The notes under the pieces were generated by a model. That model was not told the DNA's origin, made no database searches, and saw only the letters and a program-made list of their open reading frames with translations. A stretch of DNA of 64,000 nt from positions 116 to 64,115 of the forward strand of contig CAYXSY010000007.1 of the NCBI GenBank assembly GCA_964467905.1. The letters are read 5' to 3'. Made by a program: the position numbers and the translations under genes. Of this stretch, positions 1-64,000 are shown piece after piece; positions within the stretch are counted from its first letter, which is position 1; each line of letters begins with the position of its first letter. This DNA comes from an uncultured Planctomycetales bacterium. GTDB lineage: Bacteria > Omnitrophota > Gorgyraeia > Gygaellales > Profunditerraquicolaceae.

Positions 1-125
1 AATACACAATTGACCTTAAAGGCAAAGATATGTCCTATATTATAGGAGGTTTTTGCTGGTCAACTAATTCTGATGTTAATCCCGATGGAGCAACTTTCTA
101 TCTGGATGAAATAAAGTTTGAATAA
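1..125 (+). CDS. C-terminal fragment of an upstream gene (function unknown)
   Basis: The frame from nt 3 is open from the window edge and reads YTIDLKGKDMSYIIGGFCWSTNSDVNPDGATFYLDEIKFE, with stop TAA at 123-125. The start lies outside the window. Confidence 0.4.
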   Translation, partial: YTIDLKGKDMSYIIGGFCWSTNSDVNPDGATFYLDEIKFE

Positions 126-210
126 GAAAAAAGATACGGTGATAAGGCGCAGGGGCGGTTCTTAGAAAAATAGGACCGTCCCTGTAAGCCTCGGCCGTTC
201 CTTTCAATAT

Positions 211-1458
211 ATGAAAAGATTCCTTATCTTATGCTCTGTTTTTATTTTTCTTCTCATTCCTCAAGGCCTTGCCAAAACAAACCCTAAGGTCTATATAAAG
301 AAACTGCCTAAAGACCGCTACCAGCTGATTGTTGATAAGAAGCCTTATGTGGTTAAGGGGGTTTGTTATAACCCCATTCCTATAGGACAAAACCATCAAT
401 ATGACTGGTGGTCTGACCCTGCCAAACCCTGGCTTGTGGATGGTAAGCTCATGAAAGAAATGGGAGTTAATACCATCAGGATTTATCAAGTAGGTGAGAA
501 TCCAGAAAAAGTAAAAGAAGTTATAAGAGATCTCTATGAGAAATTCGGTATCCGTACAATTTTAGGGAATTGGCTTGGTTTCTGGAATTACCCGTGCCCA
601 TTCTACGGAGATAAAGATTTTCAGGATGGGATCAGAAAAGAAGTTGTGGATATGGTTAATACTTATAAAGATGAACCCGGTGTTTTAATGTGGATTTTGG
701 GCAATGAGAATAATTATTCCTGTCTGGGACGCGTTAATCCATGGACTAGCGATGAAATAGATAAAGAAAAAGACCCACAGAAGCAAAATAATATGCGCGC
801 GCGTATTTATTATTCCTATGTAAATAGTATTGCCAAAGAAATACATAAGGTTGACCGTAATCATCCCGTTGCTTTGGGCAATGGCGAGTTGGTAGGGCTT
901 GAAGTCGCGAATGAGGTTTGCCCGGATATAGACTTGGTAGCTTGTATAATATATAGAGGTAAGACTTTTGGTAATCTTTTTAATTCATTGCGCGCAAGTT
1001 TTGACCGTCCGGTACTTTTAAGTGAATTCGGAGCGGATAGCTATGACGCTTATTTAAAAAAGGAAGACCAGAACATGCAGGCCTTTTTCTTGGAGTCGCA
1101 ATGGCGTCAGATTTATGAGAATTTAGCGACGAATAAAGATGGCGCAGGCAATTGTATAGGCGGCCTTATGTTTGAGTGGACGGATGAATGGTGGAAACAT
1201 AATGAATCTTGCCCTGACGGCTGGCTTATCCATGATACCGAATCTAATTGGTCAAATGGTAGTTATTATTTTGATATTCGTGCAGAAGGCAATAAGAATA
1301 TGAACGAGGAGTGGTTTGGTATTGTGGCTTTATCAGAAGATTTAGAAGGCGGGTTAAATAAAAGAGTCCCGCGCAAGGCCTATTATGTAGTGCGGGAATT
1401 CTGGAAGAACCCTAATCTTAAGCCGCAGAAGGCAAAAAAAGACATAAAGGTTAAATAA
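211..1458 (+). CDS. secreted clan GH-A (GH2-like TIM-barrel) glycoside hydrolase
   Basis: Signal peptide MKRFLILCSVFIFLLIPQGLA. WILGNENNY (acid/base Glu context) and LLSEFGADSYD (nucleophile Glu context) are typical of retaining (beta/alpha)8 glycosidases. The family was assigned by eye only. Confidence 0.6.
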   Translation: MKRFLILCSVFIFLLIPQGLAKTNPKVYIKKLPKDRYQLIVDKKPYVVKGVCYNPIPIGQNHQYDWWSDPAKPWLVDGKLMKEMGVNTIRIYQVGENPEKVKEVIRDLYEKFGIRTILGNWLGFWNYPCPFYGDKDFQDGIRKEVVDMVNTYKDEPGVLMWILGNENNYSCLGRVNPWTSDEIDKEKDPQKQNNMRARIYYSYVNSIAKEIHKVDRNHPVALGNGELVGLEVANEVCPDIDLVACIIYRGKTFGNLFNSLRASFDRPVLLSEFGADSYDAYLKKEDQNMQAFFLESQWRQIYENLATNKDGAGNCIGGLMFEWTDEWWKHNESCPDGWLIHDTESNWSNGSYYFDIRAEGNKNMNEEWFGIVALSEDLEGGLNKRVPRKAYYVVREFWKNPNLKPQKAKKDIKVK

Positions 1459-1460
1459 CT

Positions 1461-3068
1461 ATGAAAAAGAATATATCTCTAATTTTTGCAGGGGTTATCT
1501 GTGGGTTATTATTTGCAAGTCGTGGGTTTTGTTTGGATAGCGATGTGCAGCTTTCTTCTTTGACCAAGAAAGTTATGGAAGCCAAAGATGATAAAGGAGC
1601 CTGCGATAGCCTTGAGCAGATAATGAGCTTATATTTAAAGGACCATAAGTATGCTGATTTTGCCGGATTCCTTGAATCAGTAGCTCAGAAGAAAAAGAAT
1701 CTAGTGCCTTGCGTTTCTTACTATATCGCATTATGCAGGTACCAGCAGCTTAGGTACCTTGAGGAATCACAAAATTGGGATGAATATTTTAGCCAGGGCA
1801 ATACTTATCGCGATCAGATAACGGGTAATTTAAAAACAGCCATTGGTTCTTTGTCTGCGAATGAGCCGTTATATGTTTATAGCAGACTTCTTTTATGGCA
1901 GTTTCATAATGGCCAGCAGGATGCTTTTTATGAAGAAGCCCTAACAGACCTGGATGATGCTGTCAGCCAGTATGCCAAGAATGCAAAGGACCTCGGTCCT
2001 ATAAAGGCGGCAGCGGATAAATTATTTGAAGCCGGGCAAAACGCTATTTCAAGAAAGATGTATTCGCTTTATACACAAAGGCTTATCTCTTCAGGGTTGT
2101 CGGATAAAGAATTGAAGAAAGCAGGCGATGATTTCTACAAACAGGGTAATCTTGAGTTGGCCGAAAATATATATGATGTATATATAGATAAAATTTCATC
2201 GAGCCTGACAAAGGATAAAGTTTCGGCAATTCTTATAGATATAGCCAAAATGTTTGTCTATAATGACGCAGGCCTGAATGATCCTTCCTATGCGGAGAAG
2301 CTGTTTCAGAGGGCTGAGTCTTTGGGCGGTGAGGGTATTTTTGACGAGCACCTTTTGTATGTGAGAGCTTTTAATCTGGAAAAAGCAAAAGAATATTCAT
2401 CAGCGCGCGACAGGTATATAGTTTTGATTAACCGTTTCCCTTCGGGATTGCATTTTGACGAGGCTGTTTTTAAAGTCGGGATATTGTACGCCTATACTGG
2501 CAGGGATATAAAGAATGCTAAGATATATTTTGAGAAAATATCTTCCCAAGAAAAAATAACTCCGCAAGTGATATCGAGTATTTACCAGCTTGGTTTATTG
2601 AATCAATGGGAGGAGAATTTTGATAAGGCTAAGCAATATTATGCGAAAGCAATTGAGGCAGCCGGAGATAATTTTGCAGATACAATAAGTCTTGTTAAAG
2701 AGAGACTCAAGGAAATCGAAGAAAGCAGGCCTATAGAGTATAATCTCAAGACGTTTATGGATGTTTCTTTGAGGCAGGAGTATGCATATCTGGATGCAAG
2801 TAAAGTTTCTCTGAAATGCAGCCCTTATCAGGGCAAGAAAGATGAATCAATTAATGTATCATCTACGGTTTATATGCCCGCAAGCGGTTGTATGCAGGTA
2901 GAAAATCAGTATTTATGGTCCGGGCATTTAGGAAAAACATCACCACAGGCAGAAAATGCCTCTTTCGATGCTTCTTTTAGCAACACAGGCACAAAAGAAA
3001 TAAACCTTGTAGCTACTTCTTCAAGCGGGATAGTGGATTTTAGCCTGGATATGGTTGATATACGTTAA
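1461..3068 (+). CDS. secreted TPR-like helical repeat protein
   Basis: N-terminal signal/lipoprotein-like segment (ISLIFAGVICGLLFASRGFC). Repeated A/Y/L-rich helical pairs (e.g. YYAKAIEA, YQLGLLNQW). The start follows the previous stop by 2 nt. Confidence 0.5.
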   Translation: MKKNISLIFAGVICGLLFASRGFCLDSDVQLSSLTKKVMEAKDDKGACDSLEQIMSLYLKDHKYADFAGFLESVAQKKKNLVPCVSYYIALCRYQQLRYLEESQNWDEYFSQGNTYRDQITGNLKTAIGSLSANEPLYVYSRLLLWQFHNGQQDAFYEEALTDLDDAVSQYAKNAKDLGPIKAAADKLFEAGQNAISRKMYSLYTQRLISSGLSDKELKKAGDDFYKQGNLELAENIYDVYIDKISSSLTKDKVSAILIDIAKMFVYNDAGLNDPSYAEKLFQRAESLGGEGIFDEHLLYVRAFNLEKAKEYSSARDRYIVLINRFPSGLHFDEAVFKVGILYAYTGRDIKNAKIYFEKISSQEKITPQVISSIYQLGLLNQWEENFDKAKQYYAKAIEAAGDNFADTISLVKERLKEIEESRPIEYNLKTFMDVSLRQEYAYLDASKVSLKCSPYQGKKDESINVSSTVYMPASGCMQVENQYLWSGHLGKTSPQAENASFDASFSNTGTKEINLVATSSSGIVDFSLDMVDIR

Positions 3069-3113
3069 ACCCCCACCTGCCAAACCATTCTTTTTCTTAA
3101 TCATTAAAAATAC

Positions 3114-3142
3114 TTGACTTATACATTTTTTGGTAGTATAAA
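3114..3142 (+). promoter_or_regulatory. sigma70-type promoter for the ROK regulator gene
   Basis: TTGACT (3114-3119), 17-nt spacer, TATAAA (3137-3142). Confidence 0.45.
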
Positions 3143-3265
3143 TAAATAAAATATTTCTCGTGAAAAGAAACTGTTCTTTTTACGGATGGAAGTACTATAT
3201 ATTTATTATATATAAATTTATAAAATATTTTTCAAAGCCACGGGGAAAGGCACAGCATATTATTT

Positions 3266-4501
3266 ATGCGGCCGGTTAATTTTCAAAAAGAAGAGCTATC
3301 AGAAAAAGAAAAGCGAAATCTTGACATACTGGAGATTCTGAGAAGAAGAGGGCCCATAAGCAGGCCTGAAATTTCCCGTGAGATGGGTGTTAATATAGTC
3401 ACCATCTCAAATTATATAGATGATTTCATAAAGAATAACCTTGTTTATGAAAAAGAACTTGATATTTCAGAAGGCGGCAGGCGCCCGGTCCTTCTTGATC
3501 TTAATCCTCATGCCGGATATGTAGTTGGTGTAGGACTCAACCTGATGAATATGGTTGGGCTTTTGGTAGATTTAAAAGGGAACATTGTCACTAAGACACA
3601 AATAGTCAGGCCCAGGGCTTCGGTTAAAGAAATAACCGAATGTTTATTGGATATAACCCGTGAAATAATCAGGCGTTCTAAAGAATATACGCCTAATATA
3701 AAAGGAATCGGCGTCGGTATTGCAGGCCTGGTGAATAAAAAAGACGGCTCTATACACTGGCCGCAGAAGATTGACAGTAGTTATACCTATGCTTCTGTCG
3801 ATATCCCGTTAAGGGATTTAATTGAAAATGAATTTAATCTTCCGGCATTGATAGAAAATGATGCTACTGCTGCTTGTTTTGGCGAACACTGGCTTGATTT
3901 GGAACGCGGATTAAAAAATGTCCTTTATATGTTCTCCGGTGTTGGCTGCGGGATAATGATTGACGGGCAGGTTTATACCGGTTCAAAAGGTTATGCCGGA
4001 GAAGTTGCCGTGCATAATTATAAGCAGGACGATTCTCTTAATTGCCAGTTTTCAGGCGGGTGCTTCCTTAAAAGATGGGAAGCAGACCTTGGCATAGTAG
4101 ATGATATAAAGAAGCTTTTAGCTAAGGATAAGGAAAAGGCAAAACAGTTTCTGGAATTGACCTCCAGCAAAATTGACAATGTAGATTTAAAGAGTGTTTT
4201 TATCGCTTCCCGTGCCAATAACCAGCTGGCGATTTCCGTGTTAGATGATGCTGCTAAGAGGCTGGGGATAAAGATAGCCCATCTTGTGAATCTCTTAAAC
4301 CCTGAAGTTGTTGTTATCGGCGGCGGGCTCGAAGAGGCATACGATAGATTCTTAAATATAGTCAGCTCTACGGTAAAAGATTGGGCTTTTAAAGAGGCTA
4401 CTGAAGACTTAAAGATAGTTTATTCGCGCTTAAGAGAAAATGCGGTTGCTTTGGGCGCTGCCAGCTTAGTGGTTAAGAATTTATTTGCGCAGTTAAGATA
4501 A
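3266..4501 (+). CDS. ROK-family transcriptional regulator
   Basis: N-terminal winged HTH (ILEILRRRGPISRPEISREMGVNIVTISNYI) followed by a ROK sugar-kinase-like fold (GVGIAGLV, ENDATAACFGE, GVGCGIMIDG, VVIGGG). Confidence 0.8.
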   Translation: MRPVNFQKEELSEKEKRNLDILEILRRRGPISRPEISREMGVNIVTISNYIDDFIKNNLVYEKELDISEGGRRPVLLDLNPHAGYVVGVGLNLMNMVGLLVDLKGNIVTKTQIVRPRASVKEITECLLDITREIIRRSKEYTPNIKGIGVGIAGLVNKKDGSIHWPQKIDSSYTYASVDIPLRDLIENEFNLPALIENDATAACFGEHWLDLERGLKNVLYMFSGVGCGIMIDGQVYTGSKGYAGEVAVHNYKQDDSLNCQFSGGCFLKRWEADLGIVDDIKKLLAKDKEKAKQFLELTSSKIDNVDLKSVFIASRANNQLAISVLDDAAKRLGIKIAHLVNLLNPEVVVIGGGLEEAYDRFLNIVSSTVKDWAFKEATEDLKIVYSRLRENAVALGAASLVVKNLFAQLR

Positions 4502-4547
4502 ATTTATATTTTACTAAAGATTATAAAAAGTAGCCAAATCCAGGAGG

Positions 4548-5738
4548 ATGATAATGGAGCAGAAGGTAAAATTTATAATAATTGGCCTCGCAGGATTATT
4601 ACTTGTGACTTTATTTTTTGCTCTGCAAGCTACTACCGTAAAGGGTAAATTAGAGGTAAGGGTTAAACAGTTAGGAGAAGAAAATGCCTCTTTGATGAAT
4701 AAGGTTAATGCTATTTCTCAGGAGGCAGAACGTTTCAGAAGCAAGGCAGATTCTCTCAATAAAGAAATCGAAAGAATATCTTTGCAGAAGGATGACCTTC
4801 AAAAGAGAGTGGATTTAGTAAGTAAAGAAAAAGAGGAGTTGATTGATAAGCTAAAAGAAATTAAAGATTCAGCCAAAACTCAAGGCGAACAGAAACCCGC
4901 TGCTGCCGGGGCAAATGACGCTTATTGGGCTAATATATTAAAGACTAACGCAGACCTGGAATTAAAGGTAAGTACGGTCCGTAGTGAGCTCAGGGATATG
5001 CAGATAAAGAATGAAGAGCTGGATAGGGCCAAGAAGTCCCTGGAATTAGATATAAATAATCTGGAGCGCGATAAGAAAGATTTGCAACGTCAGGCAGACT
5101 ATAATCAGAAACTAAGCGAAAATCTTACCAATGAGCTTGTCAGTGAGCGTAACGATAAATTTAAGCTTCAGGAAACATTCAAGTCGGTGCAGAGCGAGAA
5201 TACGGCTTTAAGAAGGCAGCTTACCAGGCTTAACGGCAGGAAGATTGCCCTTGAAAGAGATATACAGAAGCTTACCGAAGATAAAGATAATCTCGAGCGT
5301 ACTTTTGCCAATATGGAAAAGGTATTAAAGGGCAACGTCAGTGAAATATGCCAGCTTAAAGATCAGCTTAGCCAGATACGTTCAGGCAACGTTGTTTTGC
5401 CTCCTCAGGAGCAGGATTCCATAGATTTACCTCCTATTGTAGTGCGCCCGCAGGCAGATGCTTCTGTCGAGCCAGCCGATACAAATGCCCCGCCTCCTCC
5501 AGTTAGCCCCGCAGGTCCGATTGTCGGAAAAGTTCTTTCCGTAGATAGAGGCGGTAATTTTGTTATTGTAGATTTAGGAGAAGAGGCCGGTATAAAAGCA
5601 GGAGATCTCCTACAGGTTACAAGGGATGATAAGGATGTCGGGTTAGTTTCAGTAGTCCAGACACGAAAAGATATATCTGCCTGTGATATAAAAAGAGAAT
5701 CACTACCTATTAAGATAGGCGATATAGCAAGTAAGTAA
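4548..5738 (+). CDS. membrane-anchored long coiled-coil protein with Pro-rich linker and small C-terminal beta domain
   Basis: One N-terminal TM helix (FIIIGLAGLLLVTLFFAL), about 250 aa of heptad-like E/K/L/Q-rich sequence, a PPPPVSPAGP linker, then GKVLSVDRGGNFVIVDLGEEAGIKAGDLLQV. The ATG at 4554 has better spacing to AGGAGG (4542-4547) and may be the real start. Confidence 0.5.
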   Translation: MIMEQKVKFIIIGLAGLLLVTLFFALQATTVKGKLEVRVKQLGEENASLMNKVNAISQEAERFRSKADSLNKEIERISLQKDDLQKRVDLVSKEKEELIDKLKEIKDSAKTQGEQKPAAAGANDAYWANILKTNADLELKVSTVRSELRDMQIKNEELDRAKKSLELDINNLERDKKDLQRQADYNQKLSENLTNELVSERNDKFKLQETFKSVQSENTALRRQLTRLNGRKIALERDIQKLTEDKDNLERTFANMEKVLKGNVSEICQLKDQLSQIRSGNVVLPPQEQDSIDLPPIVVRPQADASVEPADTNAPPPPVSPAGPIVGKVLSVDRGGNFVIVDLGEEAGIKAGDLLQVTRDDKDVGLVSVVQTRKDISACDIKRESLPIKIGDIASK

Positions 5739-5771
5739 TTCTTTAACAAGCACGTCTTCATATCGTTTCCT

Positions 5772-6788
5772 ATGGTGCGTATCAAGAAAAGCCCTTCCAA
5801 AAATGTTTCTATTCATGATGTTGCTAAGCTTGCCGGAGTTTCTATAACTACAGTTTCCCGTGTAATAAATAAGACCGGTGCGGTTAAGGATAAGAATAGG
5901 ATCAGGGTTTTAGATGCTATTAAAGAATTGAAATTTCAGCCTTCGGTATTCGCGCAGCGTTTAGCTACCGGGAAAAGCAACGTAGTAGCCCTGGTTATAC
6001 CCCGCTATGAAGGTATGTTTTATTCATTCTATGTTTTAGAACTCATCCGCGGCATAGGTACTTTATGCGAAGCATTAAAACTCGATCTTTTGTTACGTCT
6101 TACCGATAGCAAAACAAGCCTTAGTTTAAGGGGCATAGGGGGCTTGATATTCGCAGATGTTATTGGCAACCGTCTTCAGCTTGATGCTGCTTTGGAAGAA
6201 GGGATCCCGACAGTAGTCATAAACAATAAAGTAGATAATCTTAATGTAAGCTATATCGCCATAGATAACAAAGGCGGGGCAGTAGCTGCTGTAAATTATC
6301 TGGTTGCCTTAGGGCATAAAAAGATAGCCCATATTACAGGGGATCTTATAACTCAGGCAGCTGCAGAACGCCTTGAAGGGTATAAGGATTCGCTGAAGAA
6401 GAATGGCATTCCGTTAAGGGAAGACTATATATTTAAAACAGATTATTCGCGCGGTCAGGCCAGGGCAGCCGCTGAGAAAATAATTAAAATGGATGACCGA
6501 CCGACGGCAGTTTTTGTCGCATCAGACTCTATGGCGCTTGAGGTTATGGCTTTGGTCAGAGAAAACGGTAAAAATGTACCTAAAGATTTGTCTATCGTCG
6601 GCTATGATGATAATCCTTCCGGCTTATACGGGCCTGTAGCATTAACTACGGTAAGGCAGCCTTTAGTTACTATGGCGCAGGAAGGCCTGAAAGAATTAAA
6701 TAACCTTATTTTAGGCAAACAGGAAGCCCCAAGAAAAGTAGTCTTGCCTACGGAATTAATTATTAGAGAGTCTTGCCGGGCAGTATAA
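5772..6788 (+). CDS. LacI-family transcriptional regulator
   Basis: N-terminal HTH IHDVAKLAGVSITTVSRVIN followed by a periplasmic-binding-protein-like sugar-binding domain (IVGYDD, VRQP). Confidence 0.85.
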   Translation: MVRIKKSPSKNVSIHDVAKLAGVSITTVSRVINKTGAVKDKNRIRVLDAIKELKFQPSVFAQRLATGKSNVVALVIPRYEGMFYSFYVLELIRGIGTLCEALKLDLLLRLTDSKTSLSLRGIGGLIFADVIGNRLQLDAALEEGIPTVVINNKVDNLNVSYIAIDNKGGAVAAVNYLVALGHKKIAHITGDLITQAAAERLEGYKDSLKKNGIPLREDYIFKTDYSRGQARAAAEKIIKMDDRPTAVFVASDSMALEVMALVRENGKNVPKDLSIVGYDDNPSGLYGPVALTTVRQPLVTMAQEGLKELNNLILGKQEAPRKVVLPTELIIRESCRAV

Positions 6789-6857
6789 TTTTTAAACAGC
6801 CACCTGCCCTTTTGAAATATCCGCATCACAACTGGTAGTATAGTTAATGTTTTATTT

Positions 6858-6909
6858 CCACAATATATGGTATTTTATTGTTGACACGCTATCCTGTGGA
6901 TGTTATAAT
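6858..6909 (+). promoter_or_regulatory. nrdJ promoter with two candidate NrdR boxes
   Basis: TTGACA (6881-6886), 17-nt spacer, TGtTATAAT (6901-6909). CCACAATATATGGTAT (6858-6873) and ACACGCTATCCTGTGG (6884-6899) resemble the NrdR box acaCwAtATaTwGtgt. The second box overlaps the -35 element and spacer. Confidence 0.5.
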
Positions 6910-6965
6910 TTTATTAGAGGGATGGTATAAATTATTAATTCATCTTTTTAGACGGGAGGCAGAGT

Positions 6966-9260
6966 ATGGCTTTTAAACTTTCTGAAAATGCCGTAAGAGT
7001 GTTGGAGAGAAGGTATCTTAAAAAAGATGCCGCAGGCAAAGTGATTGAGACGCCAGAAGAAATGTTTAGGCGTGTGGCAGAGGCCATTGCTTGCGCTGAC
7101 AAGGCTTACGGTAAAACAGATAAAGAGATTAATGAACTGAAGGAATCATTCTTTCATATTATGACAGAATTTGACTTTCTGCCTAATTCCCCGTGTTTGA
7201 TGAATGCCGGTAGAGAGCTCGGGCAGTTAAGTGCATGTTTTACTCTTCCGATTAATGATTCTATGGAATCTATATTTGAGACATTAAAGGCCACAGCGAT
7301 GATTCATAAATCAGGCGGCGGAACAGGATTTTCTTTTTCTCGCCTGCGCCCGAAGAATTCAGTTGTACAGACTACGGGAGGAGTTGCCTCCGGACCAGTG
7401 TCTTTTATGAAAGTTTATGATGCTGCTACTGAAGCAGTGAAACAGGGCGGTACGCGCCGCGGTGCCAATATGGGAATATTGCGCATCAACCACCCGGATA
7501 TCATGGAATTTATTACCTGCAAAGAAAATAATAAAGACATAAATAATTTTAACATTTCAGTTGCGATTACCGACGAGTTTATGAAGAAGCTGGAAAACAA
7601 TGAAGATTACGATCTTGTTGACCCGCGTTCGAAAGAAGTAACTCATCACATTAATACAAGAGAGGCGTTCAATTTAATAGTAAAGCAGGCATATAAGAAC
7701 GGAGAGCCCGGGATTATTTTTATTGACCGCATTAACCGTGATAATCCTACTCCTCACTTAGGAGAGATAGAAAGTACTAACCCGTGCGGAGAGCAACCCA
7801 TACTTCCTTACGAGAGCTGTGATTTAGGGTCAATTAATCTGGCACGCATGTGTAAGAAGATCGGGAGCCGTTATGAAATTGATTGGGACAAATTAGCCAA
7901 GGTAACGCACCTCGCCGTACACTTTTTAGATAACATAATTGATGTTAATAAATTCCCTATCCCCCAGATAGAGAATGCTACTAAGCTTACGCGTAAGATA
8001 GGCCTTGGTGTTATGGGTTGGGCAAGTCTTCTTATTCGTTTAGGCATCCCTTATAATAGCGACGATGCCGTTTCTTTAGCCGAAAAAGTGATGTCTTTTA
8101 TATTGGGCGAAGCAATTAAGAAGTCGCAGGAAATGGCGTCGGAAAGAGGCGTGTTTCCTGCATTTAAAGGTAGCATCTTTGATAATAAGGGGAAATCTCT
8201 TAGATTACGCAACGCTACCTTAACTACGATTGCCCCTACTGGTACAATAAGCATTATCGCCAGCCCTTGTTCTTCAGGGGTTGAGCCGCTTTTTGCAATA
8301 TCTTATTACCGCAATGTTATGGATAATGATAAATTAGTGGAAACCGAGCCGTTGTTTGAGGAGATAGCCAAGGAACGAGGTTTTTACAGCCGTCAGCTTA
8401 TGGAGAAGATTGCCGAGAAAGGCTCTTTACAGGATTTAACGGAGATACCTGAAGATATAAAAAAGGTTTTTGTTACCGCACACGATATATCCGCTGAGTG
8501 GCATGTTAAGATGCAGGCTGCTTTTCAGAAATTTACTTCCAATGCGGTTAGTAAAACTATTAACTTCCCACATGATGCTCCCGTATCCGATATAGAAAAC
8601 GCTTATATTTTATCTTATAAGCTTGGCTGTAAAGGGATTACCGTATACCGTGATGGAAGCAGGGAAGAGCAGGTACTGAATATTTCTAAAGCTAAGCCTA
8701 AAGAAGAGCAAAAAATATTAGAACCGGGAAAAATTGAGCCGCGTCCGCGTCCGGAGGTTATTATAGGGACTACCACAAAAGTTCCTACCGGTTGCGGTAA
8801 TCTTTATGTGACTATAAATATAGACGAGGAAGGCAGGCCTTTTGAGCTTTTTACTCAGATGGGCAAAGCCGGAGGATGCGCTGGCAGCCAGCTTGAAGCT
8901 TTAGGCAGGCTTGTTTCTTTGGCTTTTCGTTCAGGGATAGAAGTTAAATCTATTATAGAGCAATTACGCAATATCCGTTGTCCCAGCCCTTCATGGGAAA
9001 AGGGGCAGCGTATATTTTCCTGCGCCGATGCAATAGCCAGGGTTATAGAAAAACGGCTTCTTAACAATACATTATCCGCGCTGCCTGCTGAAACAGCTCC
9101 TGTTGCGATGAAGCATTCGCATAATGATGAGACGACAGCAGATCTTGCTTCTCTTGACCGCGGCGGAGATATCGTCGGAGTCTGCCCGGACTGCGGAGGT
9201 GCGCTTAGGCATGAAGAAGGATGCCAAAAGTGCCAGGCTTGCGGTTTCTCAAAATGCTAA
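6966..9260 (+). CDS. nrdJ: class II (adenosylcobalamin-dependent) ribonucleoside-triphosphate/diphosphate reductase
   Basis: Single-chain RNR of about 760 aa. It has the NSPCLMNAG, SACF and TNPCGEQP active-site motifs and a C-terminal CPDCGG...CQKCQACG zinc-ribbon tail. Confidence 0.9.
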   Translation: MAFKLSENAVRVLERRYLKKDAAGKVIETPEEMFRRVAEAIACADKAYGKTDKEINELKESFFHIMTEFDFLPNSPCLMNAGRELGQLSACFTLPINDSMESIFETLKATAMIHKSGGGTGFSFSRLRPKNSVVQTTGGVASGPVSFMKVYDAATEAVKQGGTRRGANMGILRINHPDIMEFITCKENNKDINNFNISVAITDEFMKKLENNEDYDLVDPRSKEVTHHINTREAFNLIVKQAYKNGEPGIIFIDRINRDNPTPHLGEIESTNPCGEQPILPYESCDLGSINLARMCKKIGSRYEIDWDKLAKVTHLAVHFLDNIIDVNKFPIPQIENATKLTRKIGLGVMGWASLLIRLGIPYNSDDAVSLAEKVMSFILGEAIKKSQEMASERGVFPAFKGSIFDNKGKSLRLRNATLTTIAPTGTISIIASPCSSGVEPLFAISYYRNVMDNDKLVETEPLFEEIAKERGFYSRQLMEKIAEKGSLQDLTEIPEDIKKVFVTAHDISAEWHVKMQAAFQKFTSNAVSKTINFPHDAPVSDIENAYILSYKLGCKGITVYRDGSREEQVLNISKAKPKEEQKILEPGKIEPRPRPEVIIGTTTKVPTGCGNLYVTINIDEEGRPFELFTQMGKAGGCAGSQLEALGRLVSLAFRSGIEVKSIIEQLRNIRCPSPSWEKGQRIFSCADAIARVIEKRLLNNTLSALPAETAPVAMKHSHNDETTADLASLDRGGDIVGVCPDCGGALRHEEGCQKCQACGFSKC

Positions 9261-9381
9261 TCGTGTTATAGGTAAGCGTTTTCTAACCTTTTACAACAAG
9301 AGTCTATCTGTCGGGGGCTCTTTACCAGCCTTTACATTAATCTGTACCAGATATAATTCTAAAAAAGCTTATCCTTAAGAT

Positions 9382-10665
9382 ATGAAAAAGATTATATATA
9401 TTGTTCTTGAGGGATTAAGTGACCGGCCTATCGGAGATTTTGGCAATAAAACTCCTCTTGAATCAGCGGTTACTTTTAACTTGGATAATTTAGCGCGTCG
9501 TGGAATGTCCGGGTTGTCATATGTCTGCGCAAAGGGAATATCCCCGGAATCTGATATAGCTGTTATAAGCCTATTAGGCTATGATGTGTATAAATATTAT
9601 ACCGGGCGTGGCCCGCTTGAGTCTTTTGCCGAAGGTTTAATTATTAATGACGGAGATGTTGCTTTCAGGGCAAATTTTGCTACTGTTAATGATTCGGGTC
9701 TTATTGAAGACCGCAGAGTAGCCAGAGACCTATCTACTGAAGAGGCTGCCGCACTTACAAAAGAGATTAATTCTAAAATAACTTTATCGGGAGCAACATT
9801 CGAATTCAAAAATACAGTCGGACATCGCGGGGTTTTGGTTTTTAGGGGGATGCGCTCTAAGCTCTCGGGGTGGGTTAATAATACGGATCCTGCTTATGGC
9901 AGGAATGGGGTAATGGGTATAGCCAGAGAAAGATTTGATAATTATGTTATTGAGTCATCTCCTATGCCGGGCTACGAAGATTCGCTTGAAGCAAAAGAAA
10001 CGGCCCAGATCTTAAATGAATTTACCAGAAAAGCCGTGAAAGTCTTAAATGACTCTCAGGTAAACAAAAAGAGGATTAAAGAAAACAGGATTCCCGCTAA
10101 TGCCATACTTTGCCGTGATGGCGGAGACAGGCTTCCGAGATTCCCGCAACTTAGAGAGCTCTATGGTTTGAGATTCGGTTCTTTTGTGAAGATGCCTATA
10201 GAAAAAGGTATTGCTTTTTTGACCGGGATGGAGCTTATCAGCATTCCGGAATCTACAGGCCATCTTGATGTCGACTATGCAGTGTGGGCAAAAATAGCGC
10301 TTACTTCGATATCAGAATATGACGGGATATATATTCACATCAAAAATATCGATGAGGTTTCGCACGACGGAGATTTTAACAAGAAAAAGGAAATTGTCGA
10401 ATATATAGATAAGTTTTTCCTGGCTAATATTTTATCCGGTTTAAATATTTCCGATACTATTATTGCGGTAACATCGGCTCATTCTACCGTGTGTACGCTT
10501 AAAGCGCATTCATCAGATCCGTCACCGTTTTTGATTGCCGGAGGCAGCATTAAGCCCGATAAAGTCGCGGTGTTTTCAGAAAAGGCAGCCAGATCCGGCG
10601 GTTTAGGAGAAATAGAGGCTACAAACATTATGTCTTATCTTGTGCGTTGTGCAAGAGGAGAATAG
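9382..10665 (+). CDS. apgM: cofactor-independent phosphoglycerate mutase, archaeal-type (alkaline-phosphatase superfamily)
   Basis: The length (427 aa) and motifs match the ApgM family as I recall it: LEGLSDRP near the N-terminus, GHRGVLVFRG, and EVSHDGD metal-binding. Confidence 0.7.
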   Translation: MKKIIYIVLEGLSDRPIGDFGNKTPLESAVTFNLDNLARRGMSGLSYVCAKGISPESDIAVISLLGYDVYKYYTGRGPLESFAEGLIINDGDVAFRANFATVNDSGLIEDRRVARDLSTEEAAALTKEINSKITLSGATFEFKNTVGHRGVLVFRGMRSKLSGWVNNTDPAYGRNGVMGIARERFDNYVIESSPMPGYEDSLEAKETAQILNEFTRKAVKVLNDSQVNKKRIKENRIPANAILCRDGGDRLPRFPQLRELYGLRFGSFVKMPIEKGIAFLTGMELISIPESTGHLDVDYAVWAKIALTSISEYDGIYIHIKNIDEVSHDGDFNKKKEIVEYIDKFFLANILSGLNISDTIIAVTSAHSTVCTLKAHSSDPSPFLIAGGSIKPDKVAVFSEKAARSGGLGEIEATNIMSYLVRCARGE

Positions 10666-10688
10666 GTGGGGGTATTTGATAATTGTAT

Positions 10689-12542
10689 ATGGCCAACGAT
10701 TACGATGTCATAATTATAGGAGCAGGTCATGCTGGTATTGAAGCGGCGTTAGCTTCTGCACGCATGGGCTCAAGCACGCTTCTTGTTACCCTGAGCAAAG
10801 ATACTATAGGAGCCATGAGCTGTAATCCGGCAATAGGCGGAGTAGGTAAGGGGCAGCTTGTTAAGGAGATAGGCGCCTTAGGGGGCCAGATGGCAAAAGC
10901 GGCAGATGCCTGCGGTATACAATTTAGAATATTGAATTCTTCCAAAGGGCCGGCTGTGAGGTCTTCACGTTGTCAAATTGATATGCAGTTATACGCTCAT
11001 TATATGCAGGAGGTGGTTAGTTCCCAAAGTAATCTTTCTCTGCTTGAAAGCCAGGTCAAGGGGCTTGAGATATCCGATGGTAAAGTAAGGGGGATAATTA
11101 CATCCGATAATAAGCAGATTTCATGCGCATGCTTAATTATTTGCACCGGGACATTTTTAAACGGAGTGGTACATATAGGGCTTAAACATTTCTCTGCGGG
11201 CCGTATTAATGAGGTATCTTCGGATGATCTCGCTGATAGTATACGCAAGCTCGGCTTTAAGATGCTTAATTTTAAAACCGGGACATGCCCGCGCTTGGAC
11301 AAGAAGACAATAGATTTTTCCTGTCTTACCCCTCAATATGCAGATAGTATCCTTAAGCCGTTTTCTTTTTCTACGCAAGAGATTACAAATAAACAGATTC
11401 CATGTTATATCACATATACCAACGAGAATACGCATAAGATTATCAGGGACAACCTTGACAGATCGCCCCTTTATACCAAAGTTATTAAATCTACCGGGGT
11501 CAGGTATTGTCCGTCTATCGAAGATAAGATTGTGAAGTTTTCTGATAAATTGCGCCATCAGGTGTTTCTTGAGCCACAAGGCTATGATACTGACGAGATT
11601 TATCCTAATGGCCTCTCAACCAGCCTGCCGGAAGATGTGCAGGTTCAGATGGTACATTCGCTAAAGGGGCTTGAAAAAGCGCGGATTATCCGTTTTGGAT
11701 ACGGGATAGAGCATGCGATAATTGAGCCAACGCAGCTTTATCCTACGCTTGAGACGAAGTTAATTAAAAACCTTTATTTTGCAGGCCAGACTAACGGCAC
11801 TACCGGGTATGAAGAGGCAGCTGCTCAAGGATTAATTGCCGGGATTAATGCGTCATTGAGGGTAAGAAATGAGCAGCCGTTTATACTGGATCGCTCCAGT
11901 AGTTATATTGGAGTGTTAATTGATGATTTAACTACCAAAGGCACAAATGAGCCGTATCGGATGTTTACTTCCAGGGTTGAGTACCGTCTTTTATTGAGAG
12001 AAGATAATGCGGACATCCGGCTTGCCAAATTCGGATTTTCTTTAGGGCTTCTGAATAAAAATGATTATTTAAGATTGCAGGAGAAAGAGAAGGAGATTGA
12101 GAAAGCTATTAGTTTGCTTAAGGCAACGCGCATAAAGCCGCTTGAGAGCGTTAACCAAAAATTGAAGAGATTAAACAGTTCTCCTATAAGAAAAGTAGTT
12201 TCCCTTGAAGAGATATTGAAACGTCCACAGATAAGCGTGGATGACCTTAAGGGGTTAAGCGGCATATATTTTGATGTTTCTGATTTTGCTTTGCAAGCTG
12301 CACAAATAGAGGTAAAATATTCAGGATTTATCAAAAGACAGGCTGCAGAGATTGAAAGGTTCAGGAATGTAGAAAAAATCAGGTTGCCTCATGACCTGGA
12401 TTACTCTAAGATCCCCGGCATATCCCGTGAAATAAGAGAAAAGCTTACTAATTTTCGGCCGCTTAACCTCGGCCAGGCAAGCCGTATCTCAGGAGTAACG
12501 CCGGCTGCTATTTCTATATTGATGATTTATCTTAAGCGATAA
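10689..12542 (+). CDS. mnmG: tRNA uridine-5-carboxymethylaminomethyl modification enzyme MnmG/GidA
   Basis: YDVIIIGAGHAGIEAA FAD motif, FAGQTNGTTGYEEAAAQG, and a C-terminal GISREIREKL...GQASRISGVTPAAI. The ORF track starts at TTG 10683, but ATG 10689 is more likely. Confidence 0.92.
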   Translation: MANDYDVIIIGAGHAGIEAALASARMGSSTLLVTLSKDTIGAMSCNPAIGGVGKGQLVKEIGALGGQMAKAADACGIQFRILNSSKGPAVRSSRCQIDMQLYAHYMQEVVSSQSNLSLLESQVKGLEISDGKVRGIITSDNKQISCACLIICTGTFLNGVVHIGLKHFSAGRINEVSSDDLADSIRKLGFKMLNFKTGTCPRLDKKTIDFSCLTPQYADSILKPFSFSTQEITNKQIPCYITYTNENTHKIIRDNLDRSPLYTKVIKSTGVRYCPSIEDKIVKFSDKLRHQVFLEPQGYDTDEIYPNGLSTSLPEDVQVQMVHSLKGLEKARIIRFGYGIEHAIIEPTQLYPTLETKLIKNLYFAGQTNGTTGYEEAAAQGLIAGINASLRVRNEQPFILDRSSSYIGVLIDDLTTKGTNEPYRMFTSRVEYRLLLREDNADIRLAKFGFSLGLLNKNDYLRLQEKEKEIEKAISLLKATRIKPLESVNQKLKRLNSSPIRKVVSLEEILKRPQISVDDLKGLSGIYFDVSDFALQAAQIEVKYSGFIKRQAAEIERFRNVEKIRLPHDLDYSKIPGISREIREKLTNFRPLNLGQASRISGVTPAAISILMIYLKR

Positions 12543-13231
12543 TGGATAAAAAGAAGAATTACCTTGATATAAAAAGATTCTCTTTGAAACAGGGGGCTGA
12601 TCTATTTGGAGTCGCCGATATAAAGAATATTAAGGGAGATTTTGTATTATCTTCTGAATTCTTGGATGGAGTAAACAGTGCTGTCTGTTTAGGTGTGCGT
12701 CTTTCCACAGGAATCTTAAGCCAAATAAACAACGAGCCGAATAAACTTTATTTTCACCACTATCGTACGGCCAATGCTGTTTTAGACCAGCTTGCTTTTA
12801 AATTGAGTAATTATATGCAGGATAAGGGTTATTTAGCTTTAGCAATACCGGCTTCGCAGATTCTTGATTGGCAGAATCAGAAGGCGCATCTTTCGCATAA
12901 GAAATTAGGAGTTTTGGCGGGGTTAGGCTGGATAGGTAGAAATAATCTTTTAGTTAACCCTAAACTCGGGAGCCGCCTACGTTTAGTCTCCATATTGACA
13001 AATATGCCTTTAAAGGTTGATAAACCTCTGACTTATGGATGCGGAAGCTGCCGTTTATGTATTAACGTGTGTCCGGCGCAGGCTATAAAAGATGAGCCGG
13101 AGGGTTTTGATCACATAAAATGTTTTGAGAAGTTAAAGGAGTTCCAGAGGCAGAAGTTAGTTGATCAATATATATGCGGCGTATGTGTGAATGTGTGTAA
13201 AGGAACCGGGAAGCATAAGGTAAATAAATGA
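12542..13231 (+). CDS. QueG-like 4Fe-4S protein (short epoxyqueuosine-reductase family member)
   Basis: GLGWIGRNNLLVNPKLGSRLRLVSILT, plus CGSCRLCINVCP and CGVCVNVC ferredoxin motifs. It is shorter than canonical QueG. The start overlaps the mnmG stop by 1 nt. Confidence 0.55.
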   Translation: MDKKKNYLDIKRFSLKQGADLFGVADIKNIKGDFVLSSEFLDGVNSAVCLGVRLSTGILSQINNEPNKLYFHHYRTANAVLDQLAFKLSNYMQDKGYLALAIPASQILDWQNQKAHLSHKKLGVLAGLGWIGRNNLLVNPKLGSRLRLVSILTNMPLKVDKPLTYGCGSCRLCINVCPAQAIKDEPEGFDHIKCFEKLKEFQRQKLVDQYICGVCVNVCKGTGKHKVNK

Positions 13232-14211
13232 ACATATTATTGATTCTCTTGACTTTAGTAATGAGCATAGGAGTCGGCTGGTCTATCGGCGCCAACGACG
13301 CAGCCAATTCGTTAGGCACGGCTGTCGGTTCGCGCGTGCTCACTCTTAAAAGGGCAATTATCTTAATCTGCGTTTTTGGTTTTATCGGAGCTTTTCTACA
13401 GGGCTCGCATGTTGCCAAGACCATCGGCAAGGGCATTGTGCCGTTAGATCAGCTGGATAAGAACCTGTCTTTATATATAGCCTTAATTGCTTCTTTCGCC
13501 GCCTGCGTATGGGTAGTCATAGCGACTTCCTGGAAAATACCGATTTCTACGAGCCATTCTATAGTAGGGGCAGTAGCCGGTGCAGGGCTTGCGGCCGGGG
13601 CAACAGTAAAATGGAAAGTACTTTTTGATATATTCATCTGTTGGATATTCACGCCTTTGGGTTCGGCTGTTTTAGGCTTTATCTTCTATCAGATCTTTAA
13701 AAGTTTATTCTATAGGTTTGTCCCGCGTAAATATTTAAAATCAAGTCTGGCGGTTTTAATTATTATAAGCGGCTGCTATGTTGCATATTCCTGGGGGGCT
13801 AATGATGTTGCTAATGCAACTGGGGTGATGGTCGGGGCAGGGGTTTTTACTCCTACTGTAAGCATCGTTATAGGTGCGGCAGCCATATTGTTGGGTATTC
13901 TCACCTGGGGTTATAAGGTTATTGAGACTATAGGTTCGGAAATAACCCATCTTTTACCGATAATGGCTTTTGCTGCGCAGCTAGCCAGCGCAGTTAATGT
14001 GCATATATATACTATTTTAGGGGTGCCGGTTTCTACGAGCCACTCTATTGTCGGGGCAATTTTTGGTGTCGGCTTAGTCAGAGGTTTACATGTTCTAAAC
14101 GTGAGAATAATCAAAGATATAGTTATCTGCTGGCTGGCCACGCCTTTTATTTCAGGGGTGATAAGTTTTATTGCACTTAAGTTAATAATGATTTTTGTAA
14201 AAATTACGTAA
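13228..14211 (+). CDS. PiT-family inorganic phosphate transporter
   Basis: Duplicated GANDAANS / GANDVANA signatures and about 10 hydrophobic helices. ATGA overlap with the upstream gene. Confidence 0.88.
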   Translation: MNILLILLTLVMSIGVGWSIGANDAANSLGTAVGSRVLTLKRAIILICVFGFIGAFLQGSHVAKTIGKGIVPLDQLDKNLSLYIALIASFAACVWVVIATSWKIPISTSHSIVGAVAGAGLAAGATVKWKVLFDIFICWIFTPLGSAVLGFIFYQIFKSLFYRFVPRKYLKSSLAVLIIISGCYVAYSWGANDVANATGVMVGAGVFTPTVSIVIGAAAILLGILTWGYKVIETIGSEITHLLPIMAFAAQLASAVNVHIYTILGVPVSTSHSIVGAIFGVGLVRGLHVLNVRIIKDIVICWLATPFISGVISFIALKLIMIFVKIT

Positions 14212-14226
14212 GAGGAGGGTAAAGAT

Positions 14227-14895
14227 ATGAAAGAGGTAAGGAATATTTTAGGTTGGTTAGGTATGGCTGAAGAGCAGTCTATTCTGCAGGATGCCCAGAA
14301 ACACGTTGAGGAAACCTACCGCACCGTTGGTTATTTTGCCGAAGCAGTACAGGTTTTTATTAAAGGGGATGCTGCGGCTAAGGCCTTGGCTATAGATAAG
14401 GTCGGCAAGAGCGAACACGAAGCAGATATATTGCGTTCTAAAATGGTTAAGGAGCTTTCTGAAAGTTTATTATTGCCTCCGGACAGGGAGGACCTGATGC
14501 ATTTTGTGAAGACATTGGATAAAATCGCAGACTGGACTAATGGTGCTGCGCGCATATTGGGTTTTATTGAGAAGAAGCTCCCTGAAAATGTGCTTAATAA
14601 TGTTTCTTCTGCCACCGAGTTAATAGTTAATTCCATATCCAAGCTTAAAGAATCAATACACGCTCTTACTAAGAACGATTTAAAAAAAGCCCTTGCTGAT
14701 TGTGAAGAGGTAGATAGAATTGAACATCAGGCAGACGATCAGAAAAAATCACTGATAGAGTCAATTATACACAGCAACCTTGACCCTACGAGCCTGCTTT
14801 TGTCATATCAGCTGGCGGAGTATCTTGAAGGTGTAACTGACAAGATAGAAGATGCGGCTGATTTTATTAAGGTTGTGGCTATAAAATCAAGATAA
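14227..14895 (+). CDS. DUF47 / PhoU-like accessory protein of PiT transporters
   Basis: An all-helical 222-aa protein immediately downstream of PiT, which is a conserved pairing. It has repeated E..AD motifs (EHEADILRSK, EHQADDQKKS). Confidence 0.7.
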   Translation: MKEVRNILGWLGMAEEQSILQDAQKHVEETYRTVGYFAEAVQVFIKGDAAAKALAIDKVGKSEHEADILRSKMVKELSESLLLPPDREDLMHFVKTLDKIADWTNGAARILGFIEKKLPENVLNNVSSATELIVNSISKLKESIHALTKNDLKKALADCEEVDRIEHQADDQKKSLIESIIHSNLDPTSLLLSYQLAEYLEGVTDKIEDAADFIKVVAIKSR

Positions 14896-14915
14896 ATGGT
14901 GAGGCAAGATATTGC

Positions 14916-15698
14916 ATGAATAATAAATTATTAGTAACGGTTTTTATGGTTATTATTGTCCCAGGTATTTTGTATGCTGAGACACTCGTATTAAAATCCG
15001 GTAAAGAGATACCTTGCAAGGTGATAGAAAAGACTGCAGATTATGTAAAAGTTGAGTTTGAAGGCAAGGAGATTTATTACGAGAATAAGTATGTAAAAGA
15101 AATAAAAGATGATAATAACTTAAGGCAGCAGAGTAATATTAAAGAGCAATACCCAGAAGAAAACGACCCTATTTTAAAGAAGGCCCTTGAATATGGTTCA
15201 CAAGGCAGGTTCTTGGATGCAAGAAAAGAATTGGAGAGGGCTTCAGCAGATAGTGATCCAAATATTAAAGGTGCGTTGGATATTCTTGATAGCTTAGATA
15301 AAAGAGAGATAAGCTCTGATTATGCCTTAAATCTTTTCAAGGGGTCGTATGCATTAATGCAGCAAGATTATCCTGCGGCTATAGCCAGCCTTGAGAAAAT
15401 ATTAAGCTTGTCCAAGGACGATATGGACGTTTATTATAACCTGGGGGTGGCGTATTATTATTCCGGCGATTTTAACAAGGCGATAGAATATCTGAATAAA
15501 CTGCTTAAGTTAAATCCGGATGACTCCGAGACGCGTGGTCTTATCGGTAATGCCTATTACATGAATGGCCAGTATGATAAGGCAAAAGAGAATTTTATTA
15601 TCGCCAGAGATTTATTCCGCAGGCAGGGCGATACATATTCCGCAGAAGAGGTTGAGAGTTTGCTAAATGAAATCTCCAAGAAAGATAAGTCTTCCTGA
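14916..15698 (+). CDS. secreted TPR repeat protein
   Basis: Signal peptide, then TPR consensus stretches (YYNLGVAYYYSGDFNKAIEYLNKLLKLNPDD). Confidence 0.65.
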   Translation: MNNKLLVTVFMVIIVPGILYAETLVLKSGKEIPCKVIEKTADYVKVEFEGKEIYYENKYVKEIKDDNNLRQQSNIKEQYPEENDPILKKALEYGSQGRFLDARKELERASADSDPNIKGALDILDSLDKREISSDYALNLFKGSYALMQQDYPAAIASLEKILSLSKDDMDVYYNLGVAYYYSGDFNKAIEYLNKLLKLNPDDSETRGLIGNAYYMNGQYDKAKENFIIARDLFRRQGDTYSAEEVESLLNEISKKDKSS

Positions 15699-16554
15699 TA
15701 GGCGCTGTCCACAGACCCAAAAACAAAGAATATTTATACTTCTGATTTTATTGGTGCTTGTTATTCTAGGGGAAGCCCCTTGTCAGCAGCAATGTAAGAC
15801 GGCCGGTGAGGGGTTAAGTTTTGCTGCAAGCGGAGATTTCGCCGGTGCTAAAGAAATATTCAATGCGGCGCTTAAATGTAATGCCAAGGATGATACTTCC
15901 AGAAGCTCTCTTGAGCTGATAAATGATTTTGATACAAATAAAATAAATAGCGAATATGCTATTTCTTTGTTTAAATCCCTAGACTATTTCTATAAAGGCA
16001 TGCATCAGGATGCTATTGCAGAATTAAGCGCGTCAATAAAGACTTACCCTGATTATCCGCGCGGATATAATATATTAGGGATGTTTTATGCGGTTTCAGG
16101 CAGAAATGACCTGGCCGAAGAATCTTTTCGTAAAGCAGTAGATATAGATTCTAATTACGCCAAGGCCTATTATAATCTGGCTTGTTTGTGCCAGGCTCAG
16201 AATAAGGCAGATGAGGCCGTGAAGTATTTCCAAAAGGCAGCCGATTTAAGCCGCGATTTGGGAGGGGCAAGTTATTCCGGCATAGCTTCTATTTATGCAT
16301 CTTCAGGCAAGATAAAAGAGGCCTTAGAATATTATAATAAGGCCTCTGAATACGAGCCGTATAACCCGACGATCCAGTATCAATCCGGGCTGCTTTATCT
16401 TATGGAAGACGATTATGCCAATTCAAAGTACAGGCTGGAGAAGGCCGCCGTCTTGTACGAATTTAATAACGATCAAGAAGGCCTGGCAAGGGCACAGGCA
16501 TATCTTATGAAAATAGATGAAATTAATAGTTTAGGTAATCAGCCGAGCCAATAG
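15667..16554 (+). CDS. membrane-anchored TPR repeat protein
   Basis: TM/signal segment RIFILLILLVLVILG. TPR motifs (YNILGMFYAVSGRNDLAEESFRKAVDIDSNYAKAYYNLA). Overlaps the previous gene by 32 nt. Confidence 0.6.
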   Translation: MKSPRKISLPDRRCPQTQKQRIFILLILLVLVILGEAPCQQQCKTAGEGLSFAASGDFAGAKEIFNAALKCNAKDDTSRSSLELINDFDTNKINSEYAISLFKSLDYFYKGMHQDAIAELSASIKTYPDYPRGYNILGMFYAVSGRNDLAEESFRKAVDIDSNYAKAYYNLACLCQAQNKADEAVKYFQKAADLSRDLGGASYSGIASIYASSGKIKEALEYYNKASEYEPYNPTIQYQSGLLYLMEDDYANSKYRLEKAAVLYEFNNDQEGLARAQAYLMKIDEINSLGNQPSQ

Positions 16555-16558
16555 TGTT

Positions 16559-17037
16559 ATGTTTAGAAAGATTGTATTTATTTTATATCTTGTATTATTT
16601 ATCCACGCATATTCTTACGCTTTCCAATTTGAGAATTATGCCTGGGGTCAATCTATAGAAGAATCCAAGGAGTTGTTAAGAAAGTCAAACAAAGCCTTAG
16701 TTTATGCAGGCAGCGAGAAGATATCCTATAGAGATACTATTTCTGGCGAGCTTTCACAAGTAAATCTTTTCTTTACCTCTAAGAGTCAGCTGCTTTTTAT
16801 GGTTCAGATATTGTTTGAAGAATATTCGGCAGCTGAAAAGTTCAGAGATATTTTGGCTAAAATACACGGCCGCCTATCAAAGAATCTTCTGATTTAGATA
16901 GGTATATATGGATTGATGATTCAGGGTGTGTAATTGGCTTAAGCTATGGTCAGGGCAAGGCCGAGCTTATTTATTCTGCAGGCGATTCCCCTCAGGATGG
17001 CACAAAAGCGGGGAGCGCAGCAGATTTCCTTAATTAG
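16559..17037 (+). pseudogene. small secreted protein gene interrupted by a frameshift near 16864-16873
   Basis: The ORF 16559-16897 stops at ...KIHGRLSKNLLI*. The frame shifted by 2 nt is open from about 16861 to TAG 17035-17037 and reads ...PPIKESSDLDRYIWIDDSGCVIGLSYGQGKAELIYSAGDSPQDG..., which looks like a natural continuation. The switch point is the GC run cacggccgcc. Confidence 0.45.
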
Positions 17038-17051
17038 GCAGCATTATACCC

Positions 17052-17079
17052 TTGACCATGAATCTAGATATGCTAATAT
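17052..17079 (+). promoter_or_regulatory. sigma70-type promoter for nadE
   Basis: TTGACC (17052-17057), 16-nt spacer, TGcTAATAT (17071-17079). Confidence 0.5.
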
Positions 17080-17130
17080 ATAATTTTAGATTTTACATTC
17101 CTTTAGCTTTATATAGTATAGTTAATATAT

Positions 17131-17856
17131 ATGAAAAATAAGATTATAGCTTGGATTAAAGAACAGGTGAGGCAATCGGGAGCAAAAGGCATTGTTATGG
17201 GGCTTTCTGGCGGCATTGATTCTAGCGTAGTCGCTGCGCTAGTCAAGGAAGCGATCGGGGAGAAACGTCTTTTCGGGCTGTTCCTGCCTTGCCATAGCCA
17301 CGGCCAGGACCTAGAGGACGCCAGGCTTATTGCAAGGAAGCTAAAGATAAAAACTAAATTAATCGATCTTTCTTCTGTTTATGATGGCCTACTGAAACTG
17401 TTGCCTGCAGCCGGTAGCTTAGCTAAAGCGAATCTAAAGCCCCGGCTTAGAATGATTACGTTGTATTATTTTGCCAATAAACTTAATTATCTGGTTTGCG
17501 GTACGGGGAATAAATCGGAACTAATGGCAGGATATTTTACTAAACACGGCGACGGGGCTACGGATTTATTACCTATAGGCGGCCTGTTAAAGAAGGATGT
17601 CAGGAAATTAGCAGTCGAGCTTAATATCCCCAAGCGCATAATTGATAAGGCGCCCAGTGCCGGTTTATGGATTGGCCAAACTGACGAAGACGAGATGGGG
17701 ATTAGTTATACAGATCTGGATAATATATTGACTAGTATCGAGTGTGGGAGTAGGCTTAAAGATAGCAGTAAAGTGTGCAGGGTAAGGAAAATGATTGAAA
17801 AATCCGGGCATAAGCGGCAGGGGCCAAAAGTTTTTTATCTTAAAAAAGGGGGCTAA
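17131..17856 (+). CDS. nadE: ammonia-dependent NAD+ synthetase
   Basis: SGGIDSS PP-loop and a short (241 aa) NadE architecture with no glutaminase domain. Confidence 0.88.
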   Translation: MKNKIIAWIKEQVRQSGAKGIVMGLSGGIDSSVVAALVKEAIGEKRLFGLFLPCHSHGQDLEDARLIARKLKIKTKLIDLSSVYDGLLKLLPAAGSLAKANLKPRLRMITLYYFANKLNYLVCGTGNKSELMAGYFTKHGDGATDLLPIGGLLKKDVRKLAVELNIPKRIIDKAPSAGLWIGQTDEDEMGISYTDLDNILTSIECGSRLKDSSKVCRVRKMIEKSGHKRQGPKVFYLKKGG

Positions 17857-17858
17857 GT

Positions 17859-18344
17859 ATGGATCAGATATTGGAAATATTGGAGAAAGACGCGCGCAGG
17901 ACTCCCGAGGAAATATCCAAGATGATTAGAAAAAAGCCACAGGTTATCAGGGGCATGATAAAGAAGTATGAAAAAGATGGGGTTATTTTAAGATATAAGA
18001 CGGTATTGAATAAAGATTTAGTCAGGGAAAATGATTCAGGGGTAAGGGCACTTATCGAGGTTAATATTACCCCGCAGAAGGATTTAGGTTTTGACCGTAT
18101 AGCCGAAAGGATTTATTCATTTCCGGAAGTTTCCAGTTGCTATCTTATTTCCGGTACATATGATTTGCTCCTTATTGTGGAAGGCAAGGACCTGCATACC
18201 GTTGCCAGATTTGTCGCAGAAAAGTTAGCTCCGCTTGAGAATGTGCGCGGAACCGCCACCCATTTTTTGCTTAAGAAATACAAAGAAGACGGCGTAATTC
18301 TAAAACATAAAGAAGAAAACAAGAGGATTGCAATATCATATTAA
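17859..18344 (+). CDS. Lrp/AsnC-family transcriptional regulator
   Basis: N-terminal HTH (ILEILEKDARRTPEEISKMI) plus a C-terminal RAM/AsnC ligand domain. Adjacent to an aminotransferase. Confidence 0.75.
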   Translation: MDQILEILEKDARRTPEEISKMIRKKPQVIRGMIKKYEKDGVILRYKTVLNKDLVRENDSGVRALIEVNITPQKDLGFDRIAERIYSFPEVSSCYLISGTYDLLLIVEGKDLHTVARFVAEKLAPLENVRGTATHFLLKKYKEDGVILKHKEENKRIAISY

Positions 18345-18460
18345 GTCTTAAATCTTAAGACCATAAACTCTAAGCTCTAAGCTTTTATTTTGTGTTTTGG
18401 ATTCTTGCTTGCCGGCAGGCAGGTGTTTAGGATTTAGTGTTTAAAATTTAAAGTTCTGCC

Positions 18461-19615
18461 ATGAAAACTATTATTGCTAAAAAAGTACAGGATATGCAAC
18501 CATCCGGCATCAGGGCATTTTTTGACCTGGTGCTTGGGATGAAGGATGTAATCTCTCTGGGCGTAGGCGAGCCGGATTTTGTGACCCCCTGGGCGGTACG
18601 CGAGGCAGGTATATCATCTTTAGAAGAAGGGTTCACAAGCTATACTTCTAACAAAGGGCTCTATAAGTTAAGGTTAGGTATCAGTCGTTCTTTAAGGAAT
18701 CGCTATGATATTGAATATTGCCCCGATGAAGAGATTCTAATAACGGTAGGGGTAAGTGAGGCGGTAGATTTGGCTTTGCGTTCCATTATCAACCCTAAAG
18801 ACAAGGTGCTCGTGCCGACTCCCAGCTATGTATCTTATGGCCCAATGACGGAGCTTACCGGGGGAGAGGCAGTTTATATTGATACAAGAAGCACGCATTT
18901 TAAGCTGACCCCGAAATTGCTTAATAAGTATGTGCATCTTAGGCCTAAGGCAATTATATTTAATTATCCGGTCAATCCTACTGGTGTTTCTTATACAAGA
19001 GCCGAGCTTAAGGAAATAAATAAAGTTTTACTTAAGCACAAAATATTTTGTATTACCGATGAGGTATATGCAGACTTGACCTATGATTTTGAACATACTC
19101 CTTTTGTTACTTTGCCGGGAGCAAAAGATAACACCTTATATTTAAACGGTTTTTCTAAATCTTATGCTATGACAGGATGGCGCGTAGGCTATGCCTGCGG
19201 CCCCAAAGAGATAATTGCGGCTATGACTAAGATACATCAGTATACAATAATGTGTGTTTCCATAACTTCGCAGATGGCAGCATCTGAAGCAATACATATA
19301 GGCAAAAAGTCGGTTGAGGAGATGAAGCGGGAGTATAAACGCAGACGTGAATTTATTGTAGATGGGCTTTGTCGCATAGGATTATCTTGTAAAAAACCGC
19401 AAGGCGCGTTTTACGCTTTCCCCTCGATAAAGAGCACCGGGCTATCCTCTCTGGAATTCGCTAAAAGACTTTTAAACAAAGAAAAAGTTGCGCTTGTCCC
19501 GGGGACTGCTTTTGGCCAGAATTATGATGATTACGTGCGTATCTCTTATGCTTCGAGTTTCGAGAATCTTAAAGAAGCTTTATTGCGCATAGAGAGGTTT
19601 ATAAAAAGTACCTGA
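18461..19615 (+). CDS. class I/II PLP-dependent (aspartate-type) aminotransferase
   Basis: NPTG and the SKSYAMTGWRVGY Lys-PLP motif, with fold type I length. Confidence 0.85.
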   Translation: MKTIIAKKVQDMQPSGIRAFFDLVLGMKDVISLGVGEPDFVTPWAVREAGISSLEEGFTSYTSNKGLYKLRLGISRSLRNRYDIEYCPDEEILITVGVSEAVDLALRSIINPKDKVLVPTPSYVSYGPMTELTGGEAVYIDTRSTHFKLTPKLLNKYVHLRPKAIIFNYPVNPTGVSYTRAELKEINKVLLKHKIFCITDEVYADLTYDFEHTPFVTLPGAKDNTLYLNGFSKSYAMTGWRVGYACGPKEIIAAMTKIHQYTIMCVSITSQMAASEAIHIGKKSVEEMKREYKRRREFIVDGLCRIGLSCKKPQGAFYAFPSIKSTGLSSLEFAKRLLNKEKVALVPGTAFGQNYDDYVRISYASSFENLKEALLRIERFIKST

Positions 19616-19649
19616 TAGGAGCCGGCGGGACTGTTTCCTGGTATTTATT

Positions 19650-20378
19650 ATGTCTAAAGATAAAAAAAATTCAGATTACAAAGTTTATATGAAGCAAATC
19701 GAAGCGCTTGCAAAGGTCGCAAGCCTCATTACTTCCGGTATGTATGTAGAAGAACTTTTGCGTTTGATTGTCAATGTTACGGCAGAAGTTATGAATTCTA
19801 AGATTTCGTCTTTGATGCTTTTAGATCCTGATAAAAAGGAATTGGTAATCAGGGCTACGCAATCGATATCAGAGGCTTATAATAAAAAGCCTAATATAAA
19901 AGTCGGCGATGGTATCGCCGGCATAGTGGCGAAAGAAAAGAAGCCGCTGTGTGTTTTAGACGTTAGAAAAGATCCGCGCTATATGAACAGGGATATAGCC
20001 ATAAAGGAAGGGTTGTATTCTTTAGCGAGCGTGCCTATGATAGTAAAGGGAAGACTCAAAGGGGTTATTAATTGTTATACTTCTAAGAAGCATGAGTTTA
20101 CCAAGGGTGAATTAGCTATACTTACTGCTTTGGCAAGTCAGGCAGCAGTGGCTATTGAGAATGCCGAGTTGGATGTGAGGGCGCGTACAGCCGAAGAGGC
20201 CCTTACCAGCCGTAAGATAATTGAGCGCGCAAAGGAAATTATAGCCCAGGAAACAAACATCCTTCCTTCTGAGGCGTACCGCTTGATACAGAAACAGAGC
20301 ATGGACAAGCGTAAAACTATGCGTGAGATTGCCGAAGCTATTATATTAGCTAAAGATGTAACTAATAAAAGTATTTAG
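19650..20378 (+). CDS. GAF-ANTAR one-component RNA-binding antiterminator (paralog 1)
   Basis: N-terminal GAF domain (LRLIVNVTAEVMNS...GVINCYT...AAVAIENAEL). C-terminal ANTAR three-helix region (SRKIIERAKEIIAQETNILPSEAYRLIQKQSMDKRKTMREIAEAIILA). No receiver domain. Confidence 0.85.
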   Translation: MSKDKKNSDYKVYMKQIEALAKVASLITSGMYVEELLRLIVNVTAEVMNSKISSLMLLDPDKKELVIRATQSISEAYNKKPNIKVGDGIAGIVAKEKKPLCVLDVRKDPRYMNRDIAIKEGLYSLASVPMIVKGRLKGVINCYTSKKHEFTKGELAILTALASQAAVAIENAELDVRARTAEEALTSRKIIERAKEIIAQETNILPSEAYRLIQKQSMDKRKTMREIAEAIILAKDVTNKSI

Positions 20379-20385
20379 AAAGACC

Positions 20386-20502
20386 TTGACAGGTTGTTGA
20401 TTTGTGGTATATTCCTTTTAATTGGTGAGTACGAAGACGTCTTACCTTGGAACAAGGGAGACGTCTTTTTATTTTTATAAATAGTGCCTAAAAATTAGGC
20501 AC
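20386..20502 (+). promoter_or_regulatory. promoter plus leader attenuator in front of the Nfn/GltA-like operon
   Basis: TTGACA (20386-20391), 16-nt spacer, TGgTATATT (20405-20413). Terminator: 9-bp stem 20434-20442/20459-20467 and an inner 5-bp stem 20445-20449/20453-20457, followed by TTTTTATTTTT. A competing hairpin 20424-20446 (GGTGAG...CTTACC) could act as an antiterminator. A further 8-bp hairpin lies at 20484-20502, just before the RBS. Confidence 0.65.
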
Positions 20503-20519
20503 AAAATGGCGCAGGAACG

Positions 20520-21359
20520 ATGAAGATATTAAAGAAACAAGTATTGGTTGATTATCACGGGGTAAGGATTGTTAAATTAGAGATTAGTTCTGTAGAAATA
20601 GCAAAGAAGGCTCAAGCAGGACAGTTTATAGCCTTGATGGTTTGCGAGGAAGGCGAAAGGATACCCTTAACCGTAGTAGATAAAGATGAATCCCGGGGTA
20701 GTTTTACGTTGATTTTTCAAGAGGCAGGCTATACTACCGGCCTTCTGGGTCAGCTTGAAGAGGGGGACAGCCTCTATTCTTTAGTAGGTCCTTTGGGACA
20801 TCCTACAGAAATAAAGAAATATTCTAAAGTATTTTTGGTCGGAGGCGGTGTGGGCATTGCTGAAATTTATCCGGTAGCCAGGTCTTTTAAGAAAGCGGGT
20901 GTCCCTGCGGTTTCTATTATTGGTTCCCGTAACAAGGATTTATTAATATTGGAGAAAGAGTTAAAAGAGGCTTCCGATAAATTATTTGTTACCACTGACG
21001 ACGGGTCATATTCCCGTAAGGGCTTTGTTACCGAAGTGTTGAAAGAAGCTTTGAGCTCTGAGGTTTACGATGCGAGTTCGGGATTAGTTTATGCTGTTGG
21101 CCCTATATCGATGATGAGGAGCGTAGCTAAAGTTACCAGAGATTTTAATATCAAAACTTATGTTTCTCTGAATGCCTTAATGGTGGATGCTACGGGTATG
21201 TGCGGATGCTGTAGGGTTACCGTAGGGGGAGAATTGAAATTCTCTTGCGTGGACGGTCCTGACTTTGATGCGCATCTAGTAGATTGGGATGAATTAATCA
21301 AGAGAAATAAGATCTATGAACAAAAAGAAAAGCATATCTGTAATTTAAGTAAATTATAG
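20520..21359 (+). CDS. PyrK-like FAD/NAD(P)-binding [2Fe-2S] subunit (NfnA / SudB type)
   Basis: Ferredoxin-NADP-reductase-like fold (GQFIALM, RIPLTV, LVGGGVGIAE) and a C-terminal MCGCCRV...FSCVDGP cluster motif. It is paired with a GltD-like subunit. Confidence 0.75.
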   Translation: MKILKKQVLVDYHGVRIVKLEISSVEIAKKAQAGQFIALMVCEEGERIPLTVVDKDESRGSFTLIFQEAGYTTGLLGQLEEGDSLYSLVGPLGHPTEIKKYSKVFLVGGGVGIAEIYPVARSFKKAGVPAVSIIGSRNKDLLILEKELKEASDKLFVTTDDGSYSRKGFVTEVLKEALSSEVYDASSGLVYAVGPISMMRSVAKVTRDFNIKTYVSLNALMVDATGMCGCCRVTVGGELKFSCVDGPDFDAHLVDWDELIKRNKIYEQKEKHICNLSKL

Positions 21360-21365
21360 CACAAA

Positions 21366-22790
21366 ATGAGAAAAGAACCGGTAAGAGTAAAAGAATTGGA
21401 AGCGCAGGTCAGGTCGGCAGACTTCATGGAAGTAGTTGCTGGTTATAGCGAAGAGGAAGCGTTGCTTGAGGCATCGCGTTGTCTACAATGTAAAAATCCG
21501 GTTTGTATTTCAGGTTGTCCTGTTAACATCAATATCAAGCAGTTTATTGGTTATATTAATAAGAAAGATTATAAGAACGCGTATCTTACCATCAGAGAAA
21601 AGAACGATTTTCCTTCTATCTGCGGGAGGGTTTGTCCTGCGGAATATCAGTGTCGCAAGGCTTGCGTTTTGACTAAAAAAGGCGCGCCCTTCGCATCTCA
21701 AGAAGCAATTAATATCCATTTTCTGGAAAGATTTGTAGGCGATTACGGCGCAAAGAACAAGCTTGAGGTTCCCGTAGAAAAAGATGAAAAACTTTCTAAA
21801 TTTAAGGTGGCGGTAGTTGGTTCCGGGCCTGCGGGTCTTTGTTGTGCAGGAGAGCTTGCTAGACGCGGTATAAGAGTAGTTATCTTTGAGAGCTTGCATA
21901 AGGCCGGAGGGGTTTTGAGGTATGGTATACCTCCTTTTAGGCTACCGCGCGATATCTTGGATTACGAGATAAATTATTTGAAAAAACTGGGGGTAGAGAT
22001 TATCCCCAATTTCATTATAGGTAAAGCTTTGACCTTGGATGATATTTTTTCGCAAGGTTTCTCTGCCATATTTCTAGGTTTAGGCGCGGGAGTGCCTTCC
22101 TTTTTGGGTATCCCCGGAGAGAACTTTTGCAATATATATTCAGCTAATGAATTTTTGACCCGGGTTAATTTGATGTCCGCATATAAATTCCCAAAGTTTC
22201 ATACTCCGGTGAACATAGGCAAACATGTGGTTATAATCGGCGGGGGGAATACGGCGATGGATGCAGCTAGAGCTGCTTTACGTATTCAGAAGATGTCTGG
22301 CATGGACGCAGATACAACTGTAGTATATCGCAGGAGTGAGGTTGAAATGCCGGCGCGCAGACTGGAAATAGAGCATGCTAAGGAAGAAGGAGTAAAGTTT
22401 GATTTTCTTATTCAGCCATTAGGTTTTACCGGAGATGCTGCAGGGTTCGTGAAAAAGATGAAGTGCCTAAGGTGCAGGCTTGGTGAGCCGGATTCCTCAG
22501 GCAGAAGAAGGCCGGTTCCTATAGAAAATAGTGAATTTGAGATTGATTCTGATATGGCGGTTATTGCAGTGGGTTTAGCTGCTAATCAGATTCTTACCAG
22601 CGTAACTCCAAGTATTAAAACTGATAAATATAAAGATGTAGTTGTTAATCCTGATACTATGGAGACTTCTGTCAGCGGGGTTTTTGCGGGCGGAGATATT
22701 GTGGGTGGTGAAGGTACAGTTATCGAGGCTATGGGGATGAGCAAGAAGGCTTCCAAGGCAATAATTGATTATCTTTCAGAGTTAAAGTAG
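21366..22790 (+). CDS. GltD-homologous NADPH oxidoreductase subunit (NfnB / SudA / 'homotetrameric glutamate synthase GltA' type)
   Basis: N-terminal Cys clusters (CLQCKNPVCISGCP; CGRVCPAEYQCRKAC) and two dinucleotide folds (VAVVGSGPAGL; VVIIGGGNTAMD). Confidence 0.8.
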   Translation: MRKEPVRVKELEAQVRSADFMEVVAGYSEEEALLEASRCLQCKNPVCISGCPVNINIKQFIGYINKKDYKNAYLTIREKNDFPSICGRVCPAEYQCRKACVLTKKGAPFASQEAINIHFLERFVGDYGAKNKLEVPVEKDEKLSKFKVAVVGSGPAGLCCAGELARRGIRVVIFESLHKAGGVLRYGIPPFRLPRDILDYEINYLKKLGVEIIPNFIIGKALTLDDIFSQGFSAIFLGLGAGVPSFLGIPGENFCNIYSANEFLTRVNLMSAYKFPKFHTPVNIGKHVVIIGGGNTAMDAARAALRIQKMSGMDADTTVVYRRSEVEMPARRLEIEHAKEEGVKFDFLIQPLGFTGDAAGFVKKMKCLRCRLGEPDSSGRRRPVPIENSEFEIDSDMAVIAVGLAANQILTSVTPSIKTDKYKDVVVNPDTMETSVSGVFAGGDIVGGEGTVIEAMGMSKKASKAIIDYLSELK

Positions 22791-22919
22791 TACGGTATAG
22801 GGCGGCAGCGTTGGCCGCCAGAACAATGTTAGTTATTCTGTTTTGCTCCTTAGAGCTTGATAGGGGTTAGAGCTACGTAGCAATTGCTTCGAAGCTCTAT
22901 CGTAAGATAGCAGGGCTAA

Positions 22920-24281
<1,362 letters not shown>

Positions 24282-24299
24282 ATTTAGATAACAACATAC

Positions 24300-24554
24300 T
24301 TGACAAGGCTCTAATAGTATGTTATTCTTTTCTTAACAATTTAAAAGAGCACAAGGTTGTGCTTAAGATAAAGGACAAAGGCGTTATATAACAATATAAC
24401 GCCTTTTTCTTTTTTATCCTATTCTATGTGAGAATAATTTTATAAAAGTAAGCCCTTCATGCCCGGTCACTTAGAGGGAGAACGGGGTTTTACTTTTTAT
24501 GTAAACAATGGCGTTTTATGCCGTAATCCGGCATAGAACGCCTTTTTATTTTTT
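24300..24554 (+). promoter_or_regulatory. promoter plus two tandem hexaloop-hairpin/terminator attenuators upstream of GAF-ANTAR paralog 2
   Basis: TTGACA (24300-24305), 17-nt spacer, TGtTATTCT (24320-24328). P1 AGCAC-AAGGTT-GTGCT at 24348-24363. P2 GAC-AAAGGC-GTT at 24374-24385, overlapping terminator 24377-24416 (GGCGTTATAT/ATATAACGCC + T-run). Second unit: AAAC-AATGGC-GTTT at 24503-24516, overlapping terminator 24510-24554 (14-bp stem + TTTTTATTTTTT). Confidence 0.7.
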
Positions 24555-24558
24555 AGCC

Positions 24559-25266
24559 ATGCAAAATTCATTTAATGAACAAATAAAGGCCCTTTCTAAA
24601 ATCAGTAAGGCGATTACTTCAGATTTCTATCTGGAGGATATATTGCGTCTGATTGTTACAGTTACGGCAGAAGTTTTAGATTCTAATATTTGTTCTTTGA
24701 TGCTTATTGATGAGAAAACTGGTGAATTAATTGTCCGGGCTACTCAGAGCGTAAGCGAAGAATACAATAAGAAGATGCCTCTTAAGGTTGGTGAAGGCAT
24801 TGCCGGCAAGGCGGTTGAACATAATAAGGCAATAGCAGTAAAGGATGTTACTAAAGAAAAAGAATATAAACATAAAGATGTCGCCAGAAAAGAAGGGCTC
24901 GTATCTTTGTTATGTGTCCCCATGTCGGTAAAGGGTAAAACAATCGGAGTAATTAATTGTTATACCGCCAAAGCACATAATTTCAGCGATACAGAGATAG
25001 AGATATTGACTACTATTGCCAATCAGGCGGCAGTAGCTATTGAGAATACCGAGCTTATGGTTAAAAGCAGGGTTATCCAGGAAGAACTGGAGACTCGCAA
25101 GAGGATTGAGCGCGCCAAAGGTGTTTTAATGCGTGATGAAAAACTCACTGAGGAACAGGCGTATTTAAAGATCCGTAAATATAGTATGGATAATCGTAAA
25201 AGCATGCGTGAAGTGGCGGAAGCGATTATCTTGGCAGCAGATATGAAGCAATTAATCAGGAGCTAA
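24559..25266 (+). CDS. GAF-ANTAR one-component RNA-binding antiterminator (paralog 2)
   Basis: Clear paralog of 19650-20378, with shared runs LRLIV.VTAEV, RATQS, GVINCYT, AAVAIEN and MRE.AEAIILA. The track start at 24508 lies inside the upstream terminator, so Met at 24559 (MQNSFNEQ...) is taken as the start. Confidence 0.85.
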   Translation: MQNSFNEQIKALSKISKAITSDFYLEDILRLIVTVTAEVLDSNICSLMLIDEKTGELIVRATQSVSEEYNKKMPLKVGEGIAGKAVEHNKAIAVKDVTKEKEYKHKDVARKEGLVSLLCVPMSVKGKTIGVINCYTAKAHNFSDTEIEILTTIANQAAVAIENTELMVKSRVIQEELETRKRIERAKGVLMRDEKLTEEQAYLKIRKYSMDNRKSMREVAEAIILAADMKQLIRS

Positions 25267-25300
25267 GTAGCTCTTTTTGCTGGTTATGAGGTTAATTGTC

Positions 25301-25320
25301 TTAATCCAGGGTTGGGTTAA
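25301..25320 (+). promoter_or_regulatory. isolated ANTAR-P1-like hairpin (7-bp stem, hexaloop AGGGTT)
   Basis: TTAATCC-AGGGTT-GGGTTAA, with one U-G wobble. The loop is nearly identical to the pyrG-leader P1 loop AGGGTA. No terminator follows it. Confidence 0.35.
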
Positions 25321-25368
25321 GCTAAATGGCCAGCGACGTGTATAACAAAAGAAGGGAGGCAAGGTTAT

Positions 25369-27021
25369 ATGAATCTTAGTAGGCCGAATGCGAATGATGC
25401 AACTGGTACGTTTAACCGCTCAAAAAATGTGGTTCCGGGTTCAGGTATTTGTTCCCGTTGTGTAGACGGCTGCAAGGGTAATTGTGAGATTTTTAAGGCA
25501 AGCTTCAGGGGCAGGGAAGTTATTTATCCGGGGCCTTTTGGTGATATAACCGCGGGTGCGGATAAAAATTATCCTGTCGATTATTCTCATTTTAATATCC
25601 AGGGCTATGCTTTAGGCGCTAAAGGTTTAAGTGAAGGTAGCGACGGTAACCCGGATAATACAAAATTCCCGGATGTGGATACTACGACAGAATACGGGTG
25701 GAGCTCTAAAGTTAAAATGGAAGTTCCTATATTTACCGGGGCTTTGGGTTCTACAGAGATTGCGCGTAAAAATTGGGAGCATTTTGCTGTAGGGGCTGGT
25801 ATATCAGGAATAACTTTGGTTTGCGGAGAAAATGTCTGTGGTATTGACCCCGGGCTTGAGCTTGATAGTAAAGGAAAAATTAAGAATTCTCCTGAGATGG
25901 ATCGTCGCATAGAAATATACAGGAGATTCCATAGGGGTTTTGGAGAGATCCTGGTGCAGATGAACGTAGAGGATACGCGTTTGGGAGTAGCTGAATATGT
26001 CCGTACAAAACATAAGTTAGAGACCATTGAGCTTAAATGGGGGCAAGGGGCTAAATGTATCGGAGGCGAAATAAAAGTCCGTAGCCTCGAACGGGCGCTG
26101 GAATTAAAGAAGCGGGGTTATATTGTTACTCCGGACCCGGGCTCAGAGGTTGTGCAGAAGGCGTTTAAAGATGGAGCGATTAAGGAATTTGAAAGGCATT
26201 CGCGCTTAGGTTTTGTCTCTGAAGAGGCATTCTTGGCGGAAATCAAACGCCTTAGAGATTTAGGTTTTAAGAGAATAACGCTTAAGACGGGGGCTTATTC
26301 TATGCGTGAATTGGCCATGGCTATCAAGTATTCTAGCCTTGCCGGGATTGATCTTCTGACTATTGACGGGGCGCCGGGAGGAACGGGTATGAGTCCGTGG
26401 CGGATGATGCAAGAGTGGGGCATCCCTACTTTTTATCTTGAAGCTTTGGCTTACGAGTTTTGTGATAAATTATCTAAGAAAGGCTTACGTGTGCCTGATA
26501 TCGCGATAGCCGGAGGGTTCTCAAGCGAAGACCATGTGTTTAAAGTAATTGCCATGGGCTCTCCTTATGTAAAGGCAGTTTGCATGGGCCGGGCGTTGAT
26601 GATTCCGGGTATGGTAGGCAAAAATATAGGACTTTGGATTAAGGAAGGCGATGTCCCCGTTACAATTTCTTCATATGGGCACACGGAAAAAGAGATATTT
26701 GTCTGTTATGAAGAGCTTATCGAGAAATATGGTAACGAGATGAAGGATATCCCCCTTGGTGCCATAGGTATATATTCTTTTGTCCAAAAAATAAAGGTTG
26801 GGTTGCAGCAACTTATGGCTGGCAGCAGGAATTTCCGGATAAGCACTATCTCCCGCAATGACCTCATGAGTTTGACCGAAGATGCGGCTAAGGTATCAGG
26901 AATTCCTTATGTGATGGATGCTTATCGCAGCGAAGCGGAGTCGATACTAAACGGGGAATCCGATGTAAGACCAGAAAGAGGTTTTGATCGGCAGCGCTTT
27001 AGCGTATCCGCAAGGAGGTAA
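25369..27021 (+). CDS. FMN-binding glutamate-synthase-domain-2-like protein (GltS-related, stand-alone)
   Basis: Homologous by eye to the GltB FMN/synthase domain (IDGAPGGTGMSP versus ISGGDGGTGASP in the window's own GltB; AGGFSSEDHVFKVIAMG). Has an N-terminal CSRCVDGCKGNCE Cys cluster. Confidence 0.7.
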   Translation: MNLSRPNANDATGTFNRSKNVVPGSGICSRCVDGCKGNCEIFKASFRGREVIYPGPFGDITAGADKNYPVDYSHFNIQGYALGAKGLSEGSDGNPDNTKFPDVDTTTEYGWSSKVKMEVPIFTGALGSTEIARKNWEHFAVGAGISGITLVCGENVCGIDPGLELDSKGKIKNSPEMDRRIEIYRRFHRGFGEILVQMNVEDTRLGVAEYVRTKHKLETIELKWGQGAKCIGGEIKVRSLERALELKKRGYIVTPDPGSEVVQKAFKDGAIKEFERHSRLGFVSEEAFLAEIKRLRDLGFKRITLKTGAYSMRELAMAIKYSSLAGIDLLTIDGAPGGTGMSPWRMMQEWGIPTFYLEALAYEFCDKLSKKGLRVPDIAIAGGFSSEDHVFKVIAMGSPYVKAVCMGRALMIPGMVGKNIGLWIKEGDVPVTISSYGHTEKEIFVCYEELIEKYGNEMKDIPLGAIGIYSFVQKIKVGLQQLMAGSRNFRISTISRNDLMSLTEDAAKVSGIPYVMDAYRSEAESILNGESDVRPERGFDRQRFSVSARR

Positions 27022-27023
27022 GC

Positions 27024-27212
27024 ATGGATAACAAAGGGTTATGTATCAATTGTGCTCACGATAAAACTTGCAGCTTTGTAAGATTTCCTTTGATTTTGCA
27101 GTGTGAAGAATTTGATATCGCTTCTGTTAGCACGGCAGAGCAAAAGTTGCAAAGTTTGAAAAAGAGCGCGCAGTATAAACCAGCTACAGAGCAAGAATAT
27201 ACTGTAGAATAA
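27024..27212 (+). CDS. small Cys-rich protein coupled to the GltS-like gene
   Basis: 62 aa with CINCAHDKTCSF...LQCEEF (a 4-Cys pattern). The start lies 2 nt after the upstream stop. Function unknown. Confidence 0.45.
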   Translation: MDNKGLCINCAHDKTCSFVRFPLILQCEEFDIASVSTAEQKLQSLKKSAQYKPATEQEYTVE

Positions 27213-27244
27213 CATTTGTTGCATTGCCAGGTGATTTATGGCTG

Positions 27245-27279
27245 GCCATGGGGCGTAACACTTGCCCCATGGCTATTTT
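27245..27279 (+). terminator. intrinsic terminator after the GltS-like operon
   Basis: A 10-bp GC-rich stem GCCATGGGGC/GCCCCATGGC followed by TATTTT. Confidence 0.75.
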
Positions 27280-27292
27280 GATTAACTTAATC

Positions 27293-27399
27293 TTGACAAA
27301 ACCCTCTGATATGGTAAAATAACTATACATAGGAGCAGTAGCAAGACAGAGAAGTCTTTTAGTAGAGCAAATGCTACTAAAAGACTTTTTTTATTTTTT
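27293..27399 (+). promoter_or_regulatory. promoter plus AAGAC-N6-GTCTT hairpin and leader terminator of the hydrogenase operon
   Basis: TTGACA (27293-27298), 16-nt spacer, TGgTAAAAT (27312-27320). Hairpin AAGAC-AGAGAA-GTCTT at 27343-27358 overlaps the 5' arm of a 13-bp terminator (27353-27365/27374-27386) followed by TTTTTTTATTTTTT. Confidence 0.7.
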
Positions 27400-27412
27400 A
27401 GCTGGTTTTCTA

Positions 27413-28852
27413 ATGAATACACAAATATCGTTGTCTTATCTTATCTTTGTACCATTGTTTGGAGCGTTAAGCTTGCCTTTGTTAGGGAAAATTTCAGCTT
27501 ACCTTAGGAATTCATTAGCTTTAGTTCTTACGCTCGTCCCACTGGTTATTTCTGTCTTGTTATGGCCTCATGTTTCTTCCGGCGGAGTTATCATCTCAAA
27601 TATTACCCTGCCTTTGGGTTTTAATCTTAACTTGCAAGCAGATGCCTTGGCAGTTTTTATGGCCTCTGTCTCATCATTTATAAGCGCGTTAATAGTTGTA
27701 TATTCATTTTCTTATATCAGCCATTACAGGAATCAAAATGAATACTATTTTTTTGTTGTCTTATTTGTCGCCGCGATGGCAGGGCTTGTTTATTCTGCAA
27801 ATTTGATTTTCTTGTATATATTTTGGGAGATTACCGCTATTGCCAGCTGGCGCCTGATAGGTTTCTTTAGAAATAAAGAGTATGTTTTAAAAGCGGACAA
27901 GGCTTTTATGATTACTGTCTTTGGCGCTCTCTTGATGCTTTTGGGTTTTATCATGATATATACACAAACGGGGTCTTTTGATATTCCGGCTATAAAGGAG
28001 GCGATAAAGGCAAAACCTTTATCGGGCTTGGTTATTGTGTTAATACTGGCGGGGATATTGTCTAAATCTGCTACTTTGCCGTTTCAGACCTGGCTTCCTG
28101 ATGCCGGTATTGCGCCATCTCCTGTGACTGCGCTTTTGCATGCCGCGGTTTTAGTTAAAATAGGTGTTTATGTATTCGCACGTTTATTCGTAGTTAATTT
28201 TCCCCTTATTGATTCCTGGTCTAATGTTGTCTTGCTGATAGCTGCCGCAAGCACTTTAATATCTGCCGGGTGCGCTTTTATTGAGTCTGATTTAAAGCGC
28301 ATCATCGCTTATTCTACTATAAGCCAGATAGGTTTTATTTTCTTAGGGTTTGCATCAGGCACTTCGATAGGTATCTTCGGAGGCCTATTGTATATTCTTA
28401 TACATGGTTTAGGCAAGGCGGGGCTTTTCTTATGCGCGGGAGTTATAGAGCAGAATTGCGGGACTAAAGATATAAATAAACTCGGGGGGCTGGCAAAGAC
28501 TATGCCTTTTACCGCAGCTGCTTTTTTAATTTGTGCTTTTTCGATAATGGGCGTGCCTCCCACGGGAGGTTTTTTTAGTAAATATATGGTACTTGCAGGG
28601 GCTTTTACCGGAGGACATTATTTAGTTGCTTGGGTTTTCCTTGTTTGTGCGGTTTTTACCGTACTGTATCTTTTGAGAGTATTTTGTGCTGTATTCTTAG
28701 GCGGGCTCAAGATAAATGCTGGAGAGGGCACGCGCTCAATGGTATCTTGCATTGTTATATTGGCGGTATTGTCCATAGCTGCAGGGGTATTTATGGGGTA
28801 TTTATCCGTTCCGCTAGATGATATAACTAAACAAATGCTAGCATTAAAATGA
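27413..28852 (+). CDS. hydrogenase membrane subunit, Mrp/NuoN-M-type antiporter-like
   Basis: Polytopic, with proton-antiporter-M family signatures (WEITAIASW, SATLPFQTWLPDA, AYSTISQIG). The track start at 27371 lies inside the leader terminator, so Met at 27413 (MNTQISL) is used. Confidence 0.8.
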   Translation: MNTQISLSYLIFVPLFGALSLPLLGKISAYLRNSLALVLTLVPLVISVLLWPHVSSGGVIISNITLPLGFNLNLQADALAVFMASVSSFISALIVVYSFSYISHYRNQNEYYFFVVLFVAAMAGLVYSANLIFLYIFWEITAIASWRLIGFFRNKEYVLKADKAFMITVFGALLMLLGFIMIYTQTGSFDIPAIKEAIKAKPLSGLVIVLILAGILSKSATLPFQTWLPDAGIAPSPVTALLHAAVLVKIGVYVFARLFVVNFPLIDSWSNVVLLIAAASTLISAGCAFIESDLKRIIAYSTISQIGFIFLGFASGTSIGIFGGLLYILIHGLGKAGLFLCAGVIEQNCGTKDINKLGGLAKTMPFTAAAFLICAFSIMGVPPTGGFFSKYMVLAGAFTGGHYLVAWVFLVCAVFTVLYLLRVFCAVFLGGLKINAGEGTRSMVSCIVILAVLSIAAGVFMGYLSVPLDDITKQMLALK

Positions 28853-30669
28853 CACAAACTATATTATTACCTATAATTCTTTTGCCTGCTGTTTTAGGTG
28901 GCTTATTGTTTCTGCTGCCGCTTAGGGCATCTAGAATTGCATTTTTGCTGTCTTCTTTAGTTAACGCAATCTTAGCATTCTCTCTCTTTGGCAAACAGGC
29001 AGATTATATTGTCCCCTGGGCAGGTTTTGGGTTGGATTTTTCTCTGAGACTATATCAGTTCAGCGGTTTTATTCTGGCTGCATGCGCTTTCTTTGGACTA
29101 TTAATAGCTGTCTACTCGTTTAAGTTTATGTCGGATAGACACAATCAGAAACAGTTCTATGCCTGTTTATTGTTGTCGCTTTCTTTTGTTAATGGGGCAG
29201 TCTTAGCCGACAATCTGGCATTATTATTGTTTTTCTGGGAAGCCCTGTTGATTACGATGTTCGTTATGATTAATGCAGGCTCTGATCACGCATATCATAC
29301 CGCCAAGAAGGCATTTATTATCGTAGGTTTTTCGGATATCTGTCTTATGGCCGGGGTGATTCTTGCAGGTATTTTAGGCGGGACGCTTAATATCGCCGGT
29401 ATGCATTTATCTTGTAGTGGATTATCTAACTTAGCTTTTATTTTGCTTATCATTGGAGCTCTTGCTAAGGCAGGCTCTATGCCGTTTCACACCTGGATAC
29501 CGAATGCAGCCGTTGATTCCCCGCTGCCATTTATGGCTTTTTTCCCTGCAGCTATTGAGAAATTGCTGGGGATATATTTTTTAAGCCGCATATGTTTGGA
29601 TATTTTTAAACTTGAAGCTTCATCAGCCATGAGTACGCTTTTGATGGCTGTGGGGGCTTTTACGATAATACTGGCTGTTATGATGGCATTAATTCAGAAG
29701 GATTACAAGAGGCTGCTTTCTTATCATGCTATAAGTCAGGTTGGATATATGGTTTTGGGTATAGGCACTTGTCTGCCCGTGGGGATAGTGGGTGGTATCT
29801 TTCATATGATTAATCATGCCTTGTATAAGAGCTGCCTTTTTCTTACTGCTGGTTCGGTTGAAAAGCAGACTGGTACAACCGAGCTTAGTGTCTTAGGGGG
29901 CTTATGGCGTAAGATGCCGGTTACTTTCATTTGTTTTACGGTCGCCGCGCTCTCTATTTCCGGAGTTTTCCCTTTTAATGGCTTCTTTTCCAAGGAGCTC
30001 ATATACGATGCTGCTTTAGAGAGAGGATTAGTTTTTTACATTGCGGCTATTCTAGGTTCATTCTTTACAGCGATTTCTTTCTTAAAGTTAGGGCATGCTG
30101 TGTTTATAGGTAGAAGCCGTAAAGATTATCCGCAGCTGAAAGAAGCCCCGTATTTGATGCTTTTGCCTATGATCGCGATTGCTTTAATTTGTATCATATT
30201 TGGCGTATTTAATTACCTGCCTCTTAGGAACTTAATACAGCCTATTATAGCAGACAGGCTTATGGGGCATGATTATAGCGGTATGCCGCATAATATTATA
30301 ATTATTGCTATAACCTTGATAGCATTATTAGGTGCTTTTATGCACCATATTTTTGCTGTACGTATAATGGGCAGCCCGCTTAAAGCAGCAGATGATATAT
30401 ATCATGCTCCTGTTATCAGGCGTGTATATAATTGGGCTGAAAGAGGTTTCTTTGATCCGTATATTATAGGTATGAAACTAATTGATAAATTGTCTATGTT
30501 TTTGATGTCTTTAGACCGTTTAATAGATTGGTTTCTGGGAGATTTTTGTGTTAGTCTCTCAAATAGAACCTCCCTGTTAATCAGGCAGCTTCATTCGGGT
30601 TATTACGTTATTTATATTATCTGGTCGCTTATAGGAGCAGCATTCGTTGTGGTTTTTGCGATAAGATAA
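28849..30669 (+). CDS. hydrogenase membrane subunit, NuoL/MrpA-type antiporter-like
   Basis: 606 aa and polytopic (FWEALLITMF, GSMPFHTWIPNA, SYHAISQVGYM), with an extended C-terminal region. ATGA overlap with the upstream gene. Confidence 0.8.
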   Translation: MTQTILLPIILLPAVLGGLLFLLPLRASRIAFLLSSLVNAILAFSLFGKQADYIVPWAGFGLDFSLRLYQFSGFILAACAFFGLLIAVYSFKFMSDRHNQKQFYACLLLSLSFVNGAVLADNLALLLFFWEALLITMFVMINAGSDHAYHTAKKAFIIVGFSDICLMAGVILAGILGGTLNIAGMHLSCSGLSNLAFILLIIGALAKAGSMPFHTWIPNAAVDSPLPFMAFFPAAIEKLLGIYFLSRICLDIFKLEASSAMSTLLMAVGAFTIILAVMMALIQKDYKRLLSYHAISQVGYMVLGIGTCLPVGIVGGIFHMINHALYKSCLFLTAGSVEKQTGTTELSVLGGLWRKMPVTFICFTVAALSISGVFPFNGFFSKELIYDAALERGLVFYIAAILGSFFTAISFLKLGHAVFIGRSRKDYPQLKEAPYLMLLPMIAIALICIIFGVFNYLPLRNLIQPIIADRLMGHDYSGMPHNIIIIAITLIALLGAFMHHIFAVRIMGSPLKAADDIYHAPVIRRVYNWAERGFFDPYIIGMKLIDKLSMFLMSLDRLIDWFLGDFCVSLSNRTSLLIRQLHSGYYVIYIIWSLIGAAFVVVFAIR

Positions 30670-30695
30670 GGGAATAAAAAAGAAAGGTTTCTAGA

Positions 30696-32129
30696 GTGCC
30701 GTCATTTTTCATTTTAGTCCCGTTTTTCTTGCTGGTATTTATTAATATACCGTTCAGGAATATTTCTAAATATTGTTATTTTTGGGCGCCGGCGTTTTTA
30801 TTTTTACTCCAGGCATGTCTTGTTATTCTGAATCCTTTGTTGTTCTGGAGTGTTTATCCTGACCCGTTCGGAGCATTCTTTTCTTTTGGTTTGTCAGTGG
30901 ATAAGCTTAGCCTTATTGCTTTATTTTGCATAGGCCTTGTAGCATTGATATCAATAATGGTAGGTAAGGCGACCATAGAAGATACACGCAGGAGGTTTTA
31001 TTTTGTAAATTTAATATTAATCTGTGTTATGGGCATGAATGCGGCCGTTCTATCAACCGATATATTTTCCTTGTATGTATTTATTGAAATAACCGCTTTG
31101 TCATCTTTTTTGCTGATTGGTATCTTCCGGGATAAATTCGGCATAGAAGCAGCTTTTAAATATATGATACTTTCTTCTATCGCCACGGTATTTATGCTTT
31201 CTTCTATCGGGTTATTTATTCTTATGGCAGGAGGGACGTCATTTACCGCAATATATGGGGCTTTTGCTGGAGGAACAGCTAATTTTCTTCTGCAGCTTGC
31301 GGTGGTATTATTTGTCTGCGGGCTTCTTATTAAATCTGGGGTTATCCCGTTCCACGGTTGGCTTCCGGATGCTTATGCGGCTAGTCCCGCTGCCGCTTCA
31401 ATACTGTTGGCTGGGATTGTGACAAAGATATGCGGAGTTTATGTATTGTTGCGTCTTTTTATTTCTGTTTTCTCTGTTTACCCTGGACTAAAAGAAGCGA
31501 TTATGATTTTGGGTTTGGTTTCGATTTTTGTCGGCGCATTTGCCGCCATTACCCAGAATAATCTAAAGCGTATGTTGTCCTACTCGAGCATAAGTCAGGT
31601 AGGCTATATTATCTTAGCCTTAGGATGCGCAACCCCGCTTGCGTTTTGCGGAGCAATCTTTCATTTTCTAAATCATGCCATATTCAAATCGCTTCTTTTT
31701 GTTAATGCTGCGGCTATTGAGAAGGCAACAGGCATGATAGATATAGATAAAATAGGCAGTAAAGCAGTATCGATGCGTCTTACCGGATTCACAAGTTTAT
31801 TTGGTTTCTTTTCTGCTGCAGGCATTCCGCCTTTTGCCGGATTCTGGAGCAAGCTTGTTATTATTATTGCGCTATTAGCATCCGGCAAGGTACTTTATGC
31901 AGGCGCTGCCATAGTTGCCAGCATATTAACAGTGGCATATTTTCTTTATTTGGAAAGGGGACTTTTCTTCAGGAGCGATGACAAAGCCGAACCCCAGTCT
32001 TTAAATAAAGTTTCTTTTAATCTCATTTTCCCCCAGGTCCTACTGGCCCTGATTACTATTGGTATGGGATTAGGTTTTCCTTTTATATTTAATACCTGGA
32101 TATTGCCTCTGGAGGGCCTGGTGCGATGA
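30696..32129 (+). CDS. hydrogenase membrane subunit, NuoM/MrpD-type antiporter-like
   Basis: 477 aa and polytopic (FIEITALSSF, GVIPFHGWLPDAY, SYSSISQVGYI). GTG start. Confidence 0.78.
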   Translation: MPSFFILVPFFLLVFINIPFRNISKYCYFWAPAFLFLLQACLVILNPLLFWSVYPDPFGAFFSFGLSVDKLSLIALFCIGLVALISIMVGKATIEDTRRRFYFVNLILICVMGMNAAVLSTDIFSLYVFIEITALSSFLLIGIFRDKFGIEAAFKYMILSSIATVFMLSSIGLFILMAGGTSFTAIYGAFAGGTANFLLQLAVVLFVCGLLIKSGVIPFHGWLPDAYAASPAAASILLAGIVTKICGVYVLLRLFISVFSVYPGLKEAIMILGLVSIFVGAFAAITQNNLKRMLSYSSISQVGYIILALGCATPLAFCGAIFHFLNHAIFKSLLFVNAAAIEKATGMIDIDKIGSKAVSMRLTGFTSLFGFFSAAGIPPFAGFWSKLVIIIALLASGKVLYAGAAIVASILTVAYFLYLERGLFFRSDDKAEPQSLNKVSFNLIFPQVLLALITIGMGLGFPFIFNTWILPLEGLVR

Positions 32130-32629
32130 GCGAGCTTCAATTAGATATGGTTTTATTATTTACATTGCTTATATCCGCGTTATGGACAGTTATGACCGTC
32201 AGGCTTATCAGGGCTATAGTAGGGCTGGCCCTAACCAGCGCCGTACTTTCCATGATAATGTATAGGCTTTCATCGCCTTTGGCGGCTGTCTTTGAATTAT
32301 CGGTTTGTGCGGGATTGATTTCTGTAATATTTGTTACTACTGTTAGCTTTACGCAGCGCGTAAGTAAGGAACGTTTGATTGCGCGCCGCAAGGAAAGATT
32401 TATGAAATTCTGGTATCTGCCTTTTATTCTCGTGGCAGGAGCGTTGGTATTAGTTTATTACACAAAAATACCTAAGAACATCGCTGTGCACCCTAAGGTT
32501 GATATGGATGTACGTAATATGCTCTGGAATATAAGGCACCTTGATTTGCTAGGGCAGATTATACTGCTTCTAACAGGTTCGATAGGAGTTGTAGTTTTGT
32601 TTAAGGAGTTCAAAGATGATAAGTCTTGA
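32126..32629 (+). CDS. MnhB/MbhD-E-like small membrane subunit
   Basis: 167 aa with 4-5 TM helices and a conserved acidic residue in VFELSVCAGLIS. Its position between the antiporter-like and NuoK-like subunits fits this assignment. Confidence 0.55.
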   Translation: MSELQLDMVLLFTLLISALWTVMTVRLIRAIVGLALTSAVLSMIMYRLSSPLAAVFELSVCAGLISVIFVTTVSFTQRVSKERLIARRKERFMKFWYLPFILVAGALVLVYYTKIPKNIAVHPKVDMDVRNMLWNIRHLDLLGQIILLLTGSIGVVVLFKEFKDDKS

Positions 32630-32939
32630 GTCGGCGTATCTTTTCTGGTATTTCAGCATTTTTATAATACTTTTATTTATAATTGGTGTTTACTGTATTC
32701 TGGCCAGCTTTAATTTAATCAGGGCTTTAATTGGTCTTGAGATATTAATTAAGGCTGCTACGCTGTTAATAATCTTATCCGGGCATATAAGCGGCAGGGA
32801 AGATTTGGCTCAAGCGGTAGTTATTACACTTATAGTTATCGAGGTTGTAGTTATGGTGGTCGCGGGTGGTATTGCCCTATGGGCATTTCGTCATAATAAG
32901 ACGATTGACCCCAGAAAACTTACAAATTTAAAAGGCTGA
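32616..32939 (+). CDS. NuoK/MrpC/MbhG-like membrane subunit
   Basis: 107 aa with 3 TM helices and membrane-embedded Glu residues (GLEILIKA, VIEVVV). Confidence 0.6.
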   Translation: MISLESAYLFWYFSIFIILLFIIGVYCILASFNLIRALIGLEILIKAATLLIILSGHISGREDLAQAVVITLIVIEVVVMVVAGGIALWAFRHNKTIDPRKLTNLKG

Positions 32940-32943
32940 GACT

Positions 32944-33279
32944 ATGTTTAAGGATATTTTGATTACTCCACCAGCAGTATTCCTTATTATTTTCATTGTG
33001 ATGGTACTATTAGCGCGCATCTTATCTGCTTTAGCGTTTCACAGAAAGGTTCCTTCCAAAGAATCAAAGAAGGCATATGCCTGCGGAGAGGATTTTAAAG
33101 AACATCTAATCCAGCCTGATTACAGCCAGTTTTTTCCTTTCGCGTTTTTCTTTACCATACTTCATGTTGTGGCTTTAGTCATAGCTACCGTACCCATGGA
33201 AAGCCTTGAGACTTTTGCTATCGCAGTTGTGTATATTATCGGGGCGGTTATAGGTTTATCCATACTTTTGAGGAGATAA
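32944..33279 (+). CDS. NuoA/MbhI-like membrane subunit
   Basis: 111 aa with 3 TM helices. YACGED matches the NuoA PYECG loop position, and it lies immediately upstream of the NuoB-like gene as in nuo operons. Confidence 0.5.
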   Translation: MFKDILITPPAVFLIIFIVMVLLARILSALAFHRKVPSKESKKAYACGEDFKEHLIQPDYSQFFPFAFFFTILHVVALVIATVPMESLETFAIAVVYIIGAVIGLSILLRR

Positions 33280-33714
33280 TTGATGGGGTTAGTAAAGAAA
33301 GTAGTTCTGTGGTCACAGACTAAATCTCCGTGGGTTTTGCATTTTAACACCGGAGCGTGCAATGCCTGCGATATAGAAATTGTTGCCGCCTTGACTCCGC
33401 GGTATGATTTGGAGCGTTTTGGCGTGCAGCTTAAAGGTACCCCCAGGCATGCAGATATCTTATTATGTTCAGGTCCGGTTACAAAACAAATCGAATGCCG
33501 CCTGAAGAGAATTTATGAGCAGATGCCTGAGCCAAAATTTGTAGTAGCTGTGGGTACTTGTGCTTGTTCCGGAGGGGTGTTCAACGGCTGTTATAATGTT
33601 GACGGCGGTATTAATAAGGTAATTCCGGTTTCAGCCTATATACCCGGATGTCCTGCCAGTCCCAAGGCAATTATTGACGGAGTAGTTAAGCTTTTAGCAA
33701 GCGTCAAAGATTAA
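33280..33714 (+). CDS. [NiFe] hydrogenase small subunit, NuoB/MbhJ-type
   Basis: Four Cys for the proximal [4Fe-4S] cluster in the NuoB pattern (GACNACDIE, GTCACSGG, IPGCPASP). Confidence 0.88.
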   Translation: MMGLVKKVVLWSQTKSPWVLHFNTGACNACDIEIVAALTPRYDLERFGVQLKGTPRHADILLCSGPVTKQIECRLKRIYEQMPEPKFVVAVGTCACSGGVFNGCYNVDGGINKVIPVSAYIPGCPASPKAIIDGVVKLLASVKD

Positions 33715-33738
33715 ACTTTCTTTAAAGGATAGAAAACG

Positions 33739-34200
33739 ATGCAGGAAGATATTATTAAGGATAAGCTGGAATCAAGATTTAGTTATCTCAAGGGCGCTGT
33801 TTCTGTCTCCAGAATTTCACGTCTATCTATTGAACTAAAGAAAGAAAACCTTAATGAGGTTTTAGATTATTTGATTCATGAGTTTGGATTTAAAAAGCTT
33901 TCTACGATTACCGGGATTGATTTAGGTGATAACTTAGAGTTAATTTATCACTTAGATGGAGGAGGGAGCTTGATCATCAATGTAAAGGTTCGTCTAGAGA
34001 GGGATAACCCCCGCATTAATACGGTAATCCCGTATTTTTTGAATGCTGATACATACGAACGCGAGCTCGTGGATTTATTAGGCGTTAATGTAGATGGTTT
34101 GCCTAAGGGTAACCGTTATCCGCTCCCGGATAACTGGCCGCAGGGGCAGCATCCTTTACGTAAAGATTGGCCGGGCAAGATTAGCCAAGGAGGTGTTTAA
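33739..34200 (+). CDS. NuoC/MbhK-like hydrogenase subunit
   Basis: 153 aa with NuoC-type motifs (ERELVDLLGV, YPLPDNWP). Sits between the NuoB- and NuoD-like genes. Confidence 0.8.
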   Translation: MQEDIIKDKLESRFSYLKGAVSVSRISRLSIELKKENLNEVLDYLIHEFGFKKLSTITGIDLGDNLELIYHLDGGGSLIINVKVRLERDNPRINTVIPYFLNADTYERELVDLLGVNVDGLPKGNRYPLPDNWPQGQHPLRKDWPGKISQGGV

Positions 34201-34201
34201 A

Positions 34202-35440
34202 ATGCATGATTCTGGTGAAGTAAAGATTCCTATCGGTCCTCAGCATCCGTCTTTGAAAGAGCCAGAGAGCTTCTTGATAACTTTGCGAGGAGAGAAAATT
34301 ACGGCTTCCAGTATAAGATTAGGATATAACCATCGTGGCATAGAGAAGGCATGCGAACAGAGGAGCTATACCCAGGCGTTGTATTTGGTTGAACGTATCT
34401 GCGGGATATGTTCCCATTCGCACGCAACCTGTTTTGTCCATGCCGTAGAAGAAATCGCCGCCTTAGATGTTCCTAAAAGAGCAAAGTATATACGTACTTT
34501 AATCTCGGAGCTGGAGAGAATCCACAGCCACCTTCTCTGGTTAGGTGTAGCAGGGCATGAGATAGGGTTTGATACGCTGCTTATGTATACCTGGAGGGAT
34601 CGCGAGATAGTAATGGATATATTAGCGCTTTTAAGCGGCAATCGTGTAAATTACGGAATGAATACTATAGGCGGAGTAAGGCGTGATATATCAAAAGAAC
34701 AGATAGACGAGGTAGTCAAGGGCATCAAGATTTTAGAAGAACGCACGAAATATTATATAGATTTAGCTAAGGGTGAGACTACGCTTGCAAAGAGGCTTTC
34801 AGGAGTAGGTATTTTATCTAAGGATGATGCATTGAAGTTAGGGGCAGTTGGTCCGGTAGCCAGGGCATCTGGCATAAAATGCGATGTGAGAAAAGATGAC
34901 CCTTATTCTATATATCCGGAACTTGATTTTGAAGTTGTCACAAGTGATTGCTCTGATGTGTACGGACGTACCCTTGTGCGTTTAGGCGAACTTATGCAAT
35001 CTTATAGTATGATACAGCAGATTCTTAAGAAAATTCCTGATGGACCGCTTGTTGTGAAGGCGCCGCGTAAAATACCTGCTGGAGAGGCAGTCAGCCGGTA
35101 TGAGGCTCCGCGCGGAGAAGATTTTCATTATGTAAAATCAAATGGTACGGAGAAACCCGAAAGGGTTAAGGTCCGCGCTCCTACCTTAGCCAATATTCAG
35201 GCAGTTTCGCGTATGCTTGAAGACAGGTATTTAGCGGATATGCCTATAGTTGTGGCGGCAATAGATCCATGTTTTTCCTGTACAGATAGACTTATTTCTT
35301 TGCGCCATGGGCAAAAAGGCAGCAGAGAAGTATTGAGCTGGGAGGCGTTGCGCTTAAGGAGCATAGAGTGGTACAAAAAAAGAGGAATAGATTTTTCAAA
35401 GATAAGCCAGAGGTTTTCAAATAAATTGGCAATAAGATAA
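34202..35440 (+). CDS. group 4 [NiFe] hydrogenase large (catalytic) subunit, NuoD/MbhL-type
   Basis: Both Ni-Fe ligand motifs are retained: RICGICSHSH near the N-terminus and DPCFSCTDR at the C-terminus. AAGGAGG lies 8 nt upstream of ATG 34202. The track start at 34094 overlaps the previous gene and is rejected. Confidence 0.9.
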   Translation: MHDSGEVKIPIGPQHPSLKEPESFLITLRGEKITASSIRLGYNHRGIEKACEQRSYTQALYLVERICGICSHSHATCFVHAVEEIAALDVPKRAKYIRTLISELERIHSHLLWLGVAGHEIGFDTLLMYTWRDREIVMDILALLSGNRVNYGMNTIGGVRRDISKEQIDEVVKGIKILEERTKYYIDLAKGETTLAKRLSGVGILSKDDALKLGAVGPVARASGIKCDVRKDDPYSIYPELDFEVVTSDCSDVYGRTLVRLGELMQSYSMIQQILKKIPDGPLVVKAPRKIPAGEAVSRYEAPRGEDFHYVKSNGTEKPERVKVRAPTLANIQAVSRMLEDRYLADMPIVVAAIDPCFSCTDRLISLRHGQKGSREVLSWEALRLRSIEWYKKRGIDFSKISQRFSNKLAIR

Positions 35441-35442
35441 AT

Positions 35443-36384
35443 ATGGCAAAGATTATTTTACAAATCCTTATCTTTCCCGGTTTCCTTTTTCTTTTTATGT
35501 TCGGGCTTTTCGCCGAATACCTGGATCGCAAGCTTTATGCCCGTTTTCAGAATAGAATTGGTCCACCGTGGTTTCAGCCGTTAGCCGACTTTATAAAATT
35601 ATTGAGTAAGGAAGATATAGTTCCTGAAGAGGCCGATGCCAGGATATTCAAGCTTATGCCAGTTTTTGCGCTTACGGCTACAGTGAGCGCGTTTTTATAT
35701 ATCCCTACCTGGAGTAAGGAGGCCATTTTTTCCTTTAACGGAGACGTCATAGTTGTCTTATATCTGTTGACTATCCCGACTTTGACTTATTTTCTCGGCG
35801 GGTGGTATTCGCGTTCAGTTTATTCTATGATAGGTGCTATACGTTCTTTGACCCAATTGTTTGCTTATGAGGTGCCGCTTTTTATGACAATACTGGCTTC
35901 GGCATTACTGGCAGACAGCTGGTCTCTGAGTAATATGGTCAGTTTTTATAATGCCCATCCCTGGTATTGGCTTTTTAACATACCGGGATTTTGTATCGCT
36001 TTGATTTCCTTATTGGGTAAGTTAGAGAGGGTGCCGTTTGATATTCCGGAAGCAGAGACTGAGATAGTCGCGGGAAGCTTTACTGAATACAGCGGCAGGC
36101 TCCTTGCGCTTTTTCGTTTGTCTTTGGATATAGAGTTAGTCGTCGGAGCATCTTTATTAGCAGCAGTCTTTATGCCGTTCGGTTTGGGCTTTCATTCATT
36201 ACTGGGTTTTGTATTATATATCGTTGAAACTTTATTTATTATAGGGGCGGTTGCTTTCTTACGCTCGATATTTGCGCGCCTCAGGTTAGATCAGATGATT
36301 GCTGTTTGCTGGAAATATTTTGCCCCTGTGGCGTTTTTACAGGTTCTTCTTAACTTGATTTTGAAAGGAATACTTCCAAGATGA
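35443..36384 (+). CDS. NuoH/MbhM-like membrane subunit
   Basis: 313 aa and polytopic, with NuoH signatures (RKLYARFQNRIGP, FAYEVPL, ERVPFDIPEAETEIVAG). Confidence 0.85.
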   Translation: MAKIILQILIFPGFLFLFMFGLFAEYLDRKLYARFQNRIGPPWFQPLADFIKLLSKEDIVPEEADARIFKLMPVFALTATVSAFLYIPTWSKEAIFSFNGDVIVVLYLLTIPTLTYFLGGWYSRSVYSMIGAIRSLTQLFAYEVPLFMTILASALLADSWSLSNMVSFYNAHPWYWLFNIPGFCIALISLLGKLERVPFDIPEAETEIVAGSFTEYSGRLLALFRLSLDIELVVGASLLAAVFMPFGLGFHSLLGFVLYIVETLFIIGAVAFLRSIFARLRLDQMIAVCWKYFAPVAFLQVLLNLILKGILPR

Positions 36385-36773
36385 GTAGGCCAGGTAAGGT
36401 TACTAGGCAGGTTTTGTCTTCTTTGACCAAGAAACCGGCAACTATAAATTATCCGCGCCAGGCATCCCCTATGCCTAAAGGATTCCGCGGTAAACTTAAA
36501 TTTAATCCCGATCTTTGTATAGGGTGCCGTATGTGCATGCGTGATTGCCCTACGGGAGCAATAGAAATACGCAAAGTAGCCGATAAAACATTCGAGGCAG
36601 TAATAGATTTGGGTAAATGTATATATTGCGGACAATGTGCGGATTCCTGTATAAAAAAAGCCATACAGCTGACAGGCGATTTCGAGCTTGCCGAGCTTGA
36701 TTATAAGAAGCTTAATATTATTTTTAAGAATGAACCATCTGAAGGAAGCTCTCAGGGGCAAGCTAAAGAATAA
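36381..36773 (+). CDS. 2x[4Fe-4S] ferredoxin subunit, NuoI/MbhN-type
   Basis: CIGCRMCMRDCP and CIYCGQCADSC motifs. ATGA overlap with the upstream gene. Confidence 0.85.
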   Translation: MSRPGKVTRQVLSSLTKKPATINYPRQASPMPKGFRGKLKFNPDLCIGCRMCMRDCPTGAIEIRKVADKTFEAVIDLGKCIYCGQCADSCIKKAIQLTGDFELAELDYKKLNIIFKNEPSEGSSQGQAKE

Positions 36774-37227
36774 GCACAAAATTGTTGTCTTAGGTATAGG
36801 TTCTGATTTCAGGGGTGATGATGCCTCTGGGCTTATGGCCGCTAGAATTGTTTTAAGAAGGATATCCAGGCGTAAGACGCCAGGCAGAATTAGCGCGGTC
36901 TTTGCAGAGTCAGTTCCTGAAAATATCACAGGTTTAATCCGTAAGATAAAACCTGGCTACGTTATAGTTATTGATTCTGCGCATATAGGTAAGCAGGCTG
37001 GAGATTTTTGTGTCATTGAGCCCAGCGATATAGAAAATAATCTTGTCAGTACCCATAAAGTGTCTTTGGACGTGTTCTCTAGATATCTTGAGCAGAGTAT
37101 AGGTTGTAAAATGTTTATCGTTGGGATACAGCCTAAGTCTATAAAATTCGGTTCTTCTGTTACTAAACAGGTAGCATTAGCCGCAAAAAAAGTAGCCGTT
37201 ACGTTAATTGAGCTTGACAAGGCCTGA
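36730..37227 (+). CDS. hydrogenase maturation endopeptidase (HycI-like)
   Basis: KIVVLGIGSDFRGDDASG, then DSAH and VSTHK. Met at 36730 is chosen; the track start at 36688 lies deeper inside the previous gene. Confidence 0.75.
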   Translation: MNHLKEALRGKLKNKHKIVVLGIGSDFRGDDASGLMAARIVLRRISRRKTPGRISAVFAESVPENITGLIRKIKPGYVIVIDSAHIGKQAGDFCVIEPSDIENNLVSTHKVSLDVFSRYLEQSIGCKMFIVGIQPKSIKFGSSVTKQVALAAKKVAVTLIELDKA

Positions 37228-37359
37228 TTATATGGTATAATTTACTTGTAATAGATAAGAAAGACAAAGATGTCTTCAGGCAAATAGGCCTGAAGATTTT
37301 TTATTCTCTAGGACTAAGGCGTCCTTTTATCCGGTGGTGGGTAGAGGGACGTTTTTTTT
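37214..37359 (+). promoter_or_regulatory. promoter plus two tandem hairpin/terminator units upstream of the sigma-factor gene
   Basis: TTGACA (37214-37219), 16-nt spacer, TGgTATAAT (37233-37241). AAGAC-AAAGAT-GTCTT at 37261-37276 overlaps terminator TCTTCAGGC/GCCTGAAGA + TTTTTT (37273-37302). GGAC-TAAGGC-GTCC at 37311-37324 overlaps a second stem (37320-37328/37343-37351) followed by T8. Confidence 0.65.
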
Positions 37360-37375
37360 GTTTTAAAGGAGAGCC

Positions 37376-37900
37376 ATGAGTGATTTTGAGATTTTATTAA
37401 AAAGAATATCGCCGGTTTTAAAAAGAATAACCTTTAAATTAGGCGGATATCATACTTTTCTTAACGAAGAAGATTTATATCAGGAAGCCCTGGTATTTTT
37501 ATGGCAAAAATTAGGCTTGGGCGAGCTTTCTGATAAGACGGATAGTTATATACTACAGGGTTGTTATTTTCATCTTAAGAATTATATAAGAAAAAAATAC
37601 AAGAAGATTAATTTTATAAGCATAGATAATATTATAAATGCTGAAGAAGATAACACGCGCAGTGGTTTTTCATTGAAAGATGAGAAATCGCTTTATTACA
37701 GAGACGAGCTTAATGCCAGGTTTATTGCGGATTCTATACGCAATAACGGGTTAGACGATAGAGAAAAAGAGATTGTGGGCTATTATGCGCAGGGTCTTAC
37801 TACCAGGGACATAGGGAAACGATTAGGCCTTTCCCATGTACGTATAGTAAAAATAACCGCCGAAATACGGGTTAAATGCCGCAAGCATATAGATTATTGA
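37376..37900 (+). CDS. ECF-like sigma-70 family factor (regions 2 and 4 only)
   Basis: Region 2 is EDLYQEALVFLWQK. Region 4 HTH is REKEIVGYYAQGLTTRDIGKRLGLSHVRIVKI. No anti-sigma gene is evident next to it. Confidence 0.65.
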   Translation: MSDFEILLKRISPVLKRITFKLGGYHTFLNEEDLYQEALVFLWQKLGLGELSDKTDSYILQGCYFHLKNYIRKKYKKINFISIDNIINAEEDNTRSGFSLKDEKSLYYRDELNARFIADSIRNNGLDDREKEIVGYYAQGLTTRDIGKRLGLSHVRIVKITAEIRVKCRKHIDY

Positions 37901-37971
37901 TTTTGTTGTTACCAATTCATGTAAATTGTTACTTGTATAAGTGAAACACATTGATGTGTAGTAGTAAAGCC

Positions 37972-38009
37972 AAGGATGCTTAAGTTTTAAGTATCCTTTT
38001 TTTGTTTTT
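37972..38009 (+). terminator. intrinsic terminator after the sigma-factor gene
   Basis: A 12-bp stem AAGGATGCTTAA/TTAAGTATCCTT (one G-U pair), 3-nt loop, then TTTTTTTGTTTTT. Confidence 0.75.
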
Positions 38010-38012
38010 ATC

Positions 38013-38066
38013 AAGACGTTGGTGTCTTTTTGGCATTGGAGTCGCCAGGAAGGCGCCATTTTTTTT
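38013..38066 (+). promoter_or_regulatory. AAGAC-N6-GTCTT hairpin plus U-run, then a GC hairpin plus T8; alternatively a sigma54-like -24/-12 element
   Basis: AAGAC-GTTGGT-GTCTT at 38013-38028, followed by TTT. CGCC-AGGAA-GGCG at 38043-38055, flanked by TGG/CCA and followed by T8 (38059-38066). TGGCAT-N5-TCGC at 38031-38045 matches the GG/GC spacing of sigma54 promoters. Confidence 0.4.
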
Positions 38067-38092
38067 GCGCAACCAGAAAAAGGAGAGGTTTT

Positions 38093-38860
38093 ATGCGTAA
38101 GGCTATGTGCTTATTATTGTTAGTTTTTGCTCTTCACGGATTTGTTCTCGCAGGCGAAAGTCCAGAAGCCACATTGTTAGGAAAATCCGGTTTTGAGGTC
38201 AGCGGCGATGTTTCGTTTTTCACTCAATACATATGGAGAGGTTTTGTTTTAGACAGAGATGCTGTTTTTCAGCCGGGTATTTATATATCCAGTCCAAAGT
38301 CTAAGTTCGGCAGGGTAAAAGGCGGGTTTTGGTCTAATGTTCCTTTGCAGAATAAAGATGATTTGAGTTCGCAAGAGTACGATTATATATTCGATTACAC
38401 TTATGATTTTAAATATGCGAGCGTATCTTTAGGGCATACTTATTATGATTTTTCCGGCACCCATACTTATAGCAAAGAGTTTTACGTTGGCTTGAACCTG
38501 CCGGGGATCTTTCTATCCCCATCAGTGTATTATTACCGCGATTACGGAGACCCTAAACATGGCGGCGGGCTTGGTAGTTATACCGTTGTAAGCGCTTCCT
38601 ATAGCTTACCGCTAGACTTAAAAAATATACCCTGCAGCCTTGATTTATCCGGTCATGTAGGTTTTAACCATAATTTGTTCATGGATGGCGATGGCGGAGA
38701 TGTTGCTTTAAAAGTAGGTTTTACAGTGCCAATTACCAAGAATCTTAAACTGACGCCCAATGTAAATTATTCTATTCCTTTCGGCGATTTAAGGGATAAG
38801 GACCACGCTAATCAGAAAGACAGGTTCTTTGGAGGCGGAACTTTAGCGTATGTATTTTAG
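38093..38860 (+). CDS. outer-membrane beta-barrel porin (TorF/Gcw_chp-like) linked to amtB
   Basis: Signal peptide MRKAMCLLLLVFALHGFVLA. Alternating beta-strand pattern, an SGDVSFFTQYIWRGF N-terminal motif, and a C-terminal ...LAYVF. Good RBS (AAAGGAGAGG) before ATG 38093. The track TTG start at 38030 is rejected. Confidence 0.6.
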   Translation: MRKAMCLLLLVFALHGFVLAGESPEATLLGKSGFEVSGDVSFFTQYIWRGFVLDRDAVFQPGIYISSPKSKFGRVKGGFWSNVPLQNKDDLSSQEYDYIFDYTYDFKYASVSLGHTYYDFSGTHTYSKEFYVGLNLPGIFLSPSVYYYRDYGDPKHGGGLGSYTVVSASYSLPLDLKNIPCSLDLSGHVGFNHNLFMDGDGGDVALKVGFTVPITKNLKLTPNVNYSIPFGDLRDKDHANQKDRFFGGGTLAYVF

Positions 38861-38881
38861 TTTCTAAAAAGGAGGGAGTTT

Positions 38882-40111
38882 ATGGTAAACGCAGGTGATA
38901 CGGCGTGGGTTTTAATTTCGGCAGCTTTGGTAATGTTAATGGCACCGGCTTTGGCATTCTTCTACGGTGGGATGGTCAGGCGTAAGAATATTTTAAGCGT
39001 CCTTATGCAATGTTTTATTGTTCTTTGCGTTCTAAGCGTGCAGTGGGTATTATTCGGGTACAGTCTTTCTTTCCATCCTTCAGGCGGATTCTGGGGTGGG
39101 TTTGGCTGGGCGGGATTAAATGGAGTAGCTTTAGAGCCGTACGCGGATTACGCAGCTACGATACCGCATCAGGCGTTTATGATTTTCCAGGGCATGTTTG
39201 CGGTCATAACCCCGGCTTTGATTATCGGAGCTTTTGCCGAGAGGATGAAGTTTTCCTCTTTCCTTGTTTTTACATTGCTATGGGCAATGTTTGTATATAA
39301 CCCTCTTTGTCACTGGGTTTGGGGTATAGGGGGATGGCTTCGTAATTTAGGAGCGCTTGATTTTGCCGGAGGTACGGTTGTGCATATCAATGCTGGTATA
39401 GCTGCTTTAGTAACTGCTTTTGTAATCGGCCGCAGGAAGAATCTTGAGCAGAATATTCCTGCACCGCACAATATGCCTTTTGTAATATTAGGTACAGCTT
39501 TACTTTGGTTTGGTTGGTTTGGTTTCAATGCCGGCAGTGCTTTATCCGCCAACGGTATTGCAGTGAACGCTTTTGTAGTTACTAATACTGCTGCTGCAGC
39601 CGCAGGATTAAGTTGGGCATTGATTGAGTGGATACGTAATGGCAAGCCTACAATATTTGGGCTTGCAAGCGGCGCGGTTGCCGGATTAGTGGCCATTACG
39701 CCCGCGGCAGGATATGTTAATGCTATCTCGGCCATCATAATAGGCATAATGGTAAGCATGTTTTGTTTTACTGCCGTAAGCGTTATAAAGCCAAAACTCG
39801 GATACGATGATTCGCTTGATGCTTTTGGGGTGCATTGTGTAGGAGGCATTTGGGGAGCTTTGGCTACCGGATTGTTTGCTTCCAAGGTAGTCAATCCTTC
39901 CGGATCAGACGGGTTGTTTTTCGGAAATCCCAATCAGTTTACGGTGCAGTTAATAGCAGTTTTAATAACTATAGTCTATACAGCCGTTGTTACCATGATT
40001 ATATATAAGGTTGTGGATTTGTTTATCGGGGTCAGGGTTGAAGAGAAGGATGAATTAATCGGTCTGGATGTTACTCAGCACCATGAAAGAGCGTACACTA
40101 TATTAGAATAG
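38882..40111 (+). CDS. amtB: ammonium transporter
   Basis: AFFYGGM, DFAGGTVVHINAG and DAFGVHCVGGIWG (the twin-His pore motifs), with 11 TM helices. Confidence 0.93.
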   Translation: MVNAGDTAWVLISAALVMLMAPALAFFYGGMVRRKNILSVLMQCFIVLCVLSVQWVLFGYSLSFHPSGGFWGGFGWAGLNGVALEPYADYAATIPHQAFMIFQGMFAVITPALIIGAFAERMKFSSFLVFTLLWAMFVYNPLCHWVWGIGGWLRNLGALDFAGGTVVHINAGIAALVTAFVIGRRKNLEQNIPAPHNMPFVILGTALLWFGWFGFNAGSALSANGIAVNAFVVTNTAAAAAGLSWALIEWIRNGKPTIFGLASGAVAGLVAITPAAGYVNAISAIIIGIMVSMFCFTAVSVIKPKLGYDDSLDAFGVHCVGGIWGALATGLFASKVVNPSGSDGLFFGNPNQFTVQLIAVLITIVYTAVVTMIIYKVVDLFIGVRVEEKDELIGLDVTQHHERAYTILE

Positions 40112-40122
40112 GGAGGATTATA

Positions 40123-40464
40123 ATGAAGTTGATAATTGCTATAATACAGCCGTATAAGCTAGAAGAAGTAAAAGAGGAGCTTTATAAGTCGGAAGTTAAT
40201 CTTATTACTGTCAGCGAAGTCCTAGGCCATGGCCGCCAGAAAGGTGTCACGGAATTCTACCGTGGTAATAAAGAAACCGGCAACCTCCTGCGTAAAATAC
40301 GCCTGGAAATAGCGGTAAATGAGGATTTTGTTGAGCCTACGATAAAGGCGATCGTCAAAGGGGCTAAAACAGGAGAGACAGGAGACGGAAAGATTTTTAT
40401 TCTGGATTTAAAAGAGTGCGTGCGGATACGTACGGAAGAAAGGGGCTCATTGGCTATAGGGTGA
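40123..40464 (+). CDS. glnK: P-II nitrogen regulatory protein
   Basis: 113 aa: MKLIIAIIQPYKLEEVKEEL, a T-loop GHGRQKGVTEFYRG containing the Tyr, and a DGKIFI motif. Adjacent to amtB. Confidence 0.92.
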   Translation: MKLIIAIIQPYKLEEVKEELYKSEVNLITVSEVLGHGRQKGVTEFYRGNKETGNLLRKIRLEIAVNEDFVEPTIKAIVKGAKTGETGDGKIFILDLKECVRIRTEERGSLAIG

Positions 40465-40531
40465 AAAAAGATGTTACCAAAGTACAGGTTTATTTACTTG
40501 TATATATAGATAATCAAAGCTCGTTTTTTTA

Positions 40532-40611
40532 GCACATCGTAGTGCAAAAATAGGCATAAAGAAGACAGGGGCGTTCTTCAATCGCAAGGAAGGACGCCTC
40601 TTTATTTTTTT
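40532..40611 (+). promoter_or_regulatory. dual hexaloop hairpins plus terminator between glnK and glnN
   Basis: P1 GCAC-ATCGTA-GTGC at 40532-40545. P2 GAC-AGGGGC-GTT at 40564-40575, overlapping a 13-bp terminator stem (40567-40579/40589-40601) followed by TTTATTTTTTT. An extended -10 TGgTATAAT at 40620-40628 lies downstream of the terminator. Confidence 0.6.
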
Positions 40612-40656
40612 ATAGGCTGTGGTATAATAAAGAAAATTATTCATAGGAGGGTGTAT

Positions 40657-42849
40657 ATGAGTATCCGACAGGAAGCATTATTTAAGATAAAAAGTGTTGA
40701 ATTGCCGAAAGTGGTTTTGCCGAAGAAAACATCTTCTTATTTCGGAGAAAATACTTTTAGCCTTCAGGCTATGCAGAAACATATATCCAAAAGCACTTTT
40801 GAAGCTTTTAAGAAATGGATTTCTGAAGGTAAGACTATTAGCTTAGAACAGGCTAATGAGATTGCCTCTGCCATGAAGGACTGGGCAATATCCAAGGGCG
40901 CTACATATTATACGCATTGGTTCCAGCCTATGACCGGTCTAACCGCGGAAAAGCACGATAGTTTTATATCTATATCTGCTCCGGGAAAGGTCATTGAGAG
41001 ATTTTCAGGCTCAAAGTTGATTCAGGGAGAGCCTGACGCTTCGAGTTTCCCTTCCGGAGGAATACGTGCTACTTTTGAAGCGCGCGGTTACACCGCTTGG
41101 GATCCTTCAAGCCCGGCATTTATTATTGAGAGCAAGCTTGGCAAGACCCTATGTATACCCACCATATTTATTTCTTATCATGGAGAGTCTCTCGATAAAA
41201 AGCTGCCTCTTTTAAGATCAGATGAAGCTTTAAGTAAGGCGGCTATAGGCTTGCTTAAACTATTTGGCCACAAAAATGTAAAAAAAGTATTTTCTACATG
41301 CGGCCCGGAGCAGGAGTATTTCTTGATTGATAAGAATTATTATAATTTACGTCAGGATCTGATTATGGCAGGCAGGACTCTTGTAGGTGCTCCTTCTCCT
41401 AAGGGACAGCAGCTTGAGGATCAGTATTTTGGCACGATTAAAGAGCGGGTAGTAAATTTTATGTTTGAGGTGGCAGAAGAAGCTTATAAGCTGGGTATTC
41501 CTCTTATGACGCGCCATAACGAAGTTGCACCTCACCAGTATGAATTCGCACCTATCTTTGAAGAATCGAATATTGCCGCAGATCATAATCAGCTTTTGAT
41601 GGAGTTAATGAAAAAAGTTGCATTGAGGCATAATTTAGTCTGTCTTTTGCATGAGAAACCCTTTGCCGGGATTAATGGCAGCGGGAAGCATCTTAATTGG
41701 TCTCTTGCTGATGATAAAGGAAATAACTTATTGAATCCAGGAGAGACTCCGGAAAGCAATTTACAATTTTTAGCTGTGCTTGCAGCTGTCTTGAGAGCGG
41801 TTTATCTGCATGCGGATCTGTTGCGTGCTTCTGTGGCTTTGGCTGGCAATGAACATCGCCTTGGTGCAAATGAAGCACCTCCTGCGATTATCAGTGTTTT
41901 CTTGGGCGAACAATTGACCAATATTCTTGATATGATCGAGAAGGGTTCTAAGAGCAGTGTTTCTAAACGGGATATTATTGATCTGGGTATTGCGCGTTTG
42001 CCCAGGTTTAATAAGGACACCACTGACAGAAATCGCACTTCACCTTTTGCTTTTACCGGTTCGAAATTCGAATTTCGCGCGGTGGGTTCATCGCAAAACA
42101 TATCAACGCCTATTACGGTAATTAATACCATTATTGCCGAAAGCCTCGATTATGTGGCAGAGAAGATAAATAGGGCCCAAGAAGGCAGGGATTTCAACAG
42201 CGCGGTTATGCGAGTCATTAGTGAGATTATCAAAGAGACTAAAGACGTGCGTTTTGAGGGGAATAATTATTCTGAGGATTGGTTAAAGGAGGCAAAGAAA
42301 AGAGGCCTGCCAAATGTCGCCGCTACTTATGAAGCGCTCGAGGCTTTAACTAGGAAGCAAAATATAACCATGTTTGAGAAATATAAAGTTTTCTCTAAAG
42401 AAGAGCTTCTTGCAAGATACCATATATGGGTGCATATGTATAACCTTACTCTAGAGATTGAGGCCAATACCTTGAATGAAATGGTTAATGCTTCAGTGGT
42501 GCCCGCAGGCTATGAATATGAGAAATTGCTTGCGCGTACGCTTGATGAGTTGATAAGACTTCAAAAGACCGCTGGTTTGAAGCTGGATGCAGCTGCCGTT
42601 AAGGATAAGAAGGAGCATTTAAGAGATATAGTTTCCAAAATTTATTACGTGCGCCATAATACCGCAGAGATGGTTAAATTGCTGGAGCATGCGCAAAAAA
42701 TTAATAATGAGAAACGCGCCCAGCTTTATTTTAAAGAGCTTAAGCCGCTGATGGATCATATACGCAGGCACGTAGATCAGCTTGAGTGCGTTGTTTCTGA
42801 TGATGCTTGGGATCTTCCTAAATACAGAGAAATGCTTTTTATAAAATAA
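40657..42849 (+). CDS. glnN: type III glutamine synthetase
   Basis: About 730 aa, the GSIII length class, with GSIII-type catalytic motifs (FGENTF near the N-terminus, NGSGKHLNWS, NRTSPFAFTGSKFEFR). AGGAGG lies 6 nt upstream of ATG 40657; the track uses GTG 40651. Confidence 0.88.
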   Translation: MSIRQEALFKIKSVELPKVVLPKKTSSYFGENTFSLQAMQKHISKSTFEAFKKWISEGKTISLEQANEIASAMKDWAISKGATYYTHWFQPMTGLTAEKHDSFISISAPGKVIERFSGSKLIQGEPDASSFPSGGIRATFEARGYTAWDPSSPAFIIESKLGKTLCIPTIFISYHGESLDKKLPLLRSDEALSKAAIGLLKLFGHKNVKKVFSTCGPEQEYFLIDKNYYNLRQDLIMAGRTLVGAPSPKGQQLEDQYFGTIKERVVNFMFEVAEEAYKLGIPLMTRHNEVAPHQYEFAPIFEESNIAADHNQLLMELMKKVALRHNLVCLLHEKPFAGINGSGKHLNWSLADDKGNNLLNPGETPESNLQFLAVLAAVLRAVYLHADLLRASVALAGNEHRLGANEAPPAIISVFLGEQLTNILDMIEKGSKSSVSKRDIIDLGIARLPRFNKDTTDRNRTSPFAFTGSKFEFRAVGSSQNISTPITVINTIIAESLDYVAEKINRAQEGRDFNSAVMRVISEIIKETKDVRFEGNNYSEDWLKEAKKRGLPNVAATYEALEALTRKQNITMFEKYKVFSKEELLARYHIWVHMYNLTLEIEANTLNEMVNASVVPAGYEYEKLLARTLDELIRLQKTAGLKLDAAAVKDKKEHLRDIVSKIYYVRHNTAEMVKLLEHAQKINNEKRAQLYFKELKPLMDHIRRHVDQLECVVSDDAWDLPKYREMLFIK

Positions 42850-42905
42850 AAGCTTTTAGATATATAGAGTACGCTGTAGTATTCTAAAGAATATTTTCTA
42901 AGAAA

Positions 42906-42964
42906 GAACATCGACGTTCATAAAAGTTGGATTATTTTTCCAGCTTGGATGAACGTCTTTTTTT
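42906..42964 (+). promoter_or_regulatory. hexaloop hairpin overlapping a terminator between glnN and the mini-NtrC/gltB genes
   Basis: GAAC-ATCGAC-GTTC at 42906-42919 overlaps the 5' arm of stem GACGTTCAT/ATGAACGTC (42913-42921/42949-42957), followed by TTTTTTT. Confidence 0.55.
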
Positions 42965-43024
42965 ATCCATTATGCCATAATGGAATATTCTTATAACAAG
43001 CATTGATTAAGGTTTGGGCAAAAT

Positions 43025-43402
43025 ATGATAACTATATTGATAGCTGATGATGAAATTAAGGCAAAAGAAAACCTTGTTAACGTGTTAAAGCAGGGCGGCT
43101 ATGACTTAGCGGATGGTTTCGCGGCGGATAATACTATAAGATTTATGAGGAAGAAGGATATAAGTGATTTATCTTTCGTCAGGGATATAGTTATTGAGTT
43201 AGATGATTCTTTGATTAAAGAGAATAAGGGCGCATTATACAGAACTGTACTTGAGGCCATAGAAAAGCCTTTGTTTGAGCGCATACTGGAGCGTACAGAG
43301 GGCAATCAACTTAAAGCCGCTAGGATACTAGGGATAAACCGTAATACTATGCGTACCAAGATGAAGAAATTCGGGATAAATATAAACAAATGGAAAATAT
43401 GA
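43025..43402 (+). CDS. mini NtrC-like protein: receiver-domain remnant plus Fis-type HTH, no AAA+ domain
   Basis: The N-terminus MITILIADDEIKAKENLVNVLKQGGYDL looks like receiver beta1-alpha1-beta2. The C-terminus LYRTVLEAIEKPLFERILERTEGNQLKAARILGINRNTMRTKMKKFGI is a typical NtrC/Fis HTH_8. Only 125 aa. Overlaps the gltB start. Confidence 0.6.
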   Translation: MITILIADDEIKAKENLVNVLKQGGYDLADGFAADNTIRFMRKKDISDLSFVRDIVIELDDSLIKENKGALYRTVLEAIEKPLFERILERTEGNQLKAARILGINRNTMRTKMKKFGININKWKI

Positions 43403-46400
43403 GAGAATATAATCATTTTCCCAGAAAGCAAGGGCTTTACGATCCTGCATTTGAGCATGATGCGTGTGGAGTAGGTTTTGTCTGTAATATCAAAGGTAAA
43501 CGCAGTAATAAGATCGTCCGGCAGGGGCTTGAAGTTTTGGAGCATCTGTCTCATCGTGGCGCAACCGGGGCCGACCCTAAGACAGGAGACGGGGCGGGGA
43601 TATTAATACAGATGCCACATAACTTTTTTGCTGCTATTTTAGATGGCACTAATATTAATCTTCCTGTAGCCGGAGAATACGGCACAGGGTTAGTATTCCT
43701 TCCTGTTGATAGTGCTGAGCGTAATTGGTGCAAGGACTTATTTAGCAAGGTTATCAAAGAAGAGGGGCAGGTTCTATTGGGCTGGAGGAAAGTTCCCGTA
43801 GATAACAGTTGCATAGGGCATACAGCGCGCAGCAGCCAGCCTGAAATCGAGCAGCCTTTCATTAAGAAAAGCGGCGAATTCTCGGATGACCTTGGCTTTG
43901 AAAGAAAACTTTATATTATCAGGAAGAGAATAGAAAACCAAGTGCGGTCTTCAAAGATAAGGCAAAAGAGTTTCTTTTATATTACCAATCTTTCTTCCCG
44001 GACTTTTTCTTATAAAGGTCTTTTAATGAGTGAGCAGTTAAGGAGTTTCTTTAAGGACTTATCCGACGAGCGGATTGCTAGCGCCATATCCCTGGTGCAT
44101 TCCAGATACAGCACCAATACTTTTCCCACCTGGGATTTGGCTCAGCCGTTTAGGTTTATCGCCCATAATGGAGAGATTAATACTTTACGCGGGAATATAA
44201 ATTGGATGCGCGCCAGACAAGGGCTATTGAAAAGTAAGTTGTTCGGTAAGAAGTTAAAACAAATATTTCCTGTTATTGTTCCGGGTGGAAGCGACTCGGC
44301 TACGCTGGATAATGTGTTTGAATTACTCATGCTTTCAGGAAGGGACCTGGCGCATGTTATGCTTATGCTTATACCCAGTGCCTGGGAACAGAACAAACTT
44401 CTTGCTAAGGGATTACGGGATTTCTATAAATATCACGCTTGTATTATGGAACCCTGGGATGGCCCGGCAGCGATTGCTTTTAGCGACGGGAAAAGAGTTG
44501 GTGCGGTGCTTGATAGAAACGGGTTAAGGCCGGCGCGCTATATTATTACCAGAGACGATACCGTGGTTATGGCATCGGAGGTGGGGGTTTTGGATATCCC
44601 TGCAGAAGATATCATTAGTTCGGGCAGGCTTAATCCGGGTAAAATATTCTTTATTGATACAGAACAGGGCCGTATTGTTGATGATAAGCAGATTAAAGAA
44701 GGCATCTCAAAGAAATCTGAATTTGGTTCTTGGTTGAAAAACAATATGCTTGAGTTGGATAATCTGCCTTCTGTTAAGGATAAGAAGCCGGACAAAACAG
44801 ATACGGCTGTTTTGTTGAAGGCTTTTGGTTATAGTCGCGAGGACTTAAAATTCATTATCAAACCCATGTTTGAAAACTCTCAGGAGCCGGTGGGTTCAAT
44901 GGGTAATGATACCCCGCATGCTGTTTTATCGAAGAGGAGCCAGCTACTATATTCTTATTTTAAGCAACTGTTTGCACAGGTGACGAATCCCGCTATCGAT
45001 CCTATCAGGGAGGAACTCGTTATGAGTTTAGACACTTACCTGGGGCCGGAGGGTAATTTACTTGATGAATCAGCTTTACATTGTCATAAGCTGCAAGCCA
45101 GGCGTCCGGTACTTACTGACGAAGAGCTTGCAAGAATACGTTTTATAAAAATTAATGGTTTTAAAACCAAGACTATCCCGTTGCTTTTTAAGGCAGCTGA
45201 TAAAAAAGATTTTTTGAGAGCGCTTGAGCGCATATGCAGGGAGTCAGAGAAGGCCATTAAGGATAAATATACGTTTATTATTTTAAGTGATAGGGGAGTC
45301 AGCAAGGAACATGCGGCTTTGCCTGCTTTACTTGCAACCGGAGCCGTGCACCATTATTTGATAAAGAAAGCATTGCGTAATCAGATAAGCATCATATTAG
45401 AGAGTGCCGAGCCCAGGGAGGTTCATCATTTTGCTCTGCTATTTGGCTACGGCGCAGATTGTATCAATCCCTATCTTGCTTATCGGGCGTTGGGTTATAT
45501 CATAAATGAAGAAAAAACCAAAATCGATTTAAAGACTGCAACGCTCCGTTATATAAAAGCCGTAGATAAGGGGATCTTAAAGATTCTTTCTAAAATGGGG
45601 ATTTCTACTCTACAGAGCTACCGCGGGGCCCAAATATTTGAAGCTTTTGGTATAAACGATAAGGTTATAGAGCGCTGTTTTGCAGGGACGGCCTCCAGAA
45701 TAGGCGGTGTTGATTTTGAGCAGATTCGCAAGGAGTGTGTTTTAAGGCACGGTGATGCTTTTGTCTCCATAGGATCAGCCAATCCTAATCTGGACACAGG
45801 AGGTATATATCAATATAAGAAAGACGGGGAGTTTCATCTCTGGAATCCCGATAGCATATCCGCCTTGCAGGATTCCGTCTGGAATAATGATTATAATAAA
45901 TACAAGATTTTTGCCGGATTAATAAACAATCAACAGGGCAATCCTACGACATTAAGGGGATGTTTGAAGTTTAAAGTTGCTCAACCTGTACCGATAGAGC
46001 AAGTTGAGTCAGCTGAATCTATAGTTAGGCGTTTTGTAACCGGAGCAATGAGTTTTGGATCGATCAGCAAGCAGGCGCACGAGACGATGGCGATAGCTAT
46101 GAATAGGATGGGCGCTAAGTCTAATAGCGGAGAGGGCGGAGAAGATCCGGAGCGTTTCTTTCCACTCCCAAACGGGGATTTACGCAGAAGCGCGATTAAA
46201 CAAGTTGCATCCGGGAGGTTCGGCGTTACCACTAATTACCTGATTAACGCAGATGAATTACAGATTAAGATTGCGCAGGGGGCAAAGCCGGGAGAGGGGG
46301 GGCAGCTGCCGGGGCATAAAGTAAGCCCTATAATTGCCAAGACGCGTTATACAACCGCAGGCGTAACTTTGATTTCTCCACCTCCGCATCACGATATTTA

Positions 46401-47931
46401 TTCGATTGAGGATTTGGCACAGCTGATATTTGATTTAAAGAATACCAACCCCCGTGCGCGAGTAAGCGTTAAGCTTGTATCCGAGATAGGAGTAGGGACA
46501 ATAGCTGCCGGAGTAGCTAAAGGACATGCTGATATGATTTTGATTTCAGGGGGTGACGGCGGCACAGGAGCTTCCCCGCTTAGTTCTATAAAACACGCAG
46601 GTCTGCCTTGGGAATTGGGAATCTCCGAGACGCATCAGACTTTGGTCCTAAATGATTTAAGAAGCAGAGTAAGGCTGCAAGCCGACGGACAGATGCGCAC
46701 CGGACGAGATATAGCAGTTGCCTGTCTTCTGGGAGCGGAAGAATTCGGGTTTGCTACGGCAGTCTTGATTACTCTTGGTTGTGTTATGCTGAGGCATTGC
46801 CATTTAAATAATTGTTCAGTGGGCATAGCTACGCAGGAAGAGCTATTGTGCAATAAATTTCATGGTAAGCCGGAGTATATAATTAATTATTTTAGATTTG
46901 TGGCTGAGGAGTTGCGTGAGATTATGGCATCTCTTGGCTTAAGGACTATTAACGAGATGGTAGGTAGGACCGAGTTTCTGGAGATAAATAAAGATATACT
47001 GCCCTGGAAAGCAACGGGCCTGGATTATTCCCGCATTCTTTACAAGCCTAAGACAGCAAAGAGAGAGGATGTTTATTGTTCTGTTGCCCAGAACCACGGT
47101 CTGGAGAATATTTTAGATAAGAAATTAATAGTTTTGTCAGATAAAGCCCTTAAGAATAAACAAAGTGTTAATATGGAGCTTACGGTTAACAACACTAATC
47201 GTACTACGGGCGCGATGTTAAGCGGTGAAGTTTGCCGTCTCCACGCAGAGGAGGCTCTTGCAGAAGATACTATTTACTGTAAGTTTAGGGGAGTTGCCGG
47301 ACAGAGCTTCGGTGCTTTCCTGGCTAAAGGTATTACTTTTGAACTTGAGGGTATGAGTAATGATTATGTAGGGAAAGGGATTTCAGGTGGCAAGATTATC
47401 ATTTATCCTGATCGTAAAGCTAGGTATGCACCGGAAGAAAACATAATTATAGGTAATACTACTTTTTACGGGGCGATAAATGGCGAGGCCTATATAAACG
47501 GTATAGCTGGTGAGCGTTTTTGCATACGTAATTCCGGGCTCCTGGCAGTAGTAGAGGGGGTAGGAGATCACGCCTGTGAATATATGACTGGGGGTAAGGT
47601 TGTTGTGTTGGGCAAAACAGGGAGGAATTTCGCTGCGGGTATGTCCGGAGGGGTTGCTTATGTTTATGATGAAAGTAATGATTTCAGAAATAAATGCAAT
47701 ATGGAGATGGTTGAATTAGGGGCCCTGGATAAAGAAGATAGAGAAAATCTGCATATGCTGCTTAATAATCACTATAGATATACAAAAAGTAATAAAACGC
47801 GCATTATACTTGATGATTTCGTGACTCAAGCAAAGAAATTTGTCAAAGTAATGCCGATTGAATATAAGAAGATATTAGAACACAAGAAGCTGGAAAAGAA
47901 AATGGAGCTTGCGGAGGTATCGGACGGTTAA
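43390..47931 (+). CDS. gltB: glutamate synthase large subunit
   Basis: 1513 aa. Ntn-amidotransferase Cys in HDACGVGF, a central domain, an FMN/3Fe-4S domain (SGEGGE, ISGGDGGTGASP, C..C cluster region), and a C-terminal GXGXG beta-helix domain. The exact start (43390 or 43399) is uncertain. Confidence 0.95.
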   Translation: MENMREYNHFPRKQGLYDPAFEHDACGVGFVCNIKGKRSNKIVRQGLEVLEHLSHRGATGADPKTGDGAGILIQMPHNFFAAILDGTNINLPVAGEYGTGLVFLPVDSAERNWCKDLFSKVIKEEGQVLLGWRKVPVDNSCIGHTARSSQPEIEQPFIKKSGEFSDDLGFERKLYIIRKRIENQVRSSKIRQKSFFYITNLSSRTFSYKGLLMSEQLRSFFKDLSDERIASAISLVHSRYSTNTFPTWDLAQPFRFIAHNGEINTLRGNINWMRARQGLLKSKLFGKKLKQIFPVIVPGGSDSATLDNVFELLMLSGRDLAHVMLMLIPSAWEQNKLLAKGLRDFYKYHACIMEPWDGPAAIAFSDGKRVGAVLDRNGLRPARYIITRDDTVVMASEVGVLDIPAEDIISSGRLNPGKIFFIDTEQGRIVDDKQIKEGISKKSEFGSWLKNNMLELDNLPSVKDKKPDKTDTAVLLKAFGYSREDLKFIIKPMFENSQEPVGSMGNDTPHAVLSKRSQLLYSYFKQLFAQVTNPAIDPIREELVMSLDTYLGPEGNLLDESALHCHKLQARRPVLTDEELARIRFIKINGFKTKTIPLLFKAADKKDFLRALERICRESEKAIKDKYTFIILSDRGVSKEHAALPALLATGAVHHYLIKKALRNQISIILESAEPREVHHFALLFGYGADCINPYLAYRALGYIINEEKTKIDLKTATLRYIKAVDKGILKILSKMGISTLQSYRGAQIFEAFGINDKVIERCFAGTASRIGGVDFEQIRKECVLRHGDAFVSIGSANPNLDTGGIYQYKKDGEFHLWNPDSISALQDSVWNNDYNKYKIFAGLINNQQGNPTTLRGCLKFKVAQPVPIEQVESAESIVRRFVTGAMSFGSISKQAHETMAIAMNRMGAKSNSGEGGEDPERFFPLPNGDLRRSAIKQVASGRFGVTTNYLINADELQIKIAQGAKPGEGGQLPGHKVSPIIAKTRYTTAGVTLISPPPHHDIYSIEDLAQLIFDLKNTNPRARVSVKLVSEIGVGTIAAGVAKGHADMILISGGDGGTGASPLSSIKHAGLPWELGISETHQTLVLNDLRSRVRLQADGQMRTGRDIAVACLLGAEEFGFATAVLITLGCVMLRHCHLNNCSVGIATQEELLCNKFHGKPEYIINYFRFVAEELREIMASLGLRTINEMVGRTEFLEINKDILPWKATGLDYSRILYKPKTAKREDVYCSVAQNHGLENILDKKLIVLSDKALKNKQSVNMELTVNNTNRTTGAMLSGEVCRLHAEEALAEDTIYCKFRGVAGQSFGAFLAKGITFELEGMSNDYVGKGISGGKIIIYPDRKARYAPEENIIIGNTTFYGAINGEAYINGIAGERFCIRNSGLLAVVEGVGDHACEYMTGGKVVVLGKTGRNFAAGMSGGVAYVYDESNDFRNKCNMEMVELGALDKEDRENLHMLLNNHYRYTKSNKTRIILDDFVTQAKKFVKVMPIEYKKILEHKKLEKKMELAEVSDG

Positions 47932-47932
47932 A

Positions 47933-49357
47933 ATGGGCGATATCAAGGGGTTCTTAAAGGTTAAAAGGGATACGGTCGATTACCGGCCGGTATGTGAAAG
48001 GGTAAACGATTTTTGTGAAGTTTGTCTTTTGCCTAAAGAAGAAAAGTCTAAGGCTCAAGCATCACGTTGTATGGATTGCGGCACTCCTTTTTGTAATTGG
48101 GCTTGTCCATTAGGAAATTATATACCGGAATGGAATGATTTTATGTTTAAGGGCAATTGGGAGAAAGCATTGGAGCTTTTATCGGCGACGAACAACCTGC
48201 CTGAGGTTACCGGCAGAATTTGCCCAGCCCTATGTGAATATTCCTGCGTTTTGGGCATTAATGACGAAGCTGTTTCTATCAAGGATAACGAGCTTGCAAT
48301 TATCGAGTACGGTTTCAAGCATAATTTAATCAAACCTAGGCCGCCGGAGCGCCGTACGGGAAAGAAAGTAGCTGTAGTCGGCTCGGGTCCGGCCGGGCTC
48401 TCTTGTGCAGATCAGTTAAATAAGGCAGGCCACAGGGTTGTTGTTTTTGAAAGAGATGATGCTATAGGCGGTATCTTGCGTTACGGGATACCGGATTTTA
48501 AATTGGAAAAAACTATACTTCAGCGGCGCCTGAATATTATGAAAAAGGAAGGCATCAAATTTATGACTTCGGTTAATATCGGGTTTGACATGGGTATAGA
48601 CAAGCTAAAGAAAGAATTTGATGCCATATGTCTTGCCGGTGGCAGCCGCGTTCCGCGCGATTTAAATATAGCAGGCAGAGAATTGAAGGGGATACATTTT
48701 GCCATGGATTATCTTATGCAGTCAAATAGGAGGATAGCTAAACAAAAAATAAGCCTAGAAAAGCTCATTGATGCTAAGGGCAAGAAGGTAGTAGTTATCG
48801 GAGGAGGAGATACTGGAGCTGATTGTGTGGGTGTCGCCCATCGTCAAGGAGCTTCCTGTATTGTGCAAATAGAATTGTTGCCTAAGCCTTCGGAATCAAG
48901 GACTAAAGATTTCCCTTGGCCGAAATACCCCGCAATTTTAAAGACTTCTACCAGTCATGATGAAGGCGGAGAGCGTCAATGGTCAATTCTCACCAAGCGT
49001 TTTATCGGAGAAGGTGGAAGGGCTAAAAAATTGCTTTGTGCCAAGGTTAATGTAATCAGGGATCCCTCCGGAGTTATTAAGATAGAGGAAATACGGGGGA
49101 CAGATTTTGAAATCGATGCCGATTTAGTTATTCTGGCGCTTGGGTTTTTGTGCCCTGAGAAAAAAGGCATTATCGAGGATTTGGGCCTTGAGCTTGATCA
49201 GCGCGGTAACGTTAAAACAGATATCAACTTTATGACTTCTATAAAAGGTATATTCTGCGCAGGAGATATGCATAGAGGACAATCTTTGGTGGTCTGGGCT
49301 ATTTTAGAGGCGCGTCGGGCAGCTCTTAGCATAGATAGGTATCTTATGTCTGATTAA
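47933..49357 (+). CDS. gltD: glutamate synthase small subunit (NADPH)
   Basis: RCMDCGTPFC and CPALCEYSC clusters, plus VAVVGSGPAGL and VVVIGGGDTGADC dinucleotide folds. Met at 47933 (MGDIKGF) follows the gltB stop by 1 nt. The track start at 47909 is rejected. Confidence 0.93.
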   Translation: MGDIKGFLKVKRDTVDYRPVCERVNDFCEVCLLPKEEKSKAQASRCMDCGTPFCNWACPLGNYIPEWNDFMFKGNWEKALELLSATNNLPEVTGRICPALCEYSCVLGINDEAVSIKDNELAIIEYGFKHNLIKPRPPERRTGKKVAVVGSGPAGLSCADQLNKAGHRVVVFERDDAIGGILRYGIPDFKLEKTILQRRLNIMKKEGIKFMTSVNIGFDMGIDKLKKEFDAICLAGGSRVPRDLNIAGRELKGIHFAMDYLMQSNRRIAKQKISLEKLIDAKGKKVVVIGGGDTGADCVGVAHRQGASCIVQIELLPKPSESRTKDFPWPKYPAILKTSTSHDEGGERQWSILTKRFIGEGGRAKKLLCAKVNVIRDPSGVIKIEEIRGTDFEIDADLVILALGFLCPEKKGIIEDLGLELDQRGNVKTDINFMTSIKGIFCAGDMHRGQSLVVWAILEARRAALSIDRYLMSD

Positions 49358-49388
49358 AAAGTGAGCATCTGTGGCTTTGCGTTTGGTA

Positions 49389-49497
49389 TTGACTTATAAT
49401 TATGTCGTGGTATAATTTAAGTGTAATTCAGGGTAGAATTGCTATAAAACAATGGCGTTTAGAGATAGGAAAATTGTCTCTAAGCGCCATTTTTATT
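49389..49497 (+). promoter_or_regulatory. promoter plus canonical dual-hexaloop (ANTAR-type) attenuator of the pyrG-carAB-purF operon
   Basis: TTGACT (49389-49394), 16-nt spacer, TGgTATAAT (49408-49416). P1 GTAATTC-AGGGTA-GAATTGC at 49423-49442. 4-nt linker. P2 AAAC-AATGGC-GTTT at 49447-49460, overlapping a 14-bp terminator stem (49452-49465/49477-49490) followed by TTTTATT. Confidence 0.75.
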
Positions 49498-49514
49498 GAG
49501 TAAAAGGAAAGATT

Positions 49515-51122
49515 ATGCCTAAATATATATTTGTTACCGGCGGGGTGATATCAAGCTTAGGTAAGGGAATAGCTTGCGCGTCTATCGGCAAGATACTTGA
49601 ATCCCGGGGGATAAAGGTTACCCTGATGAAGCTTGACCCTTATATAAATGTTGACCCCGGGACTATGAATCCTTATCAGCATGGCGAGGTATATGTTACT
49701 GAAGATGGAGCCGAAACGGACCTTGATTTAGGTCATTATGAGCGTTTTACTAATGCCGAAATGACCAAGTTTAACAATGCCACAAGCGGCAGTGTCTATA
49801 ATTCAGTTATTTTAAGAGAGAGGCGCGGCGATTATCTGGGGAAAACTATACAAGTTATCCCGCATATCACTAACGAAATAAAAGACAGGATTAGGAGGGT
49901 CGCCGATACATCTGGGGCAGAGGTAATATTGGTTGAGATCGGCGGCACTGTCGGGGATATAGAAAGTCTCCCTTTCTTAGAGGCAGTCAGGCAATTTAAG
50001 CTCGACATTGGCGAAGGCAATGTTTTATACGTCCATTTGACCCTCGTTCCATATATAAAATGCGCCGAAGAAATAAAAACCAAACCCACCCAGCATAGCG
50101 TTGGCACACTAAGAGAGATTGGTATACAGCCAGATATACTTATTTGCCGTACAGAGAAGCCGCTTTCAGGTGAAGTTAAAGAAAAGATTTCTTTGTTTTG
50201 CAATGTAGCTAAGGAAAGCGTGATTGAGGCCATTGATGTCGATACTATATATCGCCTGCCACTGGTTTTTAAGTCGCAGGTTTTAGATGAAATAATATTG
50301 AGTCATTTTAAACTGATACGTAAGTCTTCGGATTTAAAGGATTGGGAAAAAATGGTAGTAGATAAGACCATAAACCCCAAGAAAGAGGTTAGAATTGCCT
50401 TAGTCGGCAAATATATAGCGCTTCAGGATGCGTATAAATCCATATATGAATCTTTAGTCCATGCAGGGATACACAATGACGCCAAGGTTTATATTAAGAA
50501 AGTAGATTCTGAAGAGATAGAAGAAAAAGGCGTGGAGTGTATGTTGGCTGATGTCTGCGGCGTGTTAGTCCCGGGAGGATTCGGCTCAAGAGGCATTGAG
50601 GGAAAAATCAAAGCTATCCAATACGCACGTAAGAATAAGATTCCGTTTTTCGGACTATGCCTTGGTATGCAGTGCGCAGTTATTGAATTTGCGCGGCATG
50701 TTTGTGCCTTGGGGGGAGCTAATTCTACAGAGTTTAACATTAAAACCAAACATCCGGTTATAAGCTTGCTTGCTCAACAGCGTAATATTAAAGATCTCGG
50801 CGGGACAATGCGCCTGGGATCCTATCCGTGTAAAATCAAGAAAAGAACCCTGGCTTATTCGGTGTATTCTAAAGACCTTATCCATGAGAGGCACAGGCAT
50901 CGCTATGAATTCAATAACAAATACCGCAGCGTCTTAGAGAAAAAAGGCATGATTTTCTCCGGGATATATGCTAAAAAGGATTTGGTGGAGATAGTTGAAT
51001 TGAAGGACCATCCGTTTTTCATCGCTGTTCAGTTCCATCCAGAATTCAAGTCTAAACCTGATAAAGCCCATCCTTTATTCAGGGATTTTATTAAGGCGGC
51101 AGTCGATAAAGCAGAAAAATAA
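49515..51122 (+). CDS. pyrG: CTP synthase
   Basis: [18 protein letters not shown], and a GATase domain with GLCLGMQ and HRHRYE. Confidence 0.95.
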
Positions 51123-51126
51123 AGAT

Positions 51127-52206
51127 ATGAAAGCAATATTAGCATTAGAAGACGGAAAGACCTTTAAGGGGCATTCTTTCGGTGCTCAGGGAGAATGTTC
51201 CGGGGAAGTTGTTTTTAATACCAGCATGACCGGTTACCAGGAGATATTGACTGATCCTTCCTATAAGGGGCAGATTGTTGCTATGACTTATCCGTTGATA
51301 GGAAACTACGGAGTCAATAGAGATGATGTAGAATCACGCAAGCTATTCCTTGAGGGTTTTGTAGTAAAAGAATACAGTAAAATAGCAAGCAATTGGCGTT
51401 CTCAGGAAGATATAGGAGATTATTTAAATAAGAATAATATCCTTGGTGTCGAAGGTATAGATACAAGGGCTCTTACCTTGCATATAAGGCATGCTGGAGC
51501 GATGAAGGCTGTTTTGTCTACAGTTGATTTAGATGAGAAAAGTTTAATCCGTAAGGCCAAGAGTTCCCCCGGATTAGTGGGCATAGATCTGGTAAAAGAG
51601 GTGTCTATCCGCAAGCAATATACTTGGGATAAGGCTAAGCATAAGTTTAAGGTTGTCGTACTTGATTGCGGAGTAAAGTATAATATATTGCGTAGCCTGC
51701 TTAAGCGTGACTGCCAGGTTATAGTGGTTCCGGCTCGCACAGGCTATGATGAGATTATGAAGCTTAAACCCGATGGCGTGCTTCTTTCTAATGGCCCGGG
51801 AGACCCGGCTGTAGTCTGCTATGTAGTCGATACAACCAAGAAGCTTATCGGTAAGATACCGGTATTTGGCATATGCTTAGGCCATCAGATGATGGGCTTG
51901 GCTTTAGGCGCTAAGACTTACAAGCTGAAGTTCGGACATCACGGGGCAAACCACCCGGTAAAAGATCTGCGCACAGGTAAGGTTTATATAACTTCTCAGA
52001 ATCACGGTTTCTGCGTGAATATAGATACGCTTAATAAAAAGGAAATAGAATTAACGCATATGAATCTCAATGATAATACCCTTGAGGGTTTGAAACACAA
52101 GAAATTCCCTGCTTTTTCAGTGCAGTTTCATCCTGAAGCTTCTCCCGGTCCGCAGGAATCAGCATATTTGTTTGATGAGTTCATTAAGATGATGAAGAAT
52201 AGATAA
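51127..52206 (+). CDS. carA: carbamoyl-phosphate synthase small (glutaminase) subunit
   Basis: GICLGHQ catalytic Cys, a QFHPEA His/Glu motif, and the N-terminal CarA-specific domain. Confidence 0.93.
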   Translation: MKAILALEDGKTFKGHSFGAQGECSGEVVFNTSMTGYQEILTDPSYKGQIVAMTYPLIGNYGVNRDDVESRKLFLEGFVVKEYSKIASNWRSQEDIGDYLNKNNILGVEGIDTRALTLHIRHAGAMKAVLSTVDLDEKSLIRKAKSSPGLVGIDLVKEVSIRKQYTWDKAKHKFKVVVLDCGVKYNILRSLLKRDCQVIVVPARTGYDEIMKLKPDGVLLSNGPGDPAVVCYVVDTTKKLIGKIPVFGICLGHQMMGLALGAKTYKLKFGHHGANHPVKDLRTGKVYITSQNHGFCVNIDTLNKKEIELTHMNLNDNTLEGLKHKKFPAFSVQFHPEASPGPQESAYLFDEFIKMMKNR

Positions 52207-52209
52207 AAT

Positions 52210-53862
52210 ATGCCTAAACGCACAGATATTAAGAAAATATTGATTATCGGCTCAGGCCCTATAGTTATCGGACAGGCATGCGAGTTCGATTATTCTGGTT
52301 CGCAGGCATGCAAAGTATTAAAACAGGAAGGCTACAAAGTAGTTTTGGTTAACTCTAACCCCGCGACAATTATGACCGATCCCGAGATAGCAGATAGTAC
52401 TTATGTTGAGCCGATTACTCCGGAGATGGTTGCAAAAATTATAGCCAAGGAAAAACCCGATGCTATTCTGCCGACTCTTGGTGGACAGACCGCCTTAAAT
52501 ACTGCTGTCAAGCTGCATGAAATGGGCGTGTTGAAGAAATATAAAGTAGAGACCATAGGGGCAGATATTAAGTCCATCAAAAAAGGTGAAGATAGGCAGT
52601 TGTTTAAAAAAGCCATGCAGAAGATAGGCCTGGATTTACCACGTAGTGGACAAGCCTATAATCTTAATCAGGCTATTGAAATCGCACGCTTAATAGGTTT
52701 CCCTGTGATTATCCGCCCGAGTTTTACCTTGGGAGGTACTGGTGGCAGCATAGCTTATAACATAGAGGAATTCCGGGTATTAGCCAAGAGGGGCCTAGAG
52801 TCTAGCATGATTAGCGAAATATTGATAGAAGAATCGGTTATCGGATGGAAAGAGTTTGAGCTGGAAGTCATGCGTGACTTAAAAGATAATGTCGTCATAA
52901 TTTGTTCTATAGAGAACTTTGATCCTATGGGTGTGCATACGGGAGACAGCATTACTGTAGCGCCTATCCAGACTTTGACAGACAAAGAATATCAGCGTAT
53001 GCGCGATGCATCAATTGCCTGCATAAGAGAAATCGGGGTTGCTACAGGAGGCTCAAACATCCAATTTGCAGTAAACCCTAAGAACGGACGCATGGTAGTT
53101 ATCGAGATGAATCCCAGGGTTTCCCGCAGCTCGGCTTTAGCATCTAAGGCTACGGGTTTTCCTATTGCAAAAATAGCCGCCAAGCTTGCCGTAGGCTATA
53201 CTCTTGATGAGATAGCCAATGATATAACCAAGCAGACGCCGGCTTGTTTTGAGCCAGCTATAGATTATTGTGTGGTAAAGATACCGCGTTTTACTTTTGA
53301 GAAGTTTTCTTCGGCGGATCCTACGCTCGGGGTTTCTATGAAATCAGTAGGTGAAGTTATGTCTATCGGCAGGACTTTTAAAGAGGCGCTGCAGAAGGCA
53401 TTAAGATCGCTTGAAATAGGCTTAAGCGGACTGGATAATCTAAAAGAAGATGTACCCGATGAAGACCTGAAGAATAAAATATCTTCGCCCAACGCCCTGA
53501 GGATATTGTATATAAAATATGCGCTTCAAAACGGATATACGATAGACAAGATTAATGAATTGACTGGTATCGACAAGTGGTTTTTAGAAAATATCCGCCA
53601 GATAATAGAGTTAGAAGATAAAATAAAACAGGGATTGAAATTAGAACAGAGCCAAAAAGCTTTCTCTTTATTGAGGCAAGCTAAGGAATGGGGATTTTCT
53701 GACCGGCAATTAGCTAGAATGTTAGAATATGATGAAGAAACTGTAAGGAGCTGGCGCAAAAAAATCGGGATAGAGCCGAGTTACAGGCTGGTCGATACTT
53801 GCGCCGCGGAATTCCAGGCGTTTACTCCTTATTATTATTCTTCTTACGAACAGGATAAATAA
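52210..53862 (+). CDS. carB: carbamoyl-phosphate synthase large subunit, N-terminal half only (split CarB)
   Basis: [20 protein letters not shown], an ATP-grasp domain ([16 protein letters not shown]) and the oligomerisation domain. It ends at ...[22 protein letters not shown], exactly where full-length CarB continues into its second ATP-grasp half. purF starts 2 nt later. Confidence 0.85.
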
Positions 53863-53863
53863 A

Positions 53864-55234
53864 ATGTGCGGGATATTCGGAATATACCCTCATAAGGATG
53901 CAGCACGTTATACCTACCTTGGGCTTTATGCATTGCAGCACAGAGGCGAGGAGTCCAGCGGGATAGTGTCCCGTTGCGGCAGGAAAGTATATCTGCATAA
54001 ATCTACCGGTTTGGTCAGTGACGTGTTTAATGAGAAAAATATACGCAGTTTAAAGGGCGAGCTTTCGATAGGGCATGTGCGTTATTCTACCACAGGCAGC
54101 AGCAATATTAAGAATACCCAGCCTTTTTATGTAAAGTCAAAGATAGGCGATATCGCTATAGCGCATAACGGTAATCTAGTTAATACGTTGCAGCTAAAGG
54201 CTGAATTAGAAAATAACGGTGCTATATTTCAGACTACGATGGATTCAGAAATTGTCGCGCATCTTCTTGCACATAGTAAAACCAAAGATTATAAACAGGC
54301 TGTTATAGAATCTCTGTTAAAGTTAAAAGGTGCCTATTCTTTAGTATTTATGCTTAATGATATACTTATTGGTTCAAGGGATCCATTTGGATGGCGTCCT
54401 TTGTGCTTAGGCAGGTTGAATGGGGCCTATGTTTTAGCAAGCGAGACGGTGGCCTTGGATTTGGTGGGAGCTAAATATGTAAGAGACATAGAGCCGGGGG
54501 AAATAGTCTTTATCCATAAAGATAGTTTCGAATCCGTAAAACCTTTTGGTAGCAGCCCGCATGCATTCTGTATATTTGAATATATTTATTTTGCGCGTCC
54601 CGACAGCAATATCTTTGGTAATAATGTTTACAGCGTAAGGAGGAAGTTGGGTGAACGGTTGGCAAAAGAGCATCCGGCAGACGCAGATTTAGTTATGCCT
54701 ATACCTGATTCCGGTACATATGCTGCTTTAGGTTATTCTAACGCAAGCGGCATACCTTTTGAGTTCGGTATGATCCGTAACCATTATATAGGCAGAACCT
54801 TTATTCAACCTAGCCAGGATATGCGTGATTTCAGGGTGAAGGTTAAGTTAAATCCTCTCGGCGAGGTATTAAGGGGCAAAAGAATAGCTATTATAGAAGA
54901 TTCTATTGTCAGAGGCACGACAAGCAGGATGAGGGTAAGAGCCTTGCGTCAAGCAGGAGCTAAAGAAGTCCATATGCGCGTCAGTTGCCCGCCGCTGAAA
55001 TACCCATGTTTTTACGGAATAGATTTTCCTACGAAAAAAGAACTTATAGCCTCAGGCCACGATATTAAATGGATTAAGGATTTTATAGGAGCAGATACTT
55101 TGGAGTATTTATCTCTTGAAGGGATGCTTTCTTCTATGCCTCTGCCGAAAGAAGAATTTTGTACCGCCTGTTTTACCGGAAAATATCCGGTTAGCCCGTC
55201 TTGCCGCCTTTCAAAGTGTGCCCTGGAAAGATAA
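53864..55234 (+). CDS. purF: amidophosphoribosyltransferase
   Basis: MCGIFG N-terminal Cys nucleophile, a PRTase motif (IAIIEDSIVRGTT), and [4Fe-4S] Cys residues (CPPLKYPCFYGIDFP; CTACFTG). Confidence 0.93.
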   Translation: MCGIFGIYPHKDAARYTYLGLYALQHRGEESSGIVSRCGRKVYLHKSTGLVSDVFNEKNIRSLKGELSIGHVRYSTTGSSNIKNTQPFYVKSKIGDIAIAHNGNLVNTLQLKAELENNGAIFQTTMDSEIVAHLLAHSKTKDYKQAVIESLLKLKGAYSLVFMLNDILIGSRDPFGWRPLCLGRLNGAYVLASETVALDLVGAKYVRDIEPGEIVFIHKDSFESVKPFGSSPHAFCIFEYIYFARPDSNIFGNNVYSVRRKLGERLAKEHPADADLVMPIPDSGTYAALGYSNASGIPFEFGMIRNHYIGRTFIQPSQDMRDFRVKVKLNPLGEVLRGKRIAIIEDSIVRGTTSRMRVRALRQAGAKEVHMRVSCPPLKYPCFYGIDFPTKKELIASGHDIKWIKDFIGADTLEYLSLEGMLSSMPLPKEEFCTACFTGKYPVSPSCRLSKCALER

Positions 55235-55238
55235 TATT

Positions 55239-55829
55239 TTATTTGACAGGATTCTCGAGTTTTCTTATTTTCTCAATCATCAATACATCGTTATTCTTTT
55301 GCGACAATTCCTTAGCGCGCGACAAAAAATATGAAGCTTTTTTCCCTTCTTTATTAACCAGAAGTATTAACCCTATATTATAATATATTTTAGGATTTTC
55401 TTTGTCTAATGAGAGTGCGGTATCAAGATATTTTAAGGCCTGGTTATAATCTTTAAGATAGGCATATGCGGCTCCGAGATTTATGTATGCGCTTGTAAAA
55501 TCCGGCTTAATACGAACAGAGTTATTAAAATCTTCTATTGCTTTATCGTATTGCCCTAAATTAGCGTGTATTATTCCAAGGCGGTAATAGGCCTCGGAGT
55601 ATGAAGGATTTATTTTTATGCTTTCCTCAAGGAGGGCTATGGCTTTTTCATTCTCTCCTTTTTCCGATAAAATAGCGGCCTCTGACAGTTTAGCTTCTGC
55701 ATCTTGGGATGATGGCTGTTTTTGTTCAATGGTGATTTCTGGCAGGGGGTGATTGGTGTTATCTGTTTGGGCCTGCAGAATACCTGAAAGGGCAAAAACC
55801 AATGGCACGGATATAATTAATACTCGCAT
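55239..55829 (-). CDS. secreted TPR repeat protein
   Basis: The only convincing minus-strand gene. Signal peptide MRVLIISVPLVFALSGILQA, then three or four TPR units (AYYRLGIIHANLGQYDKAIEDFNNSVRIKPDF...). Confidence 0.7.
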   Translation of the reverse strand: MRVLIISVPLVFALSGILQAQTDNTNHPLPEITIEQKQPSSQDAEAKLSEAAILSEKGENEKAIALLEESIKINPSYSEAYYRLGIIHANLGQYDKAIEDFNNSVRIKPDFTSAYINLGAAYAYLKDYNQALKYLDTALSLDKENPKIYYNIGLILLVNKEGKKASYFLSRAKELSQKNNDVLMIEKIRKLENPVK

Positions 55830-55899
55830 AATTTAATTCTATCAGGTAATTTTTATAAAACAATACAAATATGATATTTATGGTTAGTCTTTATAACTA

Positions 55900-55928
55900 T
55901 TGAAGAAGGGTTTAATTGGTAGTAAAAT
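55900..55928 (+). promoter_or_regulatory. sigma70-type promoter for the 55956 operon
   Basis: TTGAAG (55900-55905), 17-nt spacer, TAAAAT (55923-55928). Confidence 0.4.
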
Positions 55929-55955
55929 AATAAAAATATCAAAGGCCGCGATTAG

Positions 55956-57884
55956 ATGAATAGAGAAGAAACCATAGAAGATTTTTTTAGTACTTTCAAG
56001 ACCTCAATTAACATATCCTCACTGTATACCCCCGACCATCCCTATTTTGTAAAGTCCATAACAGAAATGAAGAATAAATGCGACAGCATGTTTGCATTTT
56101 GCGATGTTATTACTATAGGTTTTACTCCTTCAGGATTGATTTTTGACGGCAAGAAGATGGAGAAAAAAGGCTTATTTGATGATATTGCCAGGTCTTTTCA
56201 TGCCCGCAAAGTAAAAAGCTTAGATATTAATAAAGGCGTGAGTTTAGATGAGCTGGTTTTCTTCTTTAGTAGCATTGCTATGCGTCCGGCCGAAATAGCC
56301 AAAGAAGGAGGTATTACAAAGATTCTTGGTAGACAAAAACTTTCTAATATATCCGTTGCGGAGTTGGATTATTCTGCTTTACTTAAAGGTTCGGGGGAGC
56401 AGCCTATTGATGTCTGGGCTTATCTTTTGAAAGAAGCTGTAGGTGAAGGCGCCAGAGAGAAAATTAATGTATTAGTTGAAAGCTTCGGGGTTCATATAAG
56501 GAAATTCCATCTTAAAGATTTTTTAAGCGGTGATGAACTTCAGGATGACTTAAACAGGTTTCTGCAGTATTTAAAAGATAACAACATATCCGATTTTCAT
56601 AAATGCAGCCAGGAAATATGTACTGTTATATTAAAGGATAGCCAGGAGTTTGATCCGCAGAAATTCCAAGAGCTAGCTCCGATGTTGGATTCTATCGATG
56701 CCGATGATTTGGCAGCTTCACTAGTACAGAGGCTTGTTTCGGGTGAGGGCCTGAATTCGTTGAATTTAAAACTTTTCTTTAAATTTATAGGTCCTGCGAA
56801 GCAAAAAGAGATAGCCATATCTTTGGCCAAGAAATTAAAGACGCAGGGTCGGGTAAGCGATCCTCACGGGCTAAAGAAAAGGATAAATGAGCTCTTCAGC
56901 TCGATTACTGACACAGGCGTTTCAGATGTATACCATCAGCAACTCTCTTCTTTGATAGATGACATAGTAGTGTTATCCGAGAGAAAAATAGACCATAAAG
57001 AAATTGTACGTAATTATCGTTTTATACTTTTCGAGCTCTTGGTTGAAGAAAAAGATGAAGAAAGGCTTTATTTGGTTATAGAGAAACTAAGAAACGAACT
57101 CGATGTTGTTATTAAAGAAAAAGACTGGCCTTTCTTAAAATTCTTTCTGGAAGCCATTGAGAGGAAAACAAAAATTGATCCGTATCTAAGCAATATTTTT
57201 GTAGATATGTACAGGATGGTTTCAGAGACTGCCGAGTCGTTGATATTAAGCGGCGATGCCACGGAGGAGCTAAGGTTCCTCTTAAAATATATTAATCAGG
57301 CGCATCAGGATATAAATTCTTATCTTCAGATAATTTTCGTAGATAATAGGAATGATTGCGATATCTTGGAGTTATTCTTTAAGTTCTTCCCGGGGCAGGC
57401 GGGCTCATTTAATAATATGCTCGATATGAAAATAGCTGATACCGAATTCATGCTAGAGGTTATTAGTAATCTAAAAAGCTTAAATTATCAAGATATACTA
57501 CAGGTTTACACCCATATATTTGATTCCGGGAGTGATTTTTTAAAGTCTGAGGTCCTTAAGGCCCTCAGATCGTTTCCCTACAGGGACGAAGAATTTTTGT
57601 TATCCATTGTTAAAAAAGAAAATTTTATACTTAGGAAGGAAGCAGTTATAACGTTGAAAGATATAGGCAGCGCAGAAAGAGTTATTGTAGAGACATTATT
57701 TTTGAAGCATGATTTTCTTGGTCTGAATAACAAAATGTTTATTGAAAACATGGATATAGTAGAAGCCGCCGACTTGCGTGAGGCAAAAGACAGGTTGGTA
57801 TCTTTTAGCAAGAGAAGATTTTTCTGGAATAAAGCCTTAAGAGAGAAAGCCACAAGTATACTGAGGAATTGGGATGCCGGGTAA
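55956..57884 (+). CDS. catalytic-domain-less paralog of the HD-GYP N-terminal sensor domain with a long helical C-terminal region
   Basis: The first ~110 aa align by eye with the N-terminus of the next gene (SLYTPDHPYF/KLYTVEHQRF; IGFTPSGLIFDGK/IGIIGDELAFEKE; KVKSLDINKGVSLDELVFFFSSIA/KIEKIVFLKGVSKEELTRFISFLA). No HD motif. Its 3' end overlaps the next gene by 11 nt. Confidence 0.5.
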   Translation: MNREETIEDFFSTFKTSINISSLYTPDHPYFVKSITEMKNKCDSMFAFCDVITIGFTPSGLIFDGKKMEKKGLFDDIARSFHARKVKSLDINKGVSLDELVFFFSSIAMRPAEIAKEGGITKILGRQKLSNISVAELDYSALLKGSGEQPIDVWAYLLKEAVGEGAREKINVLVESFGVHIRKFHLKDFLSGDELQDDLNRFLQYLKDNNISDFHKCSQEICTVILKDSQEFDPQKFQELAPMLDSIDADDLAASLVQRLVSGEGLNSLNLKLFFKFIGPAKQKEIAISLAKKLKTQGRVSDPHGLKKRINELFSSITDTGVSDVYHQQLSSLIDDIVVLSERKIDHKEIVRNYRFILFELLVEEKDEERLYLVIEKLRNELDVVIKEKDWPFLKFFLEAIERKTKIDPYLSNIFVDMYRMVSETAESLILSGDATEELRFLLKYINQAHQDINSYLQIIFVDNRNDCDILELFFKFFPGQAGSFNNMLDMKIADTEFMLEVISNLKSLNYQDILQVYTHIFDSGSDFLKSEVLKALRSFPYRDEEFLLSIVKKENFILRKEAVITLKDIGSAERVIVETLFLKHDFLGLNNKMFIENMDIVEAADLREAKDRLVSFSKRRFFWNKALREKATSILRNWDAG

Positions 57885-59232
57885 GATTGAGAATTGTATA
57901 AAAGACATAGTTTCTTGTTTACAGATAGCTAAACTTTATACTGTAGAGCACCAGCGCTTTGGTCTATTTGTTGATAAAGCCTACGAAAGCTTAAGTGGGG
58001 TCTTAGATGAGAGGGGAGATTTTACCATCGGCATTATAGGGGATGAGCTTGCCTTTGAAAAAGAGATATTCTTTGAGTTAAGCAAGACTATAAAATCTGT
58101 AATCAGCTATTTAAAGCAGAGGAAGATAGAGAAAATCGTTTTTTTGAAGGGCGTAAGCAAGGAGGAACTGACCAGATTCATTTCTTTTCTTGCTTCGTCA
58201 AAGGAGGAGTTTGATAAAGACATTCGCGATGCCCTGAAGTCCTCAGGTATAGTTAACATCGAGGTTGATAGAATCCGGACTGCATCATCCGGGCCTGCTG
58301 ACGCAGGGCGCGAAGCAGCCGTTGTTACCTATCGTCAAGTATATGATGAGGCTTCAGCCAAATCTTTATCAGCTATTGACTCGGTACTGGAAAAGAATAA
58401 CATTCAGTATCTTGAGCTTAAATTTGCGCTTAGCAGTGTATCCGAGTGGCTTGGTAGCCACGGCAGCCATTTATTAAAGCTATTGAATATTAAGCGCTAC
58501 GATACGGTTACATATAGCCACAGCCTTGATGTAGCAATACTTTCTATGTTTCTCTCTTCGAGGTTAGGCTTCGAGTATAAGGATATATTAGAAATTGGCA
58601 CAGCCGCTCTTTTTCACGATGTCGGCAAGCTTTTTATATCCAAGGCAATTATAAAGAAACCAGCTAGACTTACTAATGAGGAGTTTGACGTGGTGAAAAG
58701 CCACGTTAATCTTGGGGCGGAGATCCTTCTTGGATATGTCAACGATATGGGTATTTTGCCGGTTGTAGTAGCTTTTGAGCATCATTTGCGTTATGATTTA
58801 AAGGGCTATCCTAAGTTAATATTCAATCATCCTCTTTGCGATGCCTCACATATAGTTTCGGTATGCGACGTATACGATTCTCTTTCGCAGAGAAGAAGCT
58901 ATAAGAATGATTACCCGCCCGATATGATTTATGATATTATGATGAAGCAGCGGGGGCAGAATTTCCACCCCGATATTTTGGATATTTTTTTCAAGGCAAT
59001 CGGTGTCTGGCCGTTAGGCACCTTAGTGCGTTTAAATAACGGTTTAACCTGTATTGTCAGCGAAGAGAATGCAGATGACATATTCTGTCCTAAGGTTAAG
59101 GTGCTCTTAGGCGAGAATAAAGACGAAATTATCGACTTAAAAGAACGCAAGGATGAGATTCGGATACAGAACTTTATAAATCCCTGGAAGGAAGGTAAAG
59201 AATTGCTTAAGTTAGGCGATGAAGAATCTTAA
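57874..59232 (+). CDS. HD-GYP domain c-di-GMP phosphodiesterase-type protein
   Basis: HSLDVA, LFHDVGK, and EHHLRYDLKGYP (the HD-GYP signature), preceded by an N-terminal uncharacterised sensor domain. Confidence 0.8.
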   Translation: MPGKIENCIKDIVSCLQIAKLYTVEHQRFGLFVDKAYESLSGVLDERGDFTIGIIGDELAFEKEIFFELSKTIKSVISYLKQRKIEKIVFLKGVSKEELTRFISFLASSKEEFDKDIRDALKSSGIVNIEVDRIRTASSGPADAGREAAVVTYRQVYDEASAKSLSAIDSVLEKNNIQYLELKFALSSVSEWLGSHGSHLLKLLNIKRYDTVTYSHSLDVAILSMFLSSRLGFEYKDILEIGTAALFHDVGKLFISKAIIKKPARLTNEEFDVVKSHVNLGAEILLGYVNDMGILPVVVAFEHHLRYDLKGYPKLIFNHPLCDASHIVSVCDVYDSLSQRRSYKNDYPPDMIYDIMMKQRGQNFHPDILDIFFKAIGVWPLGTLVRLNNGLTCIVSEENADDIFCPKVKVLLGENKDEIIDLKERKDEIRIQNFINPWKEGKELLKLGDEES

Positions 59233-59234
59233 GC

Positions 59235-59263
59235 TTTACAAAACGATGCGCCGGGATTATAAT
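59235..59263 (+). promoter_or_regulatory. sigma70-type promoter for the DUF1846 gene
   Basis: TTTACA (59235-59240), 17-nt spacer, TATAAT (59258-59263). Confidence 0.5.
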
Positions 59264-59290
59264 AACCGCAATTAAGTATCTTTAATTAAT

Positions 59291-60817
59291 ATGATTAAGA
59301 AAATAGGTTTCGATAACGAAAAATATCTTAGAGAACAGAGCGCTGCCATTTTAGACAGGGTGAAGAAATTTGGCAATAAGCTTTACCTTGAGTTTGGCGG
59401 CAAGCTTTGTTTTGATTATCACGCCGCCAGGGTTCTGCCGGGCTATGATCCGAATGTAAAAATAAGATTGTTGCAGCAGCTCAAAGATAAAATTGATATT
59501 GTATTATGTATTTATTCAGGGGATATAGAGCGCGGTAGGGTAAGAGGGGATTTTGGTATAACCTATGATGCGGCAACTTTTAAGCTGATAGACGATTTAA
59601 GGAAATGGGATTTGGATATACTGTCTGTAGTCATTACCCGTTTTTCCGGGCAACACGCCGCATCGGTATTTAAAAATAAACTGGAGCGCAGAGGGGTTAA
59701 GGTTTATCTGCATTATCCTATTGAAGGCTATCCTGCAGACGTAGATTTGATTGTCAGTGACAGGGGTTTTGGTAAGAACGAGTATATAGAGACAAAAAAC
59801 CCGATAGTTGTTATAACCGCTCCCGGTCCAAACAGCGGGAAACTATCCACATGTCTCTCACAGCTTTATCACGAACATAAACGTTCGATAAATGCAGGTT
59901 ACGCAAAATTTGAAACATTCCCTATTTGGAACCTGCCGCTCAAACACCCGGTTAATATAGCTTATGAAGCAGCCACTGCAGATATACAGGATTTTAATTT
60001 AGTTGATCCTTTCCATCTTAATAAATACAACAAGACAGCAATAAATTATAACCGGGATGTAGAAAGTTTTCCCATCCTTAGGCTTATCCTTAATAAGATT
60101 ATGGATAAGGATGCAGCGTCATTAATGTATAATTCGCCTACCGATATGGGAGTTAACCGTGCCGGATTCGGCATAGTCAACGATGAAATCGTGCAGGAGG
60201 CAGCAAAGCAGGAACTTATAAGAAGATACTTCAGGTATAATACCGAATACGTATTGGGCATAGAGAAAAAAGATACTGTAGATAAAGTTATGCTCCTTAT
60301 GGAAGAGCTCAGAGTTAAGGTAAGCGATAGGGTTGTTGTTGATGTGGCAAGAAAAGCGGCTGACGATGCCGAGGCTAAAGGTAAAGGGAATGAAGGCATA
60401 TATTGCGGAGCAGCTATCCAGCTGGCAGATGGCAGGATTATAACCGGTAAAAACTCAAAGATGATGCATGCTGCCTCAAGCCTTGTGTTGAATGCGGTTA
60501 AGACCCTGGCAAATATACCCGATGAAATACTTCTATTGTCTCCTCATATTATTAACCAGATACGTAAGTTTAAAGAGAGCATATTAAATACCGAATCCGA
60601 GAGCCTTGATTTGGAGGAGACCTTGATAGCTCTTTCTATAAGCGCTACCACTAACCACACCGCAGAATTGGCCATGGCTAAGCTTGCAGATCTGAAGAAC
60701 TGCGAGTTGCACATGACGCATATCCCTACTCCCGGGGATGAAGTCGGACTTAAAAGGCTGGGCGTGAATCTTACTACTGATGGCAAGTTTTCGTCCCGTA
60801 ATTTATTTATTACTTAA
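59291..60817 (+). CDS. DUF1846 / UPF0371 family protein
   Basis: About 500 aa. The N-terminal pattern GFDNEKYLREQSAAILDRV...LYLEFGGKL.DYHAARVLPGYDPN matches this conserved uncharacterised family as I recall it. Confidence 0.6.
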   Translation: MIKKIGFDNEKYLREQSAAILDRVKKFGNKLYLEFGGKLCFDYHAARVLPGYDPNVKIRLLQQLKDKIDIVLCIYSGDIERGRVRGDFGITYDAATFKLIDDLRKWDLDILSVVITRFSGQHAASVFKNKLERRGVKVYLHYPIEGYPADVDLIVSDRGFGKNEYIETKNPIVVITAPGPNSGKLSTCLSQLYHEHKRSINAGYAKFETFPIWNLPLKHPVNIAYEAATADIQDFNLVDPFHLNKYNKTAINYNRDVESFPILRLILNKIMDKDAASLMYNSPTDMGVNRAGFGIVNDEIVQEAAKQELIRRYFRYNTEYVLGIEKKDTVDKVMLLMEELRVKVSDRVVVDVARKAADDAEAKGKGNEGIYCGAAIQLADGRIITGKNSKMMHAASSLVLNAVKTLANIPDEILLLSPHIINQIRKFKESILNTESESLDLEETLIALSISATTNHTAELAMAKLADLKNCELHMTHIPTPGDEVGLKRLGVNLTTDGKFSSRNLFIT

Positions 60818-60844
60818 AGATACCCCGGGAACGCGTATTAAATT

Positions 60845-61531
60845 ATGTTTGGACTCCGATACAAAAATATTATCAGGTTATGTTTATTTATTTTTCTTAT
60901 CGGGTTAATTTTTTTAGCGGGGAAATACCTGCATATAGACAGCGAGGAGTTAGAGAAATTATTCAAGTCCGTACCGTTTTTATATAGCTCGGCGATATTT
61001 ATATTTTTGTATGTTACGGTTACTTTTTTCGTTTGGTTTTCTAAGGATGTTTTCAGATTAATCGGGGCTATTGTTTTCGGGGCCTATTTAAGCACGCTGC
61101 TGGTTTTTATTTCCGAAACAATTAATGCATTTGTACTTTTTTACACCGCGCGTTTCTTAGGCAGGGATTTTGTAAATAAGCATCTTAATTTCAGTAGTTT
61201 TAATCTAAGTGATAAGCTGGGAAAGTCAAATTTAGCGTGGCTTGTTTTGATTAGAATGGTGCCGTTAGTCCCTTTCAGGTTTATGGATTTAAGCATGGGG
61301 CTCATGAATATCACTTTCAGGCGCTATCTCGTTGTAGTATTGCTGGGTTCTTTATTAAGGATTTTCTGGTTGCAGTTTATTCTGGCCGGCATAGGTAAGG
61401 CAGTCTTAAGCTCTCCGGATGAAATTATCGTTTATTTATCTGCAAACAAGCCGGTATTTATTTTTACCTTTATTTATTTCATAATGAGTGTTATTGTCGC
61501 TCTGAAACTAAACAAAAAAGAGGCCAAATAA
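60845..61531 (+). CDS. TVP38/TMEM64 (DedA-related) membrane protein
   Basis: Polytopic 228-aa protein with a RMVPLVPFRFMDL re-entrant loop motif. Confidence 0.65.
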   Translation: MFGLRYKNIIRLCLFIFLIGLIFLAGKYLHIDSEELEKLFKSVPFLYSSAIFIFLYVTVTFFVWFSKDVFRLIGAIVFGAYLSTLLVFISETINAFVLFYTARFLGRDFVNKHLNFSSFNLSDKLGKSNLAWLVLIRMVPLVPFRFMDLSMGLMNITFRRYLVVVLLGSLLRIFWLQFILAGIGKAVLSSPDEIIVYLSANKPVFIFTFIYFIMSVIVALKLNKKEAK

Positions 61532-62925
61532 TGTCTGTTAAAATAAAATTCTTAGGAGGGGTAAGGACTGTAACCGGATCGAGCCATCTTATCACAACAG
61601 ACAAATCTCAGGTTTTGCTTGATGTGGGGATGTTTCAGGGGCATCGCGATGAATTCTACAAGACTAATACTACGATTGTCTATAATCCCCGTAAGCTCGA
61701 TGCCATTATTTTATCTCACGCGCATCTGGACCATTGCGGCAATATTCCGGTAGTTATGAAAAGAGGCTTACGTTGTAAAATATATACAACTTCTGCTACT
61801 AAGGATTTGTCAGAACTTATGCTTAATGATTCAGGTAAAATCCAAGAGGAAGATATAAGGTATGTTAATAAGATTAATAAGAGATTAGGACTTCCCTTAA
61901 GAAGTGTTTTGTATACACAGCGTGATGCGGCTTTGGCTATTAAGAGGTTTCGTTCGCTTTCTTACGGTCAGCGTTTTTGCGTGGCAAAAGATATTTTTGT
62001 CACTTTATATGATGCCGGGCATATATTAGGTTCCGGCATAATCGTGCTGGATATAAAAGATGCCGGCAGGGATATGCGTATAGGATATGCAGTTGATTTG
62101 GGCAGAAAGAACCTACCTTTGCTTAATAACCCGGTTGTTCCAAGAGGGTTGGATTATCTTATAATAGAGAGCACCTATGGCATGCGGACACATAAACCGA
62201 TTGAAGAAGCCCAGGAGAGATTAAAAGATGCTATAAATATGACCGTGGAGAGAAAGGGAAAAATTCTTATTCCTTCTTTTACCCTTGAACGTACGCAGGA
62301 GGTAATCTATTTCTTAAGTGAGTTATTGAAAGAGAAAAGTATTCCCCCGGTTCCCATATATGTAGACAGCCCTTTAGCCACAGATATAACGGATTTATTC
62401 AGGTTTCACATTAAGTATCTTAACGAAGATGTGCGCCAGGCGATATTAAGAGGTGATGATCCTTTTGAGTTCTTGAACTTAAAGTTTATCCGCTCCCAGG
62501 AGGAGTCGAAAAAATTAAATACCGATAAGAGACCAATGATTATTATCGCCGGAAGCGGAATGTGCGAATCGGGCAGGATATTGCATCACCTAAAGAATAA
62601 TATTGAAGATACGCGCAATACTATATTAGTTGTAGGATACATGGCTAAGGATACTTTGGGCAGGCATATAGTAGATCAATACCCGTTTGTGCGCATTTTC
62701 GGCATTGAGTATGAGCTTAATGCCGAAGTTATCGTGATTAACTCTTTTTCCGGTCACGCCGATAAGAACGAATTGGACGATTTCGTGAATTCCGCGCTGC
62801 CGTTAAAGAGGATTTTCATAGTGCATGGAGACGAGGATCAGTCCCAGGGTTTTCTTGAGCACTTAACGGCTAAAGGGCTTGATGCCTATTTGCCCCAGAA
62901 GAACGAAGAAATATTGCTTAATTAG
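61531..62925 (+). CDS. MBL-fold beta-CASP ribonuclease/nuclease
   Basis: HAHLDHCG (motif 2), DAGHILGS, IESTYG, the beta-CASP motif SGHAD, and a C-terminal HGD. The start overlaps the previous stop by 1 nt. Confidence 0.8.
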   Translation: MSVKIKFLGGVRTVTGSSHLITTDKSQVLLDVGMFQGHRDEFYKTNTTIVYNPRKLDAIILSHAHLDHCGNIPVVMKRGLRCKIYTTSATKDLSELMLNDSGKIQEEDIRYVNKINKRLGLPLRSVLYTQRDAALAIKRFRSLSYGQRFCVAKDIFVTLYDAGHILGSGIIVLDIKDAGRDMRIGYAVDLGRKNLPLLNNPVVPRGLDYLIIESTYGMRTHKPIEEAQERLKDAINMTVERKGKILIPSFTLERTQEVIYFLSELLKEKSIPPVPIYVDSPLATDITDLFRFHIKYLNEDVRQAILRGDDPFEFLNLKFIRSQEESKKLNTDKRPMIIIAGSGMCESGRILHHLKNNIEDTRNTILVVGYMAKDTLGRHIVDQYPFVRIFGIEYELNAEVIVINSFSGHADKNELDDFVNSALPLKRIFIVHGDEDQSQGFLEHLTAKGLDAYLPQKNEEILLN

Positions 62926-62985
62926 CCGATATGTGCTATTATTACTACCCGATTAAAGCAGGTATATTGAAAGGAGAAAACTAAT

Positions 62986-63228
62986 ATGATAGGCGGATTT
63001 TCGACACCAAAAAAAGACAGAAATATAAAAGTTTCAGGCGGCCAGCCTGTTAAGACCGGACAGATATTGTCGCGCGGAGTTACGGTTTATAAGCCAGGGG
63101 CTAATGTCGGCGGGCTCGGCACTCTTTATGCTTTATGTTCAGGCAAAGTCTATTTTACAAAGAGAAAGACCAGTCACGGTAAAGTAAGAACTTTTATAAA
63201 TGTACTTCCGCAGCCCAATAAATCCTAA
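62986..63228 (+). CDS. rpmA: divergent ribosomal protein L27-like protein
   Basis: The core aligns by eye with bacterial L27 (GGQPVKTGQILSRGVTVYKPGANVGGLGTLYALCSGKVYF versus GG.SV.AG.IIVRQRGTKFH.G.NVG.G.DHTLFA..DGKV.F). The N-terminus is MIGGFSTPKKDRN instead of the MAHKK.GGSTRNGRDS tail. Good RBS (AAAGGAG). Confidence 0.55.
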   Translation: MIGGFSTPKKDRNIKVSGGQPVKTGQILSRGVTVYKPGANVGGLGTLYALCSGKVYFTKRKTSHGKVRTFINVLPQPNKS

Positions 63229-63248
63229 CAGCCGCATAAGACGAGCCG

Positions 63249-64000
63249 GTGGATAATAATATAACAGACAAATCCAAGAAGTATTCTCTGATCAAATACA
63301 GCCTGGCGATAGCTGATATAGTCTATTTGTTAGTTTTGTTATTTGTGTTTCAATCGCTCGGCCTATCTAGGGCGTTGTTTGATTACCTTGTTTCTGTTTT
63401 TGCCAGCCCGTTTGTGTTACCGCTGTATCTTGCAGCAGTTTATTCTGTGTATTATCTACTTAATCTGCCACTAAATTTCTTAAGCTCATTTTTCTTTGAA
63501 CATAAATTTAATCTTTCAAAGCAAAGTATAACTTCTTGGGGCGTTGATCAGGCAAAGACATTCGCTTTATCTTATTTGCTGATTCTTATTATTTTTTCTG
63601 CCTTTTACTATATAACTGCCAGGTTCCCTGCGACCTGGTGGATTATATGTTCAATCGCCTGGATGTTTTTTAGCATTATTTTAGCCAAGGTAATGCCTGT
63701 TCTAATTATACCAATGTTTTTTAAATATAAACCGCTTTCCAACGGCTCTCTTAAAAAACGCATTATCGATTTAGCCAATAAGATGGGAGTTAAGCTTTTG
63801 GATGTCTTTGAGATAGATTTTAGCAAAAAGACGCTTAAGGCCAATGCCGCTTTTGTCGGTTCCGGCAATACCCGCAGGGTCATTTTAGCCGATACCCTGC
63901 AGGATAAGTATACTGATGAGGAGATTGAAGTTATACTTGCGCATGAATTTGCGCACTATAAATTTAAGCATCTTCTGAAGATGATAATTATAAATGCGTG
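63249..64000 (+). CDS. M48 (Ste24/HtpX-like) zinc metalloprotease, 5' part (runs off the window)
   Basis: Not in the ORF track because no stop lies in the window. The frame is open from GTG 63249, with an in-frame TAA at 63237. It has several TM helices, then ...DEEIEVILAHEFAHYKFKH with the HExxH motif at 63942-63956. The start codon is uncertain. Confidence 0.7.
   Translation, partial: MDNNITDKSKKYSLIKYSLAIADIVYLLVLLFVFQSLGLSRALFDYLVSVFASPFVLPLYLAAVYSVYYLLNLPLNFLSSFFFEHKFNLSKQSITSWGVDQAKTFALSYLLILIIFSAFYYITARFPATWWIICSIAWMFFSIILAKVMPVLIIPMFFKYKPLSNGSLKKRIIDLANKMGVKLLDVFEIDFSKKTLKANAAFVGSGNTRRVILADTLQDKYTDEEIEVILAHEFAHYKFKHLLKMIIINA

Follow-up and report, generated by a model that had tools for sequence, protein, structure and literature searches.

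What kind of enzyme is encoded by an operon that joins the catalytic site of a [NiFe] hydrogenase to a membrane arm resembling that of complex I? We addressed this question for twelve genes within a window (the whole stretch of DNA analysed) of 64,000 nucleotides. The operon most probably specifies a working group 4 [NiFe] hydrogenase that is membrane-bound, energy-converting and of complex I-like build, and in which reversible, ferredoxin-linked H2 production would be coupled to ion translocation. This reading builds on what is observed directly at the locus, namely its gene content, the conservation of cofactor ligands and coupling residues, a NuoL-like fold and synteny.

Operon and catalytic core

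Domains were assigned with Pfam and NCBIfam, structural relatives were found through sequence matches to the PDB, and residue conservation was counted in 58-81 orthologues, the number varying by subunit. An ORF check of the window placed all twelve co-directional genes on the plus strand at 27413-37227 (Table 1). The first gene starts where originally proposed; a start at 27371, which the longer ORF would allow, was set aside because it falls within the leader terminator. For the large subunit, a start at 34094 was rejected in favour of 34199, and the maturation protease probably begins at ATG 36730 rather than at the upstream TTG. Together with the domain matches, the ORFs bear out the predicted hydrogenase cluster with A-B-C-D-H-I gene order and a HycI-type protease; the nuo order is, however, held solely by these six genes, the membrane genes running L-L'-N-J-K-A with L-L'-N-J-K in the lead.

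Table 1. Features of the operon and its flanks
Feature	Position	Strand	Basis
Sigma-70-like promoter TTGACA-16-TAAAAT, TG-extended -10	27293..27320	+	11/12 matches
Hairpin AAGAC-AGAGAA-GTCTT, hexaloop A1 and G4 (ANTAR-type P2)	27343..27358	+	sequence, folding
Leader intrinsic terminator, 18-bp stem then T-run, between promoter and first gene	27348..27400	+	folding
Antiporter-like subunit 1, 479 aa; MrpA/NuoL core without C-terminal extension	27413..28852	+	Pfam, NCBIfam, PDB
Antiporter-like subunit 2, 606 aa, NuoL-like; predicted lateral helix and C-terminal anchor helix	28849..30669	+	NCBIfam, PDB, AF2
Antiporter-like subunit 3, 477 aa, MbhH/MrpD/NuoN-like	30696..32129	+	NCBIfam, PDB
NuoJ/MbhD-like subunit, 167 aa	32126..32629	+	Pfam, PDB
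NuoK/MbhG-like subunit, 107 aa, two membrane glutamates	32616..32939	+	PF00420, 59 bits
NuoA/ND3-like subunit, 111 aa; ND3 Asp/Glu pair replaced by His74-x-Val/Ala	32944..33279	+	PF00507
Hydrogenase small subunit, NuoB-like, 144 aa, one [4Fe-4S]	33280..33714	+	PF01058, 110 bits
NuoC-like subunit, 153 aa, separate from large subunit	33739..34200	+	PF00329, 90 bits
[NiFe] large subunit, NuoD/MbhL-like, 413 aa	34199..35440	+	Complex1_49kDa and NiFeSe_Hases, PDB
NuoH/MbhM-like membrane subunit, 313 aa	35443..36384	+	PF00146, 262 bits
NuoI/MbhN-like 2x[4Fe-4S] subunit, 130 aa	36381..36773	+	Pfam
HycI-type maturation endopeptidase; ORF open from TTG 36688	36730..37227	+	PF01750, NCBIfam
Two terminators directly 3' of operon	37272..37355	+	sequence, folding

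Across the 58-81 orthologues, little or no variation is seen in the four Ni-Fe cysteines, in any cysteine of the Fe-S clusters or in the charged residues of the membrane arm. The large subunit contains both predicted CxxC pairs (RICGICSHSH and DPCFSCTDR), and its C68, C71, C358, C361 and R364 are invariant in 81 sequences; a C-terminal extension of 49 residues follows DPCFSCTDR. Its closest solved relative is MbhL (6cfw_L, E 6e-103, 47% identity, 348 bits), followed by HycE (E 1.6e-76, 261 bits). In the NuoB-like subunit, C30 and C94 are conserved in 77/77 orthologues and C27 and C124 in 76/77, while all eight cysteines of the NuoI-like subunit, the presumed entry point of electrons, are invariant in 72 sequences. 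The protease that closes the operon, again as predicted, exceeds the cut-off of TIGR00072 (76 bits against 47) and scores 99.8 bits with TIGR00142 (cut-off 119).

Membrane arm

The expected three antiporter-like subunits were recovered, each with a Proton_antipo_M domain (E 1e-52 to 1e-73). Subunit 1 matches MrpA (7qru_A, 3e-58), NuoL (3rko_L, 1e-53) and MbhH (2.7e-52); its Glu139 in TM5, Lys218 in TM7 and Lys390 in TM12 are invariant, and His243/Lys249 in TM8 occur in 57 of 64 orthologues. Subunit 2 matches the NuoL profile of NCBIfam (615 positions) from position 41 to 609, and its residues 55-604 align with residues 73-622 of Mycobacterium smegmatis NuoL (8e9g_L) over the full length. According to its AF2 model (pLDDT 84.9), this subunit carries a NuoL-type lateral helix (residues 537-581) followed by a transmembrane helix (586-605); Foldseek aligned the model to NuoL and MrpA with TM scores of 0.73-0.79, full-length NuoL and MrpA being the best matches. 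E131, K207, E237-K238 and K382-E383 are invariant in its orthologue alignment. Subunit 3 is matched by MbhH (6cfw_H, 8e-52), MrpD (7qru_D, 6e-49) and the NuoN model TIGR01770 (232 bits), with E131, K213, K244, H323, H327 and K386 invariant and K331 present in 65 of 66 orthologues.

The 167-aa protein, originally called MnhB-like, is best described as NuoJ/MbhD-like (DUF4040): its N-terminal part matches MbhD (6cfw_D, E 1.7e-5) and E. coli NuoJ follows at E 0.05, whereas the Pfam scores for Oxidored_q3 (NuoJ, 24 bits) and MbhD (22 bits) are weak, each under its cut-off. Its Glu57 is invariant in orthologues. The NuoK-like subunit was confirmed, with E42 in 67/68 and E76 in 68/68 orthologues. 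The 111-aa protein appears NuoA/ND3-like on similarly weak scores (PF00507, 21.9 bits, cut-off 23.3); when 35 of its orthologues were built into a profile, this matched ND3/NuoA chains alone (10/10, best E 0.0087). The replacement of its acidic pair, noticed before as ILHVVA, was found, and Y45, G48, E49 and H74 are invariant, the histidine in 71 sequences. The NuoH-like subunit, related to Nqo8 (1e-39) and MbhM (1e-36), has kept the PFDxPEAExE loop.

Distribution and neighbourhood

Relatives are encoded in 583 matched stretches of the species-genome collection. In the best 80 of these, the large subunit is 68-76% identical and the twelve-gene order is the same in every sufficiently long contig; about half of the contigs are labelled Omnitrophota, the others Planctomycetota, Verrucomicrobiota, Margulisiibacteriota and more. 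As a gene cluster it is not unusual, and sequence comparison makes the operon a member of a widespread family, annotated before in Omnitrophota and related bacteria. Near these 80 loci, membrane pyrophosphatase (26), F-type ATP synthase (11-15) and ExbB/ExbD-type (ExbBD/TolQR; 15) genes recur, and no formate dehydrogenase, CO dehydrogenase or hyp cluster does. Within the window, likewise, no hyp, fdh, cooS or mrpEFG genes were found, in agreement with the original prediction, among ORFs scanned with Pfam (most of those of at least 110 aa, other than the last three large ones at 59291-62925) or, for small stand-alone ORFs, judged by translation.

The operon sits within a nitrogen-assimilation cluster, adjoined by a glutamate dehydrogenase gene and by a pair (20520/21366) that NCBIfam identifies as NfnA/NfnB-type, as suspected. 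Nitrogen genes flank the operon in about 8 of 81 cases, comprising this window and seven further loci. The proposed ferredoxin-type GltS-like gene is not supported: the 550-aa protein has a partial FMN-domain match (52 bits) and none in NCBIfam, and the complete GOGAT at 43390-49357 has GltD as its small subunit (TIGR01317, 634 bits) and is therefore of the pyridine-nucleotide type. The type of GOGAT and the rarity of nitrogen neighbours leave the idea of a ferredoxin/glutamate hub weakly supported.

Leader and regulation

A new side finding concerns the leader, where a hexaloop hairpin of ANTAR type overlaps the terminator. The terminator folds with -21.9 kcal/mol (z -3.75), and none of 200 shuffled sequences folds equally well; the hairpin, weak alone (-3.8 to -4.8 kcal/mol), overlaps the terminator's 5' arm with its own 3' arm. 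In 1.35 Mb of related loci, AGAC-AnnGnn-GTCT occurs nine times on the plus strand versus zero on the minus strand, and eight of the nine copies lie in leaders (seven were inspected; the other sits where its contig begins). The terminators 3' of the operon double as the leader of a sigma-70-family factor gene at 37376, in which a hairpin AAGAC-AAAGAT-GTCTT occupies 37261-37276. The same leader design precedes one GAF-ANTAR gene, glnA(III), pyrG and a Fis-HTH gene ahead of gltBD, and promoters comparable to that of the operon precede other leaders at 20386, 24300 and 37214. The leader terminator appears to control expression once transcription has started, and could be overcome by an antiterminator that binds RNA, probably one of the two GAF-ANTAR proteins whose genes lie nearby. 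Because the leaders have one common design, a regulatory tie of the hydrogenase to nitrogen assimilation is suggested.

Proposed function

For electron donor, direction, coupling ion and stoichiometry, we infer by analogy with complex I, Mbh and Ech. Electrons would come from a donor of low potential, in all likelihood reduced ferredoxin, and enter at the NuoI-like subunit with its two [4Fe-4S] clusters, passing then through the single NuoB-like cluster to the Ni-Fe site of the NuoD-like subunit, where protons would be reversibly reduced to H2. Redox chemistry at the NuoH-like interface may be transmitted via an H/A/J/K 'E-channel' (NuoK Glu42 and Glu76, NuoJ Glu57, NuoA His74) and on through the three antiporter-like subunits by way of their Lys/Glu chain, so that H+ and/or Na+ is moved across the membrane; the lateral helix of the 606-aa protein would clamp these three subunits. 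The resulting gradient could be common to membrane pyrophosphatase, F-type ATP synthase and ExbBD-type motors. The dedicated HycI protease is expected to trim the large subunit.

Electron transfer from ferredoxin to protons yields about 20-40 kJ per H2, too little to pump four ions for every two electrons; a simple forward H2-evolving pump would therefore seem to need less than an E-channel and three antiporter-like modules. The same enzyme might instead run in reverse, oxidizing H2 and using multi-ion inflow for uphill ferredoxin reduction, as proposed for methanogen Ech, Eha and Ehb. The reduced ferredoxin would then serve anabolism, with NADPH formation of the Nfn type and the assimilation of ammonium among its uses. 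On general bioenergetic grounds, four putative ion paths are better matched to a high ratio of ions to electrons than to the little free energy that H2 evolution releases, and the nitrogen genes here and at the seven further loci, the NfnAB-type pair, the glutamate dehydrogenase and the shared leaders all suit this direction, as does the acetogenesis or partial Wood-Ljungdahl pathway predicted in many Omnitrophota (Seymour et al., PMC10066038), which needs reduced ferredoxin. Nevertheless, published annotations assume that H2 is evolved to balance redox (PMC8542988, PMC10066038), and the genes most often found nearby, for pyrophosphatase and ATP synthase, are compatible with either direction. 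A ferredoxin-dependent glutamate synthase was not demonstrated in the window, where the complete GOGAT contains GltD, and the sequence itself does not dictate which way the enzyme runs. We consider reverse operation unlikely.

Far less probable is a formate- or CO-dependent H2-evolving complex (FHL/Hyf-like or Coo-like) with its partner dehydrogenase encoded elsewhere. E. coli Hyf also has three antiporter-like subunits, and HycE and the HycI-type protease point the same way, but FdhF, HycB/HyfA-type proteins and CooS/CooF are absent from the scanned window and from the recurrent neighbours of the 80 loci, NuoC and NuoD are not fused as in HycE, and the large subunit scores nearer MbhL. Least credible of all is a complex I-, Ehr- or Mbx-type enzyme reducing quinone or another acceptor, or a decaying relic: the top NCBIfam match of the large subunit is a NuoD model (353.5 bits, cut-off 360) and the complex I subunit set is complete, yet the Ni-Fe cysteines, the cleavage-site arginine and the C-terminal extension are invariant in 81 sequences, a HycI gene lies within the operon, and all twelve genes are free of frameshifts and stops and under strong purifying selection. 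The original verdict of a real group 4 [NiFe] hydrogenase is upheld.

Comparison with known systems

Among the closest known systems are the group 4g enzymes annotated in the Omnitrophota Ca. Velamenicoccus archaeovorus, Ca. Gorgyraea and Ca. Saelkia, as well as in Cloacimonadota and Endomicrobium. The Omnitrophota enzyme, that of Ca. V. archaeovorus included, has been labelled HydDB group 4g (PMC8542988, PMC10066038), as in the Ace Lake Omnitrophota MAGs (PMC8542988), and regarded as membrane-bound, presumably ferredoxin-dependent and H2-evolving (PMC8542988, PMC10066038, PMC11257099). The Ca. V. archaeovorus LiM chromosome (L075) carries the same twelve-gene operon with a 70% identical large subunit, although the published 4g label of its membrane-bound hydrogenase (PMC10066038) may not denote this exact locus. 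The 4g bin is loosely drawn and polyphyletic, 'of unknown function', populated yet uncharacterised (PMC5037454, PMC13582414), and for that reason the enzyme does not fall into a well-characterised subgroup, the placement that would have counted against the original prediction. Thermoanaerobacter kivui Ech2 is the one studied 4g member named in the papers cited here, its gene-cluster organisation said to match a different 4g subclade (PMC13582414).

E. coli Hyc (7z0s) and Hyf likewise belong to group 4 and use a HycI-type protease; compared with them, our locus lacks FdhF and a HycB/HyfA partner, keeps NuoC and NuoD unfused and has a remoter large subunit. In Asgard archaea, a complex I-like group 4 [NiFe] hydrogenase has been described (Valentin-Alvarado et al. 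2024, PMC11291895) that combines a group 4 module with several NuoL/M/N-like subunits, the L-like one bearing an HL helix, and clusters with ATP synthase genes; up to eight Nuo-like genes are reported there. An archaeal NuoA-B-CD-H-I relative (L085, 51% identity) adjoins a histone gene and may not be the Asgard enzyme; its NuoC and NuoD are fused, unlike ours.

Among solved structures, Pyrococcus furiosus Mbh (group 4d; 6cfw) comes nearest to the catalytic subunit, to antiporter-like subunit 3 (MbhH) and to the N-terminal part of the NuoJ-like protein (MbhD), and its route from ferredoxin through FeS clusters to NiFe would by analogy apply here. Mbh has one antiporter-like subunit and an Mrp-type module (MbhA-C and MbhF, related to MrpE/F/G/B), counterparts of which are absent here and in the best 80 of the 583 loci; our locus has instead three antiporter-like subunits, one with a predicted NuoL lateral helix, and a NuoA-like subunit.

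Unlike complex I, the enzyme has no N-module (NuoEFG), its membrane genes lead, its NuoD homologue retains a HycI-matured Ni-Fe site, its NuoB homologue carries a hydrogenase-type CxxC cluster motif, and the NuoA Asp/Glu pair has given way to an invariant histidine. Like complex I, it has the A-B-C-D-H-I order, a NuoL-type lateral helix in the model, both glutamates of NuoK and a conserved Lys/Glu chain in the antiporter-like subunits, and its 11 structural subunits match the 11-subunit core NuoABCDHIJKLMN one to one.

Composition and integrity of the hydrogenase operon

The operon put forward by the original prediction is real and was correctly described, apart from slight corrections of start codons. 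Pfam and NCBIfam profiles assign its twelve co-directional and tightly packed open reading frames to the complex I-like subunits and the maturation protease listed in the table. Homologues of all 11 complex I core subunits (A, B, C, D, H, I, J, K, L, M and N) are present, NuoC and NuoD being encoded by separate genes; the scores behind the A and J assignments are weak but consistent. The motifs RICGICSHSH, DPCFSCTDR and ILHVVA were all found where expected, and the three large antiporter-like subunits each carry a Proton_antipo_M domain. The 167-aa protein had been called MnhB-like; a NuoJ/MbhD-like identity fits it better, given its matches to MbhD (1.7e-5) and E. coli NuoJ (0.05).

Features of the nitrogen-assimilation cluster, the hydrogenase operon and their leaders, with related loci (L numbers; locus:position)
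Feature	Position	Details
NAD synthase, AsnC regulator, aminotransferase		Start of the cluster
First GAF-ANTAR regulator	19650-20378	
NfnA/NfnB-type pair		PRK06222, 360 bits; TIGR01316, 527 bits
Glutamate dehydrogenase		Between the Nfn-type pair and the second GAF-ANTAR gene
Leader of second GAF-ANTAR gene	24478, 24503	Hexaloop hairpins; candidate dual hairpin
Second GAF-ANTAR regulator	24559-25266	GAF domain NifA-like, E 2e-18
550-aa protein and 62-aa Cys-rich ORF (CINCAHDKTC...C)	25369-27212	Followed by terminator 27243-27275
Near-consensus promoter	27293-27320	Ahead of the hydrogenase operon
Hairpin AAGAC-AGAGAA-GTCTT	27343-27358	Overlaps 5' arm of terminator; hexaloop A at position 1, G at position 4
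Leader terminator	27348-27400	18-bp stem and T-run, before start codon; -21.9 kcal/mol, z -3.75
Hydrogenase operon	27413-37227 (+)	Twelve genes, as follows
Antiporter-like 1, 2, 3		479, 606, 477 aa; Proton_antipo_M, E 8e-73, 2e-52, 2e-62 respectively
NuoJ/MbhD-like		167 aa; Oxidored_q3 and MbhD, both sub-threshold
NuoK-like		107 aa; 59 bits
NuoA-like		111 aa; PF00507, 21.9 bits against a cut-off of 23.3
NuoB-like small subunit		144 aa; 110 bits
NuoC-like		153 aa; 90 bits
Large subunit	from ATG 34199	413 aa; Complex1_49kDa and NiFeSe_Hases
NuoH-like		313 aa; 262 bits
NuoI-like 2x[4Fe-4S] protein		130 aa; Fer4 families
HycI-type endopeptidase		ORF of 179 aa, last gene; TIGR00142, 99.8 bits; TIGR00072, 76 bits against a cut-off of 47
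Sigma-70-family factor, unknown protein		After the hydrogenase operon; hairpin 37261 in the sigma-factor gene leader
AmtB, PII, type III glutamine synthetase		Next in order; glnA-III leader with hairpin 40532 and bulged P2 near 40562 (by eye), candidate dual hairpin
Fis-type HTH protein, GltB, GltD		Next in order; hairpin 42906 in the leader of the Fis-HTH gene preceding gltBD
pyrG leader	49423-49490	Hexaloop hairpins 49423, 49447; candidate dual hairpin, textbook dual-hexaloop ANTAR-like
CTP synthase, CarA, CarB, class-II amidotransferase	49515-55234	Glutamine-consuming run after GOGAT
Sites of the common leader layout	24300-24560, 27293-27400, 37214-37360, 37946-38000, 40532-40612, 42906-42965, 49423-49495	
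AGAC-AnnGnn-GTCT upstream of the hydrogenase operon	L015:3101, L018:3071, L020:3065	
AGAC-AnnGnn-GTCT upstream of a pyrophosphatase gene directly 5' of the operon	L032:773, L041:54, L059:726	Pyrophosphatase identified by Pfam in L059, by tblastn in L032 and L041
AGAC-AnnGnn-GTCT upstream of amtB	L004:11972	
Bioenergetic island loci		L009, L011, L012, L014, L019, L022, L023, L029, L032, L040, L041, L051, L053, L059, L070, L078 and others

Residue conservation was read from aligned orthologues taken from 80 related loci. In the large subunit, the Ni-Fe cysteines C68, C71, C358 and C361 and the HycI cleavage-site Arg364 are invariant in all 81 sequences; with its four cysteines kept throughout, the enzyme is a genuine group 4 [NiFe] hydrogenase, as had been proposed. 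The protein extends 49 residues beyond Arg364, and this C-terminal extension is the predicted substrate of the operon's own HycI-type endopeptidase. Cysteines of the single [4Fe-4S] cluster of the NuoB-like subunit are kept in 77/77 (C30, C94) or 76/77 sequences (C27, C124), and each of eight cysteines of the NuoI-like subunit in 72/72.

The membrane arm is conserved at the positions of its charged residues. The NuoK-like subunit retains Glu42 (67/68) and Glu76 (68/68), the NuoJ-like subunit Glu57 (69/69), and all three antiporter-like subunits have the TM5 Glu, TM7 Lys and TM12 Lys in 100% of sequences; the TM8 Lys is found in 100% for two of them and in 57/64 for the first. An invariant Pro233 occupies the NuoL TM8 His position in the 606-aa subunit, whose pairs Glu237-Lys238 and Lys382-Glu383 are also invariant. 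Tyr45, Gly48, Glu49 and His74 of the NuoA-like subunit are present in 71/71 sequences. The Asp/Glu pair in TM2 of NuoA/ND3 is absent from it, with His74-Val-Val/Ala in its place: in the alignment, the invariant His74 falls opposite the Asp of the ND3 'FDxE' motif and no residue matches the Glu, in agreement with the predicted replacement of the acidic pair. Signs of decay were sought in the aligned orthologues of the 80 loci and none were found. Judged from these alignments, strong purifying selection acts on every part of the enzyme.

Relation to solved structures

Among solved structures, the large subunit is closest to Pyrococcus furiosus MbhL (6cfw_L, E 6e-103, 47% identity), followed by E. 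coli HycE (1.6e-76) and then by NuoD chains, and the NuoH-like subunit matches Nqo8 (1e-39) and MbhM (1e-36). Residues 55-604 of the 606-aa subunit align with residues 73-622 of mycobacterial NuoL, that is, over the whole length, and the subunit covers positions 41-609 of the 615-position NCBIfam NuoL profile. Its AlphaFold2 model, computed with 62 homologues (pLDDT 84.9, pTM 0.83), contains a long helix at 537-581 and then a terminal transmembrane helix at 586-605; the Foldseek matches of this model are full-length chains of NuoL and MrpA, at TM-scores between 0.73 and 0.79. Thus, the alignments, the model and the structural matches together indicate that the hydrogenase has the lateral helix of NuoL with its C-terminal anchor helix. 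The 479-aa subunit resembles the MrpA/NuoL core, and the 477-aa subunit resembles MbhH/MrpD/NuoN. For the 111-aa NuoA-like protein, a single-sequence search returned ND3 chains only, with weak scores, and a profile of 35 orthologues again returned ND3/NuoA chains only (10/10, best E 0.0087).

Distribution, naming and genomic neighbours

Close relatives of the large subunit number in the thousands. A scan with one genome per species gave at least 599 matched stretches, at least 583 of which encode a relative, and in the best 80 of these at least 583 loci the large subunit is 68-76% identical to ours. About half of the best 80 are labelled Omnitrophota, the remainder including Phycisphaerae/Sedimentisphaerales and other Planctomycetota, Verrucomicrobiota, Margulisiibacteriota, Krumholzibacteria, Spirochaetota and Endomicrobiales; these are labels of metagenome-assembled genomes (MAGs), some of which binning errors may explain. 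The source of the window itself is assigned to Omnitrophota through its nearest relatives. The gene order L-L'-N-J-K-A-B-C-D-H-I-HycI, in which L, L' and N denote the three antiporter-like subunits, is identical in each of the 80 loci long enough to show it. The complete chromosome of Ca. Velamenicoccus archaeovorus LiM (L075) is among them, its orthologous operon standing at 70% identity. Some Margulisiibacteriota-labelled records have homologues of the 606-aa subunit (proteins P0123, P0124, P0129 and P0139) that reach ~1000 aa, a length that suggests fusion of the first two antiporter-like subunits. A Phycisphaerales-labelled MAG (L008) has a second, divergent NuoB/NuoI/NuoD/antiporter cluster on the - strand downstream of the operon, 28-43% identical to the window proteins; it probably encodes either a true complex I or a further complex of group-4-like type.

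In a representative library at 50% identity, the clade is reduced to one or two clusters. Among its nearest neighbours, a relative at 58% identity (L082) has the same architecture. At ~51% large-subunit identity, a bacterial locus (L084:4557-13019) encodes only two antiporter-like subunits in the order J-K-L-M-A-B-C-D-H-I-HycI, and an archaeal locus (L085:2108-6077), adjoined by a histone gene, encodes a clear NuoA (PF00507), NuoB, a fused NuoCD, NuoH and NuoI.

The family is common in MAGs from anoxic environments and is usually annotated as 'group 4g', 'NuoD' or 'Mbh'. Seymour et al. list a '4g nickel-iron membrane-bound hydrogenase' for Ca. V. archaeovorus (PMC10066038), and Williams et al. 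describe hydrogenases of Ace Lake Omnitrophota as 'Group 4g, Mrp-linked' (PMC8542988). By the indirect evidence of the orthologous operon in L075, our enzyme is a candidate member of 4g. A 4g enzyme is also reported for Endomicrobium proavitum, which is in culture (PMC11257099). A 2026 study finds 4g polyphyletic and places Ech2-like clusters of T. kivui in another 4g subclade (PMC13582414), and Valentin-Alvarado et al. describe a group 4 hydrogenase of Asgard archaea as 'complex I-like' (PMC11291895). Beyond the '4g' and 'Mrp-linked' annotations and this Asgard analogue, the searchable literature yielded no paper that explicitly presents this bacterial clade as a complex-I-type hydrogenase with all 11 subunits; the limonene-enrichment paper contains no expression data for the V. 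archaeovorus enzyme. Thus, the architecture was already recognised in archaea, and annotations of the bacterial enzyme exist. Our operon is an ordinary member of a large, annotated and biochemically unstudied clade and is not rare.

A census in which all flanking open reading frames of the 80 loci were clustered places the enzyme among ion-translocating machines. A membrane H+/Na+ pyrophosphatase (PF03030) adjoins the operon in 26/80 loci at a median distance of 150 bp; genes for F-type ATP synthase subunits occur nearby (a in 15 loci, b in 12, and alpha/beta, gamma and delta in 11 each), as do ExbB/TolQ-type and ExbD/TolR-type genes (15/80 each). Neither a hyp cluster nor a ferredoxin-reducing enzyme is among the recurrent neighbours of the 80 loci. 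Together with the operon, the pyrophosphatase, ATP synthase and ExbB/ExbD-type genes make up a 'bioenergetic island' (loci in the table). From context, they are good evidence for a place of the enzyme in the ion-gradient machinery of the cell; in Omnitrophota, the operon would be part of a toolkit with pyrophosphatase, ATP synthase and ExbBD-type motors. Nitrogen genes flank the operon in a minority, seven further Omnitrophota loci (L004, L005, L015, L016, L029, L051 and L069).

The nitrogen-assimilation cluster and its leaders

From ~17 to 55 kb, the window is a nitrogen-assimilation cluster that surrounds the hydrogenase operon (table). The second gene for a GAF-ANTAR protein, a candidate RNA-binding antiterminator, probably starts at its ATG 24559; the longest reading frame opens inside the gene's own leader terminator (24510-24542). 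At its N-terminus, the 550-aa protein carries a Cys cluster, CSRCVDGCKGNCE. It matches the glutamate-synthase FMN domain only in part, with 52 bits, and nothing in NCBIfam; a homologue in L016, 56% identical, lies beside homologues of glutamate dehydrogenase and GAF-ANTAR genes. That match is too poor to make the protein a ferredoxin-dependent GltS, as the original prediction had it. The 'ferredoxin hub' also proposed there finds weak support: the nearby NfnA/NfnB-type pair stands, and the complete GOGAT has a GltD subunit and hence is not of the ferredoxin type.

ANTAR target RNAs contain a hairpin, P2, with a hexaloop that overlaps a terminator, preceded closely by a second hexaloop hairpin, P1, to form a dual-hairpin motif, and the genes they control are overwhelmingly nitrogen genes (Ramesh et al. 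2012, PMC3369931). The hydrogenase leader has such an A1/G4 hexaloop hairpin (27343-27358) and an overlapping intrinsic terminator (27348-27391 as compared with the hairpin). Ahead of the hydrogenase operon and of at least six operons in the nitrogen cluster, the leaders follow a common layout: a near-consensus promoter, a small AnnGnn hexaloop hairpin and an overlapping strong terminator with a TTTTTATTTTT tail. Two classes of hairpin recur, AAAC-AATGGC-GTTT (24503, 49447) and AAGAC-AnAGAn-GTCTT (27343, 37261), and to judge from their sequences they may correspond to the two GAF-ANTAR regulators. On the + strand of the window, 4/14 perfect-stem terminators overlap a hairpin, against ~0.4 expected by a rough estimate.

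A strict scan of the 80 loci for perfect stems found only nine hairpin-terminator overlaps among 182 terminators. Because it misses imperfect terminators, we estimated recurrence from a search for AGAC-AnnGnn-GTCT. This motif occurs twice in the window and recurs in other Omnitrophota genomes: the related loci, 1.35 Mb in all, contain nine copies on the + strand and none on the - strand. Eight of the nine + strand hits lie in leaders (seven by inspected context; L041 is at a contig start). In the three leaders of pyrophosphatase genes (L032, L041, L059), the hairpin stands ~8-16 nt past the -10 box and terminator overlap is absent. By eye, five of the nine leaders have an ATAGRW hexamer 10-14 nt upstream of the hairpin, without a convincing stem.

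A scan of the hydrogenase leader found no P1 hairpin with a stem of at least 4 bp, nor were looser stems seen by eye. Rfam gave no match in the whole window at gathering thresholds, and no known riboswitch or leader family therefore accounts for these leaders. Given that no P1 is evident, the missing overlap in L032, L041 and L059 and the Rfam result, we regard ANTAR control of the hydrogenase operon as a plausible hypothesis.

Proposed electron transfer, ion coupling and direction

By analogy, the best-supported model of the enzyme is a reversible ferredoxin:H+ oxidoreductase. We infer ferredoxin as the electron donor from Mbh and Ech and from the literature. Electrons would start out at the NuoI-like clusters and reach the Ni-Fe site by way of the NuoB-like cluster, and their transfer is predicted to be coupled to translocation of H+ and/or Na+ through the H/A/J/K channel and the three antiporter-like modules. 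Electron transfer from ferredoxin to protons yields only ~20-40 kJ per H2, which covers one or two ions. Three antiporter modules and the E-channel would make four ion paths, as in complex I, and the enzyme thus poses the puzzle of three such modules driven by a very small free-energy change. Some modules might exchange ions instead of pumping them, as proposed for Mbh, which would reconcile the four paths with the available energy. So would an enzyme that often runs backwards and uses the gradient to reduce ferredoxin with H2; as the physiological role, we consider this reverse mode unlikely. Whichever its direction, the reversible ferredoxin:H+ oxidoreductase is preferred to other enzyme types. 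The reading frames scanned in the window and the genes that recur near the operon in the 80 loci include neither formate dehydrogenase nor CO dehydrogenase with its FeS connector, and a Coo (4c) reading is rejected for want of a linked CO dehydrogenase. A quinone-reducing or Ehr-type reading is rejected on the retention of all four Ni-Fe cysteines.

Significance and comparison with known systems

The value of this locus lies in its architecture and in its possible nitrogen-linked antitermination control, not in rarity. That a hydrogenase with a complete complex-I body, and an active Ni-Fe site where complex I has its quinone site, stands in a nitrogen-status regulon, under GAF-ANTAR antitermination through a hexaloop hairpin overlapping its leader terminator, is a tentative reading whose correctness as a whole we regard as rather doubtful. 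If true, the cell would switch H2/ferredoxin energy conversion at its membrane in step with ammonium assimilation, and the clade would stand between Mbh-type hydrogenases and complex I as a surviving intermediate, a tractable model for recruitment of the full proton-pumping arm. Should the leader be an ANTAR target, it would provide the first link found between ANTAR nitrogen regulons and a respiratory hydrogenase.

The minimal subunit set of complex I combined with a hydrogenase active site bears on the origin of complex I from proton-reducing ancestors. In genome annotation, such loci should be taken neither for complex I nor for Mrp-linked Mbh. A formate hydrogenlyase/Hyf (4a) reading is rejected, as no formate dehydrogenase is linked and NuoC is separate from the large subunit, whereas the two are fused in those enzymes. 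Mbh (4d) has an Mrp-derived module beside a single antiporter-like subunit; our operon has neither feature, its antiporter-like subunits numbering three, and MbhA-C (the MrpE/F/G homologues) and MbhF are absent from the operon, the scanned parts of the window and the recurrent neighbours of the 80 loci. The likeness to complex I is one of architecture: unlike complex I, the enzyme retains the Ni-Fe cysteines and so is predicted not to be a quinone reductase.

Follow-up and report, generated by a model that had tools for sequence, protein, structure and literature searches.

Two ANTAR-type attenuators in series are predicted to gate an ECF-size sigma factor gene within the nitrogen regulon of Omnitrophota

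The leader of a sigma factor gene from an uncultured member of the Omnitrophota contains, behind a single promoter, two complete hairpin-terminator units placed back to back. We propose that this leader consists of two ANTAR-type attenuators acting in series within an antiterminator-sigma-antiterminator cascade, a reading to which we assign a probability of roughly 0.7. The stretch of DNA analyzed, referred to here as the window, comprises 64,000 nucleotides of contig CAYXSY010000007.1. An earlier note on this DNA had described one promoter, followed by two hairpin units and then by an ECF-like sigma factor gene, and we found all of these elements in that order, the promoter being a perfect sigma-70 match (Table 1). 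The first unit, AAGAC-AAAGAT-GTCTT, is present together with its T6 run, the stem of its terminator counting 10 pairs when one G-U pair is included. The second unit, GGAC-TAAGGC-GTCC, indeed shares bases with a second stem that is followed by T8, and the whole element occupies positions 37310-37359. The two GAF-ANTAR paralogs on which that note relied were likewise recovered.

Table 1. Features of the sigma factor locus and of the candidate regulators (window coordinates; hairpin loops in square brackets)
Feature	Position	Strand	Remarks
GAF-ANTAR paralog 1 (ANTAR1), candidate antiterminator	19650..20378	+	
GAF-ANTAR paralog 2 (ANTAR2), candidate antiterminator	24508..25266	+	behind its own dual-hexaloop leader
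Sigma-70-type promoter TTGACA-16-TGgTATAAT	37214..37241	+	12/12 match, extended -10
Weak hairpin CUUGU[AAUAG]AUAAG	37245..37259	+	pentaloop, ~-0.2 kcal/mol
Unit 1 antiterminator hairpin AAGAC[AAAGAU]GUCUU	37261..37276	+	hexaloop with A1 and G4; -3.9 kcal/mol alone
Terminator T1 GUCUUCAGGC[AAAUAG]GCCUGAAGAU + U6	37272..37302	+	10 pairs (5 G-C, one G-U)
T1 stem	37272-37297	+	
T1 T6 run	37297-37302	+	
Unit 2 antiterminator hairpin AGGAC[UAAGGC]GUCCU	37310..37325	+	G4, U at loop position 1; -5.5 kcal/mol
Terminator T2, 18-pair stem AAGGCGUCCUUUUAUCCG / UGGGUAGAGGGACGUUUU	37316..37359	+	6 G-C pairs; stem 37316-37355
T2 U-run of 8	37352-37359	+	first four U are the last stem bases
Ribosome-binding site AAAGGAGAG	37365..37373	+	outside T2 pairing (sequence and fold)
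Sigma factor gene, ATG at 37376	37376..37900	+	174 aa, sigma-70 family, ECF-size
Candidate promoter GTTACCA-N15-(g)TTACTTGTA	37908..37937	+	8 nt past the sigma stop codon, 5′ of porin-amt-glnB
Second copy of the motif	40473..40502	+	5′ of the type III glutamine synthetase leader

In both units, the antiterminator hairpin and the terminator draw on the same bases. The 3′ arm of the unit 1 hairpin forms the opening of the 5′ arm of T1 (shared bases 37272-37276). Unit 2 is in the window a single hexaloop hairpin with no partner hairpin, and its loop and 3′ arm (AAGGCGUCC) open T2 (shared bases 37316-37325). T1 and T2 each consist of a G+C-rich stem-loop followed by a U-run, which defines an intrinsic terminator, and a terminator scan returned six terminator-like sites in the region 36500-38600, compared with 1.7 ± 1.5 in shuffled sequences. 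The leader as a whole folds at -48.5 kcal/mol (z = -5.4), a value that none of 200 shuffles equaled. For unit 1, the terminator fold reached -19.1 kcal/mol versus -14.3 kcal/mol with the hairpin forced, and for unit 2, the corresponding values were -24.1 and -13.8 kcal/mol, so that the terminator folds are favored by ~5 and ~10 kcal/mol, respectively. The forced-hairpin folds lose T1 and T2, and the same behavior was observed in relatives, revealing that hairpin and terminator are mutually exclusive. T2 is separated from the ATG by ~20 nt, which leaves no room for another promoter. Because the one promoter lies 5′ of both terminators and none fits 3′ of them, transcription of the sigma gene must cross two conditional terminators in series.

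An Rfam scan of the whole window detected no family at its gathering score, and permissive scans gave sub-threshold matches only. The best of these was the PyrR binding site (RF00515) at 37240-37357, with 33.3 bits compared with a gathering score of 54. We rejected this candidate, as the conserved binding loop (..UCCAGAGAGG..) is deleted in the alignment and only generic hairpins and U-runs match; moreover, the regulated gene and its neighbors are nitrogen genes, not pyr genes. We regard the chance that the leader is a PyrR-type element or another known cis-regulatory RNA, such as a riboswitch, as negligible.

The decisive evidence that the tandem units are not a product of chance is their conservation. 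We compared 80 loci of ~12 kb, drawn from different species of Omnitrophota, that carry orthologues of the sigma gene. Both units are present, with their order unchanged, in 49 of the 80, giving 50 tandem leaders including that of the window, and a sigma-70-type promoter lies no more than 90 nt 5′ of unit 1 in 48 of them. T1 and T2 were recovered in the RNAalifold consensus, and both fold in nearly every relative. The T1 stem is retained with compensating changes. The MAFFT alignment of the whole leader mis-registers the terminator loops, and T2 was re-aligned on its own for the covariation analysis. In this T2-only alignment of 48 sequences, in which the inner four pairs occur in two registers, 86.4% of the cells pair and eight of 15 pairs show compensating changes; none of 500 shuffles reached this score. 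No covariation could be obtained for the antiterminator hairpins from the leader alignments of the relatives, their stems being invariant (GAC..GUCUU in unit 1; GGA..GUCC in unit 2, 48 sequences). Since these stems are fixed in sequence and provide no covariation evidence of their own, the support for them is indirect.

The conservation also bears on a reading in which the small hairpins are incidental and the two unregulated terminators jointly secure the end of the upstream hydrogenase operon as a fail-safe. T1 does lie ~45 nt past the stop codon of the hycI-like gene, and both T1 and T2 are strong intrinsic terminators. However, with the promoter 5′ of both terminators and none fitting before the ATG, such an arrangement would mean that the sigma factor is never expressed. 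Furthermore, the hairpin-terminator overlap is kept whatever the upstream gene, be it ANTAR1, nadE, gltS, or hycI, and 33 of the 50 leaders contain a canonical dual-hexaloop ANTAR site. These data make the fail-safe reading highly improbable. The narrower possibility that T1 is the terminator of the upstream operon was rejected on the same two grounds, the promoter preceding T1 and the conservation behind four different upstream genes.

The canonical sites in these 33 leaders arise from a recruitment hairpin with G4, P0, of the sequence UAC[ANNGNN]GUA, which has A1 in 29 of 33, and which lies 0-5 nt 5′ of unit 1 (12 nt in one case). P0 is absent from the window and from 16 other leaders, including those of the window's closest relatives. 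At the site of the relatives' hexaloop P0, the window instead carries the weak hairpin at 37245-37259, which is probably a degenerate form of P0 because its loop has five bases and its stability is marginal. Unit 2 was never found with a recruitment hairpin nearby. G4 is nearly invariant in the loops of both units; in unit 1 of the relatives it is present in 42/45, along with A1 in 37/45 and A5 in 38/45. In one of the relatives, the unit-2-type hairpin GGAC[UCAGGC]GUCC itself forms the second hairpin of a canonical dual site. Terminator-overlapping hexaloops with conserved positions 1 and 4 are the known targets of ANTAR proteins, whose regulons center on nitrogen genes (PMC3369931), and since 2022 a single hexaloop has been regarded as the minimal ANTAR site, with successive binding (PMC8934654). 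Binding by EutV is sensitive to loop position 1, and the distance between its hairpins is subject to constraints (PMC3369931, PMC8934654). Counting against the attenuator reading are the lack of a proper recruitment hairpin for unit 1 in the window, the consistent lack of one near unit 2, and the U in place of A1 in unit 2.

The AC[NNNGNN]GU design is not confined to the sigma leader and also occurs 5′ of amt, glnB, GS, GOGAT, gdh, and the ANTAR2 gene. The comparative data contradict the earlier division of these hairpins into two classes by an AAGAC stem versus a GGC-ending loop. We replaced it with a scheme based on position in series, derived from 34 two-unit leaders. The first unit in these leaders reads xAAC[ANNGGC]GUUx (A1 in 29, GUU in 33) and is usually preceded by a P1-type hexaloop hairpin, and the second reads AGAC[GNAGGC]GUCU (a base other than A at position 1 in 25, GUC in 33). 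The second-position class, GAC[BNAGGC]GUC, which has no partner hairpin, recurs in the porin-amt leaders. Some operons carry one class only: GS-III and hth8-GOGAT have the first, and gdh and a gltD-like operon have the second. The sigma unit 2 belongs with the porin-amt second units and not with the GS/GOGAT sites; the sigma unit 1 is a hybrid that combines the GAC/GUC stem of the second class with the A1 of the first.

The loop of unit 2 begins with U, which had been taken as a possible sign of a weaker or degenerate site. Among 58 unit 2 loops of relatives, U1 is conserved in 39, and A occupies this position in 11; the remaining positions are A2 in 50, A3 in 44, G4 in 57, G5 in 43, and C6 in 54. 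The second unit of the porin-amt leaders avoids A as well, with G at position 1 in 24/34. Because U is conserved in the former and A is avoided in the latter, the non-A base at position 1 is a feature of the class and not the result of decay, and we rejected degeneration of unit 2.

Both window genes proposed to encode the antiterminators contain an ANTAR domain (Pfam PF03861, E = 1e-20 and 1e-17), and each belongs to a phylum-wide orthogroup. The orthologues of both share 71-82% identity throughout the phylum and keep synteny with the sigma gene, and in 18 of 30 cases an ANTAR1 orthologue lies directly 5′ of the tandem sigma leader. The paralogs were compared at the residues through which EutV contacts RNA (PMC8934654). 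ANTAR2 is canonical and EutV-like, with E160 in 8/8 and R168 in 6/8, whereas ANTAR1 has P, S, or A at position 160 and Q at position 168, each in 23/24, and reads ERAKDILSQ where ANTAR2 has ERAKGILM. The GAF domain most closely resembles those of PtsP/EI-Ntr and NifA, suggesting that the GAF-ANTAR proteins probably report nitrogen status. To our knowledge, no GAF-ANTAR protein has been characterized so far.

The earlier note had proposed that the leader would act as an AND gate if the two paralogs read different hairpin classes. Under this proposal, which would refine rather than replace the series-attenuator explanation, different paralogs would read the two units, and the sigma factor would be made only when two signals coincide. 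With the classes redefined, paralog 2 would recognize A1-type sites (unit 1, GS/GOGAT), and paralog 1 would recognize the stand-alone GAC[BNAGGC]GUC sites (unit 2 and the second unit of porin-amt). Consistent with such an assignment, both orthogroups are kept throughout the phylum and differ consistently at the EutV RNA-contact positions, the 34 two-unit leaders show discrete hairpin classes in a set order, and there are operons with one class only. In addition, the ANTAR2 gene lies behind first-class leaders, and the ANTAR1 gene lies just 5′ of leaders containing the second class, although such neighborhood associations are weak evidence. The hybrid nature of the sigma unit 1 makes a difference in reader between the two sigma units uncertain, and the paralogs could differ only in the ligand they sense while sharing all RNA sites. 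On these grounds a true two-key gate appears possible, but our assignment of the keys is tentative.

A rival explanation requires a single regulator. One ANTAR dimer, formed by either paralog or by both redundantly, would be recruited at unit 1 and, with ongoing transcription, passed to unit 2. Lacking a partner, unit 2 would be weaker by design and would work only with unit 1 occupied; the tandem would then provide stringency or a threshold and not the integration of two signals. There is precedent in the successive-binding model of EutV, in which P1 recruits the dimer, which then cycles to P2, a single hexaloop being minimal (PMC8934654). Several features of the leaders agree with it: unit 2 never has a recruitment hairpin of its own, the unit 1 loop ANNGAN resembles the recruitment loops of the regulon, the unit 2 loop NNAGGC resembles that of the terminator-overlapping hairpins, and the two hairpins are most often separated by a short gap of narrow range (34-41 nt in 31/50 tandem leaders). 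However, some leaders accommodate inserts as long as 171 nt between the two units, unit 2 stands alone between gltS and the sigma gene in six loci, and second-class hairpins are solitary 5′ of gdh and of the gltD-like operon. These long inserts and solitary hairpins indicate that the second class can function without a first unit nearby. The middle hairpin of the porin-amt leaders, moreover, has no recruitment-type loop. A relay of this kind appears possible, to about the same degree as a two-key gate.

The predicted 174-residue product of the regulated gene was confirmed as ECF-like, as had been suggested, by its match to TIGR02937 (NCBIfam sigma70-ECF superfamily; 47.2 bits compared with a cut-off of 42.9, residues 4-171). 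It also matches Pfam Sigma70_r4, and some of its orthologues match Sigma70_r2 as well. We recovered 933 homologues, whose sources were named as Candidatus Omnitrophica, and 220 Omnitrophota genomes contained a relative of the sigma factor. The protein resembles ECF (group IV) sigma factors in its size (~170-180 aa), in having regions 2 and 4 only, in passing the TIGR02937 cut-off, and in its association with a distinctive, strictly spaced two-block promoter. Unlike ECF genes, it has neither an adjacent anti-sigma gene nor an upstream promoter of its own type through which it could autoregulate. The genes downstream are porin, amt, and glnB, with no anti-sigma gene beside the sigma gene, and the GTTACCA block was not found 5′ of the window's sigma gene. 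The gene instead has a housekeeping-type promoter, TTGACA-16-TATAAT, and control appears to be exerted by antitermination. We considered autoregulation, as TTTACTTGTA occurs directly after the -10 element (37241-37250), but rejected it: GTTACCA is missing at the required distance, and the relatives lack the sequence.

Just 3′ of the sigma gene starts a strictly spaced motif that does not conform to sigma-70, GTTACCA-N15-TTTACTTGTA, composed of an upstream block, GTTACCA, and a downstream block, TACTTGTA. A search of the 80 loci (757 kb) with TTACC-N16-YACTTGTA returned 120 sites, all on the strand of the sigma gene and all with one spacing, compared with ~0.3 sites expected by chance according to our estimate. 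The motif usually begins 10-60 nt past the sigma stop codon and precedes amt, glnB, GS, GOGAT, and porin operons. In a metagenome sample picked by the motif alone, the downstream genes were amt, GS-III, GS-I, hth8-GOGAT, porins, and glnB, and the sigma gene was the commonest upstream neighbor (37/117). GTTACCA-N15-TTTACTTGTA is likely the promoter of this sigma factor's regulon, a link that we infer from the adjacency of the two and from the departure of the motif from the sigma-70 consensus. The motif could also be read by another sigma factor or be the operator of a DNA-binding protein. Together, these data lend strong, if indirect, support to the transcriptional layer below the RNA layer that had been proposed for this locus, in the form of a conserved non-sigma-70 motif 5′ of nitrogen-assimilation operons.

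In the series-attenuator explanation, transcription would start at the strong housekeeping promoter and by default stop at T1, with the escapees stopping at T2, since the short competing hairpins are far less stable than either terminator. As the unit 1 hexaloop emerges, an active GAF-ANTAR protein would bind it and thereby withhold GUCUU from T1. In unit 2, bound GGAC[UAAGGC]GUCC would keep AAGGCGUCC from T2. As only transcripts that pass both checkpoints would encode the sigma factor, a low leak and a steep response are predicted. The sigma factor would then most likely initiate at GTTACCA-N15-TTTACTTGTA 5′ of the porin-amt-glnB, GS, and GOGAT operons. These target operons bear ANTAR attenuators of their own, often two in series, which would make the whole a coherent feed-forward cascade. 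Three of its steps, the binding of ANTAR proteins to the hairpins, the sensing of nitrogen by the GAF domain, and the reading of the motif by the sigma factor, are inferred.

Among the closest known counterparts is the eut system of Enterococcus faecalis. As in the EutV-controlled leaders, the loops have six bases with a conserved G4 and, in unit 1, A1 (PMC3369931, PMC8934654); the hairpin next to an intrinsic terminator has bases in common with it, and there are several regulated terminators per locus. The ANTAR domain found here retains Y164, M172, R175, K149, R142, and K143 of EutV, but the sensor is a GAF domain in place of a phosphorylated receiver domain. Unlike the eut leaders, the sigma leader contains two complete units back to back, of which unit 2 is a single hairpin with U1, and its target is a sigma factor gene. 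The AC/GU closing pairs and GAC/GUC stems are moreover conserved in sequence here, whereas eut stems are read via the backbone only.

A second parallel is GnfK/GnfR of Geobacter sulfurreducens, in which ANTAR antitermination controls the nitrogen genes nifH, glnK, and amtB (PMC2995071). The GnfR site, GGC[AANGGC]GCC, overlaps the terminators of these genes, and its GGC-ending loop runs into the terminator, as in unit 2 and in the GS/GOGAT sites described here (PMC2995071). There, too, antitermination is layered on a dedicated initiation system, so that the targets need both (PMC2995071). In Geobacter, however, initiation depends on sigma-54 together with the GnfL/GnfM activator, and antitermination on an ANTAR response regulator (PMC2995071), whereas in Omnitrophota the initiation layer is apparently an ECF-size sigma factor that is itself ANTAR-controlled, and the regulators are one-component GAF-ANTAR proteins. 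The NasR/nasF leader of Klebsiella and the NasT systems offer a further parallel: there, an ANTAR protein that works as a one-component regulator or under the control of a partner responds to a nitrogen compound, and hexaloop hairpins allow it to override a leader terminator. In these systems, however, there is only one attenuator, the sensor is of the NIT or receiver type, and the target is a catabolic or assimilatory operon, not a sigma factor.

Conditional terminators in series are found in tandem riboswitches and T-boxes, where two elements for the same ligand confer stringency and elements for different ligands confer Boolean logic. In the bgl operon of E. coli, one antiterminator protein, BglG, acts at two terminators that flank its own gene. 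Some of the relatives studied here, in which ANTAR2-gltS lies between the first leader and unit 2, resemble this arrangement. All of these systems rely on RNA-ligand, tRNA, or CAT-domain readers and not on ANTAR proteins, and we know of none that gates a sigma factor driving the same regulon. Antitermination of nitrogen genes by ANTAR proteins is already known, but our literature search turned up neither a leader with two adjoining ANTAR attenuators nor an ANTAR-gated sigma factor.

If the proposed cascade is correct, an uncultured phylum controls ammonium assimilation by compact means: an RNA-binding protein that senses a metabolite gates a dedicated sigma factor, whose operons in turn need release by the same kind of protein. 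A broader reading, which we consider rather unlikely, would see here a phylum-wide combinatorial protein-RNA code, with two GAF-ANTAR specificities and two hairpin classes used singly or jointly in fixed order, and with the sigma factor adding a feed-forward layer via its own promoter. The classes in such a code may be xAAC[ANNGGC]GUUx with a recruitment hairpin and the stand-alone xGAC[BNAGGC]GUCx; the sigma gene and the ammonium-uptake operon may need both keys, and GS/GOGAT and gdh one each. The natural pair of ANTAR paralogs, with its hairpin classes, is material for the study of ANTAR RNA specificity, and the sigma/promoter pair, from an unculturable group, lends itself to reconstitution in vitro or in E. 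coli. Nitrogen regulons in Omnitrophota metagenome bins could also be annotated directly by means of the promoter motif and the two hairpin classes.

Finally, we inspected the ~24 relatives that apparently lack the leader. In most of them, hairpin units sit 5′ of a nadE-sigma operon, at approximately -1750 to -2100 from the sigma start; both units are present in three or four of these loci, and a unit-2-type hairpin alone is present in ~8 more.

The gene for the 174-amino-acid ECF-type sigma factor in the window scores above the NCBIfam cut-off for the sigma70-ECF superfamily and contains Pfam region 4. Its leader carries two hexaloop hairpins, units 1 and 2, which overlap the terminators T1 and T2, respectively (see table). 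T1 starts with the 3' arm of the unit 1 hairpin, and T2 with the loop and 3' arm of the unit 2 hairpin. Because its bases form the beginning of the terminator stem, each hairpin is mutually exclusive with its own terminator. A terminator scan of the 2.1-kb stretch around the leader returned 6 sites, compared with 1.7 expected, and the leader fold was far more stable than those of shuffled sequences (z = -5.4). Forcing the hairpin raised the best fold of unit 1 from -19.1 to -14.3 kcal/mol and that of unit 2 from -24.1 to -13.8 kcal/mol. Since the forced-hairpin folds are less stable, termination is the predicted default state in both units, and a factor would be needed to hold the hairpins. 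The window sequence, the scan and the folds agree in all details with the earlier note, which had described one promoter followed by two hairpin-terminator units.

Sigma factor leader and related elements in the window
Feature	Sequence or type	Position	Remarks
GAF-ANTAR paralog 1 (ANTAR1)		19650-20378
ANTAR-type leader		20379-20519	after paralog 1, ahead of gltD-like operon
Leader of paralog 2	dual hexaloop	24282-24507
GAF-ANTAR paralog 2 (ANTAR2)		24508-25266
Small Cys-rich ORF	MDNKGLCINCAHDKTCSF...LQCEEF...	~27024-27212	3' of glutamate-synthase-like gene
Sigma-70-type promoter, then hairpin without terminator	TTGACA..TAAAAT; AAGAC[AGAGAA]GUCUU	~27293-27358	hairpin 27343-27358, 12 nt 5' of the ATG (27371) of the first Mrp/hydrogenase gene
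Sigma-70-type promoter	TTGACA-16 nt-TATAAT, TG before -10	37214-37241	12/12 match
Weak hairpin	CUUGU[AAUAG]AUAAG	37245-37259
Unit 1 hairpin	AAGAC[AAAGAU]GUCUU	37261-37276
Terminator T1	GUCUUCAGGC[AAAUAG]GCCUGAAGAU	37272-37297	U6 at 37297-37302
Unit 2 hairpin	AGGAC[UAAGGC]GUCCU	37310-37325
Terminator T2	18-pair stem	37316 to 37355	U-run of 8 at 37352-37359
RBS	AAAGGAGAG	37365-37373	ATG at 37376
Sigma gene	174 aa	37376-37900
Promoter-like motif	GTTACCA-N15-TTACTTGTA	37908-37937	8 bases after sigma stop codon
porin-amt-glnB leader	tandem	37946-38066
First hairpin of this leader	ACAC[AUUGAU]GUGU	37946-37959	terminator 37972-37998 + U-run
Second hairpin of this leader	AAGAC[GUUGGU]GUCUU	38013-38028	loop runs into 14-pair terminator 38021-38057, U8
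Promoter-like motif, second copy	GTTACCA-N15-TTTACTTGTA	40473-40502	before GS-III leader
GS-III leader	ANTAR-type	40533-40630
hth8-gltBD leader	ANTAR-type	42863-42965
pyrG-carAB-purF leader	ANTAR-type	49420-49500

Downstream of the sigma gene lie genes for a porin-like protein, Amt, PII and type III glutamine synthetase (GS-III), followed by a small Fis-type HTH protein, GltB, GltD and pyrG-carAB-purF. On the 5' side are a hydrogenase/Mrp cluster, a glutamate-synthase-like gene, GAF-ANTAR paralog 2, GDH, a gltD-like pair, GAF-ANTAR paralog 1 and an aminotransferase. Hexaloop hairpins closed by AC...GU precede at least eight operons in the intergenic regions of the window and, with the exception of the one at 27343-27358, all overlap a terminator. 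The predicted attenuation control spans nearly the whole nitrogen island.

The sigma factor has 933 protein homologues, and all the named ones are from Candidatus Omnitrophica/Omnitrophota. We inspected the upstream regions of 80 sigma loci from different species. Both units occur in the same order in 50 leaders (counting the window), 48 of which have a TTGACA-N16-18-TAnnnT promoter at most 90 nt upstream. The promoter, unit 1 and unit 2 usually lie at about -170, -118 and -65 relative to the ATG. GAC...GUCUU and GGAC...G..GUCC are invariant in an alignment of 23 standard leaders (A2), and the terminator stems vary in sequence among relatives while retaining their pairing. The RNAalifold consensus consists of exactly T1 and T2, both of which fold in almost all relatives. 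Across 48 aligned unit 2 segments, 86.4% of the cells in the T2 stem pair (45-64% in slid controls), and 8 of its 15 pairs show compensating double changes; none of 500 shuffles attained the covariation score of the alignment. The antiterminator stems give no covariation signal because they are invariant.

Relatives seemingly without a leader carry the sigma gene directly 3' of nadE (570-630 amino acids). Most have hairpin units 5' of nadE instead, both units in three or four cases and a unit-2-type hairpin alone in about eight more, which implies an nadE-sigma operon. The gene nadE encodes a glutamine-dependent NAD synthetase, and the arrangement is found in about one-quarter of relatives (L005, L009, L021, L027, L029, L035, L046, L048, L049, L053, L066, L067, L071, L076 and others). 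Both units were seen 5' of nadE in L029, L046, L067 and L075, and no ANTAR-type units were found upstream of nadE in L005. At six loci, sigma follows ANTAR2-gltS with no promoter and with unit 2 alone in between; the first checkpoint there would be ANTAR2's own leader. Short hairpin-forming repeats (e.g. gcccacaagggcacaccaaacaatcctatatgtttgggtg), which look like a miniature-repeat family, are inserted between units 1 and 2 or within amt leaders (L049, L052, L057, L070, L078). Because the two units can be separated by such repeats, their spacing is not critical.

ANTAR sites are defined by hexaloop hairpins in which positions 1 and 4 are conserved, by an overlap of the second hairpin with a terminator, and by an ANTAR protein encoded in the genome (Ramesh et al. 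2012, PMC3369931). One hexaloop is the minimal site, and the dimer has been proposed to bind first to a recruitment hairpin and then to the terminator-proximal hairpin (Walshe et al. 2022, PMC8934654). In relatives, the unit 1 loop has A1 in 37 of 45 and G4 in 42 of 45 cases. A UAC[ANNGNN]GUA hairpin, with A1 in 29 of 33, lies 5' of unit 1 in 33 of the 50 leaders at a distance of 0-5 nt (12 nt in one case). This partner is absent from the window and 16 other leaders, including those of the window's closest relatives, and has probably been lost there. The unit 2 loop (consensus UAAGGC) has G4 in 57 of 58 cases, with U (39/58) or A (11/58) at position 1, and a partner hairpin was never seen near unit 2 in relatives' leaders. 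U1 had been suspected of marking a weaker or degenerate unit; its presence in 39 of 58 sequences rules out decay and makes it a conserved feature. At one locus, L058, an otherwise canonical dual site has GGAC[UCAGGC]GUCC as its second hairpin. The loop of the Geobacter GnfR site, GGC[AANGGC]GCC, is of the same type as that of unit 2 and likewise extends into a terminator (PMC2995071). In the strict sense, unit 1 conforms to the classical dual-hexaloop motif in most relatives and unit 2 does so partly. On this evidence, which like all results here is computational, we conclude that both units are predicted to act as ANTAR attenuators.

Relatives' porin-amt-glnB leaders 3' of sigma are also tandem, and their first and second hairpins form two discrete classes. 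We defined these on 34 leaders with two terminator-overlapping hairpins, using regular expressions that give approximate counts. The first class, xAAC[ANNGGC]GUUx (A1 29/34, GUU arm 33/34), usually has a CAC[ANNGNA]GUG-type hairpin upstream. For the second, AGAC[GNAGGC]GUCU (G1 24/34, GUC arm 33/34), no obvious partner was present in the porin-amt-glnB leaders inspected. The first class alone precedes GS-III and hth8-GOGAT, and the second alone gdh and gltD-like genes. Unit 2 of the sigma leader groups with the second-position class. The earlier idea of two hairpin classes in series thus holds as a design principle, seen in 34 two-unit leaders, with class boundaries that differ from those first drawn.

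The two GAF-ANTAR paralogs share 55% identity. Their GAF domains are closest to those of PtsP/EI-Ntr and NifA; for the ANTAR domains, the similarity is to Rv1626, EutV and NasR. Each orthogroup is 71-82% identical phylum-wide, compared with about 50% for sigma. We mapped the RNA-contact residues of EutV (R142, K143, K147, K149, E160, Y164, R168, M172, N173, R175 and R177) onto both paralogs and their orthologues. R142, K143, K149, Y164, M172 and R175 are kept in both. ANTAR2 orthologues have E160 (8/8) and R168 (6/8), whereas ANTAR1 orthologues have Pro, Ser or Ala at 160 and Gln at 168 (23/24 each); the first ANTAR helix reads ERAKDILSQ in ANTAR1 versus ERAKGILM in ANTAR2. The tandem sigma leader lies directly 3' of the ANTAR1 gene in 18 of 30 cases, and ANTAR2 genes lie behind first-class leaders. 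These differences in contact residues and gene neighbourhood make separate RNA specificities plausible. An AND gate in which the units are read by different paralogs, as the earlier note proposed, would fit the divergence at EutV-equivalent positions 160 and 168 and the different leader associations. However, unit 1 of the sigma leader is a hybrid that combines a second-class stem with the A1 of the first class. Because of this hybrid, and because the specificities are plausible rather than shown, we assign the AND gate a probability of about 0.35. A relay in which one reader serves both sigma units is rated equally probable. For the serial checkpoint as such, the support is good.

In the 80 loci, TTACC-N16-YACTTGTA occurs at 120 sites, all on the sigma strand, against an estimated chance expectation of about 0.3. 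The spacing is identical at 120 of 120 sites in a search that allowed 13-18 nt. Sites lie ahead of porin/amt/glnB (79), GS-III (11) and hth8-GOGAT (8), and the motif is usually 10-60 nt past the sigma stop codon. The consensus, aaat..gGTTACCAga-N8-tTtTTTACTTGTA.ta.TgtAag, is unlike TTGACA/TATAAT, the type preceding sigma itself. A metagenome scan that selected by the motif alone yielded 138 sites, with amt (32), GS-III (20), hth8 (11), porin (9) and glnB (5) downstream; 39 other downstream genes include GS type I (13), outer-membrane proteins (10), class I amidotransferase (3), amino-acid permeases (2) and gatC (1). Sigma was the commonest upstream neighbour in this sample (37/117). The simplest reading is that the motif is a promoter read by the sigma factor. 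If so, the result would be a coherent feed-forward cascade, in which GAF-ANTAR would release sigma synthesis, sigma would initiate at the nitrogen operons, and GAF-ANTAR would have to release these operons a second time. The probable link between motif and sigma factor is based on adjacency and motif shape. The second block of the motif, TTTACTTGTA, also abuts the -10 of sigma's own promoter (37241-37250); a GTTACCA block at the required distance is absent in the window, and this placement was not seen in relatives.

ANTAR regulons for nitrogen metabolism were widely predicted in 2012 (PMC3369931), and GnfR was shown to act by ANTAR antitermination in Geobacter (PMC2995071); ANTAR control of nitrogen genes is therefore of a known kind. 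GAF-ANTAR regulators were called uncharacterised (PMC3369931), and a 2025 review (PMC12591593) does not list them among its characterised examples. A literature search found no report on Omnitrophota regulation, tandem ANTAR leaders or an ANTAR-gated sigma factor. New are the GAF-ANTAR regulators, the presence in one leader of two full attenuators, the second of a distinct partner-less class, and, as candidates, the gating of a sigma factor and its associated promoter motif.

The AAGAC[AGAGAA]GUCUU hairpin ahead of the Mrp/hydrogenase genes may be an ANTAR site that acts on translation or as a decoy, or alternatively a unit 1 remnant dating from the placement of the 10-kb hydrogenase cluster between gltS and sigma. 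The small Cys-rich ORF is kept in L004, L012 and L050, just 5' of unit 2 of the sigma leader. Finally, a short PII-like ORF (~78-85 amino acids, 34-41% identity to GlnB) lies directly 3' of sigma in several relatives (L002, L011, L017, L036, L053, L061, L070, L076).

Follow-up and report, generated by a model that had tools for sequence, protein, structure and literature searches.

The sequence at positions 40532 to 40611 of the 64-kb stretch of DNA analyzed here (the window), between glnK and glnN, is quite likely an ANTAR-type antitermination leader for glnN, the gene for a type III glutamine synthetase. Judging from the sequence, its intrinsic terminator is very probably conditional, because the second of two short hairpins (P1 and P2) shares 9 nt with the terminator 5' arm and both hairpins have the ANTAR signature. 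Conditional termination had been put forward in the original prediction, whose P1, P2, 13-bp terminator, and extended -10 were all found in place when the sequence was read directly. The window belongs to an uncultured lineage of Candidatus Omnitrophota; with its own GlnN as the query, proteins with 81-86% identity were found in many Omnitrophota MAGs. The glnK-glnN intergenic region is 192 nt long; the small open reading frames within it are mechanical only, and none is conserved. The HTH_8 gene (hth8) adjoins glnN in nearly all relatives. Coordinates are collected in Table 1.

TABLE 1 Features of the glnN leader, related leaders, and neighboring genes, by position in the window (R1, covariance model described in the text)
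Feature	Position	Strand	Description
GAF-ANTAR protein 1	19650-20378	+	Pfam GAF_2 1.9e-21, ANTAR (PF03861) 1.3e-17; candidate antiterminator
Two ANTAR leader/terminator units	24348-24415, 24481-24551	+	Before GAF-ANTAR2 gene
R1 match	24348-24385	coding	E=1.3e-4; before GAF-ANTAR2
R1 match	24481	coding	Weaker; second tandem unit before GAF-ANTAR2
GAF-ANTAR protein 2	24559-25266	+	Pfam GAF_2 2.5e-24, ANTAR (PF03861) 8.9e-21; candidate antiterminator
R1 match	37234-37275	coding	E=0.018; before ECF sigma gene
R1 match	37279	coding	Weaker; second tandem unit, ECF sigma gene
ECF-type sigma gene (sigL)	37376-37900	+	Passes TIGR02937
R1 match	37946	coding	Weaker; before porin-amtB-glnK
Porin-like ORF	38030-38860	+	Pfam/NCBIfam/ORF annotation
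amtB	38882-40111	+	Pfam/NCBIfam/ORF annotation
glnK (P-II)	40123-40464	+	Pfam P-II E=1.3e-26; last gene of porin-like/amtB/glnK unit
BOX, GTTACC-N14-TTTACTTGTAT	40473-40503	+	Exact copy; starts 9 nt after glnK stop, ends 28 nt before P1
P1, GCAC-AUCGUA-GUGC	40532-40545	+	4-bp stem, hexaloop AUCGUA (A1, G4), -5.3 kcal/mol
P2, GAC-AGGGGC-GUU	40564-40575	+	3-bp core, hexaloop AGGGGC (A1, G4), +0.2 kcal/mol
Intrinsic terminator	40567-40611	+	13 bp including 2 G-U, 9-nt loop, -20.3 kcal/mol
Extended -10, TGTGGTATAAT	40618-28	+	TGgTATAAT at 40620-28 with TG in front
Shine-Dalgarno of glnN, AGGAGGG	40645-51	+	
glnN, type III glutamine synthetase	ATG 40657, end 42849	+	Pfam GSIII_N E=8e-76 and Gln-synt_C
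R1 match	42868-42919	coding	E=2.7e-6; before hth8-gltB
HTH_8 protein (hth8)	43025-43402	+	Small, Fis/NtrC-type
gltB	43390-47931	+	
gltD	47909-49357	+	Coordinates as listed
R1 match	49425-49460	coding	E=1.2e-3; before pyrG-carAB, right after a TTGACT-16-TATAAT promoter

The glnN leader as a predicted ANTAR target

The ANTAR substrate, defined experimentally for EutV and holding also for NasR and AmiR, is a pair of hairpins with six-nucleotide loops, each loop having A as its first and G as its fourth base; the second hairpin overlaps a terminator (PMC3369931). The glnN leader contains two tandem short stem-loops, each with a 6-nt loop that has A at position 1 and G at position 4; P2 excludes the intrinsic terminator through its shared 3' half, and the same genome encodes two proteins with an ANTAR domain. 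The terminator is a G+C-rich stem-loop with 5' arm AGGGGCGUUCUUC (40567-79) and 3' arm GAAGGACGCCUCU (40589-40601), directly followed by the U-tract TTATTTTTTT (UUAUUUUUUU as RNA, 40602-11), in which 9 of 10 nt are U. Our consensus terminator scan, which has a loop limit of 8 nt, missed it only because of its 9-nt loop. Since the loop and 3' strand of P2 open the terminator 5' arm, the two structures are mutually exclusive. At +0.2 kcal/mol the P2 core is predicted to be unstable without bound protein; against a terminator of -20.3 kcal/mol, the default outcome would therefore be termination, and read-through would need a factor that holds P2. The P2 stem can grow to 6 bp (GAAGAC/G(U)UCUUC, 40561-40579) with one bulged U and is then somewhat more stable. 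The short P2 core, 3 bp or 6 bp with the bulge, is nonetheless a point against the ANTAR reading. The whole intergenic region folds with a z of -5.5 relative to shuffled sequences, and the minimum free energy structure includes P1 and the terminator. We also looked for pairing of the conserved 5' UUUACUUGUAU with the UGUGGUAUAAU motif; it is absent.

We aligned 23 dual-hairpin sites from related Omnitrophota loci (alignment A1), leaving the window sequence out. These sites were chosen by a pairing filter (at least three pairs), so the figure of 100% paired positions is partly a product of that preselection, which is also a caveat on the conservation and covariation seen in A1. Neither hairpin varies at its AC/GU closing pairs or at the fourth loop base (G) in any of the 23 sites, whereas A occupies the first loop position of P1 in 16/23 and that of P2 in 19/23. 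A fourth P1 pair forms at 20 of the 23 sites, with three pair types, and the outer pairs covary: seven pairs have double changes, and the covariation score was reached by 0 of 500 shuffles. Stem variants among paralogous leaders include UAC/GUA, ACAC/GUGU, and AAUUC/GAAUU. P1 of the glnN orthologues is sequence invariant (GCAC/GUGC), and the covariation therefore comes from the paralogous leaders only.

As an unbiased test, a covariance model built from A1 (R1) was searched against the 64-kb window with filters off. It matched the glnN leader at 40532-40575 with 29.5 bits (E=1.5e-5 at this search size), and all 44 model positions were covered. Taken together, the R1 search and the conservation exclude chance and indicate that the glnN leader site is more than a random occurrence. 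Every further R1 match in Table 1 lies on the coding strand and overlaps a terminator, and the main ones (42868, 24348, 49425, and 37234) all precede nitrogen or glutamine genes. The pattern GCAC-N6-GTGC occurs exactly twice in the 64-kb window, at 24349 and 40532, with 0.26 copies expected; the original prediction had pointed out that the site at 24348 has the same P1 stem, and both now read as ANTAR P1 hairpins. A simple hexaloop scanner overlooks P2 of the glnN leader at a 4-bp stem threshold; at 3 bp it returned seven matches versus 2.35 +/- 1.7 in shuffled sequences, a modest excess that is convincing only for the four matches with terminators of at least 13 bp. Rfam gave no match at gathering thresholds anywhere in the 64-kb window, and at a permissive E<=10 it returned nothing relevant in 40400-40720.

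Among relatives, the orthologous glnN leaders of four loci (L007, L010, L017, and L023) keep both hairpins, the terminator, and the extended -10, and the terminator structure is conserved across 10 glnN leaders. The distance between P1 and P2 is 29-39 bp in the glnN orthologues, and that from P2 to the -10 is 38-51 bp.

Promoter-like elements on either side of the leader

Upstream of P1 lies an element (BOX) whose two conserved blocks stand at a fixed 14-nt spacing, which is the geometry of a -35/-10 pair. A copy with one mismatch (37908) separates the end of the sigma gene from the P1/terminator leader of porin-amtB-glnK. The order in relatives is GAF-ANTAR1 - sigL - BOX - (porin) amtB glnK - BOX - leader - glnN - BOX - leader - hth8 - gltB; across Omnitrophota genomes and metagenomes BOX precedes the amtB, glnN, and hth8-gltB leaders, and it precedes the glnN leader also where the upstream gene is not glnK (L023). 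The orthologue of GAF-ANTAR1 adjoins sigL-BOX-amtB-glnK-glnN in L001-L003. In L001, L002, and several metagenome contigs, P2 and the terminator come directly after BOX with no recognizable P1; for this subclade, either a single hairpin can suffice or the model is incomplete.

The exact BOX pattern has 131 instances in metagenome contigs, about 22-29 of which look like chance matches in coding sequence. The hairpin signature AC-NNNGNN-GT follows within 79 nt in 109 of the 131 (about 8% expected by chance). A hexaloop hairpin overlapping a terminator follows 98/127 BOXes; this is a combined count, as the script stops at the first hairpin with a terminator-like stem and its split into "P1+P2" and "P2 only" is unreliable. 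The first recognizable gene after those 98 is amtB, glnK, or porin in 43 cases, glnN in 18, and hth8 in 13, with none recognizable in 24. In the metagenomes the first hairpin starts only 2-10 nt (mode 10) after BOX, so any transcript that includes P1 would have to begin within BOX or very shortly behind it.

BOX is unlike a sigma70 promoter, as there is no register in which A occupies the -11 position; being promoter-like in geometry and not sigma70-like, it suggests an alternative sigma factor. Its most obvious reader would be the ECF-type sigL encoded next to it, and we regard BOX as a candidate promoter for an ECF-type sigma factor or, alternatively, as a candidate activator site. Other promoter and operator readings were rejected. 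By eye, 40470-40500 fits neither NtcA (GTA-N8-TAC) nor GlnR/TnrA (TGTNA-N7-TNACA), and as a sigma54 promoter (TGGCAC-N5-TTGCW, its GG and GC spaced by 10 nt) the sequence TAGCAC-ATCGT-AGTGCA has AG for GG and its GC one position out of register.

A consensus scan bore out the earlier statement that there is no sigma70-type -35/-10 pair between the glnK stop and P1. The original prediction had gone on to propose that glnN is controlled by read-through from the amtB-glnK transcript. This is possible, because no terminator was found between the glnK stop (40464) and P1 by sequence reading, consensus scan, or folding; as the sole route it is only partly supported, since the conserved BOX precedes P1. 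The glnN leader most likely has its own promoter of non-sigma70 consensus, with the leader transcript predicted to originate at BOX, because BOX precedes ANTAR leaders whatever gene lies upstream. Read-through from glnK to glnN is clearly the arrangement in one relative (L008), which has no leader and only 33 nt between the two genes.

Downstream of the terminator, TGn directly precedes a TATAAT hexamer matching at 6/6 positions, with a predicted start near 40635. At a spacing of 16-18 nt there is no recognizable -35; the best candidate, TTTATT (3/6, 40601-06), lies inside the U-tract and is unlisted by the scan, in agreement with the original description of an extended -10 without a good -35. 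Extended -10 promoters do not need a -35. Two full-consensus promoters of the window (37214-41 and 49389-49416) have exactly the same -10, TGGTATAAT, as that at 40620-28, and TGnTAnnAT occurs within 150 nt upstream of glnN in 12/17 Omnitrophota relatives versus 0.04 expected per locus; the proposed bypass promoter is thus supported. The motif is also present in relatives that have no ANTAR leader (L003, L005, L006, and L012), which suggests that glnN was ancestrally transcribed from it in this clade. We consider it a credible conserved glnN promoter, its start and activity being predicted from sequence. The terminator of the hth8-gltB leader is likewise followed by a similar motif, TATGCCATAAT (42971-81), and in relatives by TGCATAAA-type motifs; the locus thus repeats a layout in which a weak, presumably constitutive promoter comes behind a gate. 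A strong promoter directly 3' of the gate limits the weight that the gate can have for glnN, which is another point against the ANTAR reading.

Alternative readings of the leader

EutX/Rli55 is a decoy RNA that titrates an ANTAR protein, and the unit of BOX, P1, P2, and terminator might likewise be a stand-alone sRNA of ~105 nt, with glnN transcribed only from 40618-28. In favor of a decoy, the unit carries a promoter-like BOX of its own, its terminator is strong, and a separate promoter follows. However, formation of the terminator destroys P2 and leaves a terminated RNA without the dual-hairpin site, and binding to the nascent RNA would necessarily lead to read-through into glnN. In addition, most amtB leaders and the pyrG leader (49425) are units of this kind that stand directly before genes, with no promoter between. 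We therefore judge a decoy very unlikely.

It is highly improbable that P1 and P2 are DNA operators, that is, GCAC-N6-GTGC and GAAC-N6-GTTC palindromes bound by a regulator (e.g., the HTH_8 protein, 43025-43402) that acts on the extended -10. Such a palindrome requires a symmetric C at position 3 for the invariant G at loop position 4, and there is none. The stems covary between paralogous leaders, R1 has strong matches on the transcribed strand only, there is no P2 that does not overlap a terminator, and the spacings from P1 to P2 (29-39 bp) and from P2 to the -10 (38-51 bp) show no helical phasing. These observations outweigh the features that do suit operators: half-sites that are conserved in sequence with a variable spacer in the glnN orthologues, the resemblance of GCAC/GTGC to NtrC half-sites, and an HTH_8 protein encoded beside glnN in nearly all relatives.

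The leader could also be a plain operon boundary, with an unconditional terminator ending amtB-glnK, the extended -10 as the sole glnN promoter, and P1 and P2 fortuitous. The strength of the terminator (-20.3 kcal/mol), a P2 core of just 3 bp, and the retention of the downstream promoter even in leaderless relatives are what one would see in that case. Fortuitous hairpins are hard to reconcile with an independent R1 match (E=1.5e-5), with P1, P2, and the overlap being kept both in orthologous leaders and in at least five others of the window, or with the invariance of the loop G4 and closing pairs; moreover, ANTAR proteins are encoded in the window, and the BOX-leader module is also found behind genes other than glnK. 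A plain boundary is hardly credible on this evidence.

Finally, a metabolite riboswitch (e.g., the glutamine riboswitch) or a leader-peptide attenuator can be dismissed as exceedingly improbable: the nitrogen context fits and CGUUC...GGAAGGACG in the terminator is superficially like the glnA RNA motif, but glnA RNA and the Downstream-peptide motif have no Rfam match at E<=10 in 40400-40720, no family of any kind reaches E<0.8 there or, anywhere in the window, its gathering score, a three-way junction would not fit into so small an element, and there is no conserved small open reading frame for a leader peptide.

Proposed mechanism and relation to known systems

In the ANTAR antitermination reading, RNA polymerase would arrive from upstream, most likely having started at BOX (40473-40503) and in some cases perhaps coming from amtB-glnK; polymerase from both sources would meet the same gate and make P1 and then P2. 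With no antiterminator bound, the weak P2 would lose to the 13-bp terminator, and transcription would stop in the U-tract at ~40605-40611. An active dimer of either GAF-ANTAR paralogue (19650-20378 or 24559-25266) would bind both hexaloops through A1/G4 and the AC...GU closing pairs, keep P2 closed, and so block the terminator and allow read-through into glnN. Independently, the extended -10 (40618-28) would give basal, ANTAR-independent transcription of glnN from ~40635. Both GAF domains resemble the N-terminal, GAF-containing parts of PtsP (EI-Ntr) and NifA, although weakly and with scores below threshold. The GAF-containing domains of those proteins respond to glutamine and/or 2-oxoglutarate, and because of this weak similarity 2-oxoglutarate and/or glutamine is a reasonable guess for the ligand. 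GAF-ANTAR proteins were called uncharacterized in 2012 (PMC3369931).

The closest experimental parallel is ANTAR antitermination by EutV at the eutP, eutG, eutS, and eutA leaders of Enterococcus faecalis (Ramesh et al. 2012, PMC3369931). Shared with those leaders are two short hexaloop hairpins with A1/G4 and sequence-specific closing pairs, a P2 that overlaps an intrinsic terminator, a regulator with an ANTAR output domain, and several leaders of one gene cluster forming a regulon. Unlike the EutV leaders, those described here have AC/GU closing pairs in both hairpins and a conserved promoter after the terminator; the candidate regulators have a GAF sensor, whereas EutV has a phosphorylated receiver domain, and the targets are ammonium-assimilation genes instead of ethanolamine genes. 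NasR/nasF of Klebsiella and AmiR/amiE of Pseudomonas share the hexaloop A1/G4 requirement, and in both an ANTAR protein prevents termination in a 5' leader on a nitrogen-related signal, as we propose here. In contrast to the present locus, NasR senses nitrate by a NIT domain, AmiR acts via its partner protein AmiC, and each system has a single leader per operon. To our knowledge, no downstream bypass promoter has been described for either.

In E. coli, glutamine synthetase is controlled from two promoters, glnAp1 and glnAp2, with induction by NtrC and sigma54 at initiation. The glnN locus resembles this in having a basal or constitutive route and a nitrogen-induced route to glutamine synthetase, but induction here is proposed to occur by antitermination, and along the DNA the two routes come in the opposite order. 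ANTAR leaders have already been reported before P-II, ammonium transporter, and glutamine and glutamate synthase genes, and nitrogen ANTAR regulons have been predicted in Desulfotomaculum acetoxidans, D. reducens, and Pelobacter carbinolicus (PMC3369931, PMC3369936). As in those regulons, many ANTAR leaders per genome precede such genes here; the differences lie in the phylum (Candidatus Omnitrophota), the type III glutamine synthetase, and a conserved promoter-like BOX with an adjacent ECF-type sigma gene.

The ANTAR antitermination mechanism and its association with glutamine synthetase and P-II genes are thus already known. New here are the host phylum, the type III glutamine synthetase target, the GAF-ANTAR regulators, the tight coupling to a conserved, noncanonical BOX beside an ECF-type sigma gene, and the conserved promoter after the gate. 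A mechanism and likely regulators, the two GAF-ANTAR proteins, can now be named for the conditional terminator; the original prediction had named neither. ANTAR nitrogen control would thereby extend to an uncultured phylum and to type III glutamine synthetase, and protein and RNA at this locus make up a compact pair that can be tested, with 2-oxoglutarate or glutamine as an obvious candidate signal. The layout of BOX, gate, and bypass promoter recurs on >100 environmental contigs and can serve as a regulon marker for annotating Omnitrophota genomes, and it may show which promoters an orphan ECF-type sigma factor recognizes. More tentatively, and with somewhat less than even confidence, we suggest that ammonium assimilation in Omnitrophota (amtB-glnK, glnN, hth8-gltBD, and probably pyrG-carAB together with the regulators) may be run by an undescribed circuit of three layers, in which a BOX promoter read by the ECF-type sigma factor would start every leader, GAF-ANTAR would gate every leader, and constitutive extended -10s after the gates would guarantee basal glutamine synthetase and GOGAT. 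If so, the sigma gene and one ANTAR gene would themselves lie behind ANTAR gates, forming a feed-forward or autoregulatory cascade that replaces NtrBC/sigma54, GlnR, or NtcA.

Leaders around glnN, gltB and amtB

A covariance-model search of the window (model R1, built from 23 sites in relatives) placed its top-scoring ANTAR leader at a site with glnN on one side and the HTH_8 protein gene (hth8) and gltB on the other (E = 2.7e-6). BOX, the conserved promoter-shaped element, is absent upstream of this leader in the window, though present in most relatives. The HTH_8 protein (43025-43402, 125 amino acids) has a Fis/NtrC-type HTH_8 C-terminus and, as its N-terminus, a mere stub of a receiver-like domain (MITILIADDE...); the 3' end of its gene overlaps the gltB start (43390), and in nearly all Omnitrophota relatives the gene adjoins glnN and gltB. 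This protein is an alternative candidate for BOX binding.

The ECF-type sigma gene sigL (37376-37900) is preceded, within 37214-37355, by a sigma70 promoter of perfect consensus (TTGACA-16-TATAAT, TG included), then directly by TTTACTTGTAAT, the 3' half of BOX, and next by two hexaloop-hairpin/terminator units. This layout and its recurrence in three Omnitrophota relatives (L001-L003) suggest that the ECF-type sigma factor itself sits behind ANTAR gates. The leader of porin-amtB-glnK scored only 13.7 bits (E = 0.13). The ORF at 38030-38860, upstream of amtB (about 250-276 amino acids), had no match in Pfam or NCBIfam and is also kept in L002; its product starts with a stretch resembling a signal peptide and finishes in a beta-rich, aromatic C-terminal end (…TLAYVF), features that make it a possible outer-membrane porin related to ammonium.

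Variant arrangements in related loci

In one subclade of glnN leaders, BOX is followed immediately by the second of the tandem hexaloop hairpins, P2 (GAAC-AGGGGC-GUUC), and the terminator, and the first hairpin, P1, is not recognisable; the L001 leader carries an additional inserted hairpin. Either one hairpin suffices in these leaders or P1 forms in another way. The relative L008 has 33 nt between glnK and glnN (3967-4001) with neither terminator nor promoter, so the pair forms a pure operon; the one ANTAR leader of this locus is upstream of amtB. In L014 (1-292), a GAF-ANTAR gene lies directly 5' of glnN.

Leaders ahead of GAF-ANTAR2 and pyrG-carA-carB

The gene of the candidate antiterminator GAF-ANTAR2 (24559-25266) follows, in order, gdhA, a promoter and two tandem ANTAR leader/terminator units, and the position of these units immediately ahead of it argues that the protein probably autoregulates. 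Since the mechanical ORF start (24508) falls inside the second terminator, the protein probably begins at ATG 24559 instead.

The possible ANTAR site at 27312-27390, upstream of a membrane-complex (Mrp/Nuo-like antiporter subunit) gene, was a weak match to the model (E = 0.39); a promoter-like motif, TGGTAAAAT, is followed by a hairpin (AAGAC-AGAGAA-GUCUU) that shares sequence with a 19-bp terminator, and a clear P1 was not seen.

Features of the ANTAR leaders and neighbouring elements
Feature	Position	Details
Promoter ahead of GAF-ANTAR2 leaders	within 24290-24555, downstream of gdhA	TTGACA-17-TATTCT
GAF-ANTAR2 unit 1	24290-24555 region	P1 GAGCAC-AAGGUU-GUGCUU, P2 GAC-AAAGGC-GUU
GAF-ANTAR2 unit 2	24290-24555 region	P1 GAGA-ACGGGG-UUUU, P2 AAAC-AAUGGC-GUUU
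GltB-domain protein gene	25369-27021	after GAF-ANTAR2
Two hexaloop-hairpin/terminator units	within 37214-37355	AAGAC-AAAGAU-GUCUU, GGAC-UAAGGC-GUCC
BOX copy upstream of porin-amtB-glnK	within 37908-38010	GTTACC-N14-GTTACTTGTAT
porin-amtB-glnK leader hairpins	within 37908-38010	P1 ACAC-AUUGAU-GUGU; P2 poorly paired, loop AAGGAU
porin-amtB-glnK terminator	37972-37998	12-bp
hth8-gltB leader hairpins	within 42868-42981	P1 AGUAC-GCUGUA-GUAUU, P2 GAAC-AUCGAC-GUUC
hth8-gltB terminator	within 42868-42981	GACGUUCA...UGAACGUC + U7
Extended -10-like element	42971-81	TATGCCATAAT; after hth8-gltB leader, as with glnN leader
pyrG promoter	within 49389-49500	TTGACT-16-TGgTATAAT; upstream of leader
pyrG leader hairpins	within 49389-49500	P1 GUAAUUC-AGGGUA-GAAUUGC, P2 AAAC-AAUGGC-GUUU
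pyrG terminator	within 49389-49500	17-18-bp
glnN leaders lacking a recognisable P1	L001 3775-3900; L002 3860-3950	also metagenome L086, L091, L105, L110, L114, L146

A promoter, ANTAR leader and terminator also stand immediately 5' of pyrG-carA-carB, and on the strength of this placement these glutamine-consuming amidotransferase genes appear to be members of the same ANTAR regulon.
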